Assembly (NCBI GenBank): GCA_002269645.1
Contig: NIVC01000636.1
Coordinates: 62,001 to 126,000 of the forward strand
From: Macrostomum lignano
Lineage: Eukaryota
Reading direction: 5' to 3'
Length of the DNA stretch: 64,000 bases
The notes beneath the pieces were generated by a model. The model saw nothing but the letters and a program-made list of their open reading frames with translations, was not told the DNA's origin and did no database searches. This document shows positions 1 through 64,000 of this stretch, one piece after another. How positions within the stretch are numbered: the stretch's first letter is position 1; each line of letters begins with the position of its first letter. The position numbers were made by a program, and so were the translations under genes.

Positions 1-4
1 TCAC

Positions 5-1228
5 CTGCTTCGCCAGCACGATGTCAATGGGTGTTCGCTCCTGAATGTCGTAGAGGTCCAGCCGGGGGCCGGAGCGCAGCACGGTCAGGAACAGCTTGGA
101 GTTGCCCAGGTTGGCGGCAATGTGCAGCGGCGTGAAGCCCCTGGCGCCGTGCCGATTGCACAGGTGCGGGTTGTGCGACAGCAGCAGCTGGGCGGCGCGC
201 ACGTTCTCCTCCAGGCAGGCCCGGTGGATGGGCAGGTCGCCGTGCTGGTCGAAGGTGCCGCAGCTGGCGCCGTGGTCCAGCAGCAGGTGCAGAAACCGGT
301 CATCTTTGCGGATCCTCACGGCTGCGTGCACGGTGGACTCGACCTTGTTGGCGCCGCCGTTGGCATTGGCGCCCTCCTCCAGCAGCAGCTGCAGCGCTTC
401 CAGCGATTTTCGCGCCAACGCCAGGTCCAGTGCTGTCTCGCCATTCTTCGTCTGCGCTTCCAGCTCAGCCTGAAGGGTTCCAGGCGGAGACGGGAGTTCC
501 AACTTTAACATCTGCTCAGTCACTAAGATGGCAGCAGCAGCACCTGACAAATCAGTCACTGGTCTATCACTGCTCAGTCACTGCTCAGTCACTGCTCAGT
601 CACTGCTCAGTCACTGCTCAGTCACTGCTCAGTCACTGGTCAGTCACTGCTCAGTCACTGCTCAGTCACTGCTCAGTCACTGGTCAATCATTTCTCAGTC
701 ACTGGTCAGTCATTGCTCAGTCACTGGTCAGTCACTGCTCAGTCACTGCTCAGTCACTGGTCAATCATTTCTCAGTCACTGGTCAGTCATTGCTCAGTCA
801 CTGGTCAGTCACTGCTCAGTCACTGCTCAGTCACTGCTCAGTCACTGCTCAGTCACTGGTCAATCATTTCTCAGTCACTGGTCAGTCATTGCTCAGTCAC
901 TGGTCAGTCATTGCTCAGTCACTGGTCAGTCACTGCTCAGTCACTGGTCAATCACTGCTCGGTCACCGCTCAGTCACTGCTCAGTCACTGGCCAGTCACT
1001 GCTCAGTCACTGCTCAGTCACTGGTCAATCACTAGACACAAGAACTGAGGGTCTCACGTGGCTGCTGATGAGGACGCTCAGCACATCGCAGCGGTTGTCG
1101 GCTGCCGCCTTGTGCAGGAGTCGCCAGCCCAGGCTGCTGTCCAGCTCCGAGTTCGGCGACACGCTGCCCGCTGCCAGCAGCTCGCGCAGCAGGGACGGAG
1201 ATTCGTAGGCGCGGGACAGGCTGCCCAT
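5..1228 (-). CDS. Ankyrin-repeat protein, 5' part (coding exons 1228-1058 and 469-5; continues beyond the window start)
   Basis: Spliced translation MGSLSRAYES...LGWRLLHKAAADNRCDVLSVLISSH|AELEAQTKNGETALDLA...GDLPIHRACLEENVRAAQLLL...GFTPLHIAANLGN. It contains several ankyrin TPLH-type motifs. Donors GTGAG at 1057 and GTGA at 4, acceptor CAG at 470-472; phase 0/0 is consistent. Confidence 0.9.
510..1035. repeat. Intronic 11-bp minisatellite (CAGTCACTGCT)n
   Basis: Directly visible tandem array in the ankyrin-gene intron. Confidence 0.95.
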
Positions 1229-2662
1229 GCTGCCCGCGGCCGGCGGCCCTGGACTGGTGGAAGGAGCGGGCGGGAGTGAGAAACCAGGAGAGACAGTAGG
1301 GAGAGAGCGGAAAGGCTTGGGGCGCCCTGGACTGGCACCGGTCGCAGACTCGGTGAGGCTAAAATAGGCTTCTGGGCCAGGGAGGGAGGGCCGCCGCGCA
1401 CCATGCAGTAACTCCTACCCTGGCCTTTGAGCCTTTGACACTGACTTCTGAGCGGCTGCTGCGGCTGCGTGCAGGGGCAACCCCGCCCCAGCCTCCGCCT
1501 GCCGGACGGGCCAATAGCGGTCGGGCCCTGCGAGTTGAACCGGGCAGCTCTGGGAGGGGGGGGGGTGGGGGCGCAGAGCAGAAATGCAGCGAGGCGCAGC
1601 AACTATTCTGTAGAAGAAAACACAGTTGGTTTTCTGTCTCTGATTCGCATTGAAGAATGGAGCGAGCACGAGTTTTACAGACCGAGTGTGCAGCAGAGGC
1701 TCCAACGGGCAGTGGGCAGGGAGAGGGTGGGGGCGAACAGCGACTGGACCGCTCAATACAACTGACTGCATCGAGTCGGCCGCAACAACACAGTCCTGAG
1801 CTTGTCACAGACGTATCAGCTTTCTAATCGGCGGCCCCTCTAATGTTGCTCTCATAATAAAATATTAAACTCGAAAGCCGGCCCTCCCCTGTTTGCCGAG
1901 TTGCTGTTCCAGACTGCACTTCGTTCTCTGAGAAGACTCAAAGGCAGACGGGGTACAGTGCTCACTGAGCTATTTTCACAATTGAGCGCTGCGCTAACCA
2001 CTGACAGCAGCCGGTTAGCTGCAGATAAAGCCTCACCTTTCAACGGCAGAGCAGAAAGAAGCCCGAACGCTCAGCTGCAGCCTGTGGCGCTGTGCAGCCG
2101 GAGCGGCTGTCCGCCCTGGCGCGAGCAGAAAAAGTACGCAGGCAGAGTTCACGGGGCCCCGGCCGTCAGCAGAATGAATGATTTACACACCCGCCCGCCA
2201 GTCAGCCAGAGAACTGTCGGCGAAAAATTCGCACTACAGACAGGAAAGGAGGGGGGAGCAGAAGGCGCAGAAGTCAGTCAGTTTGCTTTGCATGCGAAAT
2301 AGCGCAGCGGGGGATCGCTGCCAACTTTGCGCCCAGAATGCCGGCGCCCACTTTGCAGCCGTCACCAGACACTCATAAGAGCTGAAGTGGAACTTTCCAC
2401 ACTGGAAGCGAAGCAGTGAAAGGAGGCCCCACATGCTGCCGACAGCGCGGGCTCGCAATTGCAAACAATGCAGAGCAAAAACTCTGCTTTCGTGGATTCA
2501 GCCAAACAGGCAGAAGAGGGACAGACGCAGACTTGCTGAGAACAATAAAAGAGTGCAGGACTGGCGGCTCTGCAGGCTTGAGTCACTCGCGTGGCCTTAC
2601 CCGACCCCACCGGTAGATGCACGGAGTCGCAGGCGTGCAAGGCAGGCTGAGAAGGCCCCGAC

Positions 2663-4610
2663 AATTGGGAGGAGCTCAAGCTATTAAAATTGGGGGGAGC
2701 TCAAGCTATTAAAATTGGGGGGAGCTCAAGCTATTAAAATTGGGGGGAGCTCAAGCTATTAAAATTGGGGGGAGCTCAAGCTATTAAAATTGGGGGGAGC
2801 TCAAGCTATTAAGATTGGGGGGAGCTCAAGCTATTAAAATTGGGGGGAGCTCAAGCTATTAAAATTGAGGGGAGCTCAAGCTATTAAGATTGGGGGGAGC
2901 TCAAGCTATTAAAATTGGGGGGAGCTCAAGCTATTAAAATTGGGGGGAGCTCAAGCTATTAAAATTGGGGGAGCTCAAGCTATTAAGATTGGCGGGAGCT
3001 CAAGCTATTAAGATTGGGGGGAGCACAAGCTATTAAAATTGGGGGGAGCTCAAGCTATTAAGATTGGGGGGAGCACAAGCTATTAAAATTGGGGGGAGCT
3101 CAAGCTATTAAAATTGGGGGGAGCTCAAGCTATTAAAATTGGGGGGAGCACAAGCTATTAAAATTGGGGGGAGCTCAAGCTATTAAGATTGGCGGGAGCT
3201 CAAGCTATTAAGATTGGGGGGAGCACAAGCTATTAAAATTGGGGGGAGCTCAAGCTATTAAGATTGGGGGGAGCACAAGCTATTAAAATTGGGGGGAGCT
3301 CAAGCTATTAAAATTGGGGGGAGCTCAAGCTATTAAAATTGGGGGAGCTCAAGCTATTAAAATTGGGGGGAGCTCAAGCTATTAAAATTGGGGGGAGCTC
3401 AAGCTATTAAAATTGGGGGAGCACAAGCTATTAAAATTGGGGGGAGCTCAAGCTATTAAGATTGGCGGGAGCTCAAGCTATTAAGATTGGCGGGAGCTCA
3501 AGCTATTAAGATTGGGGGGAGCACAAGCTATTAAAATTGGGGGGAGCTCAAGCTATTAAGATTGGGGGGAGCACAAGCTATTAAAATTGGGGGGAGCTCA
3601 AGCTATTAAAATTGGGGGGAGCTCAAGCTATTAAAATTGGGGGGAGCTCAAGCTATTAAAATTGGGGGGAGCTCAAGCTATTAAAATTGGGGGGAGCTCA
3701 AGCTATTAAAATTGGGGGGAGCTCAAGCTATTAAGATTGGGGGGAGCTCAAGCTATTAAAATTGGGGGGAGCTCAAGCTATTAAAATTGGGGGGAGCTCA
3801 AGCTATTAAAATTGGGGGGAGCTCAAGCTATTAAAATTGGGGGGAGCTCAAGCTATTAAAATTGGGGGAGCACAAGCTATTAAAATTGGGGGGAGCACAA
3901 GCTATTAAAATTGGGGGAGCACAAGCTATTAAAATTGGGGGAGCTCAAGCTATTAAAATTGGGGGGAGCTCAAGCTATTAAAATTGGGGGGAGCACAAGC
4001 TATTAAAATTGGGGGAGCTCAAGCTATTAAAATTGGGGGGAGCTCAAGCTATTAAGATTGGGGGGAGCTCAAGCTATTAAGATTGGCGGGAGCTCAAGCG
4101 ATTAAGATTGGGGGGAGCTCAAGCTATTAAGATTGGGGGGAGCTCAAGCTATTAAAATTGGGGGGAGCTCAAGCTATTAAGATTGGGGGGAGCTCAAGCT
4201 ATTAAAATTGGGGGGAGCTCAAGCTATTAAAATTGGGGGGAGCTTAAGCTATTAAGATTGGCGGGAGCTCAAGCTATTAAGATTGGGGGGAGCTCAAGCT
4301 ATTAAGATTGGCGGGAGCTCAAGCTATTAAAATTGGGGGGAGCTCAAGCTATTAAGATTGGCGGGAGCTCAAGCTATTAAGATTGGCGGGAGCTCAAGCT
4401 ATTAAGATTGGCGGGAGCTCAAGCTATTAAGATTGGCGGGAGCTCAAGCTATTAAGATTGGCGGGAGCTCAAGCTATTAAGATTGGCGGGAGCTCAAGCT
4501 ATTAAGATTGGCGGGAGCTCAAGCTATTAAGATTGGCGGGAGCTCAAGCTATTAAGATTGGCGGGATCTCAAGCTATTAAGATTGGCGGGATCTCAAGCT
4601 ATTAAAATTG
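2663..4610. repeat. 25-bp tandem array (GAGCTCAAGCTATTAAAATTGGGGG)n, about 78 copies
   Basis: Period of 25 nt with no spacers; variants AAGATT, GGCGGG and GCAC. Confidence 0.97.
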
Positions 4611-4764
4611 CACTGACCGCTCAGCGGGGCCGCCTCTGCTGGCCCTGCGACAGGCCGGCCAACAGAGGGAGATTGTGGGTGGCGGCCCGGGAACCAAGCA
4701 CCGGGTTTTGCTTCACCTTGCCATTATCGCACGGCAAATTACGGAGTTGGGGGGGGGGGCAGCG

Positions 4765-5070
4765 GCTCAGCCTGAGGATCTGGGATGGCAGTGGCTCAGG
4801 CCGAGTATCTGGGAAGGCAGTGGCTCAGTCTGAGGATCTGGGAGGGCGGCGGCTCAGTCTGAGGATCTGGGAAGGCAGTGGCTCAGGCCGAGTATCTGGG
4901 AAGGCAGTGGCTCAGTCTGAGGATCTGGGATGGCGGCGGCTCAGTCTGAGGATCTGGGAGGGCGGCGGCTCAGTCTGAGGATCTGGGAGGGCGGCGGCTC
5001 AGTCTGAGGATCTGGGAGGGCAGTGGCTCAGTCTGAGGATCTGGGAGGGCAGTGGCTCAGTCTGAGGATC
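4765..5070. repeat. 29-bp minisatellite (GGCTCAGTCTGAGGATCTGGGAGGGCAGT)n
   Basis: Visible periodicity of 29 nt. Confidence 0.9.
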
Positions 5071-5734
5071 TAGGCGGACGGATGCACAATCCCTGATGAT
5101 CAGGGAGGCTGGCAAAGCCACTGCAACCCCCGCACCATCAAATGAAGCAGCCGGAAAGTCTTCACACTGCAGTTTCGCATAGCCCCGAACGGCCCGAAGC
5201 GGCAAAGCAGGTACGGCAGTTTATTTACACGGAACGAAGCCCTTGAGCCGGGCCAGAAGAGGCAGAGCACAGCAGCAGAGCAGCTGATGGAGGCCAAGCA
5301 GCCAGCCGGCGCTAGGGTCAGCAAAAAATATAGAATCATCTATGCAAAGGCGAGCAGAAAAGTCGCGCATTCTCTATACACTACTCTCAGTAACCACAAA
5401 CGCAGTTAGCAGTGAAAATGAAAAAAAAACAGAAAAACAACGGCAGCAATCTGAGCTCGGGATTAAAAATTGCATAATTATTGGACACGAGCCCGCAGGC
5501 AATGAAAAATACAAAGAGCTCGGAATCAGAAACAATCTGCTTAGCGAAACTTATTAACAAGAGCGACACAACGGTAGAAAATACTTTAGCTGGCATCCCA
5601 CAGAGCAGAGATTGCGCTGCGCCTACAGTGGAAATACAGCGATTATTTAATAATATGTACACTGTGATATGCGAGACAGCACGACCATGATGGAAGGCCA
5701 AGGTCAGATGGGCTTATTAGGTTCGATTATTTTT

Positions 5735-6052
5735 CAGCAGGGCGGAGTCAGCAGGGCGCAGTCAGCAGGGCGGAGTCAGCAGGGCGGAGTCAGCAGAGGC
5801 GGAGTCAGCAGGGGCGGAGTCAGCAGGGGCGGAGTCAGCAGGGCGGAGTCAGCAGGGGCGGAGTCAGCAGGGGCGGAGTCAGCAGGGCGGAGTCAGCAGG
5901 GGCGGAGTCAGCAGGGGCGGAGTCAGCAGGGGCGGAGTCAGCAGGGTGGAGTCAGCAGGGGCGGAGTCAGCAGGGCGGAGTCAGCAGGGGCGGAGTCAGC
6001 AGGGCGGAGTCAGCAGGGCGGAGTCAGCAGGGCGGAGTCAGCAGGGCGGAGG
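5735..6052. repeat. 14-15-bp minisatellite (GGGCGGAGTCAGCA[G])n directly 3' of the LRP-like stop codon
   Basis: Visible tandem array. Confidence 0.93.
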
Positions 6053-6062
6053 CAGCAGGCTG

Positions 6063-7292
6063 TCAGACGAGCAGCGGCTGATCACTAGCGGGCACGGAGG
6101 TCCGCATCGCCTGCTCATAGTTAGGCGGCGGAGGGCGCCTGCGCCGCATCTCGGCAGCCACCAGCCTGGCGAGCGGCGACTCGTGCCCGGAGCAGAGAAG
6201 CCGCTGGGCGGCGGCCAGACGGGCGGCCCGCAGCTGGCGCAGTCGACAAGCGTAGGTGGCGGCGAGCAACAGCAGGAGGCAGCCGGCGGTGGCGGCCAAC
6301 ACGGCGGCCAGGGCGACGCTCGGCCGCGGCCAGCGCTCGCAGGCGGCCTCGTCCTCGCCGCCCTGGCAGTCGACGACGCTGTCGCATCGGTAGGCGGCGG
6401 GCAGGCAGCGGCCTGAGTCGCAGAGGAAGCTGCCGTTGGCCGGGCCGCACCGGCTGGCCGCGCAGTCCAGCTCGTCCGTGGCGTCCCGGCAGTCCGGCCG
6501 GCCGTCGCAGCGCTCGGCGGACGTGTAGCAACGGTTGCCATAGCGACAAGCGTAGGAGCCGGCGCAGCCGCGGCAGTTGAGCTCGTCGGCGCCGCTTTGC
6601 TTGCAGCGCCAGAGGCCGTCGCAGCGCAGCGCCGGCGAGAAGCAGACGCTGGCGTCCTCCGGGCAGGCCTGCTGGAAGCCTGCGGGACAGCGGCGTTAGG
6701 CGGGGCAGGCGTGAACTCTCTCTAGCTTATGCTCTACTCTGCACTTGCGGCAGCACAGCAACCCCGCACGGATAAGCCCGGATTAAATCCGAATTGCTAA
6801 TCGCATGGGCCGTGCTATAAACCACACCGCAACTCCTCAAGGAGCTGGGAGGCTGGGAATCCGCGGGTTGAAGGCGCAGCTATTCTTAGGTCTCTTAAAC
6901 AGCAGCTCAGCATCAATAGCCACTCGCGCTACCTGGAATGCAGGCTCCTGCCAGCTGGTACGACAGGTTGAAGCTGCCGCCGGCCGGCCCCATCACGGCC
7001 TCCACGGTCAGGGGGCCCGGCTGGGGGCCCAGCGCCCACAAGCCGCGGTCGCTGTTGCCACCATTCAAGGAAAGCAGGCGGGAGTCACTGCCGCGGGAGG
7101 AGTCGCCGGCGTAGATCTTCAGGGAGCCGGAGCCCTCCGGCAGACTGAGCGCGACCGGCTCCAGCACCAGGCGGTTCAGGGCGCCCTGCCGCACCGTCCA
7201 GCGGCACACGCGGACGGCGTCGCCGGGGCCCCAGGCGGTGCCCAGGAAGCCGTAGGTGGCGGTCAGCTCGCGAATGCAGTTGGCAGCGGCAC
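6063..7292 (-). CDS. LRP12/LRP3/LRP10-like single-pass receptor: CUB domain, three LDL-receptor class A repeats, TM helix and PPxY tail (exons 7292-6933 and 6679-6063; 5' exon(s) not located)
   Basis: CUB-like exon (NCIRELT...CRWTV...LKIY...FNLSY) is joined in phase 1 to an exon with LDLa motifs RCDGLWRC..ADELNC, RCDGRPDC.DATDELDC and RCDSVVDC.GGEDEAAC. These are followed by a hydrophobic stretch, PPPNYEQ, and stop TGA at 6063-6065. Confidence 0.85.
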
Positions 7293-7334
7293 CTGACGGG
7301 TGGCCAGTGAACGTTTGAAGGGCGTTAGACAATA

Positions 7335-7720
7335 CGAGGGGTGTTAGACAGTGACAGTGTTGGGGGATGTTAGTCTGAGGTGATAGTGTGGGGTGTTATA
7401 CAGTGTGAGGGGCGTTATTGCGAGGGGGTGTTAGACAGTGTGAGGGGTGTTAGACAGTGAGAGGTGTTACACTGTGTAAAGGGTGTTAGACAGTGCGGAG
7501 TGTTAGAAAGTGTGAGGTGAGAAAGGTTAGACAGTGTGAGGAGTGTTGGACAGTGTGAGTAGTGTTAAAAAGTGAGGGGATGTTAGACAGTGTGAGGGGT
7601 GTTAGACAGTGAGTGGTGTTCCACAGTGAGGGGTGTTAGACACTAGACAGTGTAAAGGGTGTTAAACAGTGAGGAGTGTTAGAAAGTGTGAGGTGAGGGG
7701 GTTAGACAGTGTGGGGATGT
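7335..7720. repeat. Degenerate minisatellite of about 20 bp with core GTGAGGGGTGTTAGACA
   Basis: Recurring GTGTTAGACAGTG core upstream of the CUB exon. Confidence 0.85.
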
Positions 7721-10700
7721 GTTATGTGCTGTCTCTAATAGGGTTGTATGAAATAAAAAACTCACCTCCATTTTCAAGCACCAGCCAGCTTGCAGAAATA
7801 AAGAAGAAAAGTGCTGCTTGCATGAACATAAATTTAAATTTTAATGCCAAAATAGCTGTTTTGCTAAGATGTCTTTGTAATATTTGTTTTTTCTTAAAAA
7901 GTTATACCATTTAAGTATTTTTTTGATAGGCTAAAATTGATAGTGTAAAATACTTTCATGCAAATTCATAAATATTTTTATTAATATGTTTGTTAAGATA
8001 TAGGTCAAATCTAATATATACTTTTATTCTTGTTTTTTTTTCTACATGTTTTTGTACCAACCACTTGTGTTTATATTAGGCTTAGTAACCAGGCCTAGTA
8101 GGCCCTAATGCTAAATCAAATATGCACAAAGCATATCTAATAGATAAGCTATAGCATGTTTAATGTTCTAATATCGTGCTCACTTAAGTTAATAAGGCTT
8201 TGTTAATTTAAATGTTTCTAGATAACTAAAGAAATGTGTGCACTGCCTTATTTTTGTTTGTTGTATGATCTTCTCTTATCATACATGCCAAACACCCATC
8301 CGACCCGTCCAAACTGGATGGGTGAAATGGCCACTAGCCAAGGTAAGTCACAAAATTGAAAATGCAAAAATTGGGGGTAGAAAGAAAGGAGAGGAAGAGA
8401 GAGACAAGGAAAAGAGGAGAGAAAAAGAGAAAAGAGAGAAAAGGCAAGAAAAGTCATATACAAAGTGAAAATTAAGTTGCAATTGGGGGAACTAAGTTGC
8501 AATCAGGGAACTAAGTCACAATCAGGAGGAACTAAGTCGCAAATCTAGACAAAACTAAGTTGCATTGGACAGGTGAAATTTTGAGGTTGGGCAGGACATG
8601 TATACCTCTCATTATAGAACACTTAATTTCCATTGAAAGGATTATAAAACACAAGTAAAAAATATGTATGTTTCTACATAAAAACATTTAAAGAAATAAA
8701 TAGAAAGTGTTTATAATTTGATTTAATATATTTATAAATGTAGTTTGTATATTTGGTTTCGACAGTTTAGCACTGATGATTAGGACTCTATACTTATAAA
8801 ATGACTTACTATTATTTATTAAGATAGTTTATATATAAAATATTCAATTCTATTTACTTTTGTTACAATCCTTTATAGCCTAAGCCTATATAATTAGAAT
8901 TCTGCATTTCTAATGATCATACAGTATAGACCTATGATCATACAGTAGAAATAAATATATAGTCAGTCAGCTATAGACTCCATTCTTAGTTTTGCTTAGG
9001 CCTATTACTATACTACGTGCTTACATACTGTTTTTTTGAATTTTTGTTTAATATGAATTTTGAAGTGATAATATTAATATAGAGCAAATTAATATAATCT
9101 TTTATTAAACTATGTTGCTTTTTACTAATTTTTAATGGGGATCATAAAAAGGGAACTAGTTACTTTGATAACATCTAATTTCATTAAAGCAAACACTAAG
9201 ACTAGGGCCTAACACTTCTGCCACAAATAGAAGTTAAGATTTTCATTCATGGTGCCCAACACTGCCAAAGTGACTATCACTAAATCAACCATAATTCTAA
9301 CCTAAAATGAAACTGAATAAAATCAAGGGTCAGGAATCACAGGACAAAAGTCACAAAATGCCTATTCTTCTAGATGCCTATACAAAACAACCTTCACACA
9401 TAATTGCTAGGTGTAGGCCAAGCCTACTTAGATAAAATCTGTTGCTGGCATTTTTTAGTAGTCTGCATTGTAGTCAGTCACAGTTTTTAGAACTTTTAAA
9501 AATTATTAAATTATAGAAAATTCTTAATCTTAACAAACAGCCCCTTTTAAGTTTTGATTTAAGTGATTAATCTTTAAATAATTTGTCAAATATTAATATA
9601 CGATTCTTCGTTAAGTAGGGCCTACCATTGAACCAAATCAATCGGAAAAAAAAACAATTAACAGCAACAATAAATTTACAATATTTACAGGCGCTCTCGG
9701 GCAAGTACCGTATACAATAGTAAACCACCACCGGATACAATTTATTGGAAACCAATCCTATTTCAAAATGCTGCCATTCGAAAGCACTAAAAAACTGAAA
9801 CAACGTACGTTGAGATTCAATTAAAATTTGCCTTTTACCCGTCTTCTAATTATTTAAGCTATAATTCAGCGTCTTTTTACTTTCAGCACTATTTATTATT
9901 AGTGTGATTTTGTTAAGACTACGAAGCACAAGCCTGCTGGGCCTGAAGCACAGATTACCGGCAGTTGGCAAAAGCAGGAATCAGCAGCTATTGCTTAAAC
10001 TTAGTAATCTTTTCTTCTAAGATAATTTGTTTATATATTACACTAATCCTAAGAACTGTCCTGCGAAACAAACAAAAATGCACGGTGCCAGTGACAGTAT
10101 CATCGCGGCTTTATGTTCCACCAATAATAACATGCAAACCAAGCCATTAGCTAATTAAGCCATGGGCCATAGCTAAGCCATGGCCATAGCTAAGCCATAG
10201 CACCAACCAACAGCAACAACATATGTAAATAGCGCAGTTGATGTTTATGGAAATCAACAAGAGATTCGAGTGGTCCCGACATTTTACTTTGTTATATCCT
10301 TTAAAGTGGTTTCTGTTTAGTACTGTATACAGTTACGAGAATGTATTAAAAAGAAAAAGCGGTCGTTTAATTTTGTTGTCTAGCTCATAATGCGAGCAGC
10401 CTTGCATTGGCGTGTATGTCAAACCAGCACATGGATTTGCTGATGCCAAATACAAAGTGTCATCGAAATCCCATTATAGACAACAGAAGATTAAAGCTGA
10501 ATAGGGTTGATGCGGTCCAGAAACGGTGAGAAACAAATCTTATTTTAAGACTATCCTGGTTCGCAAGTTACTAAATAGCAAAGTAATTTGAAAATGATAC
10601 TCTTGATCTTTAAATGGCAGGACGACACGATTTCTTGCCGAATTGCTCAGTAGTTTTAGATTAGAAAAATAAAAAAACAACTTTTTGAAAGGCCAAAAAT

Positions 10701-11139
10701 TTTGCATACGAGTCGGATAAAATTGACGGAATGTAAAAAAAACACAATACCAATGCAGCAGCACCGGCTGCAACCTACATATGGATCGGATTTGTGTATT
10801 TTAGAATGCACACGGGTTTCTGCGAGATACAGCTTTCATTACAAAATTAAAGTAATATAATTAGAAAACAGGCATTAGGCGTGGCCAGTTTAGCTTAGAT
10901 TTGACCTAGTTTTTACTAACAGTTATCTTTAAATATAATTCAACAGCAGCTACACAGCAAAAGCGGCCAAATTACAAGCAGTTAATACCAGCCAATAAGA
11001 CAGCGAAATACCACAGCTACTGATCAATTTCCGGAATAGGCATTGAACGCACAGCGCATCAAGCAAAAGCCGAGTTCAGACAATTGGCAGATATATGCAA
11101 CGCAAAGAGGAAGTCATTGAGAATTTTTGCCCGGCGGCC

Positions 11140-12003
11140 TCACTTGAACCCGTAACTCGCCAGCTCTCGCCGGATTTCCTCTCGGAGGGCCGCCGCCCGG
11201 TCCACCGGCTCCTGCGCCCTGGCCCGGCCCGGCGGCGGGGGCGGCGGCGCACCGGCCGGGACCTGCGCCTCGGCCAGATGCTCGCGAACCGCCCAGCGCA
11301 GCGCCCGGTGCTGCGTCTCGCCCGGCGTTGGGCCCTGGATTTATAAATAATAGTACATTAGTGTCATATCAGTCAGTCAGTCAGTCAGTCAGTCAGTCAG
11401 TCAGTCAGTCAGTCAGTCAGTCAGTCAGTCAGTCAGCCAGTCAGTCGGTCTTACCTGAGCAGCCCACAGCGCAGCATACTGGTGGTAGCGCCGCACGGGG
11501 TCGCTACGCCGGAACGCGAGGCCATCGATGGCGCTGCGCGGAGTCGGCCGGATCAGCTGCCGCGGCCGCCGGCCAGCGACGGAGCCGGCCGAGGACGGTG
11601 GCTGCGGGCGCAGCTCGGTCGGCGGCTGCTGACCGCCGTTCCGGCCGTCCTCGGGCAGTTCGGCCAGGCCGGCCGCGGACCGCCGGTCGTCGTCACCGAA
11701 GCGGCCGTCAAAGTCGCTGAAGTCGTCGTCGCCAACGACGCTGCTGCGGCAGGACTCCTCCACGACAGCGCGGCCACCGTCAGCCAGCCGACGGGCGGTC
11801 TTCCGGCGCACCATGCGGCCGCGGGGCGTGGCGGCCTCGGAGCCGGTGGCCGTTGAGACCACGGAGGACTCGTCATCCCGCGACACCATGGCGTCCAGCT
11901 CGGCCTTGTACTCGCGCAGCTTCGACTCCGGCACGTCCCGGTAGCCGAGGATCTCCAGCTGGCGGCGAATCTCCGACAGGTGGAACACGGCCGGCGAGTC
12001 CAT
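11140..12003 (-). CDS. HYLS1: Hydrolethalus syndrome protein 1 (centriolar/ciliogenesis protein), 2 exons (12003-11455, 11334-11140), 247 aa
   Basis: N-terminus EIRRQLEILGYRDVPESKLREYKAEL. C-terminal HYLS1 box RSDPVRRYHQYAALWAAQ|GPTPGETQHRALRWAVREHL resembles DPVARY..Y...W....PGE..RK.LRW.VRE. GTAAG donor, CAG acceptor, phase 0. Confidence 0.88.
11369..11447. repeat. (TCAG)n microsatellite filling the HYLS1 intron
   Basis: About 19 tetramer units. Confidence 0.95.
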
Positions 12004-12439
12004 CAGGGGCGGCTCGCGGCTGCGGGAGGCGGCAGCGGGTTTGCTGGATTTCACTGAGACAGCACCCTACTCATAGTAGGAGAGATGCGACAACTTGTAG
12101 AATGTGCAGAATAGGGGCATATCTCTGACACTAGATATGGAATCAATCGGAAGCGCATGTCAGTGCAAATGAAGAAGACAAAGTCTGGTTAGGTGTAGCC
12201 ATACCGAGTATATAATGAGTATAATTAGTGTCAACAATCAGCATTTACCAACTACCGAGTAAAACAAATATTTCCGTCTATGGAAAAGTAAAAGTAAAAA
12301 CAAAACAAAAACCGAGCATTTGCAAACAGCCCGGTGGAGTGACGGGATTGTCGGAGCAGCCGGACTCAAATAAAATATAATGAATTAAATAACTTGATAA
12401 AAACAAACTGTGGAGGAAATCGAAAGTGCAGAAAAGCAA

Positions 12440-12716
12440 AAGCAGCAAGGGACAGTCAAGCAGAAGCAGCAAGGGACAGTCAAGCAGAAGCAGCAAGGGA
12501 CAGTCAAGCAGAAGCAGCAAGGGACAGTCAAGCAGAAGCAGCAAGGGACAGTCAAGCAGAAGCAGCAAGGGACAGTCAAGCAGAAGCAGCAAGGGACAGT
12601 CAAGCAGAAGCAGCAAGGGACAGTCAAGCAGAAGCAGCAAGGGACAGTCAAGCAGAAGCAGCAAGGGACAGTCAAGCAGAAGCAGCAAGGGACAGTCAAG
12701 CAGAAGCAGCAAGGGA
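12440..12716. repeat. 24-bp minisatellite (GCAAGGGACAGTCAAGCAGAAGCA)n
   Basis: About 11-12 near-perfect copies between the BTB gene and HYLS1. Confidence 0.95.
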
Positions 12717-12964
12717 AAGCAAAGTAAAAGCGAATAGCAAGCGGGACTTTGGCAGTAAATTGCTCAGAATTAATAATATAATAGAAATAAAACAATGACC
12801 AGGTAAAAATTCTAGATCAACAAGTTCAGAAACAAAGTTTTTCTAAGCTCATCTTGAGCTATTTCGAAGCTAATGAGCTTTATATGCTAGCCGATTTGCT
12901 CAGCTGAGCAGGCCAGAAATCACCGGAGTTTCTGATTAGAGGGGGCAGACAGGAGACCAAAGAC

Positions 12965-13426
12965 GGTCAGCAGATCAAAGGGGTCACCAAACCAGAGGAA
13001 GGTCAGCAAATCAGAAGGGGGGGGTCAGCAAACCAGAGGAAGGTCAGCAAATCAGAGGAGGTCAGCAAATCAGAAGGGGTCAGCAAACTAGAGGGAGGTC
13101 AGCAAATCAGAGGCGGTCAGCAAATCAAGGGGGGTCAATAAACCAAAGGGGGTCACCAAACCAGAGGAAGGTCAGCAAATCAGAACCGGGTCAGCAAATC
13201 AGAACCGGGTCAGCAAATCAGAACCGGGTCAGCAAATCAGAACCGGGTCAGCAAATCAGAACCGGGTCAGCAAACCAGAGGGGGATCAGCAAACCAGAGG
13301 GGGTCAGCAAACCAGAGGGGGTCAGCAAACCAGAGGGGGTCAGCAAACCAGAGGGGGTCAGCAAACCAGAGGGGGTCAGCAAACCAGAGGGGGTCAGCAA
13401 ACCAGAGGGGGTCAGCAAACTAGAGG
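12965..13426. repeat. 18-bp minisatellite (GGTCAGCAAACCAGAGGG)n abutting the BTB-gene stop codon
   Basis: Visible array; its terminal unit contains the TAG stop on the minus strand. Confidence 0.9.
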
Positions 13427-16400
13427 ACCCGGGACTGCGGGTTTCCACTTGCGGACTCGTCAGGCATTGGCCAGGTGTGGCACAGCAGGGCGCACAGGAA
13501 GCTGGCGTAGGGCTGGCAGACGGGCTGGCGCAGCTGCAGCCGGACGGCCTTGTTGCCAGGCTCGGTCAGCGGCGAGTCGGCCAGGTGCTTAGGCAGGTAG
13601 CCGGACGAGCCCAATTGAAGGCGGTACCAGCGGCCGGGCCGGAGTAGGACGGGCTTGGGTAAGTTGATGGTGTAGTAGGGCACCAGCTGCTCGGGCTTGT
13701 ATGAGGCTTCGGTGCAGACGAACTTGGGCAGCGGGAGGTCCTCCACATCGTCGCAGGCGGTCACAGAGATGGAGACGAACGGCGGCTGGGCGGGCGGGCA
13801 GAGCGGCCGGAAAATCTCGCAGCCGCAGAGGACCAGGCGGCGGAGGGAGCGGAACTCGATGCAGCCCGACAGGGGCACCGCGCGCGGCACCGGCTGCTCC
13901 GGCCGCCACAGGCTTGTGGAGTCGTATATGGTGACGGGCTCCACCTTCTGCGGGATGGCGGCAGATGGCGGGCTGCGGCGAGACTGCGTGGCTGGCTGGG
14001 GGACCTCAGCGCCTCTGTCCCAGGCCCCTCTTTAGACCCCAGTCTCAGACCGGTCTCAGACCCAGAGCCCAGTCTCAGACCCCAGACCCCAGTCAGTCTC
14101 AGACCCAGAGCCCAGTCTCAGACCCTCAGACCCCAGTCTCAGACCCAGACCGGTTTCCTAGGGCTCCAACAGACCACAGTCTCTTCTAGACCCTGTGACT
14201 CCCAGACCTCCCTTTCTCCCCAGTCTACCCAGAAACAAGTTCCAGACCCCAGTTTACCCATACCGTAGTCTACCTAGACCCCAGTCTCCCCAGACCCCAG
14301 TCTCCCCAGACCCCAGTCTCCCCATACCGCAGTCTCCCCAGACCCCAGTCTCCCCAGACCCAGTCTACCCATACCGCAGTCTCCCTAGACCCCAGTCTAC
14401 CCATACCGCAGTCTCCCCAGACCCCAGTCTCCCCAGACCCCAGTCTCCCCATACCGCAGTCTCCCCAGACCCCAGTCTCCCCAGACCCAGTCTACCCATA
14501 CCGCAGTCTCCCTAGACCCCAGACTCCCCAGACCCCAGACTCCCCAGACCCCAGACTCCCCAGACCCCAGTCTCCCCATACCGCAGTCTCCCCAGACCCA
14601 GTCTACCCATACCGCAGTCTCCCCAGACCCCAGTCTACCCATACCGCAGTCTCCCCAGACACAGTCTACCCATACCGCAGTCTCCCCAGACCCCAGTCTA
14701 CCCATACCGCAGTCTCCCCAGACCCAGTCTACCCATACCGCAGTCTCCCCAGACCCCAGTCTCCCCAGACCCCAGTCTCCCCAGACCCAGTCTACCCATA
14801 CCGCAGTCTCCCCAGACCCAGTCTACCCATACCGCAGTCTCCCCAGACCCAGTCTACCCATACCGCAGTTTCCCCAGACCCAGTCTACCCATACCGCAGT
14901 CTCCCCAGACCCAGTCTACCCATACCGCAGTCTCCCCAGACCCAGTCTACCCATACCGCAGTCTCCCCAGACCCAGTCTACCCATACCGCAGTCTCCCCA
15001 GACCCAGTCTACCCATACCGCAGTTTCCCCAGACCCAGTCTACCCATACCGCAGTCTCCCCAGACCCAGTCTACCCATACCGCAGTCTCCCCAGACCCAG
15101 TCTACCCATACCGCAGTCTCCCCAGACCCAGTCTACCCATACCGCAGTCTCCCCAGACCCAGTCTACCCATACCGCAGTCTCCCCAGACCCAGTCTACCC
15201 ATACCGCAGTCTCCCCAGACACAGTCTACCCATACCGCAGTCTCCCCAGACCCCAGTCTCTCCCAGAAGTGACAGCAGCAGCGGCAGCACCAACCAGCGA
15301 GTCGGGATTGATGCGGCGAGGCCACTCGCGACAGCTGTCATCTCTCTGCGCGCGGCGGGTGAAGGCTTCCAGAAGCTGCTGATCGCTGAGCAGTCCGCTG
15401 GGCGCGGCCAGGTCGGTCAGCTGCCGCCGGGTCATGTAGGAAAACCGGACGCAGGTCAGGAGCTCGGCGCGGCTGCCGGAAGCCTGCGGCAGAAAATGAA
15501 TTCAGTCACAGTTTTGCTGTTTACAGACAAGTCCAGGATATTCACTGAGTCCCGCCCCGCTCACCTCCAGCGCCTGAAGCCGCGCCGCCGGCTGCTTTGA
15601 CTGGAGTCCCTGGCGCAAGCACTCGGCGTCCACCCAGTCGATGAGGCAGCTGAGAACCTCCGCCTCCGTGCAGGGCAGATAGTCCTGCAATGGGATTTGA
15701 TTGGATTAGGAATCGAGATGGGGATTTATCTCTCATTTGCAGGAAATCAATAATTAAGAGTACATCTGGACCTCGGTGACAGACACAGGCGCTAAACATT
15801 GTGGCACCTGTGCAATAATAAGCCTGAGTGCGGTCTACAGGCTGTCATGTACATTTAAGAGTGACAGGAGCGGACAAGCGGAAATCTGTCATTTCAACTT
15901 CTGGTGCGGGCTCAGCGGCTAACGTACAGCGGCCCTGACTTTCTAATTGTCAGGCATGTTCAGTGCACACTGCTTGACTGTTAAATTCAGAATTCATCTA
16001 AGAGGCTCTCACAGAGGACAGCAGTTCCACTACAGCCTCGGCGGAGCACTGTGGCAAACGGGGCGCCAGGAGGTCCCAGCACCTGCTGGCCCTGTCCAGG
16101 CACTCGCGCACAACATCCTGCGCGTCAAGGTACAGGCAGTTCTGCAGGATGTCCGGCAGGTTGTCAGACGAGATGGAGCCGACAAGGAAGCGGGAGCAGG
16201 CCTCGACCAGGCCCTGCAGCAGGTACTTCTTGGCCGCGTACAGCGTTTCAAACACACAGCTCTCGTTGATGCCGGACACCGAGTCGGAGTAGGCATAGTC
16301 CAGCAGGTTCTGGAAGGCCTCGGTGCCGATGTCCTTCAGCTCGAAGCTGTCCTGGTTGGCTGACAGGTCGCTGCGGAACATGGCGGCAAACACGGGGCTG

Positions 16401-16528
16401 GCGGCGGCCAGGATCACCCGGTGGGCGGCGAACTCCTGCCGCTTGTCCGACACCAGGAAGCGGACGTCCGCGAAGTCCTGCTGGCGCAGCGAGACCAGCA
16501 GGCGCTGGTTCAGCGGCGAGGTGGGCAT
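13420..16528 (-). CDS. BTB/POZ-BACK protein with a PHR-like C-terminal domain (BTBD1/2/3/6-like); exons 16528-16013, 15684-15565, 15483-15295, 13947-13420; about 450 aa
   Basis: BTB motif FADVRFLV...FAAHRVILAAASPVFAAMF...AFQNLLDYAYSD...LYAAKKYLL; BACK motifs TEAEVLSCLIDWV and ELLTCVRFSYMT. All junctions are phase 0. The donor at 15294 (GTTGGT) is the least certain. Confidence 0.82.
14035..15262. repeat. Intronic minisatellite with a unit of about 31 bp (CCCCAGACCCAGTCTACCCATACCGCAGTCT)
   Basis: Visible array filling the last intron of the BTB gene. Confidence 0.93.
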
Positions 16529-19443
16529 GACGGCTGCCAGCCACCTGGCGTGCTTGCTGACAAGCTGCAAATTGGGATTCCGGGTTTTCAGTGTGAATTT
16601 GTGAGCGGCGCGAGACACTTGCACTGTTGCTCACAAAATGCATTGCGAAATACTCATAAGTAGCGCTAAAAAGTATTGTTGCCATTTGAAATTCGCATTC
16701 ACTTGACTGCTGATATTGGTATGAGGAAACGAAGGGGCAAAAGGCCTATAGGCCTATAGCAACAAGCCAATTCATAGTTGGCTTAAAAACAGACCAACAG
16801 GACTATAGGAGATCTGATTTTTAAACCAAAGGGAATGAATGAAAATGCCATGGTCGATGTATATTGATTCAAGCTAGTTTTCACAAGTTGAGCATGCACA
16901 CAGAGTAAAAAATTAAAAGCTATATGCATTATAACTTTAGAAAATCTGCAGCATTTGCAAGCAAAACTTTCTAGACCACCCCAGTCTCCATTGACAAAAT
17001 TTTTTAGACTTTTTATGCAACAAAAATAGTCTAAAGGTGGCACACAGATGGTGCATAGGCAGCACATAAATTGTCCTCTAAAATTATTCTAGTGTACACT
17101 ATACCACCTTCTTGCCTATACTATAGGTCTTGTCTTTGATTTTTTCAGGTTTCTGCCTAACAGGAGGCAATGCCCTCAGCCATACCCCCTCTCCTAGTTA
17201 CACCACTGATAGTGCTGCAAGGCTCTTGCTCTATCCTATCAAAGTATAGGATTGTCAATACTTTATTTTTAGGTCAATAAAGATCAAATAATTAGGGCCT
17301 AGGAAAAATTAAGTCAAACAATAAGTACTTCCTTTCTCGAAACAAGTTTTATAATAAAAAAGAGCTTATGATATATTTAAAAATTAGTTAATGATTAGCG
17401 TTTATGATTGTAATAATATTATTTATTTATTAGTTAATACTCACTATTTAGGCTTAGACCTAGTACTAGTAGATGAATAGGCCTAGTCTATTGGCTATTA
17501 AACCAAGGTAGACAAATAGTCCTAGATCCTAATCTGTCAACCACTGCATATACCTTGTTGACCCAAATGACCAAAACCTATACAATTACAAATTATAAGC
17601 ACAATTAAAAATATGCCTATATGTTATATATCACACCATACGAAGGCCAAGTTCAAAAACATATCTAGGCCTAGCAAATAGCAATGGCTTCTTCAATTTG
17701 CGCCTGAACAAGTGCCTTTTATGCTATCTCTACCTAGAGTTTTTTGGCAACTTCCACTACCAGGGTGTCCACTAATAATAATATGGTTCAAGGAGGTCTT
17801 TGAAGTATAGACTTTTGACTGCTATAGACTAACTTGTTTTAATCTAGTTTGTAATTTTTTGTATTGTAAAATTTATTGTAAGAAACTTTATATGGGATTA
17901 TACCAATTTTGAATTGTCAGTTCATTGGGAAAATTACAAAACATTAAATTATAAACATAACAAATAACAAATGACTTGATGGCATTGTGACAGTTGGAAT
18001 AGGCCTTATACCATTTGACAAAAAGCCTGCTTAGAAAAAAACTATTGGCATAAAGCAAATCAAGTCTACAAGGCTAATAGCACCAATCAGCAAGAGTCAG
18101 TCAAGTCTCATTATGGCATTTCAACATGCTGTTGTTATACAAAATGCATAAGTAATTTTCAGTTTTTAATAAGGCAGTGCTTATTATCATAGTACTGTAA
18201 GAATAGTGGCCAAATTATCCAAATGGTACCGTGAGAAAAACTTTCAACTTATTGGCATAGTACACTACAATGATAGGCCTTATATTATACTTGTAGCATG
18301 TTTGTGTCACACATAATTTACTTTAGATTTTTTTTTGAAACATTTTTTACATATAATTCTACTTTTTCTTTTGTATTTTGCAACTTTCCATCAAAAAGTT
18401 TCTATATGTTTGTTAATCACTGGCTCTGCAGTAACTTAATTAAATAGCACTTGTGGTAGTAATATTACTATTACAGGGATTAGGATGCACTTTTTGAAGA
18501 AATCATTTATTGTAAGTCTGTCCTATGAACTACTATTTAATTTTATATTAGCCCCTATACTATATTTTTAAGTATCTATATAAGTGACAGCCAAAGATAC
18601 ATTTTATAACTTGTTTTAGTCTAGATCCTAGGCCTAGCTAAACTAAAAAAGAGATCAGTTTCTATGCTTATCCTCATACTATGTCTGATTCCTAGTCTGA
18701 TGAAGTTCAAAATGATCCTGATCTTCTTTAAAAACAAGTATCATTTTTCTATATAGGTCGAAAATTTGAATCATTTACTAGCCTAAAGATACTATTAGAG
18801 AATTTGGAACAAAATGTCTTATTCATCTCAAAATAAGAGTCTTACACAATTGCTAATGTATTAATGTATATGTTGGTGATGGTGGTGTTCCCACTGTTCA
18901 ACCTGCAACGCCAGGGTTTGGTCCTAGGTGCCCTCCGTAGGCTGTGGGATTCGTGCTCTGACTGAGGCTGCGTCTTCCTAGGGACTTTGGGGCTAGGGGC
19001 TTTGCAGTGCAGACCCAGGGACGGTGGAGCGGAGGTGGACCGGCCTTGACAGGTGCTGACGGAGCGACACGGCTGCGCAGCAACGGCAAGACTCGACGAC
19101 CAGGCGACTAGAGCAACCGGAGTCAGTTGCAACAGGGAGACCCAAGGCACCAGAGCGACGGCCGTACTTGGTGGAATTCAGGAATGCAGTGCCAGTGTTA
19201 CTTGTGAGGGTTTAATGTTTGACTATTTCTTTTTTCGTCTGGTTTTTTTGTTGAGATTTTTGGGTTTTCTTAAATTTAAGTTTTTGCTTTGCTTCCCAAC
19301 AATGCGTACTCACTATCCTATAATTGAGCATTTTCTAAGTCATTTTTATACGGTATAATCACTGCGGTTTTGTTTTCTTGTTCCTCTGTTCAATTTTTTG
19401 ACATAGTAGTATCATTTGAATTTTCAAACTCGAACTTTAGTCT

Positions 19444-20349
19444 AGGGGGAGGGAGTGTCATGAATGTGTTATTATGACTGTGTGTACTTTGCTACTTTGC
19501 TACGCCGGGCCAGTCGGCCGTCCTCTCCCCCCTCCTTAGATATTTTCTGACTCACCCACCTGCACTTCTGCGCGTGCATACCCCCCCTCCACGCCTAGGC
19601 CTTTTCCATTTAGTCAAACCCCCCTTGCTCTGTGTGCGCCCCGTGCGAACCCACCCCATTCTTTTGTTAGCTTTGCTGCCCTGCCCCTGTTTGTGATTGG
19701 CTGCCAGTCCCAGTCTGCCGTGCTGCGCCCTGGTGATTGGCTGGTATGGCTCATGTTTTTCCTATGCTGATGTCTAAGTCCCCTTTTCTGCCTTTATCCC
19801 GCGCCCTCAACCCCTAGTTTGCTGCCTATTTATTCAGACCCCCTTGAGACCCCATTCTTGTTGTCTTCGTGGCTCCCCAGTGATTGTGCCAGCGTTAATT
19901 GCGATACAAATACAATTAAAAGAATATTGATCAATACTATCACTGCTCTGACGGCGCTGTGTCTTGTTGTCTGACCAAAATCGCGGCTGGTAAGCCTTCC
20001 AATTTGCAAATCATTTGGGTCTGCCTTTGTACTAGGCACTTTAGGGGGATTAAGTGCGTTGTACGCCGGTCCCACCCCAAGCAGCTCTGCATTCTATGCA
20101 AGTCTGTAGGCTGTCGTGCGTTGTACGCTCGAGCAGCCTAGTCCCAACGGACACCGCGTCGTACGCGTGTCGGTAGAGGACCGCAGCCAGGGTCAGTATG
20201 CGAACCCGGGTCTGGGAAAGGGGCACAAAAGGACCGAGCCCTTGAGCCCCATCACCACAAATTGGCATCCTTGGTGGGACAATCAATATGCGAACCCGGG
20301 TCTGGGAAAGGGGCACGAAAGGACCGAGCCCTTGAGCCCCATCACCACA
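19444..20349 (+). mobile_element. LTR remnant: polypurine tract, LTR start, and a duplicated LTR-end-like segment
   Basis: AGGGGGAGGGAG (19444-19455) is directly followed by TGTCATG. A segment of about 63 bp ending CATCACCACA occurs twice (about 20198-20260 and 20288-20349), separated by PBS-like TGGCATCCTTGGTGGGA. Confidence 0.55.
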
Positions 20350-20773
20350 CTAAATCCCAATGCCACTTGCCAAAAGATTTATTTAACCCTCTATTGAAGT
20401 ATTATGAAATTGTTTATATATGCCACAATAGTGGAACCCATATTTCTAAATCAACTAGTGCTTGTGCAAATCAAAGTAGGTCTTAGTAGTACTTAATAAA
20501 AAAAATTTATTAGACTTTTGATCAATTTAATCAAAACAATTGAATATTAATAGATCAGACCTTCTATGCTTGGGTGCAACCTAGGGATTCACCTGGCCAT
20601 TTCTATTGGCAACACACAGGTAAGACACTATTGGACAGAATAGTAATCACATTACTACCCTCCACCAATAGAGACTTATATGTGTGTGTGTTGCCAATAG
20701 AAATGGTTGGGTGATTTCCAAGGTTGCATATGTATGAGACCCTCCTAATGATAACATTATTGTTGTATGATAA

Positions 20774-21823
20774 TGTAGTGAGTCGGTAGTTTAGTTAGGC
20801 GCCGCACTAGTCAGCTGTTGCCCTCGCCTTCTCCCCAGGTTTCTGTCTGCCGCTGGGCAGTTGCCTGTCCCTCCCGCCTGTCCCCTGGCCTGTCCTCTGC
20901 CCGTTTGTCTGTCTGTCCTCGTTTGCCCCCTTTTGTCTCGTTTTCCCTTTTTGCAGTGCCCAGACAGCTTGGTCTGGCCTGCCTCTGTTTCGTTCTCTGT
21001 CAGGCATCTCCAAATTTAGAGTGCCTTTCTGTTTTCCGGTCCCACGGTCACGAGTGCCTTCACTTGTGGGCCTTTTCTCTTTGTCATGTGAGTCAGTCAC
21101 ATGACAAGGCCCTCTTCCTTCTTTAGTCCAAAGTGCAATGATCTCATCATTGTACGCTGGGCTCGTGTTTATGGGGAGATCACGTGCGCCCGGGCCCCCC
21201 CTTGCCTCCTCTGAGGCAGGGCCCGCTTGTTTGTTGCTAAAAATAGCAACAGAGTAGTCACTTATGACGCTCAGCGGGGGCCTTTCGTGCTATGGTGCAA
21301 TCGATCCTCCCTATAAATGCGGCCCCTCTCATGGCTTGGCTCAGACAAGCGTGCCTTCCGTTTCAGCCTTTCGTTTCTGCGTTTTCCGCGTTCCGTTTTC
21401 GTTTCTAGCGGACACTAAGTTGTGTGCCAAGTTTGCGCTTAAGTTGAACTCCAAGACTCCCGACTTTGCGCGTGACTGCCTCTGATTGTTCCTGCTATCA
21501 ACTAGCAGGCCCGCTCAGATCGCCCGAAGCTAGCACTTTCGCTCTCACCCCGCACTAGCCCGGCAGGGACTGCTGACGGTGGGCACCTCTGCGCGAGAAC
21601 TGCTAAATCTGCACGAAGTGCGAGTCTCTTTCTCTCGTCTTAGTTATTTGCTTCTACGAGCTCAGCACCTCACCGAAGGCTGCGACTCTGCGAAGCTGGT
21701 GGCAGCACTACCGACGCTACGAGATCAACTCGAGGACTTCCCGGAGAGCTCTAGGTAGGCAGCTCACGTGACTGATTGGGAAGCAGCAAGACACAAACAC
21801 TACATTGGTGGCAGCGGTGGGAT
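20774..21823 (+). mobile_element. LTR (1031 bp) plus tRNA-Leu primer-binding site of a truncated LTR retrotransposon
   Basis: Termini TGTAGTG (20774) and CACTACA (21804) form a perfect 7-bp inverted repeat. They are followed by TGGTGGCAGCGGTGGGAT (21806-21823), complementary to the conserved tRNA-Leu 3' end. No gag-pol or second LTR is seen downstream. Confidence 0.8.
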
Positions 21824-23582
21824 CGGCACAAAGACCTGCCAGGCCACCTCTAGACGCTATCGAGGAAAGTACAAGCAACAATTTCAATAATATATCTATA
21901 TTTATTTATTATTATATTTATTATTATTTACTATTTATTATTTATTATTATATAATTATTAATGTGTACTGCATGCGCCCTTCTCAGTTGGCAGGGCGCA
22001 TTGCACTTTGGGGCTGATTGGGGGGGGGGGTTGGCGGGCATGGCAGGGTCTGGCCGCCAGCTGGGCTTTGAGCGTGCCCCTCCCTAGCCGTGCCCCTGCC
22101 CCATGCTCAGGGCTGGTTGGCTGCGGCTGGGCCAGCTTTGGCGAGACTTGACTTGGGTAAGAAACAGCGACATTAGCTACCTACGATAACAGAAACCCGA
22201 GAGCTCAATTGAGAAGTCAGTCTTTGAAAAGAGTCTGAGAATTGAGAAGAAATTAGAATCTGGCTTGAGACCTCAGAGCCAATCAACAAATGTGCAAACC
22301 TGCGCTTGGGACCTACGAGCAATAAACGTACGAACAGCAATTTGGCCACTGGTAAGCCACCTGCTGCTTGATTTTGTTCTTTTCTGGGAGCTTGTTAGGC
22401 TGAGTTCTTGCCAGAGCGTCATAACGCCGGGAGATCATATAGCTTTTTGTAGTACTGTACCATCTAGTGTGTAGTGTGTACATACTATATAGTGTGTACA
22501 ACCTACAGTATTGAGACTAGAAGCACTCGAGAGTGTCACCACACCCCGAGTCGCAGCGTGAACTCTGAGTGTCACAACACCAGAGGGATCGAACTATTAT
22601 CGCAGAGCATCATCACGCCTGCTCGTATCCATAAAAGTACAGACAGAGCGTCACTACGCCTGTATCTTATGTATAATATATATTGTACTCGGGACTAGGC
22701 ACCCAAACCAATCTGGGTTACAACAAATGTGTTTATTATTATTTATTGGTATAGGGCATATAAATAAAATTGTTAAATGTAATATAATAGACGTATAATT
22801 TTTTATATAGCTTAAGAGATAGGCCTAATAAATGTTTATATTAATATTACATTAGTCAACTTTATTTACTTTATTTGTTTATCACATATACAGTATAGAA
22901 TGTATGTTCACAATAAAGCTAAGAGCTTTATGGCCCCTTGAATAGTAGACTTGCAATTTGTAATAAGCCTATTGATCTTGACTTTAACATTTACCTACCT
23001 GTCTAATAGATGAGTAATGAAATAAAGAGGATATAAAGTTGGCCTTGAAATGCAATGTATGTGAATGAAATAAGCCTTTTATCAATCCTTGCATTGTTAT
23101 AATTTTGTTTTTGTTATTTAACACAGAAGATAACATAGTTGCAGATGGGTGCAATAGCAAATAGGCCCAATTATAACAATTCATTTGGCAAAATTCATAG
23201 ATAAATTTTGTACCAATTTAAATTGAATCAAATATTCAAAAAGCAATGTTTTTAAGGAAGGAAATTGTAAGCATCTTTACTCATTCAAATGACTTGTTTT
23301 GTCTAATATTAGGTATCTTCAGGTTGTTGTTGTTGGATATTTACTTTACATTTTGTCAAAAATGTATAGTATAAATACATTGTAGTAGCATAAATCAAAG
23401 AGACAATTCCATAATAAATAAACAAGAGGATAGAGACCCTGGTCAAAGGTGAGACTGACAATGAGTAAGTGAGAGAAAAAAGAGAAAAACAAGACTGAGC
23501 ATACATGCACAACTTCCAAAATTTGTTTGGCTGTACAACTTAGTTTTAACAAAAATGCAACATAGTTTTTGGCCAAAAATGT

Positions 23583-23685
23583 GACTTACATGTAAAAGAA
23601 ACCCTAAAGCAAAATTAACTCAACTTTGGGTAAATGGCGAGAGTAATTATGACTGCCTTATTAAGGCAAAATGCCTCATTATCTA
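23583..23685 (+). repeat. Second, more degenerate copy of the 28S-like repeat segment
   Basis: Shares the leader GACTTAC..GT.AAAGAAACCCTAAAGCAAAATTA and GGGTAAA.GGC..GAGTAA.TATGACTG.CTTAT.AAG.C.AAATGCCTC with 25146-25240. Confidence 0.7.
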
Positions 23686-24449
23686 CTTTGTACTACTTTT
23701 GCCTAGTAAAAAGCTGCTTTTGCCTAGTAAAGAGATTGTCAGCTAGCTTGTATCTGTTTTGGGCCACCAGCTGAGTGTTTTAATAAAAAACTAGGCCTAC
23801 TTTAAATGGCCTATGAAACTCTAGTAACACCCTAGCAATAAATATAATTTAAATAATAGTACTTCAGAGGGTGTTTTAAAACCTCTTCATGCTTCTCTTG
23901 TCACTTTAGGAGGCCTTTGCTCATTTGCCTTAACAAAGACAGTCGTCACACAAGGAGAAAAAGGACATTGAACACATGTTGAGGCTTGGTTGCAACAAAA
24001 AACTTCTGCAAGCACATTTGTTGCAGCAGGGCAAAACTGTGATTTTGTAGGATCATCACAACCTTTCTTTGAAGTTGAAGCAGTTCAGTTGACGTGAGGA
24101 CAGCAATGAAGTTGAGGAAGTTGTTAAACTGTTAAAAAAGTTAGCTAGGTGCTAATGTCAGTGTCTTTTCTTCCAATGTTGATGATGGTCATGTTGTTGA
24201 AGCAATCTTATTTCAAAATGGTTCAATAAACCTTATGTTTGATCATTTTTCTAAAGCCTTGTTTGTAGATGCCATGTACAAACTGAATAAATTGTGAATG
24301 CTTATCTGTTTAATTGTTGTAGAAGATGTGAATAGAGAGCAAGATTGTAGCTATTTGGATTGTTAAGAATGAAAACAAGGCAAACTTTGAGGCCCCTTTG
24401 TGAAGTAATTCAAAGCAAGAAACCCTTCATTGGTGCACACAGAATAGTC

Positions 24450-24974
24450 GGTAACAGTCCACTTCAGTAACAGCCATTTTGGTAATAACCATTTTGGTAA
24501 CAAGTGAGTAATATAATATGCATTAATTGATATGCTCCAAAAGAATGTGCAAACAAACTTTAAAGATAGAATGATGAAACACATGCGTAGCTACATATGC
24601 TTAACTTGTTTTAAAGTGTTTTAACTGATCTATTTTAATTTCTGGATGAGTCAGATTACATGCACCCAAGACATCCTATAATTGACCAAATTTTGTGTAC
24701 TGTGTACATTGGAATCTCTGATATAGTTAGCAAATAGTGACTTAAATTACAGAATTACTGACTTTTTTCAGTAATTATTTAATTTTTTTCCATGTATGTA
24801 TGGGAGCTTGCTTTGCTTAATTTTTTTGCCTTTAAATTTTTCACAAAGTTACTGCACAAGTTTAAACAAAGTATAATACAGTTTAACTAGAAAGTTTAAC
24901 AAAATATGCAATAAGATATTTGAGATGTTAATTGGCTATTACTGAAATGGCTGTTACCAAAGTAGATTGTATTT
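24450..24974. mobile_element. MITE, 525 bp, imperfect TIRs of about 41 bp, 8-bp TSD GAATAGTC
   Basis: GAATAGTC at 24442-24449 and 24975-24982. Left end GGTAACAGTCCACTTCAGTAACAGCCATTTTGG aligns without gaps to the reverse complement of the right end. The transposase reading resumes when the insert is removed. Confidence 0.8.
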
Positions 24975-25081
24975 GAATAGTCATTTTAGACAAGGACTAT
25001 ATTGAGCAGGACATTTTCTGCAATGAAATGAACAATTTGATGCTTGAAATCTGTCTCTTTCATGTTATGTAGACTTTTCAG

Positions 25082-25350
25082 CCCTATTGCAGCGCATGGC
25101 TTAAGTACGCCAGACGCCTACACAACCTGCACCACGCTGTGAAATGACTTACCTGTGAAAGAAACCCTAAAGCAAAATTAGGGTAAACGGCAGGAGTAAC
25201 TATGACTGTCTTATCAAGCCTAAATGCCTCGGCATCTAATTAGTACCGCGCCGCGCCAAACTAATCGCCGCGCGCCATACGCGCTGCGCCGCGCCGTATT
25301 AGATCCGCGCCAGACGCCGTCCGCCAAAATGCCCATGCGCTGCAATCAGG
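25082..25350. mobile_element. MITE, 269 bp, 18-bp TIR, 8-bp TSD CTTTTCAG, carrying a 28S rRNA-like segment
   Basis: Left end CCCTATTGCAGCGCATGG versus right-end reverse complement CCTGATTGCAGCGCATGG. CTTTTCAG at 25074-25081 and 25351-25358. The flanking MULE frame (TFQ) rejoins on excision. Confidence 0.8.
25181..25251 (+). other. 28S rRNA-derived fragment (helix 69-71 region, R2/I-PpoI target); not a functional rRNA gene
   Basis: 59 of 71 positions match, ungapped, the recalled conserved 28S sequence GGGTAAACGGCGGGAGTAACTATGACTCTCTTAAGGTAGCCAAATGCCTCGTCATCTAATTAGTGACGCGC. Confidence 0.8.
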
Positions 25351-27861
25351 CTTTTCAGATGGAGACAAGGGATGAAAAGTATAAAGAGGACACACTGAGT
25401 TTGCTTAGGAAGATGATTTACATGAAAGATGAAGACACTTATATCACATTCTTCAATTAATTTTGCATTGTTGCCAGCATACAACTGCAGCTATTACTAT
25501 TATTGCAGAAATTAACACAAGATTTAAGTCCAATGCCAATGGGTTGCCTAAAAGCTATAGCATGTAAAGCTCAGTGTAAAGCTATTTCTAATAAGCATAT
25601 TGGTTTCTTTTATTTAGATAGAACCAGTTGCTTTGAAAAAGGAATATATACTTTTAATCTTTTAATCAGTGTTCAGGCTAAACTGGTAGAAATAGGCCTA
25701 CAAAAACACAATTTACTATATATTGTTTTTCTTGGTATAAAGCTATTTTTAATAAGCATATTGGTTTTTTTAACTTAGACAAAAGCAGTTGGCGAAATCT
25801 AAAAATGTGGGATAAAATGGTAAAACAAAATGTTAAATATGTTGAAGAATTATAGTGTAAAGTTAAAGTTAAACTTTATAAAGTTAAAGTTAATAAAATA
25901 CATGATTATAGCTTTTCTATCATTTTCATTAGAGTCATTTTAGGTAGTAATTAAACTTACCATTTTAACAAATCATTTTATTAAAAATAAAGCTATACAT
26001 AAATAATTTGTGCTTTTATAGACTATTTTACCTTTTAAAAATTTAAATAAATTTATTTTATAGCTTTAATGCTTTCAAATTGCCAAAAAACGAATTTTCA
26101 TAAAACTTGCCCCCGATTTTTGGATTTTGCCAGTTGCTCTAAAAGTCTAAGAAAGGAATGCATTCTATTAGTCTGCAGTTTCTAGATAGCTCAATAGTAG
26201 GCCATAGTAGTGGAAATGAAGTGATTCCAACTATAAACTAACTAAATAGAGACTAGGCCCCTATAATAAGAAAGAATATATTTCTTAGCTATTTATTTAT
26301 ATTTGTACTTGTATTTATTATATTTCTTTGATCATGTGCATATAAAAACATAATGGATGATAAAATAAGAAATCAAATATTTATTAAATACAAGTTTATA
26401 ATGTAATGAGATAGGCCTAGTTTGTTTTTTAATTGCTTTCAAGAAACATAATTTGAAACTTCAAGGTTTAGTCCTATTGATATTGTTTATACCATAAAAA
26501 TTATATGCACAAAAGATGACTAACATATATATATATATAATTGTAATAACAATATAAGCCTAAAAATGTATATATACTGATAAGCCATACTACTCCAATT
26601 TCGTTTAGTTTTACATTCAATTTTGCAACTTAAAACTTATTAAATTTTTGAGGCGGTTTCATGCATATTGATTGCCCTTAGGCCTACACTATGCTACGAG
26701 TATAATATATCTTTGTAGTGTACCGTGACAATAAGTTCAAAGTTATTCTTACGGTACCGTGGGAATAATTTGGCCACTATACTTACGGTACTGTGACGAT
26801 AAGCACTGCCTTTTAATAACGATTCCAGGAATTACAATTCCAGGAAATTGTCTCAACCGTACAATTGGTTTCGTGGAAATATCTTATTTAAGCCTTCACT
26901 CAGACGGAATTTAAGCTGGACTTGAACATTTAAGTTGTAGTTGCTATATTTTAGCACAATAATTAAAGAATTTTAAGAATTTTAATTAAAAAACAGGACC
27001 TAAAACTAGTTGGTAAGTGCCACTACCGGAACTCGAACGTTTCTACGCATGCGGTTGTAAAAATGAGACAAAACAATCCGGAAGTCCTCGTTGTTAAAGA
27101 AAAACAAAGCCTACTAAAAATATAATAAATCTCATCTTTTGTTGCTAAAATTTAGTAAGCAGGAATTTTTTAAAGTATAATTAATAGCGTTAAGTGTATA
27201 CTAACTTAGCTAAAAAATGCTAGCTTCATAATTTTGTACGAAATTTGCCTTTTAAATTATTTTGAAATTTATTACTAAAATGTTTGAATTGACGATTAGC
27301 TCGCTCGATAGGACGGCTGACGAACTTTCATTTACTCATAGTCATTGTGTGTCAAATTATGCATGAAAACATGCTCCTTTATTAAACACTAAAATCGCCG
27401 TTTAACATAGCCGTCAGTAATTTCGCTCTGCAATTTCAGTTTTACCGTGTTTTTTTTGTTGAAAGAAGTTTTAAATGATATTTTAATAATATAGTTATCG
27501 AAGAAGTCGATTTTTTATTTAATTTAAAAACTTCATAGGCCATTTTTATTTATAATTCTAGTAACAAATCCAAAATTTAATTTGATATAATGTTTCTTCT
27601 GCTTTTTGTTGAACTCATAGATTTTTATAATGTATTCTTTTATTGTAAATTAATTTTTAAACAGTAAATTGTTGTCATGTAATGCCTAGTTATGTAGAGT
27701 TAGAATTTACTCTTTCTATCCTAGACGAAAGGAGTTTTATTGTTTATTAAAGTACCTCAAAGAAAACTTAGTTTTATCATTGTTTTATTTATATGAATTG
27801 GTTAAATACATCTTTGTATATTATCAATGCATTTACAATTTTTCAGCTTTTAAAATCAGCA

Positions 27862-30800
27862 ATGACATCACAACTTGTTGTTAAAACAAACTTCAGCCAG
27901 GCTACTGATGATACAAATTTGGTAAATGTTATTATTGTTATTTATTAGAAATATTCTATTATAAATTATGTAAGTTTTACTTTTACTTTTGAAGAAAATT
28001 AGATAGAGTTTTTATATGTAAGTTATAGCCTCTTTTTTAATTACATTGGTTTTGACCTCTATATTTATATTTGACTGCCAATTATAATTGTCCCACCTTG
28101 CAAAAAATATAAATCAGATTGCTATATTGACATTATCTATTTACTTGACCTACCTAATTGTCCCAATCAAATTGCAAATGACTTGAGATAGCTACTATTT
28201 ATAAGTGATCTGACCCACTTAACACCAACTAGTATCCCAACCCACTCAACCAATCATAGGCATCCCAACCTATCTAACCAATCATATGCACCTCAACTTA
28301 TCTAACAAATCATAGGCATCCCAACCTACCCAAATAATCATAGGTACCCCAACCCACCCAATCAATCACAGGTGCCCAAACTCACCCAACCAATCACATG
28401 TGCCCCAACCCACCCAACCAATCACAGGCGCCCTAACCCACCCAATCATAGGCACCCCAACCTATCCAATCACAGGTGCCTCAAACCACCTAATCAATCA
28501 CAGATGCCCCAACCCACCCAACCAATCACAAGTGCCCCAACCCACCCAACCAATCACAGGTGCCTTAACCTACCCAACCAATCATGGGCACCCCAACTCA
28601 CCTAACCAATCACAGGTACCCCAACCCACCCACTCAATTACAGGCCCCCAACCCACCCGACCAATCACAGGTGTCCCGACCTAACCAATCAGAGGTGCCC
28701 CAAACCCGACCAATCACAGGCGCCCCAACCCAACCAAACCAGTCACAAGCAATCTGACCCACCCAACCAATCGCAGGTGATCAGACGCATCCATGAGAAG
28801 TGCCGAGCAGTGCTGGCCACCATTGCCTACCTGCGGCGCATCTTCCTCCGCAAGGAGGCTCTGTCGCAGCTGGAGGCGCTGCAGTTTCTGCTGCTGGGTC
28901 AGCACCAGGAGATCATCCACGCTGTAAATGCTGTGTGCCATGAGCTCCTGCAGAAGTAAGTCCTCGAGATCGAATTGTCCTGTAAACTTGGCAGAATGCC
29001 ATGTTTGAGCTAGTCCGAGAGAGCACGAAGTGGCTAAAGCTAAGCGAGATGTAACGCTAGCGAATGTACAATGAACATGACACGCCGAAGTGCTCGCGAC
29101 AGCGAAGCTGATGCCATTCACACTGTTACAGTACTAGTTGTCATCAGTAGTACGTAACGATTGCCGCACTTTCCCGCAGGCAGCGCCAGGAGTTCAACAG
29201 CCTGATGTCAGCGGCCAACGGCACTCTGGCGGTGCTCTGTTGCTGGCTGGACAAGGCGCTGCTGTCCTCTGACGCCTTCAACCACATCGCTGGCAACGGC
29301 TTGATCAGCGGCTACCAGGGAAAGATTGAGGTGGGCTATGGTGTACTCAGGGACTGGAGACCGCTGAGGGACAGAGGGGCTGCGGACTGCTGAGGGACAG
29401 AGGGGGCTGGGACTGCTGAGGGACAGAGGGGGCTGGGGACTGCTGAGGGACAGAGGGGGCTGGGACTGCTGAGGGACAGAGGGGCTGCGGACTGCTGAGG
29501 GACAGAGGGGGCTGGGACTGCTGAGGGACAGAGGGGGCTGGGGACTGCTGAGGGACAGAGGGGGCTGGGACTGCTGAGGGACAGAGGGGGCTGGGACTGC
29601 TGAGGGACAGAGGGGGCTGGGGACTGCTGAGGGACAGAGGGGGCTGGGGACTGCTGAGGGACAGAGGGGGCTGGGACTGCTGAGGGACAGAGGGCGCTGG
29701 GGACTGCTGAGGGACAGAGGGGCTGGGGACTGCTGAGGGACAGAGTGGGCTGGGGAATGCTGAGGGACAGAGGGGGCTGGGGACTGCTGAGGGACAGAGG
29801 GGGCTGGGACTGCTGAGGGACAGAGGGGGCTGGGACTGCTGAGGGACAGAGGGGGCTGGGGACTGCTGATCAAAGTCCAATTTGGTATTGATTGCGAAAT
29901 CAATGCGTTGGATTAGTAACTATTTCAGTCATTAAATTATTAGTTTTTGTTAATATTCAATATTAATGTAGCAAAATTTATTAAGTTAAATGCATGCGCT
30001 TTGCTGGCTTATCACGTGACCCGCTACCCACCCCCCCCCAAGCCCTTCCCCCGCCGCCGGGCTTTCCGCACGGAGACCTGCAGGCGCTTCACTCCTGCCC
30101 TGCTGCAGTGAGAACTGGCGGGCTCTCCTGCGCCCCCACCCCTCCTGGCACAGCGGGGGGCCGCCTGCCTGTGCAAACAGCGCCAACCAAAGCGTGCTGC
30201 GTTTATTGTTTTAAACTGGTTGCCCCCCCCCTCACTGAGCCCCCCAGTCCGAGGGTGAGGTAAGGAGAGTGCCCGCGCGGCACCCAGCCTGGGCACTGCC
30301 AGCCTATTTAAGGCACAAGCGAAAGCAGAAATTCTCAGCGCATTCCCGAATCGGAAATCGGATTCTCGGCTCTGAGACGCTCCAACTTGTGCTGACATTG
30401 TTTAACTGGGTGACTCAGGTCTGTTTAATTTTGATCATCTGAGCCCATCTAACTTGTCTGTGTTTGCGTGGGCGGGGCGCCGAGCGGTCGTATTTTAAAA
30501 CCTGCGCTGCTGTTATCTCCGGGCTCTGACGCAACTCTTGGCCCGCGATTTCCGCGCACTGCAGCTTTCAATTGGCGATTGTCGGCCATGGCGCAGAAGG
30601 TAAAGCCTTTAAGCTGGTTTCTAGTTGTGGCATTAATCCAATCAAACTTGACAGTACGAGATTGTTCAGAAACTTATCAATATTGATTCTCAGATTCAGC
30701 TAAGCATAATTTTACCCGATTGACTTTTTGCCTGATCTTTTCTGAATTATTAACCCAGATTGGCCTACTTATAGTAGTGCAATATGTGCAAACAGTCAAA

Positions 30801-33800
30801 TAATTCTGCACTTTAATGTCAAATAATTCTGGCAGTGACTGAGAATTCTTTCTCATCTTGCCAATCCCGCTCTGTATCTCACCAATCCCGCTCTGCATCT
30901 TGCCAATCCCGCTCTGTATCTCACCAATCCCGCTCTGTATCTTACCAATCCCGCTCTGTATCTCACCAATCCCGCTCTGTATCTCACCAATCCCGCTCTG
31001 TATCTTGCCAATCCCGCTCTGTATCTCACCAATCCCGCTCTGTATCTTACCAATCCCGCTCTGTATCTTGTCAATCCCGCTCTGTATCTCACCAATCCCG
31101 CTCTGTATCTTACCAATCCCGCTCTGTATCTTGTCAATCCCGCTCTGTATCTTGCCAATCCCGCTCTGTATCTCACCAATCCCGCTCTGTATCTTGCCAA
31201 TCCCGCTCTGTATCTCACCAATCCCGCTCTGTATCTTACCAATCCCGCTCTGTATCTTGTCAATCCCGCTCTGTATCTTACCAATCCCGCTCTGTATCTC
31301 ACCAATCCCGCTCTGTATCTTACCAATCCCGCTCTGTATCTTACCAATCCCGCTCTGTATCTCACCAATCCCGCTCTGTATCTTGCCAATCCCGCTCTGT
31401 ATCTTGCCAATCCCGCTCTGTATCTTGCCAATCCCGCTCTGTATCTTGTCAATCCCGCTCTGTATCTCACCAATCCCGCTCTGTATCTCACCAATCCCGC
31501 TCTGTATCTCACCAATCCCGCTCTGTATCTTACCAATCCCGCTCTGTATCTTGCCAATCCCGCTCTGTATCTTACCAATCCCGCTCTGTATCTCACCAAT
31601 CCCGCTCTGTATCTTACCAATCCCGCTCTGTATCTTACCAATCCCGCTCTGTATCTCACCAATCCCGCTCTGTATCTTACCAATCCCGCTCTGTATCTTA
31701 CCAATCCCGCTCTGTATCTCACCAATCCCGCTCTGTATCTTACCAATCCCGCTCTGTATCTTACCAATCCCGCTCTGTATCTTACCAATCCCGCTCTGTA
31801 TCTTACCAATCCCGCTCTGTATCTTACCAATCCCGCTCTGTATCTCACCAATCCCGCTCTGTATCTCACCAATCCCACTCTGTATCTTACCAATCCCGCT
31901 CTGTATCTTACCAATCCCGCTCTGTATCTTACCAATCCCGCTCTGTATCTTGCCAATCCCGCTCTGTATCTCACCAATCCCGCTCTGTATCTCACCAATC
32001 CCGCTCTGTATCTCACCAATCCCGCTCTGTATCTCACCAATCCCGCTCTGTATCTTACCAATCCCGCTCTGTATCTTACCAATCCCGCTCTGTATCTCAC
32101 CAATCCCGCTCTGTATCTCACCAATCCCGCTCTGTATCTTGCCAATACTGCCCTGTGTGCCAATCAGTAAAATATGCCATTACAAATTGATTCGATTTTG
32201 AATTCTGCCATTCCGCGCCCAGTCCAGATTACTTAGATGTCCAGGCAGCTGGCATGCACGCCCACCCAGCTCGGCAGCCTTGTGGGATCTCCCTCGGTGC
32301 AAATTCCAAAATTGGATTTGGCCGCTATCACAGCCCATCCTTGATGGCGAGAAAATGAGAAGGGTTGGGAGCAGAAGCGTCCGGGAGCTGGGGTCTGTCG
32401 GCGAGGGCAGGCAGAGCTGTGTGAGACAAGTGAACTGAAGGCGCAGTCAGTGTGAAAACCCCAGGCTTTCGGTTTATCCTGAAGTCATGCGTCATCATAA
32501 AAACTCTGAAACTTGGCGAGCCGAGCCAGTTAGCACGGCCAAGCGTGAAGCGCAGTGCAGAGCATTTCCGAATAGCAAACATATCATAACGCTTTATAAA
32601 CAAGTTCAGACGATTGTAAAACCTGTTGCTTTGGTTTTTGCTGCAGATTTTGCCGGTTGGTGGCTGCCCGCCCCCCGCGCCCAGCCAACCAGGCGAAAGC
32701 GAAAGTTGCATTTAACTGCCTGCCGTCTCTCAGACACAGCCGTCTTGCCCTGCCCCAACTGTTTCAGGCTCTGATTGCGACCTGCCAAGGACTGCCAATG
32801 GACTCGCTGGATTGGTGAGTATCAATGTCTTTCTTTTCTTTTTTGTATTTTTGTTGCATCTCGATTCTGTCTTCCTTTCAAGGCAATTCTGGGTTCGCTA
32901 CTCTTCCTCCCGGGGCACCGCAAATCCAAGTAGCGATCGGCTGCAATTCCCCAGCTGTGCCACTCCCAGCCTTTTAGCCCGGTTTCTTGCCGGCCCACCT
33001 GTGCCGCCCTTCAACTCTGCGCTGGCCGCCTGGCCCCAGGGGTGACGGAGGCTCCGGCTGCACTTTTGGGTCACCGACTGGTGCCCTCTGGCTGAAGCTG
33101 GTGGAAGCGGGGGGGGGTCCGGGAAAACCAGCTTTTTCCATCCCGCTCTTGGCAAGCACTCGAAACCCGAAACCGCCGTCTCACCCACCGCAGCGCCAGC
33201 GCCCCGGCCAGGAACTCGCTGCCCACCGCCTCCGAGCTGGACCGCTGCCTGGATGATGAGAAAATGATGCAGAGCATCCTCACCGTCTCCCAGCGGCTCA
33301 AATCCCTGCAGGGCCCCTCCGCTGACGACCCGGCGGCCGGCGCCTCCGCCTCCTTCCTGGCCGCTGGCGCCGACAATGGCAGCAGCGTCGGCTCGACCGA
33401 CAGCATCGGCTCCTCGGTGGAGTCAGGCGGCTCCGAGGACTCCACGCAGAGCGAGGAGGAGTTCACCGAGGACCTCGTCAGCGTCAACGGCGTGCTGTAC
33501 AAGCGGAAGGTTCGCAAGCGGCGCCGGCAGAAGGTAGTGCGCACGCGGACTGTCGTGATGTCCTCTGGGCCGCCGCTGGCCCTCACCGCCACCGACTGTT
33601 TGGCGCTCGGTCCGGCGCAGCCGCAGCTTCCACTGCCGCCGCATCTCCAGGAGCAGCAGCAGCAGCTGGCCGCCTCCTCAGAGGCTGGCCGGGACGCCAG
33701 CTTTCGGTCGGATGCGACGTCCGGCTACCACTCCATCATGTTCGGCGCCAGCGACTTTCCGCCGCCGCCGCCGCCTCCCCCGCCTCCGCAGCAGCAGAAG

Positions 33801-36800
33801 CAGCAGCCGTCACCGGCATCGCAGCCCGATGGGTCGCCACCGCCAAAGCCGCCGCCGCCCGGCAGCGTGTCCGACCCGATGTCCGAGTCAGTCGTTTCGC
33901 TGCGAAAGCCGGAGGAACCTTCGCAACGTCTGGGTGAGTCCCGCTAGGGTTCAGAGAGTCAAAGATTCAGAGTCAGAGGTTCAGAGCCAGAGATTCAGTC
34001 AGAGATTCAGAGCCAGAGATTCAGTCAGAGATTCAGAGCCAGAGATTCAGAGTCAGAGATTCAGAGTCAGAGATTCAGAGTCAGAGATTCAGAGTCAGAG
34101 ATTCAGAGTCAGAGATTCAGAGCCAGAGATTCAGAGTCAGAGATTCAGAGTCAGAGATTCAGAGCCAGAGATTCAGAGTCAGAGATTCAGAGTCAGAGAT
34201 TCAGAGCCAGAGATTCAGAGCCAGAGATTCAGAGCCAGAGATTCAGAGCCAGAGATTCAGAGCCAGAGATTCAGCCAGAGATTCAGAGCCAGAGATTCAG
34301 AGTCAGAGATTCAGAGTCAGAGATTCAGAGTCAGAGATTCAGAGCCAGAGATTCAGAGCCAGAGATTCAGAGCCAGAGATTCAGAGCCAGAGATTCAGCC
34401 AGAGATTCAGAGCCAGAGATTCAGAGTCAGAGATTCAGAGTCAGAGATTCAGTCAGAGATTCAGACTTCAGAGCCAGAGATTCAGAGTCAGAGATTCAGA
34501 GTCAGAGATTCAGAGCCAGAGATTCAGAGCCAGAGATTCAGAGTCAGAGATTCAGAGTCAGAGATTCAGAGCCAGAGATTCAGAGAGTCAAAGATTCAGA
34601 GTCAGAGGTTCAGAGTCAGAGATTCAGAGTCAGAGATTCAGTCAGAGATTCAGAGTCAGAGGTTCAGAGTCAGAGATTCAGAGCCAGAGATTCAGTCAGA
34701 GATTCAGTCAGAGATTCAAAGTCAGAGATTCAGAGTCAGAGATTCAGAGCCAGAGATTCAGAGTCAGAGGTTCAGAGTCAGAGATTCAGTGCCAGGCAGT
34801 GTCCGAAGGCGAAATTGAGTCAGTCAGCGAGCCAGATCTCCATAGCAACGGGCAGGAGAGCAGACGCAAGGTTTTCACCTCTCACAAATTAATCTCAGCT
34901 GGCAGTTCAGAGCCGCTAAACAACTGGCTGTCAATAATAAGATTGTAAAGATGGGCTGAGCTGAGCTGATGAAGCTGCCAGCTGATTGACTGCGGCGTTG
35001 AGGGAGTTGTGCCGCCCGCAGTTGGGGATTCGGGAGGCTGCCGCCCTCCCCCCTGAAAATTGAAGTCCCACGCCAATTATCCCGGTGAATGGGAAGCCCG
35101 GGGCATCCGCATCCCGGTCGCCCAAGCTGCTCCGTCTTATTCTCCTATTTTGTCTTCATCAGCGGCCCGCTCCGCTCAGCATCCGCCTGCCCCCCCCCTT
35201 CGGGCTCCGTCTCTCATTTTTCTCAGCCTGCGGCCTCGGGCGGCCAGCGTTCGCCGGAAGCGGCGTTTAATTAGAGATGAAGCAAAGGAGGCTGGGACTG
35301 GCGGCCTTTTACTCGCCGCAGACTCGCCCCGGCCCCGGCAGTGGCGTGCGCTGCCGAGGAGGCTCCGCTCGGATTGCCGGCAGAAAAGTCTCGCGCGGCT
35401 TCCGCACGAGCGGCTGAGGGGCGGGCGGGGGCGTCACGCGATTGTCGTAAACAAAATTCCGGGAGAGGCCGGGGCGGCGCGCAGTTGCCGAGGGTCAATC
35501 GCTAAGTTGCTGGAGTGTCTCGGACGCAAAAGATCCTCAAGGGGATCGGAGGGGAATCGAGCGGCAAATGCGCAGAAGCAGCGGCTTGTCTTTCTTCCCA
35601 ATCCCCCCCCACCGATTCGTCATCTCCGTATCGCTGGCCCGGCGGGATCTGAAAACCGCGATGGGGGCGGCAGCTGCGCCGCCATGCATGCAGGGGGCAG
35701 AGGATTCCAAGGACAGCCCCGCGGCTGGCTGAGTCAGCGGAGCCGCCGCAGCTCTCAGGCGACTCGCTGCAGCCGAGGCAGTTTATAGCGAGGCCTGTCA
35801 GAGAATCGGGCCAGGGCCGCTCGGGGCGCAGCCGGCTTTGGAATCGGAAAGTGTTGAGCTCGGGGGCTGGGAGTGTGCAACCCGAGCCTCCCTGCGGCTG
35901 CGTGCCCCGCGGCGCCGGCGGAGCGATAAGCGAAGAGGGCAGCGAGGCGGCAACTCCCGCTTAGCCCTGCTGTGCCTGGCCAGGCCTATTAGCGGCTGCT
36001 TATTGTAACCAGCCTGGACTGCACAGGGAACTTGGCTGGCTCTTATTCTGCGCAGCGACCGCGTGAACACTTTTCCACTCTCCATTTGTTTCTACTCGGC
36101 TTTTCGTTATTTTTCTCTGTTGTTGCTATGGCGACCCAGTTTTTTTCTTTCTTTAAGCATGCAAATTAGGGGAAACTGGGTCATCGGCAATGAAACTGTC
36201 ACTGGTTCACTCATTATCACACTCTGGTTCACTCAGTGCTTCAATCACTCGTTCATTCAGTGCCTCACTCAGTTGTTCACCAGTGTCTCACTCACTGGTT
36301 CACTCACATTCCACACTCACTGGCTCACACATTCCACACTCACTGGCTCACACATTCCACACTCACTGGTTCACTCACATTCCACACTCACTGGCTCACT
36401 CAGTGCCACACTTACTGGTGAACCAGTTCACCCATTGTCACTAATTGCAGTGAACCAGTTCACCCATTGTCACTCATTGCAGTGAACCAGTTCACCCATT
36501 GTCACTAATTGCAGTGAACCAGTTCACCCATTGTCACTCATTTCAGTGAACCAGTTCACCCATTGTCACTAATTGCAGTGAACCAGTTCACCCATTGTCA
36601 CTCATTGCAGTGAACCAGTTCACCCATTGTCACTCATTGCAGTGAACCAGTACATGCAGATGCTGGCTGGCTACGACCGCGAGCTGACGGACTTCAGCAG
36701 GCACTCCATGGACTCCTTCAACATGTTCCATTCGCGCTGGCACAAGCTGGTCTCCAGCGACGCGCCGCACGAGCGCAGCAAGACAATCTCGCTGGTGACG

Positions 36801-39800
36801 CACGAGTGCCGGCAGCCGAGGGCGGGACTCATCGTGCACCGCAACACCACCATCAGCCACACCGCTCGGGTCCGCCACGTGCCCGCCGCCTCGGCCGCCC
36901 AGCAGCCGCCGATCCCCATGGCTGACGACCTCGGCAGCGACGAGGACGCCGGAGTAGCACCGGCGGCGGCGGCGGCGCCCTCAGCGATGCCAGGCGGCGA
37001 GGACTCACTGTACGAGCAGCTGCCGCCAACCCCGCCGACCACGAAGCCGCTGTTGTCGGCGACTTCCGAGACGGCGGCAGCGGCGGCGGCGGATGCCTCG
37101 TCGGAGGAGCCGCTGGAGGCGTACTTCTACGACCAGCTGGAGGAGTTCCTGGTTTGGGACCCGGCCACTGACCCGGCCGTGGCGGAGGCCGAGGACCGAA
37201 TCCGGGTGCGGGCAGGGCCGCTGGACGCCCTGCTGGTGCACGCCTGCTGCCCCGCCACAGAGGGCGCCAGGCAGCACCTGCTGTTCTGCGAGAGCCTGGC
37301 GGCCACCTACCGCTGCTTCGCCAGCTCGCACGAGCTGGTCGGCCGCATCGTGTCGCGGGCGATCTTCTTCCTGGCGGCCGGCCGCGACCTGCTGTGGAAA
37401 CCCGCCTTCGCCTTCCTGGTCCGCGTGCTGGACGAGGTGCGGCTTGGGGCGCTGGCGAGGGGGGGGACTGCCAGGAGTACGAATCTCAATTAAGCAGATC
37501 TCCATTGAGCAGATCTCCATTGAGCAAATCTCCATTGCGCAGATCTCCATTGCGCAGATCTCCATTGCGCAGATCTCCATTGAGCAAATCTCCGTTGAGC
37601 AGATCTCCATTGAGCAAATCTCCATTGAGCAAATCTCCATTGAGCAAATCTCCATTGAGCAGATCTCCATTGAGCAAATCTCCATTGAGCAAATCTCCAT
37701 TGAGCAGATCTCCATTGAGCAGATCTCCATTGAGCAAATCTCCATTGAGCAAATCTCCATTGAGCAGATCTCCATTGAGCAGATCTCCATTGAGCAAATC
37801 TCCGTTGAGCAGATCTCCATTGAGCAAATCTCCATTGAGCAAATCTCCATTGAGCAAATCTCCATTGAGCAAATCTCCATTGAGCAAATCTCCGTTGAGC
37901 AGATCTCCATTGAGCAGATCTCGAGTAAAAAAATCTCAGCCAGAAATTCCGATTCCGATCTACGAGTAAATTCCAAAATGGCTACTGGCAGTAGGCAGAC
38001 CAGCGCTTTCTTTTCATCCCCATCAGGTCAGCTCCGAATGCGACCAGGAGATGCTGGACGACCTCGGCCTGCTCAAGCAGCGCCTTGTCGGCGAGGGCCG
38101 CCTACCGGAGGCGCAGATCCTCGCCACTGCGCTAGCCGGCGTGCGGCAGCGCCAGGCCGAGGCGGCCCAGCCCGACCCCGCTGCGGCAGCCGCCGCCTCC
38201 GCCTTGGCGGCACAACGGCGTAGCATCACCGACTTCACACCGCGTCAGCTGGCCGAGCAGATCACCCTCATGGACTCGCGCCTGTACAGGCGGATCGAGA
38301 TTCAGGTTCGCATCTTGTACATTGTCCCAGCTTTTGAACATTATCCCAGCTTTTTGCACATTATCCCAGCTTTTGAACATTGTTCCAGCTTTTGAACATT
38401 GTCCCAGCTTTTGAACATTGTCCCAGCTTTTTGAACATTATCCCAGCTTTTTGCACATTATCCCAGCTTTTTGAACATTATCCTAGCTTTTTTAACCTTA
38501 TTCCAGCTTTTTAACATACGAGCGTAATCCCAGCTTCCTGAAGATTATTCCAGCTTCTTAAACACTCCTAATTCCACCTGAACACTCCCACATCCTCCTG
38601 AACACTCCCACATCCTCCTGAACACTCTCATCCATCTGAAGACTCCCACATCCTCCTAAACACTCCCACATCCTCTTAAGCACTCCCACATCCTCCTAAA
38701 CACTCCCACATCCTCTTAAGCACTCCCACATCCTCCTAAACACTCCCACATCCTCCTGAACACTCCCTACCCCAGGAGTACCTGGCCTTCGTGCGTGGTC
38801 GCAGCCGGGAGCAGTTCGCCAACTTGCAGGCCTTCATCAACTCCTTCAACCGGCTGGGCTTCTGGGTGAAGACCCTGGTGCTGGGCTCAAAGACCACCAA
38901 AATGAAGGAGCGGCAGCGGCTGCTCAGCTATTTCCTGAAGGTGGCGGACGAGCTCAAGCGGCTGCACAACTTCAACTCGCACCTGGCCATCGTGTTCAGC
39001 CTCATCAGTCTGGACCAGCTGCCCTGGCCCGGCCGCTCCGTGCGCCAGCGGCTGCGTGCCCTCACCAGCTGCCTTGGCGACCAGGCCGCCTTTGCCAGGG
39101 ACTACTTCCGCAACATGGGCTCCACCGAGCCGCCGCTGGTGCCGCACGTAGGCGAGGTGCTCAAGTATCTCACGCGCATCCACGAGGGCGCTGTCGGCGG
39201 CGATGAGGTGTCCAGCCTCCCACCCGACTATCCGGTCAGCCGGGCCAAGCAGCTGGGTCTCATGCCCGTCATTAACTACTGGAAGTACTGGGTGTCCTTT
39301 AATTGCCTGGACTTCTGCATTCGGTTCAAGCGGTACTCGGCTAAGGCTATGTGAGTGGGCTTGACCACCCAGGGCTTGGCTACTCCGCATTTTGGGCCAT
39401 GGACAGTGGTATAGACAGAGCCATGGACAGGGCCATAGACAGGGCCATGGACAGTGGCATAGACAGAGCCATAGACAGGGCCATAGACAGGGTCATAGAC
39501 AGGGCCATAGACAGGGTCATAGACAGGGCCATGGACAGTGGTATAGACAGAGCCATGGACAGGTCCATAGACAGGGTCATAGACAGGGCCATAGACAGGG
39601 TCATAGACAGGGCCATAGACAGGGTCATAGACAGGGCCATAGACAGGGTCATAGACAGGGCCATGGACAGTGGCATAGACAGAGCCATGGACAGTGCTTG
39701 GCCACTCAGCGCTGACTGCTCCCCGCCCGCAGGCACTACCCTTTCGCACTGAACCCGGAGCTGCTGGCCTGCCTGAACAACTTCAACGACGCCCTGTCGG

Positions 39801-39853
39801 AGCCGGCTCTGAACGACCTGCTGGACCAGGTGCGGCAGAAGTACATGAAGTGA
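27862..39853 (+). CDS. RAPGEF1: Rap guanine-nucleotide exchange factor C3G-like; 9 exons 27862-27921, 28777-28955, 29180-29330, 32768-32814, 33194-33933, 36643-37436, 38027-38305, 38776-39350, 39733-39853; about 981 aa
   Basis: All exon phases join into one ORF (2946 nt). C3G-like N-terminal segment (LAVLCCWLDKALL), poly-Pro stretch, REM domain (VRAGPLDALLVHA...FCESLAATYRCF...FLVRVLDE), CDC25 domain (FTPRQLAEQITLMDSRLYRRI...SFNRLGFWVKTLVL...LKRLHNFNS...PPLVPHVG) and C-terminus LNNFNDALSEPALNDL. The AT-rich first exon is less certain. Confidence 0.85.
28235..28779. repeat. Degenerate minisatellite of about 28 bp (CCCAACCCACCCAACCAATCACAGGTGC) ending in the RAPGEF1 exon-2 acceptor
   Basis: Recurring CCAATCACAG|GTG; the last unit is CCAATCGCAG|GTG at 28776. 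Confidence 0.88.
29350..29868. repeat. 26-27-bp minisatellite (GGGACAGAGGGGGCTGGGACTGCTGA)n
   Basis: Visible array in a RAPGEF1 intron. Confidence 0.93.
30855..32145. repeat. 21-bp minisatellite (CCAATCCCGCTCTGTATCT[C/T][A/G])n, about 61 copies
   Basis: Near-perfect array in a RAPGEF1 intron; it explains the 436-451-aa spurious ORFs in three frames. Confidence 0.97.
33950..34790. repeat. 14-bp minisatellite (TCAGAG[T/C]CAGAGAT)n
   Basis: Visible array in a RAPGEF1 intron. Confidence 0.95.
36419..36651. repeat. 32-bp minisatellite, 7 copies, each containing a copy of the exon-6 3' splice site
   Basis: Unit TGAACCAGTTCACCCATTGTCACT[A/C]ATTGCAG; unit-terminal AG at 36450, 36482, 36514, 36546, 36578, 36610 and 36642. 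Confidence 0.93.
37492..37922. repeat. 15-bp minisatellite (CTCCATTGAGCA[A/G]AT)n
   Basis: About 28 copies in a RAPGEF1 intron. Confidence 0.95.
38330..38765. repeat. Two adjacent minisatellites of about 20 bp (AACATTATCCCAGCTTTTTG; AACACTCCCACATCCTCCT)
   Basis: Visible arrays in intron 38306-38775. Confidence 0.85.
39400..39695. repeat. 12-bp minisatellite (ATAGACAGGGCC)n
   Basis: Visible array in the last RAPGEF1 intron. Confidence 0.93.
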
Positions 39854-40624
39854 TGGAGAGCGACAGCTCAATGTAATTGACGTTCTGCAAGCCCTTCGAT
39901 CTGCCTCAGAACTGAAGATCTCGCAATGTAAATTTCTGTCTTTTTTGGCTTTCTTGTTCATTGTTAAACAGCCCTCGTAACAAAGTTTTTCGCATCACCC
40001 TGCTGGCTGCTGTTGAAGCACCAATGCACTCTGAATTCACAGACAAAAAATTATCTCACGCTTGTCACACCTGTTTATCTTTTGTTTTGTTAAATCTTAA
40101 TTTTAATGTCAATCGAATATTACTCATAGTAGCTCTTCGATTTATAAAGAATTTTCATGTCGCATATTCTAAGCATTGATCAGCAGCTTATACCTAAAGC
40201 TATTTATTATATAGTATTTACAAGTCTTGAGCAATACCTTATGAGCATATTTTTGATTCTAAGCAATTCCAGTGTTTTCAATATTTATTTTCCTAGCAGT
40301 GAGTCTCACTGCAGCATGTGTTAATTATTAATCACTGTTTCACCGTACTGCTGCTCGCCACCTGTGGATCTCCTGCCCTCTACAGCCCCCCCCCACCGGC
40401 GAGTTGAACTGCCTGGCACTGCGGACTCTGAGCAATAAATGAATTGTGCAGCTACCTGGCGCGGCCTGGCCGCTCAAATCTCCAAGTTTGATTTCTTGAG
40501 TGAACCCGACTGCTCAGCCAATGCGCTGGCAAAGAAACAGGGAGTTGCTTGATTGGTCTTATTTATTGACTGTGAGTTTAGCAGGTCTTTGCTTCAATTT
40601 GGCGTCAGTCATACAGGCCTTTGT

Positions 40625-40970
40625 CTGTGTCTGCCTGCCTGCCCTGCCCTGCCTGTCTGTCTGTCTGTCTGCCTGCATGTCTGTCTGTCTATCTGTCTGC
40701 CTGCCTGTCTGTCTGGCGGTCTGTCTGTCAGTCTGTCTGCCTACCTGTCTATCAGCTCTGGCTGTCTATCTGTCTGCCTGTCTGTCTGTTCGTCTGCCTG
40801 TCTGTCTGTCTGTCTGTCTGTTCGTCTGCCTACCTGTCTTTCTGCCTGTGTCTGTCTGTCTGCCTGTCTGTCAGTCTGTCTGCCTGCCTGTCAGCTCTGG
40901 CTGTCAGTCCGTCTGTCTGCCTGCCAGCCTGTCTGTCTGCCTGCCTGCCTGCCAGCCTGTCTGTCTGCGC
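40625..40970. repeat. (CTGT/CTGC)n microsatellite upstream of the metallothionein-like gene
   Basis: Visible low-complexity array. Confidence 0.9.
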
Positions 40971-41406
40971 CTGTTTTATGCCAGCCTTGAACTACATAAG
41001 TTACTTAAGTCCTTCAAGATTGCTCCCAACTCGTACAGTATTGCGACAAAAGTTTTACAGCTTAATAAAAGCAAATGAGGCTTGGCAAATCAAATGCGTC
41101 ACTGCAAATCCTCAGCCAAAACAGGCTGGTGCGGAAACCAGAGAAAAGACATAATTGTCACCCGAATCGCTCTGCTTTATCAGAGATAAACAGTGTGTAA
41201 ACAAGCATGCTCAGGGTCAGTCACATGACCGACTCACCTGGCTGAGGAGGCGTGGCCAGTACTTGGGGTGGCGGGCTGGTCACATGGGTGGCAGCGATAA
41301 AAGCAGCGGCATAAATAGAGCCGCCCCGCGGCCGGAGCCACGCCAACCTCTGCCCAGAATCCATCAAAGCATTCATCAGCTTGCAGAGCCAGCCTCGTAA
41401 TCAGCA

Positions 41407-41605
41407 ATGGACGGTGAGTGCTGAGTTGCCAGGTGCTGCCATTTTCAATCAAGTCGCAGCGCCTTGCTCCCAGGCTTTAACTGCTGCCCCCTCCTGACCC
41501 GCAGGTAAGTGCAGCAGCCCGCAGTGCCAGGACTGCAAGTGCGGCGCCGACTGCAACCCAGGCGGAGAATGCTGCAAGCAGAACGGCTGCTGCGGGAGCA
41601 AGTGA
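41407..41605 (+). CDS. Metallothionein-like small Cys-rich protein, 35 aa (exons 41407-41413 and 41505-41605): MDGKCSSPQCQDCKCGADCNPGGECCKQNGCCGSK
   Basis: TATA-like ATAAATAG at 41311, ATG GAC G|GTGAGT donor, CCCGCAG acceptor, stop TGA at 41603, AATAAA at 41688. Nine Cys in CxC and CC motifs, no aromatic residues, all Cys codons TGC. Confidence 0.75.
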
Positions 41606-42048
41606 AGGATCTGCTTGTCCTCGGATGCTCAAACTCTGCGCCATAGCCGTAACTGTATGAAATCAGCTTTGCCAATGCCAGCGCCCGAATAAATTCAACA
41701 ATAAACTGCCATCTCAGAGTTGATTTGCACCTCGGTGCTGACAAACTGCTTGAACCCATCGTTTATTGTTCATTCAAAAGTCCTGTATGTACTTGAATAG
41801 GTACAAGAGAAGATAGCGGCTGTACAAATATATCAGTAAATAAATATTAGCCTTGCAACTCAAGTCGACAATAGCGGTAGCTTTGGATGCCTGCATCGTG
41901 CAGTAAAATAGCGATATTTATCTGTGCTAGGAAACCTGGACTTGTAAAAGTGCAGAAAAAGACTGCTGGCTGTCCGGCTGTCATGGCTTGGAGATGCAGC
42001 GGTGCGGAGAGGGCACTGCAGGCACAGCCTGTCATGGCACGGCGGCGG

Positions 42049-42737
42049 TCACACAATCAGCAGCCACAGGCCGAATACGGCGGCGATCCACAGGAAGAGG
42101 CGGCTGGCCAGCGGCCCGAGCAGGTGGGCCACCTCCAGCTCCTCCAGGGACTCCTGCAGCTCCAGCGCCAGGTCTGGCGGATCAGCGGGGGATGGGCTGC
42201 GTTTTATTGAACAGGCAGGCACTAAGACAGACAGACAGACAGACAGAACAGAACAGACAGACAGAACAGAACAGACAGACAGAACAGATCAGACAGACAG
42301 AACAGACAGACAGAACAGACAGACAGACAGACAGGCAGACAGACACAAAACAGACTGACAGACACACCTGTCAGGGACAGTCCAAGGCCGCCGTTGTCCG
42401 ACGCCGTGTCGATTCCGACGGAAATGCGCAGGCCGCCCAGCAGGAGGTGCCGCTGGCCGCTCTGCTCTCTCAGCCGGTGGCCGCTGGGCCTCGGCGGCAC
42501 GGGCGGCCCGAGCTCGGGGCCGGATCGGCCGGAACGACCGTACACGGGGACCAGCGCGTCCTCGCTGATGGGGCCCTTGCACACCGGGCAGCTGGGCGCC
42601 TGCGGCCTGGCAGTGAGCCAGCGGTGCACGCAGGGCCAGCAGAACAGGTGGCCGCACAGGCTGACCACCGGCTCCGTCACCGGCTCCAGACAGATGTTGC
42701 ATTCGAACTCGTGACCTCCGTGAGCTGCTTCAGCCAT
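42049..42737 (-). CDS. RNF185: RNF5/RNF185-family membrane-anchored C3HC4 RING E3 ligase (exons 42737-42368, 42173-42049), about 164 aa
   Basis: FECNICLEP..PVVSLCGHLFCWPCVHRWL...CPVCK...LVPVYGR...PPRPSG, and C-terminal TM segment LASRLFLWIAAVFGLWLLIV*. Phase 1 junction. RNF5 versus RNF185 cannot be resolved. Confidence 0.85.
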
Positions 42738-42794
42738 CCTCGGGCATCCGGGGCCCGGGGGCTGCAAGCTGCGGCAGGTTCAGCATGAGGATGG

Positions 42795-43245
42795 GATGTT
42801 GGGATATTCAGAATGGATGTTGGGACATTCAGAATGGGATGTTGGGATATTGAGAATGGGATGTTGGGATATTGAGAATGGGATGTTGGGACATTCAGAA
42901 TGGGATGTTAGGATATTCAGAATGGGATGTTGGGACATTCAGAATGGGATGTTGGGATATTCAGAATGGGATGTTGGGACATTCAGAATGGGATGTTGGG
43001 ATATTCAGAATGGGATGTTGGGATATTCAGAATGGATGTTGGGACATTCAGAATGGGATGTTGGGACATTCAGAATGGATGTTGGGACATTCAGAATGGG
43101 GTGTTGGGACATTCAGAATGGGGTGTTGGGACATTCAGAATGGATGTTGGGATATTCAGAATGGGTGTTGGGATATTCAGAATGTGTTGGGATATTCAGA
43201 ATGGATGTTAGGACATCCACAATGGGATGTTGGGATATTCAGAAA
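42795..43245. repeat. 22-bp minisatellite (TCAGAATGGGATGTTGGGA[C/T]AT)n
   Basis: Visible array directly upstream of the RNF acceptor. Confidence 0.93.
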
Positions 43246-44022
43246 GGACTCAATTAACGCACCAGGAGGTCACGGTGACCCCACAGAAGAGCAATAGCAG
43301 AGTTATGTATTTAAATAAAAACAGCTTTGTCTCAATAAGTGTACGAATCTTCATTAGTTTAACAACAGGCGTCTGCCCAAAACACAGCAAGGAAAGCGAA
43401 GAAATCTGCAGCAGAAGCAGTACTGTCAGTAGTGCATAACATTTATACGTCGAATAAACTGTGCAAAAAATCAAAAAAATATTCGCAAGCGAGGAGCCCT
43501 CTGAGATCCAGCGGAATTTGCATGGCTGCTAAGCGAAGAGGAGAAGGGAGAGGGAGGAGAAGCAGACGGGAAGGGAGAGGGGAAGGCAGAGGGGAAGGGA
43601 GAGGGGAAGGCAGAGGGGAAGGCAGAGGGGAAGGGAGAGGGGAAGGCAGAGGGGAAGGGAGAGGGAGCAAGAGCTGAAAACCAGCTAGCCAGAGAAATTG
43701 AATATGAACAGCTGAAAAACTGTGAATAAACAAACGATTGCCACAAAGCATCAACCAAACTCATAAATAAGGGGGTCCGCTATGAACTTCCCTACCACAT
43801 AAAGTAAATACAAAAAAATGTATTAAACATAATATTTGAATATTTGAATGTACAGAAATTGTACACACGCAGACGCAGCTGAGGAAGTGCCAAAATGACG
43901 CAAACATGAGTGAGTGCTCAGACTCACACAGATGAGTGAGTGCTCAGACTCACACAGATGAGTGAGTGCTCAGACTCGCAGATGAGTGAAGGGGATGCAG
44001 CAACGGAGCCAACAGCAGCAGC

Positions 44023-46991
44023 TCAGACCCGCAGGATCTCCAGGCAGTTGCCGTAGCAGATGCCAATCCAGCCGTTGTGGGCGCTGCTCCACTGGATCTG
44101 GTTGATCTCGCCGGCCGCAGTGTAGGCCAGGATCGGGTCCTCCACTGCCCGCGGCATTTGCTGCAGGTCCCAGATCAGCGCCTGGAAGTCGTCCGCTGCG
44201 GGGCCAAGCAGAGCATGCGAATTTCTAATTGGCTTTGAATCGCTAGACTCGAGTCTGGCTCACCAATTTCAATTTCTAAATTATAATTCACCAATTGATT
44301 GATCCGAGCTCGCCATTCACAGTCCACTGTTCACCAATCACCCATTCACAGACCTCAGTTCACCAATCACCCATTCATAGAACAAAAGTTCACCAATCAC
44401 CCATTCACAGAACAAAAGTTCACCAATCACCCATTCACAGAACAAAAGTTCACCAATCACCCATTCACAGAACAAAAGTTCACCAATCACCCATTCACAG
44501 AACAAAAGTTCACCAATCACCCATTCACAGAACAAAAGTTCACCAATCACCCATTCACAGAACAAAAGTTCACCAATCACCCATTCACAGACCTCAGTTC
44601 ACCAAAATTCGCAGCCTTACCTGCAGTGCAGATGTGACAGGCGGAGTGTGGCGCCCAGGCCAGCCCGTTAACGCAGGCTCGGTGGTTGGTGAGGCGCGCC
44701 ACGGGGTGCAGGGCACGCGGGTGTCAAGGACGATCACCTCGGAGGCGTCCATGGCGAAGGTGGCCAGGTAGTTGGGGTCCTGCCGGTTCCAGGCGAGCCG
44801 CAGCAGCGGGCTGTGGCCGGGGTCCTCGTAGATGATGGTGGAGTGCTCCAGGTGACGCAGGTCGAACATCCGCACGGAGCCGTCGGCGCCGACGCTAGCG
44901 AACATGTCGCGACCGCCGCCCTGTCGGCTGAAGGCGATGTCGTAAACTTCTTTGTCGTGCGCAATCAGCTGGGTCTTCACGTGGCCGCTGACCACGCGCC
45001 CCACCACCTGGCCAGTCTGTAGGCGCGGAATGTGGCAGAGTTCGAGTTCAGAGGGTCGTCGCACAGAATAACGGAGAAGAGCTTTGGGTCAACTTGAGAG
45101 CGGATTGCCAGTCTGTAAGAGCAACTATCGTTAATTGGATAGGTTGGGTCAATGCTGGTCAGTCTGGTGGGTCAAGGCTGGTCAGTCTGGTGGGTCAATG
45201 CTGGGTCAGTCTGGTGGGTCAATGCTGGTCAGTCTGGTGGGTCAATGCTGGGTCAGTCTGGTGGGTCAAGGCTGGTCAGTCTGGTGGGTCAAGGCTGGTC
45301 AATCTGGTGGGTCAAGGCTGGTCAGTCTGGTGGGTCAAGGCTGGTCAGTCTGGTGGGTCAATGCTGGGTCAGTCTAGTGGGTCAAGGCTGGTCAGTCTGG
45401 TGGGTCAATGCTGGGTCAGTCTGGTGGGTCAATGCTGGTCAGTCTGGTGGGTCAAGGCTGGTCAGTCTGGTGGGTCAATGTTGGTCAGTCTGGTGGGTCA
45501 ATGCTGGGTCAGTCTGGTGGGTCAAGGCTGGTCAGTCTGGTGGGTCAATGCTGGTCAGTCTGGTGGGTCAAGGCTGGTCAGTCTGGTGGGTCAAGGCTGG
45601 TCAGTCTGGTGGGTCAAGGCTGGTCAGTCTGGTGGGTCAAGGCTAGTCAGTCTGGTGGGTCAAGGCTGGTCAGTCTGGTGGGTCAAGGCTGGTCAGTCTG
45701 GTGGGTCAAGGCTAGTCAGTCTGGTGGGTCAAGGCTGGTCAGTCTGGTGGGTCAATGCTGGGTCAGTCTGGTGGGTCAAGGCTGGTCAGTCTGGTGGGTC
45801 AAGGCTGGTCAGTCTGGTGGGTCAAGGCTGGTCAGTCTGGTGGGTGAAGGCTGGGTCAGTCCGATCTGTCAAGACTGAGTCAGTTGTCGGCTCGCACCTC
45901 GAGTCCCCAGATGGTGCAGGTGGTGTCGATGCTGGAGGTGCCGAGTATGTTCGGGTCGACTTCGTTCCAATCGAAGGAGGTGAGCGGAGCGCAGAAGTCG
46001 GAGTTCTTGTTGTTGTTAAGCAGGCACTCCAGCTTGGTCTCGGTGTCGGAGACGACCCGCCAGACCCGCAGGTAGTCGCCGCTGGTGGCCAGCAGGTCGG
46101 CCGAGCCGGCGGAGCCCTTGCTGTCGGGCATCCACATAATGCGCGTGGTCGGGTACGGGTGGTCGAAGGTGCTGCGGCAGGTCAGCTCTCCACGCTCGTC
46201 GTCCAATGCAACGATCTGCGGCGGGTGTGGGATTTTGATGTTCTTTAATGTCCTTTTAATATACTTTACTGTACTTTGGAACTCGCTCTCGCCAGCTTCT
46301 GTGCCAGGTCCGTCCGATTCCCGGACACTCACTGATTCACACATTCTGTCCGATTCCCGGACACTCACTGGTTCACACATTCTGTCCGATTCCCGGACAC
46401 TCACTGATTCACACATTCTGACCGATTCCCGGACACTCACTGGTTCACACATTCTGTCCGATTCCCGGACACTCACTGATTCACACATTCTGTCCGATTC
46501 CCGGACACTCACTGGTTCACACATTCTGTCCGATTCCCGGACACTCACTGATTCACACACTCTGTCCGATTCCCGGACACTCACTGATTCACACATTCTG
46601 TCCGTATCCCGGACACTCACTGATTGATGTCCCGGTCACTCACTGGTTCACACACACTCCGTCCCGGTCACTCACTGGTTCACACACACTCCGTCCCGGT
46701 CACTCACTGGTTCACACACACTCCGTCCCGGTCACTCACTGGTTCACACACACTCCGCCCCGGTCACTCACTCAGTCCATACTCAGTCAAACTCAGCAGC
46801 CAGCAGAGACCCACCTGCAACTTGTTATTGTACTCCTCAACAAAGGAGCCGAGCGCCAGCCGAAAGCCTTTGTCCGGCCGCACGGACCAGTTCATGCTGT
46901 ACACCGGCCAGGGCGCCTCGTACTTGTAAATTTCCTTCTTCTTGTGACCGCCTCCGCCACCGGCCTGCCCAGAGAGATGGTGGCCTTGCAT
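44023..46991 (-). CDS. DCAF7: DDB1- and CUL4-associated factor 7 (WDR68/Han11); exons 46991-46815, 46215-45898, 45016-44621, 44195-44023; apparent 1-nt frameshift near 44704
   Basis: Near-identity to recalled DCAF7 motifs [93 protein letters not shown] and CLEILRV*. Confidence 0.95.
44335..44605. repeat. 30-bp minisatellite (GTTCACCAATCACCCATTCACAGAACAAAA)n
   Basis: About 9 copies in DCAF7 intron 3. Confidence 0.95.
45140..45860. repeat. 23-24-bp minisatellite (GGTCAGTCTGGTGGGTCAA[G/T]GCT)n
   Basis: Fills DCAF7 intron 2. Confidence 0.95.
46310..46770. repeat. 36-bp and 32-bp minisatellites in DCAF7 intron 1
   Basis: (GTCCGATTCCCGGACACTCACTG[A/G]TTCACACATTCT)n followed by (CACTCACTGGTTCACACACACTCCGTCCCGGT)n. 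Confidence 0.92.
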
Positions 46992-47099
46992 AGCTGCTGC
47001 TTCTGCTCCTGCTGCCGATATGGCGCGGGCGGTTAGCGCCGCTGTGAATGGCGAAGGATTCATGTTGCGTTGATTCAAATAGATGGCATAAGATGATAC

Positions 47100-47900
47100 A
47101 TGTGGGTTATCTGAGGACACTGAATGAGATATGGTTATGTGAGGACACTGAATGAGATATGGTTATCTAAGGACACTGAATGAGATATGGGGTTATCTGA
47201 GGACACTGAATGAGATATGGGGTTATCTGAGGACACTGGATGAGATATGGGGTTATCTGAGGACACTGGATGAGATATGGGGTTATCTAGGGACACTGGA
47301 TGAGAATCCCAAGTACGACTGAAAGGCATACAGTTAAAGTAATTTTACTCACAATACAAGCAGCACTCAAGCTTCAACTCGATAGGTTATATTTATATTA
47401 AGAAACTGTTGCTAAGGTAAAATATCAACTTTCTCACAGAACAGAACGCTAATCCCTCGAATTAGTGGAGAAATCTGCGCATTTTTCAATTCAATACAAA
47501 AACTAGCTAATCGAGAATTTCGCGCCACATGCAGTCGACAGAGACAAGAGTAGAAGGAAGCTGACTGCTGATTTACTTGCTAGATTATTAGCTTAATAGG
47601 TCAACGGGAACTGGTGGGTCAACAGGGAGCAGGTGGGTCAACAGGGAGCAGGTGGGTCAACAGGGAACTGGTGGGTCAACAGGGAGCAGGTGGGTCAACA
47701 GGGATCAGGTGGGTCAACAGGGAATTGGTGGGTCAACAGGGAGCAGGTGGGTCAACAGGGAACTGGTGGGTCAACAGGGAGCAGGTGGGTCAACAGGGAT
47801 CAGGTGGGTCAACAGGGAATTGGTGGGTCAACAGGGAGCAGGTGGGTCAACCAGGAACTGGTGGGTCAACAGGGAACAGGTGGGTCAACAGGGAGCAGAT
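47100..47900. repeat. 30-bp (47100-47305) and 19-bp (47600-47900) minisatellites between SPG21 and DCAF7
   Basis: Units GGACACTG[A/G]ATGAGATATGGGGTTATCTGA and GGGTCAACAGGGAGCAGGT. Confidence 0.9.
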
Positions 47901-48461
47901 GTGTCAACCTAATCCGTCGCGTAGGCCTCTACAACAGAAGCGGAAAGCGCGCTGAACAGGATCAATAGCGATGTGAGGCTGGAATCGAAGATGCAGAGAC
48001 AGTAGTCTGGAATAAACATACAAAAATGAAAGAAACAGGAGCTTCTCGCTAAGAGAAAAAAGAGCAGAGAAAAGACGGCCGTCAATTAATTCATCCATAG
48101 CCAGTAAAAACGGAATAGAAAATCAATGCGATGAAGTGCAGAAGAAGGCAGGATCAATCAAATCGATAGCAATAGAGGCCTCAGTGGAAGCCCTCGCGAC
48201 TACATGGGACTTATTGCAGATCGCGCTGATAGAAATTATGTATTTAATTAATCACAGTTATAAAAAAGTCACGCGAATCCGCTACTATGACTCATAGTAG
48301 CGAGTGAAGCCACAAGTTTGGCAGTCAATGGCAGATCGATGGGTCGCATACTCGTATCTGAGTGTAAAAATCAATACAGAATCTGAATAACAACAGGACT
48401 GCCAAGGGTGATCAGAGAGCCGTCATAACTTTAACATTCACAAATTCCATCACTGCCGGGC

Positions 48462-51047
48462 TCAGTGCGCAGAGGCGGCCGTCGCTGCCGCGGAGGTGAC
48501 GGGCGTCTCGACACAGGCGCAGGCGGTCGGATTGACCGAGTCGTCGGCGGGGGACAGCGGGGAGTTCAGGAACGGCTGCAGGTGGATCTGCGAGTGCGGG
48601 GGACAGGGGCGACGCATTTAACTGAGTGACACTGAATGAGTGAGACACACTGAATAAGTGACACTGAATGAGAGACACACTGAACTGAGTGACACTGAAT
48701 GAGTGAGACACTAAACTGAGTGAGACACTGAATAAGTGACACTGAGTGAGACACACTGAATGAGTGACACACTAAACTAGTGACAGAGTGAGACACACTG
48801 AATAAGTGACACTGAATGAGAGACACACTGAACTGAGTGACACTGAATGAGTGACGCACTGTACCCACCTGTAGGTGCAGGTTAACCTCGCTAGCCCGGC
48901 TAAGGTAGGGAAAATTCCCCCCACTCTTGAGATGGGCCCGCTTGGCATCCGGGTAGCACTTGTAGGTCTCCTCGCGTACCCGGGATGTCAGCGCGTTGTC
49001 GTCGAACACCTAGCAAAGCAAACGACATTTTGATGCTCAGATGTGCACAAGTCATGCTACTAATAAACTTGTTAGTAGTAAGCAAAGAATAAGCCCGCCC
49101 TGTCTCTCACATCAATTAGAGTCACGGGCAAGCCCTGCAGCTTGTGCGGCTCAACATAGTCATCCTGGCAGTTGAGGGTGAGCCGGCTGGCCAGCTGCTG
49201 CTGGCTCAGGCTGTGCAGCGAGTGGTTCAGGAACAGCATGGAGTCCGCGATCTCCCGGTCCCGAGAGCTGATGCTGTCAAGGTTGTGCATCACCGTTGAG
49301 CGGAGCACTACAGCTGGCAGCAGCCAGAAGCTGTGGGATTGGGGATAACAACAGAAGGCTTACTGCCTCCGCAGTACTGTGGAGCAGCTGATTCCCCCTC
49401 CCCAGCAGCAGCAGCACTGTGGAGCAGCTGATTCCCCCCCCAGCAGCAGCAGCACTGTGGAGCAGCTGATTCCCCCCCAGCAGCAGCAGCACTGTGGAGC
49501 AGCTGATTCCCCCTCCCCAGCAGCAGCAGCACTGTGGAGCAGCTGATTCCCCCCCCCAGCAGCAGCAGCACTGTGGAGCAGCTGATTCCCCCCCCCAGCA
49601 GCAGCAGCACTGTGGAGCAGCTGATTCCCCCCCCCCCCAGCAGCAGCAGCACTGTGGAGCAGCTGATTCCCCCCCAGCAGCAGCAGCACTGTGGAGCAGC
49701 TGATTCCCCCCCAGCAGCAGCAGCACTGTGGAGCAGCTGATTCCCCCCCAGCAGCAGCAGCACTGTGGAGCAGCTGATTCCCCCCCCAGCAGCAGCAGCA
49801 CTGTGGAGCAGCTGATTCCCCCCCCCAGCAGCAGCAGCACTGTGGAGCAGCTGATTCCCCCAGCAGCGCTGTAGAGCCTACTCAACCCTACTCACGACTT
49901 AACGGAATTAGTCTGCTGAAAGATGGACGTCTCCACGAAGGAGTTGCAGAGCACCAGGGAGGCAACCCGCCTGGCCCGGCCGTGCTCCTGTTCGGCGAAC
50001 TTCTGCGCCAGGAAGCCGCCCAGGCTGGCGCCGAAGATGTGGACTCGCGCCAGGCTCAGGTGGTCCAGCAGCCGCTGGAAGCTGAGACACCAGTCCCCGA
50101 GGCTCCACACCACCGGGTAGTCCAGGGCGATGACGCGAAAGCCAAAACTAGTGAGGTAAAGCACCTGGCGAAAGAAGACCTGCGGCGGAACGAGGATGAG
50201 TTCATGTTGAGCTGGGATGGGTAGCAACTGCAGGGCAGCCTCCGATGCAGGCCTAGTTTTGAGCGTCAAACTTCATCTCTCAAACACTTCAGCAGTACGA
50301 GTAAATATCACAGCTGTCTGGGGCGATTCTCACAGCTGTCTAGGGGCGATTTTCACAGCTGTCTAGAGGCGATTCTCACAGCTGTTAAGGGGCGATTCTC
50401 ACAGCTGTCTGGGGCGATTCTCACAGCTGTCTGGGGCGATTCTCACAGCTGTCTAGGGGCGATTCTCACAGCTGTCTAGGGGCGATTCTCACAGCTGTCT
50501 AGGGGCGATTCTCACAGCTGTCTAGGGGCGATTCTCACAGCTGTCTAGGGGCGATTCTCACAGCTGTCTAGGGGCGATTCTCACAGCTGTCTAGGGGCGA
50601 TTCTCACAGCTGTCTAGGGGCGATTCTCACAGCTGTCTAGGGGCGATTCTCACAGCTGTCTAGAGGAGATTCTCACAGCTGTCTAGGGGCGATCTCACAG
50701 CTGGTTAGGGCAATTCAGACCAGCTTTTCAAGTAGGATTTTAAGCTGCAATTATTAGGGTTAGGGTTAGGGTTTATTGCAATTTCGGGAGGCTCACGAGA
50801 GACCTAAGAGACCATGAGGTACCTCGGCGGTGCCGGAGCAGGGCGGCAGGCACACCAGCGGGCAGCGCACGTGCCGCGGCCCGGCATCGTACATGCTCCA
50901 CTCCAGCGAGTCGTCATCGTCCACCACCACGCGGCGGTGCGCGACGGCGCTGCGGAAGCCCAGGTACTCCTCGGAGCGGAGGATGCCGCACGAGGCAGCA
51001 GCCGCCGCAGCAGCCGAAGCGGTAGATGCCGAGTTGGCGGAAGACAT
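48462..51047 (-). CDS. SPG21: Maspardin (alpha/beta-hydrolase fold); exons 51047-50823, 50179-49896, 49330-49111, 49009-48869, 48587-48462; 331 aa
   Basis: [35 protein letters not shown]|[64 protein letters not shown]|IHL. Exon phases are consistent (996 nt). Confidence 0.95.
48620..50700. repeat. Three distinct intronic minisatellites in SPG21 (48620-48860, 49375-49865, 50325-50700)
   Basis: Units ACTGAATGAGTGAC-like, CAGCAGCAGCAGCACTGTGGAGCAGCTGATTCCCCCC (about 37 bp) and CTCACAGCTGTCTAGGGGCGATT (23 bp). The span given includes intervening exons. Confidence 0.9.
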
Positions 51048-51589
51048 GCTGCTGCAAGGAATGAAAAAGCAGCAGTTATAACTCAATATCAGCATTCAGA
51101 TATCTGCGGGAGATCCCCGAGCCTCCCCCCTCCAATGGGTTCGTCGTGATTGAAAATGAACAAGACCAGACCGCTTAGATAGCACACTACGTAATCGTTA
51201 ATTTATTCACTGAATAGCCTACTGCAAGTAGCAACGATGGCATTTTCATATTACAAATGAGTACAACAGATAGGCTAGGAAACCGTGGGAAATGTACAAG
51301 TGCAGGAAAGTGAGTGCAAAAGTAACAACCTGGCCCAAAAATATTAAAAGGCCAACTACCGGTACTTAGCATGATATAAGTTGCTTAACAGCTCACCAAA
51401 AATATTGAATAATACTACATTTTAATATTCATGACATTTCAGAAATAAGCATAACAAAATGTTCGACTAATTGGAGCAGGTGAAACCGTTCCAAATTGAC
51501 TAGTGGACGAGTTTCCCCGAAACACACAACACCTCCAAGTGTTACCTGTGAATCAGTTTAACGGAGATAAATCGCATAGTAAACATGCT

Positions 51590-51795
51590 ACTTCCGGTAA
51601 TCATAATGGAAAACTATGTTGGGAATCAACTGACTACTTCCGGTATCTCACTACAGACTTGGGAACCACTGACTACTTCCGGTATCTTCACTACAGACTG
51701 GGAAATACACTACTTCCAGTATCTTACTACACAGACTAAGCTGGATACTTCCGGTATCTCACTACACAGGTCAGAAAATTCACAGGCACTTCCGG
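51590..51795. promoter_or_regulatory. Cluster of ETS-type (CCGGAAGT) motifs upstream of SPG21
   Basis: Exact ACTTCCGG at 51590, 51636, 51675, 51747 and 51788, plus a variant at 51712; partly within a degenerate repeat of about 39 bp. Confidence 0.45.
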
Positions 51796-51910
51796 TCAAC
51801 AAAAAAAGCTTGAATGCATCACGAGCTCTCCAGCTAGCTTGAGCGGCTGTCCAAGGCGGCCAGACCGGCGGCAGCGCTCAGCCAATTAGCGATCAGCAGC
51901 GCTCAGCCAA

Positions 51911-52579
51911 TCAGCGGCCAGCAGGGCTCAGCCAATCAGCGGCCAGCAGGGTCAGCACGTAGGCGGCGCCCAGGCAGACCACAAAGCACAGGCAGCCAAG
52001 CATGCGGGCCAGCAGTACAGCGTAGGGCCGGAGATCCGGGCGCAGCCAGGCCAGGAAGTACAGCACCTGGCTGAGCAGGCCGGGGCAGAAGCACTCCAGC
52101 GAGGCCAGGTGGCAGGTCATGGTGACGGCGATGTGCAGCAGGTTCACGGCTAGGAAGGCCGGCCACAGCGAGTCGGCCAGCGGCGTCACGCCCACGTAGC
52201 GCTTATCAGCCCACAGCAACAGCCCGGCAACCAGCGTGACCACAGTGAAGCCCACGTGGACGCGGCGCGGCGAGGCCGAGAAGCTGGCGACTAGCGACAT
52301 CGACGGCGCAGTCGAAGACGCCAAAGACGATAGTGGCGGCGGCGGCGGCTGCGCTGACGGTGGCGACTGTTCCGAGTGTTCGGTGAAGCTCGGCAGGTCG
52401 GAGGGGTCGCCGCGCTTGGCCTCAACGCCTTCGATGCGGCGCAAGCGGCTCTCAGCGCCGGACAGGATGCGCTCGGCCCGCCTGCGCCGGCGCAGCTCGG
52501 CCTCTGATTGGTCGGCTGCCTCCGCCGCTGCCTGATCAGCTGCTGATTGGCTGCTCACTGGTTGACTAGTAGCACTCAT
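51911..52579 (-). CDS. CAMLG: CAML/GET2-like ER membrane insertase subunit, single coding exon, 222 aa
   Basis: Basic N-terminal motif AELRRRRRAERILSGAESRLRRIEG (compare CAML RAELRRRKLL.NSE.RI.RI.G), a low-complexity linker and three predicted C-terminal hydrophobic helices. Acceptor CCCCAG lies 5 nt upstream of the ATG. Confidence 0.7.
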   Translation of the reverse strand: MSATSQPVSSQSAADQAAAEAADQSEAELRRRRRAERILSGAESRLRRIEGVEAKRGDPSDLPSFTEHSEQSPPSAQPPPPPLSSLASSTAPSMSLVASFSASPRRVHVGFTVVTLVAGLLLWADKRYVGVTPLADSLWPAFLAVNLLHIAVTMTCHLASLECFCPGLLSQVLYFLAWLRPDLRPYAVLLARMLGCLCFVVCLGAAYVLTLLAADWLSPAGR

Positions 52580-52699
52580 TACAGCTGGGGCGGTGAGGAT
52601 ATCGGAAAAATTATAATTCCAATATACAAACTTAACGTCAGCGCCAACCCCAATGGCAACCAAAGTGGAAAGCCTAAACTCAAATGGCAACTCAATGGC

Positions 52700-53160
52700 A
52701 AGCCCAATGACTCGATGGCAACCCCAAACCCAAATGGCAACCCCAATGACTCGATGGCAACCCCAATGACTCGATGGCAACCCCAATGACTCGATGGCTA
52801 CCCCAATGACTCGATGGCAACCCCAATGACTCGATGGCTACCCCAATGACTCGATGGCAACCCCAATGACTCGATGGCAACCCCAATGACTCGATGGCAA
52901 CCCCAATGACTCGATGGCTACCCCAATGACTCGATGGCTACCCCAATGACTCGATGGCAACCCCAATGACTCGATGGCTACCCCAATGACTCGATGGCTA
53001 CCCCAATGACTCGATGGCAACCCCAATGACTCGATGGCAACCCCAATGACTCGATGGCTACCCCAATGACTCGATGGCAACCCCAATGACTCGATGGCTA
53101 CCCCAATGACTCGATGGCAACCCCAATGACTCGATGGCAACCCCAATGACTCGATGGCAA
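52700..53160. repeat. 20-bp minisatellite (GGC[A/T]ACCCCAATGACTCGAT)n upstream of the CAML-like gene
   Basis: About 22 copies. Confidence 0.95.
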
Positions 53161-56100
53161 GCCCAATTGGAGGCATGAAGAAGCGCGCACAGTAGTGGCA
53201 CAAGAGTCAAGAGTGCATGTCCAGGGCTGAGAGTAGCCCTTAGCAGTTGAAACTTGTGCAAATCTTGGTTAAAATGGGATCAGTTAGAGCAAAAAATGCA
53301 CTAAGCCTATAAAATTCTGGAAACCAGGAACAAATAGCATCTGACTCTAAAATAATAATTATTTATGTTAAATTTTATAGATAACCAGAATATCAAGCTA
53401 CCAATTAAAGGTGTGAACCATTTCAACAATCAACAAGCAAAAGACATGTTACCACATTGGCTTATCCTTTCTGGCCCATGCCATTTATACTCATTACTCA
53501 AGATCAACCTTGGGTATACCAATGACTGTTTAGGCCACCTCAGCACTTTCTTTGAGATCCTGCAAATTGCCTAACATGCTCTAGACTAGTTGTCAATTGA
53601 ATTTGTTTTTTAATGATATTAGGATACATTGAAATACATTTGACAAATTATATGCTATTAGCAATTGTGGTAAATATAAAAATATACATTTTCCAACTCA
53701 ATGCTCTAAGTCAACCAATGTCTAGAATTTAGTGCATGTTTATAGGTTTCCAAAAAATACTTTAATAAGATCTGGTCATTTTTCCTATATACTAGAAATA
53801 AAACAGCAAAATGCTTCATATATACTATTTAAAAAAGTAAGTTATATGAATAATATAGGCATTAATGAAATATATATCAATTGCTATTTTGGGGTTTTTT
53901 AAATAATCAATTTAAAACACTTATGGAACAAACTTTAAAAGCTATAAATATTCTTGCTAGGCATCTAGAGAAATGGCACAAGTGTATAGGCCTAAAGACA
54001 AGGCAAATATCAAGAAAAATATTGGATTATTAAAAAAGAATTATGAAATAGAAACAAAGTAAGAAAATATATCACTTTGATAAGCTTTTATTGATTTGCC
54101 AGTGCCTATATAAGAGCAAATAAAAAAAGATGTGGAAACCTTATTAAATAGGCCTATACAATAGTATAAGAAAACTTGGATCCTAGGTGCATAGCTATAA
54201 AATTAGGGCTAGTCCTAAAGAAATATATTTTTATAATTATCTTAACTTTTAAACTTTTATAACTCTGAAAAAAAGTAAACATAGGCCTAAGATTTTATGC
54301 AATTTTAATTCAATTGTTTTATAGTGAACTACTAAATTAGTTTTAGTTATTAGATCTACTACTCTCCCAGTTAGCAAATTCTTTTGCCTTTGCTTTTAAG
54401 TTTGACTTACTATTTGCCACTAGGTATAGCTCCTTTTATTATATGCCTGTCTGATATGGCACTTATGTGTAGCCTAGCCTTCTTGTCACCATGTTGTTTA
54501 CTCTTTTGCCTAGGCCTATCTTGTCTATTTTTTTACTTATAACTATTGGTCATCTTTGCTTATACTTGTTTTTTCTTGGTACTTGCCCTTTGTCTAGTGG
54601 CCACTAGCTATTGAGAGTTTAAGTTTTTTTATTAATAGCTCAATTTTTTGTTTATCATATGATCTTGTCATGGCTCATTTTTTAATGGAAAAAGTCATAC
54701 TTTCATGCCATGGCCCATTGCCTTAAGACATAACAATAGCTAAAAATAGATAATATATTATTAATATATAATTTATATATTAGTTTCTTATTTTATATCT
54801 TGCTTTACATTGGCTTTTTGCTTTTTAGCTATAGAATAAATAAACCTTTTGCCTCGTAGTATAAGTATAACTAGTAATAACTAATAACTATACTCTATAG
54901 CTATTGTTGGCAAATAAAATCATTTAACATTTTGTTTAGTTTAACCATTTTATTCTCATTTATTATATCTCTTATCATATCTTTTATTTACTATTTTATA
55001 TATTTATTGTTTATTCATAAGCTTGTGCTTAGGCACATAGAGTTGGTTCTCATGGCACCAGAGGCGCAACCAAAAAATCGGTGAGGCCAAAGGCTTAAAG
55101 AAACCTATATACTAAATCAAGACATTTGGCTTTGGGTAAGGGGCTTGGGGGTCTGATTAACATTTTTTCATGTTTACCGAGTCTCCTCCTTGGTTGTACC
55201 AATGATCAATACTGCTTATGACTGTCTTCTGACAGTCTAGTTGAAATCAAGTTGGGTATAATATAACGACATGTTGGATTAAATCTCAGTTGGCTGAAGT
55301 CGACCGACAAATTTCTTAGAAAATAAACTGGTCGAAATCAACTTAAAAATCACGGGTAGAACAAAAGCCACGCTTTTAAAATATGTTATTCACAACTAAT
55401 TTTTTAAAGATATAGCTTATATTAGTTCCCATTATTTATGTGCATCAAATCAGTATAAACAGTAAATTTTGTCATTAATTTTGGCACAATATGTCCTGAA
55501 GACCCTTTGCGCCGATGAGCAGTGGCAAGTGTAGAATTGAGCAATGAATGAGTTGGGAAAGGTTTCAATCGAATGAATTCGTACAACTCAGTACAAGTAT
55601 AGTAAAGTGAGTTAGCCAGACAAAAACTGATACCACCTTAACATTTACAAACTAACCTAATTCTTGACAGCAGTGGAAGACAGTGATCTAAGAGACAGTG
55701 CCTTATGAACGCATTTAAGGTATATGAACAAATTTCGTGCACAAAACATATGCATGGTCTCGGTGGAGCATTTCTGGCTTTAGAATGAGACCATAATTTA
55801 ATGAAAGTTATATATACTCCCAAAATACATTTAAACTACTTTAAGGGCCGCTAAAGAACAGTTAAACTCTCCACGGAAATGAATTTGAGAGTCGAAAACT
55901 TATATCTACAGAAATTCGCTGACTGTCAAGCAACGGAACTATAAGGCGATGCCAGCTGTTCGTTCTACCTCGGTGGTAGGGCTGGCCGACGTCTGCCAGG
56001 ACCCGCTGCATCGCCGCAGGCTTGCTCGGGATGTAATTTCGCTCTGTGAGAGCGAGCCCTAGCTGCAGTCCAAAGCCCAAACAGCAAGTTGAAGCGGTGT

Positions 56101-56919
56101 GGTGCATGGCCTGGTCCGAATGCCGATGGTGTTGCTGGCAGGCCACATCATTCGCGCCGAGTCGTCGCTCTGTCCGCAGCCGATGCAAGAGACTGCTGCA
56201 ACCGTCGTGGTCGTCGCGCAATCGGCGTTTCGTCCACTGACACGGGCGACCAGGATTTAGTTGGCGACGCGGCCTATGTTCCTGCTGAGCCTTGACGCGT
56301 CCCTTTGAGGGGCCTTGAGGCAAAACGCTGATGATTGTATCAACTGACAGCGTATTTTGTTGTAGTTCTATCGCTTAATAGAGACCTAGATGTATTTAAA
56401 TGAAAAATTATCTTTCCATTTCAAGGGGGGATCAGTTGAACCTTGGAGAAATCCTGGATCCTCCTCTGAACTACGTCAGCAAGCCAGTCTGCAAGCTGGT
56501 CAGATGGTCAGTGATCATTATATACACCAAAATACTCTGTATCTTCATATCTTCATATCTTCATGGCATGAACACTAAATTAAAAATACTCTCAGTGTAA
56601 AAATACCAGTTTGCTAAATCATGCCAGCTTAAGCGCATGAATCAGTCACCGAAAAGCGAGTTCAGCACTTTTCAAAGTTGGCTGCACCCATTTCTCTCAC
56701 AGAGACCGAATTCTACGAGCCTTACACAATTGCAGCAGATCCAAAACTTCGTAAAAAGCACGATCGCTATTCAAAGCAATTTTCCGCAGCAAAAGCGTAT
56801 TCGCGTGCAGATAAGCGTCACCACATGCCGATCTTCCCATCCAGCATGACGATTTTGACTGCATAAATTCGTGAGCACTGAGGAAGACGAAACAAGCCTA
56901 AGTGAAGACCAGCACAAAC

Positions 56920-57716
56920 ATGCTGAAGCTGCTCATTGTCGCCTGCGCCCTCGGCCTGGCCTCGGCCATGCCCGACCCGTACGTCCTGTACGGTAGGACT
57001 GCCAGTCAGGGCCAGTTCCCGTTCGCCGCGTGGCTCGGTTCCTGCTCCGCCTCCATCCTGGACAGCCGCACCGTCCTCACCGCCGGTCACTGCGTGTGCC
57101 GCTCCAAGCCGACCTCCGTTCTGTTCGGCGCCGTTCAGGGCAACAACCCGGAGTCCGGCTCCCGGAGGTACAGCCTGTCTACCAGCCGGCAGGTCATCCA
57201 CCCGGGCTACACCAGGTGTGGCACCATTGGCAAGTGAGTATTCCACAAAGACGCTGTTTTGCTGGTTAGTTCTGCCGCTTTAGGTGTTATTGTTTGAACC
57301 AGATTCATTGGAAAAATACCGATCTGACCCACAGGGACGACATCGCCATCCTGAAGACCACCTCGGCGATCTCCTTCACCTCCGTCATCAAGCCCATCAC
57401 TCTGCACACCTCCGCCACCTCTGTCGGCCAGAGCATCACCATCGCTGGCTACGGCCAAGACGAGAACAGGCGGTCCGGCGTGCTGAAGTACGCCACTAAC
57501 ACCGTGGCTGCCTGCAGGCGCTTCACTGGTGCCGTCTGCCAGTCGATGAGCCCGAACAGCCCGTACTACGGTGACAGCGGTGGCCCGCTGTTCATCTCCG
57601 TGAGCGGCCAGCCCCGCCAAGTCGGTGTCGTATCCGGCGGTGACTTCACCAACAACCAGGCCATCTACGGCAACGTATACGGCAGCCTGAGCTTCATCCG
57701 CGGGAACATGGGCTGA
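56920..57716 (+). CDS. Secreted trypsin-fold (S1A) serine protease, 2 exons (56920-57233, 57335-57716), 231 aa
   Basis: Signal peptide MLKLLIVACALGLASA; catalytic triad motifs VLTAGHC, DDIAILK and GDSGGPL; phase 2 junction; AATAAA near 57751. Confidence 0.92.
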
Positions 57717-58501
57717 GCCTATGGTGGAATGTAGTGCAAGTTTTGCTCTAATAAATAGACACGAGTATGAGTTAGCAGCTCTAAACGCTGCAGGTGCGAT
57801 CGTATGTGCCGATATTTCCTTATGATTTCTTTTCGAGCATCGGGTCGCATGGTAATAGATGCGGTCGAGTGTCTGCATGTGCATTTTACATTTAGTATGC
57901 ATGCGGAATGCTTGGGTTGACAAAAACTTCATAGCCTGGCTCTCAGCTGTCAGCCGCATTCACTGGAATTCTGCTACCCGCATGCGCATAGGTTTGCCTC
58001 TAAGTGTTAGAAGTGAGCTTTCGTTAAATGTCAGGGCAGTGCTGGAGACCGAAAAGCTGGAAAAACCGGAACTCGACCGGAACCTTGTTTTGAGCCTGAT
58101 GATTAGTGCGGATCCAGCCAAGTCACAGTGGTGGCAGCAATAAACAGAACTGAAATGGCTAATCTTCATATTGAATGACGGGCTCATCAAACTGTGTATG
58201 CAACTTCCGACAGCAGGTGTTCGAATTTACGAATGAATACTTAGTGTTCGGCCATAATTGGGGTCCAGGTTCGTAGGCAAACTTGTACAACGTAGTCAAA
58301 AGATTTGCTTCCTTCCAATTATCGCATTTTGCAGCCATAAATACCTGTATACTTTTAGCTAAAACCTCAGAGATTATTTGAAAACAATCTTGAACGGAAG
58401 AAACGGCCACTAAACAATGGTAAATAATGTTGCAAATTTTTAAACTATGAAAGTGTCTATCTAAATTTCCATCTGCAACATTGAATTTTATTAATTGAGT
58501 G

Positions 58502-61500
58502 ATCAATCTATTGATAGCTCTGCTAAAACATAGAAGGCGTCATATGGCTACACTCCTCCTTTTTTAGTTTTACTGTCCAGCGGCAGGATAATGATTAATA
58601 AAAAGGAATGCTGTTTTCAGACAGCAATTTTGTCACAATAACCACTTATTGAGTAATAACACTTTCACATCACATAGGTTGTCCCAGTTGATCGTATCTC
58701 AGTCTGTCAGGCGGTTGTCTATGGCGTTTGGGATACTGGTTATTGGTGACTGGCCGCGATGCTGCCATCGACTCAGTCTCACTGGTCTCCTTGGCATCTT
58801 GCAGTTCAGTAGCCGGCTGCGCTATTTGATGATGTGTCTCGCCGGTTTCTGGGATCCTGGGTTTCGTCTGTCCAATGTGCTTTCTTAACACTTTTCCATC
58901 TTCTTCGACGTTGACAATGACTTTTCCTTCAGATCCGATAATCACGCCAGGGGCCCATTCTTGCTGTGATCGTTGTAGACTCTGGCCCACACAGGTTGTC
59001 TCGCTAGTTGAATGATCGGGCAGCGCAGTAGATGTCCTCTCATGAGTTCAGCTGGCGCTTGACCTGTTGTGGAGTGCTTTGCGTTTCGATACTGCAGCAA
59101 AAACCTGTCGATACTGGCTTGCATGTCGCTCGAATCTTGTGCTGCACGAAGATGGTTTTTAAGGTCCCGAACGAATCTCTCGGCGATCCCATTTGAGCGA
59201 GGATGATATGGAGGTGTCAGGAGATGTTTGCAACCGATCCCTCGGAGCCAGCTTTCCATCTCCTTTGAGACTAGCTGGGGTCCGTTATCCGAAACGAGGA
59301 CAGGTGGCACACCCTCTTGTGCGAAAGTGCGCCGGAGTTGACGGATTGTGTCCTCCGTAGTGATTGAGTTCATCAGGTGGACTTCGGCCCACTTGCTGTA
59401 GGCGTCGATCATGATGAGACAGAACTTCCCATTCTTGAAGGGGCCGGCAAAGTCTATGTGAACCCGGCTCCACTTCTCTGTCTCCTGAGGCCAGGAGGTC
59501 CACCCGCCTACTGAATAATCCTTTTGCGTCTGACAGTTTTTACACGTCTTTGCCTGGAGTTCGATTTCCTTATCGATTGAAGGCCACCACACACACTGTC
59601 GGGCGATAGATTTCATCTTATCAGCACCCAGGTGTCCATAATTGTGCAGGGTCCTCAGTACGTAGCTCCGTAGCGTATCTGGTACCACAATTCGAAGTCC
59701 TCTGAACAGGATTCCGCTCTCGATAGACAGTTCCTCTTGTATCCTGGAATACTCCCGTACCATAGCTCTACCAATTCTAGTCCATCCATACTTCACCTGT
59801 GCGAAAACTTTCCGCATCAGTGGATCTTTCAGAGACTCCTGTCAAACCTTTTCTTTGTCAATTGGGAAATCCAAAATGGTGTCTTGAACAGAACTCACGT
59901 CAAATTGTTCTGATTCAGTGTGCGGTGACTTCAGCCTTGATAGAGCGTCGGCGACCGGGATCTCTTCCGAGCGGCGGCACTCGACTTTATAGTTGTACTG
60001 CATGAGAGCAATAGCCCATCGCTGAATCCGGGTTGAAGCCAAACTGGTGATGCTTTTTGACGGATCGAATATGAATTTCAACGGATGATGGTCTGTCACC
60101 AGTGTGAACTTGCGTCCGTACAGGTATTTGTGGAGGCGCTTAACGGCCCAGATGATAGCTAAGGCCTCCCGTAGTTTCTCTCAGTCTTGCTCAGAGTTTT
60201 TGAGATGAAGAGTACAGGTCCATTAGATTGCTCAAGCACAGCCCCGATTCCATATGGGGATGCGTCGGTGGTAAGCCTGGTCACCGGGTCACAAGGGTCG
60301 AACGGCTTTATTACTTTCGATTTAAGGATATTATTCTTGATTTTGTTCAAGGCAGATTGCTCTTGCACGTCCCAATGCCACTTCTCGTCCTGTCGGATTA
60401 ACTTTGCCAACGGTTCCTTTATGGTAGCGAGGCTCTGGATGAACCTGCAGTAGAACTCGGAAGTCCCAGGAAAGATCGAAGTTCCTTTGGAGACGTTGGT
60501 TCTTTTAGTCCTCTAATGACGTCCATCTTGTCAATGGCTGGGCATATTCCCTCTTCGGTGATATCCAAACCCGGGAATTTCACTCGCTTACTCTTGATAA
60601 AACTTTTCTGGTAGTTGACCTCTACGTTGTTCTCTTTCAGGATGCTTTTTACAGTCTCCAGCTGGTCGTCGTGCTCGCGCTCTTTTCGGCCAAAAATCAG
60701 GATGTCGTCCTGGTAGCTAACGGCATTTTTCTGCGACGCTAGCAACTTGTCCATATAGTTTTGGAATATGGCCGGTGCCTGTTTGACCCCCTAAGACAAC
60801 GACTGGGGCTTGTGAGTCCAAATGGCGTGCTCAGTGTTAGAACACTCGCCGATGCCTTGTCCACAGGAAGCTGCAGATAAGCATTCGTTAGATCCAGGAC
60901 AGAAAAGGTCTTGGCTCCTCCAAGTTGGCTCAACACGTTCTCGATGCTCGGTGTAGTGGAGATCATGTCGCACAACGATCTGTTAACCGTAACTTTATAA
61001 TCACCACACAGCCTGATCTTACCATTCTGCTTTCTGACAACGACGATAGGTGTAGCCCAGTCACTCTGATTCACCTTCCGCAGGACTCCATCATTCACGA
61101 GCTTATCCAGTTCTTCCTTCACACTGTCTCGAAGACCGTACGGTCTGGGCTTGAGGAACACGGGTATTGTTCCCTCCCTCAAAGTTAGATGAGCTTGGTT
61201 TTGCTTCACCCGATAGATTTTCAGACCAGGTTTCAAAAAAGCATGCATCCACTGCAGTCCATAGATGTTGGGAGCATCTGACTTGTCCACAATATATACT
61301 GGTAGTTTCTTAGAGTTGCCATCGTATTTCACAGTGACCATTGCCTCGCCTAGAATTGGAACAGCATGACCTTGGAACTCATTGGGTCTCTTGTTCGTCG
61401 GCAATACTTCGGGGATGACTGACAGGCACTCGAATGTTAGTTTTCGATATGAGAGAGACATCCGCTCCCGTGTCGAACACCATATCAACTGTAGTTCCGT

Positions 61501-62623
61501 TTATGCAGACTTCACGGGCGATCCTTTGCCGGGATGATAGCGAAAAAATCTGACCGTGCTGTTCTCCATCCTCTGCTTCACCATCGAGTAAAGGATCTTG
61601 CTGCAGGAGTCGAACTCTTGATGTTGCTCGGCGTCCACTTGTTTGGGACTTTGCGGCTTTACACACCGCTTTCAGATGACCTGCTTTGCCACAGCTGTCG
61701 CATGTGAGCGCTTTGTGTCGACACTCAGTTTTGGTGTGTCCAGGTTTTCCGCAGCAGAAGCATGTGCCTTACCCTGGTTTCGTTCGGCCGGCGCCTTTGC
61801 GTAGCGCTTCCACGACTCTCTCGTGTGCTGAGGTCGGCTGCTTTTTTGTCGCATGTGCAGAACATTTGAGCCGCTCATGTCCTTCTCTCCTCTTTGGACA
61901 GCCTCGCACGCTGCGGCGACAGCAGTGACATTCTCCCAGGTGAGATCCTTTAACTTTTCGGAGAGTAGTTTTCTTAGGATTTCCTTGCTCTTTAGGCCGA
62001 ATATGAACTGGTCACGGAGTCGGTCCGAGTTATCGGCGAACTCGCAGTCCTCTGCTAGCTGCTTTAGCGTGCGACTGTAGGTCAGGATGTCTTCGCTGCT
62101 TTCTTGCTTCGCCTTGTGAAACTCGTATCTGCAGGCGATTACTGATTTCTCGCCTTTCACTTCTTTTTTGATTAGCAGCACCAAATCATCAAATGATTTT
62201 GTTTCCACTTTAGCAGGTAGTGTTGCATCTGCAAGAAGGTTGAACATCCTCTTGCCGATTAGAGCCAGGAAGGCGTCTCGTTTATTGTCGTCCTTCCAGC
62301 CGTTAAGTTTGGCACTGATCTCGAAGCGCTGGATCGATCTATTTGGGTCCTCGCCGTCTTCCAGTGGTTCGATGGTTGGTAGCCTCGTTGCCATTGTTAG
62401 TCTTCTTATCCAATTGGGTAACTTAGGAAACAAAATGCTGCTTTGGGGATTTGAGATTTCAGCTCTCTCTTAGAGCGTGCAACCAAATTCTTACGAGCGT
62501 ATATTATCTGCGGCTCTCTTTAGTCATCGCAGTTTAAAACAACAATTACAGGATTGTGTTTCCATAGACAACATCAATCTATTGATAGCACTGCTAAAAC
62601 ATAGAAGGCGTCATATGGCTACA
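58502..62623 (-). mobile_element. Ty3/gypsy (Mag-like) LTR retrotransposon, frameshifted; 5' LTR 62623-62395, 3' LTR truncated (58552-58502)
   Basis: 229-bp LTR TGTAGCC...CTAACA, then PBS TGGCAACGAGG overlapping the gag ATG at 62394. Internal order: gag with two CCHC knuckles, protease (FDTGADVSLI), RT (WATPIVVVRK..IRLCGDYK, YQDDILIFG), RNase H (TDASPYGIGAVL), integrase (HLGADKMK..WWP, SRVHIDFAGP, SDNGPQ, PYHPRSNGIAER). PPT AAAAAAGGAGGAG at 58565-58553 abuts a 51-bp repeat of the LTR start. Confidence 0.95.
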
Positions 62624-62809
62624 GGAATGAAATAGGACCAAGCATATGAAGAGGTAACCGAGCTATTGCCAAGAAACATATTGCAATATTTGGGCGTTAA
62701 AACAAGGATGATGAAAATGTTCACTCAACCATGCCTGCGAATAGCACGAAAAAACCAGAATCCGGCAATATTTAATAGCAATATTAGTTGTGAAATCAGC
62801 AGTCAGACA

Positions 62810-63455
62810 GCAGGATGCGACAAGGATGTTGTCTGCAGCGGGATGCGACAAGGATGTTTCCTGCAGTGGGATGCGACAAGGATGTTGTCTGCAGCGGGAT
62901 GCGACAAGGATGTTTCCTGCAGCGGGATTCGACAAGGATGTTTCCTGCAGTGGGATGCGACAAGGATGTTGTCTGCAGCGGGATTCGACAAGGATGTTTC
63001 CTGCAGTGGGATGCGACAAGGATGTTGTCTGCAGCGGGATGCGACAAGGATGTTTCCTGCAGTGGGATGCGACAAGGATGTTTCCTGCAGTGGGATGCGA
63101 CAAGGATGTTGTCTGCAGTGGGATGCGACAAGGATGTTGTCTGCAGCGGGATGCGACAAGGATGTTGTCTGCAGCGGGATTCGACAAGGATGTTTCCTGC
63201 AGTGGGATGCGACAAGGATGTTGTCTGCAGCGGGATGCGACAAGGATGTTGTCTGCAGCGGGATTCGACAAGGATGTTTCCTGCAGTGGGATGCGACAAG
63301 GATGTTGTCTGCAGCGGGATGCGACAAGGATGTTTCCTGCAGTGGGATGCGACAAGGATGTTTCCTGCAGTGGGATGCGACAAGGATGTTTCTTGCAGTG
63401 GGATGCGACAAGGATGTTGTCTGCAGCGGGATGCGACAAGGATGTTATCTGCAGA
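62810..63455. repeat. 28-bp minisatellite (GGGATGCGACAAGGATGTT[TC/GT]CTGCAG[T/C])n
   Basis: About 23 copies; explains the overlapping 200-296-aa ORFs. Confidence 0.95.
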
Positions 63456-64000
63456 GGACCAGCTAGCCTGCATGCAAACACAGTACAGCACGGCACAAAA
63501 CGGCACAAAGAATACAAAACCCCTCAAAAGCAGCGCAACAGCACCAACAGACATCAGACAAACAATACCCTAACCGTTTCCCCTTACCAATCCCCCCTAG
63601 CAGCGGCTCTCGGTGCGTCTCTTCTGAGCGCACAGATTGAAGATGGCAGAAAGAAACTTGCATGGCTGGCTTGCAAATAACTCAAAACGAACCTAGTGGT
63701 CACGGTCAGTATAGCCACCGCTTTAGAGGACTGAGACTGGGAGCCCGCCTCCCCCCCCCCAACTGTCTTCTAGCAGGTCCAGTTTGATGTCAGCAAGTTC
63801 CTCACTTGGCGACTGACCTGGCTGCGAGTGGTCCAAATCGGTACTCCAGACCTGCTGCTTGAACTCGACCTCCTCACTGTCTTGCCACAGCGCTCGTCGA
63901 CTTCTGAGACTGACTGACCGAACTCGAAACCCTCCCTAGAGGGGGGCGTAGCCAAGTGGTCTAGCACGACGCTCTTACCGGTATGTGCTAGCAGCATACG

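Follow-up and report, generated by a model that had tools for sequence, protein, structure and literature searches.

A predicted 35-residue, nine-cysteine peptide gene as a candidate metallothionein of flatworm type, with an intron that may descend from a tandem duplicate

The window analyzed here, which is the whole 64-kb stretch of DNA, carries a predicted two-exon gene for a cysteine-rich peptide of 35 residues. The gene is present in one copy within the window; the unique sequence around it, an island of ~1.2 kb, has a (CTGT)n array on one side and the reverse complement of that array on the other (Table 1). The signals and the conservation described below make it highly probable that this is a real, spliced, protein-coding gene, and we infer from the sequence that it is transcribed and spliced at 41413/41505. 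The flanking (CTGT)n and (AGAC)n arrays form imperfect inverted repeats of up to 55 nt that are 78%–97% complementary. Antisense and neighboring small ORFs at 41155–42207 are without a family match.

Table 1. Features of the window and their coordinates
Feature	Position	Strand	Remarks
Exon with ankyrin repeats	2-577	-	
Exon with LDL-receptor class A repeats	6066-6695	-	
BTB/POZ ORF	15998-16624	-	
(CTGT)n microsatellite	40649-40967		Left border of the gene island, not part of the gene
Adjacent GATA-type motifs, candidate	41177-41189		TGATAA (-) at 41177, AGATAA (+) at 41184
Palindrome-like E-box GTCACATGACC	41220-41230	+	Candidate cis element of low weight, 186 nt before the ATG
Second E-box, CACATG	41281-41286		Upstream of the ATG
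TATA-like elements, putative core promoter	41296-41317	+	GATAAAA at 41296, ATAAATA at 41311
35-residue peptide gene, exon 1 coding part	41407-41413	+	ATGGACG: Met, Asp, first base of Gly
35-residue peptide gene, predicted phase-1 intron	41414-41504	+	91 nt, GTGAGT...CTGACCCGCAG, canonical GT..AG splice sites
35-residue peptide gene, exon 2 coding part	41505-41605	+	Residues 3-35 and TGA stop (41603-41605)
35-residue peptide gene, 3' untranslated region	41606-41705	+	AATAAA at 41688-41693 and 41700-41705
(AGAC)n array	42225-42364		Reverse complement of the left array; right border of the island, not part of the gene
DCAF7/WDR68-type WD40 gene	44029-46943	-	Convergent toward the peptide gene
DCAF7 exons	~46943-46812, 46218-46108, 46098-45892, 45037-44616, 44199-44029	-	
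Alpha/beta-hydrolase exon	49895-50272	-	
Trypsin-like serine protease, two exons	56902-57713	+	N-terminal signal-like MLKLLIVACALGLASA; Pfam Trypsin E = 6e-8, 1.3e-15
Ty3/gypsy-type LTR retrotransposon coding region	58942-62433	-	Split over several frames/ORFs
Retrotransposon integrase, H2C2 and rve	58942-59817	-	
Retrotransposon reverse transcriptase	60739-61488	-	Weak match
CCHC zinc-knuckle-like stretch CFCCGKPGHTKTEC	In ORF 61382-61768	-	

Spliced translation of the two exons gives exactly MDGKCSSPQCQDCKCGADCNPGGECCKQNGCCGSK followed by the stop, 35 residues in all, and exon 2 carries all nine cysteines together with the core CKCGADCNPGGECCKQNGC. The donor of the predicted 91-nt intron reads ACG/GTGAGT, and its 3' end is pyrimidine-rich, with a CTGAC branch-like site ahead of CAG/G. 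An unspliced start for exon 2 is ruled out because a TGA lies in frame upstream of it (41495–41497). The TATA-like elements stand 96–111 nt upstream of the ATG at 41407, which is the sole ATG within 41296–41420 and has the context GCAATGG (purine at −3, G at +4); the two AATAAA signals follow the stop codon by 83 and 95 nt. A two-exon gene with a 7-nt first coding exon, a TATA-like box, and a polyadenylation signal is what the original prediction had described, and the sequence and the predicted splice model agree with it.

The other coding features of the window are listed in Table 1. A DCAF7 exon has matches of 57%–92% identity in many animal phyla. The DCAF7 homology changes frame at 44702–44705, in a C run (TGCACCCCGTGGCG) where relatives read Cys-Thr-Pro-Val-Ala; the frame jump implies a 1-nt deletion, which would probably be an assembly indel or else the mark of a disabled gene. 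A probable indel of this kind in a conserved neighbor, of which the assembly has at least one, weighs to some degree against the peptide gene model. Assembly GCA_977066385.1 was considered as a relative and rejected: its DCAF7 exons have 77%–80% nucleotide identity to those of the window, but the protein is no closer than those of vertebrates. The sequence taken from that assembly is 39% G+C and contains no metallothionein-like ORF. At 640–11830 of its contig CDRUQA010000470.1, DCAF7 exons recur in two or three copies, tandem or nested, within 12 kb, and either gene duplication or an assembly artefact may explain this. In the window itself, A+T-rich islands (27%–38% G+C) occur at 8001–10000, 22001–28000, and 54001–56000 amid DNA of 50%–60% G+C, and tandem repeats lie at 62.6–63.7 kb, beyond the retrotransposon region. 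Rfam and tRNA scans of the window gave no match. Ten of its ORFs, looked up by exact sequence, are absent from the protein collection, and the BTB ORF has no record either.

A search of exon 2 (33 residues) against 1.84 billion representative proteins returned a single match (E = 3.8e-4, two matched stretches), the 83-residue hypothetical protein BOX15_Mlig008448g3 of Macrostomum lignano. This protein contains two modules, and pairwise identity to each of them is 63%–67% over 21–27 residues; the alignment score lies at z = 9.3 relative to 5,000 composition-preserving shuffles. Over a 19-codon core, pN is 0.12–0.15 per site compared to a pS of 0.61–0.92, with synonymous sites near saturation, in what is one comparison of short segments with a single homologue; the low dN/dS describes long-term history, with which a recent inactivation is compatible. 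On this codon comparison, the core of the peptide is shown to have been under purifying selection.

Base composition at third codon positions leads in the same direction. GC3 of the peptide gene is 0.89 in the proposed frame (nine of nine Cys codons are TGC and all Lys codons are AAG), compared to 0.88 for DCAF7 and 0.89 for the BTB ORF in the same window and a range of 0.79–0.90 across six coding stretches of the window, with the BTB/POZ, LDL-receptor class A, ankyrin, and alpha/beta-hydrolase pieces of Table 1 all inside these limits, whereas the predicted intron, read in the same phase, has a GC3 of 0.47. Of the numerous cysteine-rich translated frames in the window, every other one comes from a micro- or minisatellite; only the candidate is a non-repetitive, stop-free cysteine-rich stretch, and it alone carries the pattern C.C-x2-4-C-x4-7-CC. 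Because of the shuffle score, the low pN relative to pS, the GC3 match to neighboring genes, and the contrast with the intron, we regard the exon as coding sequence that is conserved and belongs to this genome. That the gene is real, as originally proposed, gains weight from a significant homologue with a conserved coding sequence.

The gene for BOX15_Mlig008448g3 occupies positions 10001–10252 of the related locus L001 (GCA_002269645.1, contig NIVC01000051.1). Its product contains the core CKCGxxCTPGG[DE]CCK[KR]N[GN]C twice, with a pS of 0.36 between the two modules. Common to both proteins are the core CKCGxxCxPGG[DE]CCKxNxC, a Met-Asp N-terminus, and the absence of aromatic residues. The genes are also alike in their 5' parts, as in the M. 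lignano gene, too, a TATA-like element precedes the ATG by about 100–110 nt; this ATG is the first after that element and has the context AAGATGG (purine at −3, G at +4). They differ in several respects. In BOX15_Mlig008448g3, an Ala/Gly-rich linker with an extra CC connects the two modules; this protein has 18 Cys and a single His in all, and CxC closes its modules, whereas the 35-residue peptide ends in CC; and the gene of BOX15_Mlig008448g3 is intronless with a GC3 of 0.61, compared to the predicted intron and GC3 of 0.89 seen here. Judged by codon usage, the window would probably stem from a related species and not from M. lignano. No nucleotide similarity or synteny beyond simple repeats was found between the window and the BOX15_Mlig008448g3 locus. 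Both loci are unusually dense in minisatellites of 12–35 nt. In the window, the extraordinarily dense stretch is 38315–45884 (units of 20, 20, 12, 22, 12, 26, 30, and 23 nt), with a 740-nt array of a 23-mer at 45145–45884, within a DCAF7 intron; L001 is alike.

Wider searches added no further members. A profile of both proteins run against 5.8 billion proteins recovered BOX15_Mlig008448g3 alone, the 35-residue peptide itself being absent from the collections. A search of metagenome contigs for related loci yielded 142 pattern matches, of which 0 were confirmed, and neither metagenome contigs nor prokaryotic genomes contained an exact match to a degenerate DNA pattern encoding CKCGxxCxPGGxCC (0 hits in each). 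The peptide and BOX15_Mlig008448g3 appear, from their sequences, to constitute a small lineage-restricted family, of which they are the two members known so far. A link to flatworms is plausible, given M. lignano as the source of the single relative recovered and the similar repeat landscape of L001. BOX15_Mlig008448g3 is itself uncharacterized, and hence provides no functional anchor.

What the peptide does has to be approached through its composition. Under a working definition, metallothioneins are mostly shorter than 100 residues and contain ~15%–30% Cys in CxC, CC, and CxxC motifs, with few or no aromatics; they are intracellular and bind metal ions in thiolate clusters of defined stoichiometry (PMC7826182). 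The peptide has 35 residues (~3.5 kDa), of which nine (25.7%) are Cys in the pattern Cx4Cx2[CxC]x3Cx5[CC]x4[CC]. It has no Phe, Trp, Tyr, or His, and no Leu, Ile, Val, or Met beyond Met1; the remainder of the chain is made up of K, G, S, N, Q, D, P, A, and E, the usual picture for a metallothionein. No hydrophobic stretch fit for a signal peptide is present (the highest mean hydropathy over nine residues is −0.19). The AlphaFold model of BOX15_Mlig008448g3 has low confidence (pLDDT 46.6), which is compatible with, and no proof of, a disordered apo-protein. Neither the 35-residue peptide nor the 83-residue BOX15_Mlig008448g3 matched any Pfam family at E ≤ 10, and a phmmer search of PDB sequences matched no solved metallothionein.

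The original prediction had read the peptide as a metallothionein of the beta type. The first half of this reading is sustained, in that the peptide agrees with the working definition in its composition and its Cys motifs; the beta-type assignment is not, as there is no detectable homology and CC doublets take the place of CxC. We therefore place the peptide outside any established metallothionein sequence family, as a candidate for a flatworm-restricted one, and lean modestly toward the view that it acts as a metallothionein. In that case, the nine thiolates would wrap a single metal-thiolate cluster. On the model of the 9-Cys domains of mollusc and vertebrate proteins (PMC7826182), this cluster would hold three Zn(II)/Cd(II) ions (M(II)3Cys9), or more Cu(I) ions; the ratio of nine Cys to three divalent ions is an analogy taken over from those domains. 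The peptide would be cytosolic, would buffer or detoxify metals, and as the apo-peptide would be disordered.

Instead of buffering metals, an expressed, flatworm-restricted cysteine-rich peptide could have its main role as a thiol redox or ROS scavenger, in the cross-linking or structure of a specialized tissue, or in a disulfide-bonded form. We judge this unlikely, although it would account for the lack of homology to any established metallothionein family, and CC doublets are known also from disulfide-rich or redox peptides. The conserved G, PGG, K, and N of the core suggest, moreover, a defined turn structure and not mere thiol spacing. An oxidizing compartment is itself improbable for a peptide without a signal peptide or hydrophobic segment, and a composition with no aromatics, in which CxC and CC are flanked by K, G, S, N, D, and Q, is typical of metallothioneins. 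Modular duplication, as in BOX15_Mlig008448g3, is also the usual course of metallothionein evolution (PMC7826182).

Upstream sequence bears on the same question. The absence of a clear metal response element (MRE), another point in favor of a role other than buffering, had been noted in the original prediction and holds for both strands of 40900–41720, where the core TGCRCNC does not occur. An MRE-driven metal response is typical of vertebrate and insect genes but is not universal, and it is not defining in lineages without MTF-1. Another motif, TCACRTGACC, occurs twice in the window compared to 0.14 expected, and twice also in the BOX15_Mlig008448g3 locus sequence, but it was picked after both promoters had been inspected. 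In the M. lignano gene it takes the form TCACGTGACC, 308 nt before the ATG, and it is on the sense strand at both genes. By a rough estimate, the sharing of a 10-mer with one transition is about what chance would produce between two ~400-nt promoters. Because the motif was chosen post hoc and its sharing is close to chance expectation, the E-box common to both genes is only a lead.

The predicted intron resembles the exon that follows it. The intron opens with GTGAGTGC and exon 2 with GTAAGTGC, the octamer GTRAGTGC being common to both, and the end of the intron (...CCCGCAG) corresponds to ...TGCGGGAG (GGAG) ~91 nt into exon 2, so that the length of the intron matches that of the putative duplicated unit. 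In a global alignment the two are colinear, with gaps, and agree at 60 of the 82 aligned columns (73%). The score has z = 4.15 relative to shuffles, none of 5,000 of which reach it, and only 1.2% of window segments of matched GC equal it. Read-through of the intron gives MDGEC-stop-VARCC...PGFNCC, a ghost of MDGKCSSPQC...PGGECC with a stop at codon 6.

A route from such a duplication to an intron is provided by the Rogers model, in which an intron is gained via tandem duplication of an exonic segment containing AG/GT. Under a scenario of this kind, a coding unit of ~91–93 nt with GT(A)AGT at its start and AG at its end would have duplicated in tandem, and the upstream copy would be spliced out and would since have decayed. 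A form of the gene without the intron would then contain ATGGACGGTAAGTGC uninterrupted, and module duplication would also have made the two-module BOX15_Mlig008448g3. The present case differs from the model in that the similarity is old and gapped, with moderate statistical support. We consider it fairly probable, from the alignment, that the intron descends from a tandem copy of the coding sequence that has since decayed, and such an origin fits both the intronless BOX15_Mlig008448g3 gene and the module duplication inside that protein.

The same resemblance between intron and exon 2 could have a less productive meaning. A partial tandem duplication might have broken an intronless ancestor, so that the "intron" is a damaged first copy and the downstream ORF is startless, the whole being a recently inactivated or never-expressed copy. 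The stop at codon 6 of the read-through, the lack of introns in the BOX15_Mlig008448g3 gene, and the position of the island amid unstable micro- and minisatellites are in keeping with this. However, the supposed damaged copy begins and ends precisely at a consensus donor (GTGAGT) and at a pyrimidine tract and CAG acceptor, and once it is spliced out, the reading frame is recovered along with the conserved Met-Asp start. In the downstream copy the ORF is still complete, with nine Cys and a GC3 of 0.89, whereas coding features are gone from the upstream one, and none of the TATA-like, Kozak, and poly(A) signals is missing. We regard inactivation as quite improbable. A chance ORF in G+C- and TGC-rich, repeat-laden DNA, an idea prompted by the many Cys-rich frames that (CTGT)n and other tandem repeats create in the window, is effectively refuted as judged from a non-repetitive candidate whose homologue keeps its non-Cys residues (z = 9.3, E = 3.8e-4), with dN far below dS and a third-position bias that resembles the host's and is confined to the proposed frame.

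Metallothioneins are notoriously overlooked by annotation and homology searches. Taken together, the spliced gene, its relative, and the putative origin of its intron raise the tentative possibility, on present evidence a rather doubtful one, of an unrecognized metallothionein family restricted to free-living (macrostomid-type) flatworms, which grows by duplication of a ~30-residue module and in which one duplicate has turned into a spliceosomal intron. If true, this would be a rare natural example of an intron whose origin remains readable in its sequence, and the duplication-derived intron, if confirmed, would be a clean case of intron gain. The sequence-defined candidate family also offers a concrete gene for flatworm ecotoxicology and metal homeostasis, with one member in the tractable model M. 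lignano. Its value is nonetheless moderate, as the function is entirely inferred and the protein class is well known.

Published work on flatworms is sparse in this respect. Parasitic flatworms appear to be without metallothionein genes and to rely on phytochelatin synthase (PMC3561135), and a planarian review mentions up-regulation of "MT" indirectly and with no gene description (PMC13253666). Searches of the literature on metallothionein in Platyhelminthes, Macrostomum, planarians, and Schmidtea/Dugesia found no flatworm gene described, subscription journals being outside their scope, and the locus tag of BOX15_Mlig008448g3 appears in no paper of the searchable literature. The view that flatworm metallothioneins are poorly documented, which the original prediction had put forward, can accordingly be retained, given the report on parasitic species (PMC3561135) and the lack of any gene description in the searchable literature. 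Metallothioneins have apparently arisen repeatedly in different phyla (PMC7826182).

Among characterized proteins, the closest parallels in layout are mollusc 9-Cys domains, each of which binds three divalent ions; their beta1 motif is [CxC]x3-4[CxC]x3Cx5[CxC]x3[CxC] and their beta3 motif Cx3Cx4[CxC]x3[CxC]x3[CxC]x2C (PMC7826182). As in the beta domains of the Helix pomatia Cd-metallothionein (6qk5) and of Littorina littorea (5ml1), the peptide has nine Cys in ~30 residues, and CKCG opens the central motif in both. The flatworm module [CxC]x3Cx5[CC]x4[CxC] equals the corresponding stretch of the mollusc beta1 motif in overall length, but the mollusc domains have CxC where the flatworm module has CC doublets, and the peptide resembles the beta1 and beta3 motifs only in part. 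Smith-Waterman scores against 6qk5 and 5ml1 (z = −0.2 to 1.65) are within the shuffle range, and the resemblance in Cys spacing may be convergent. Very short single-module metallothioneins exist elsewhere, in the fungal Neurospora-type Cu-metallothionein, the insect MtnA-type proteins, and the mono-modular proteins of ascidians. We take these to have no sequence relationship to the 35-residue peptide and a different Cys spacing; each is one free-standing metal-thiolate module of ~25–45 residues with 7–12 Cys.
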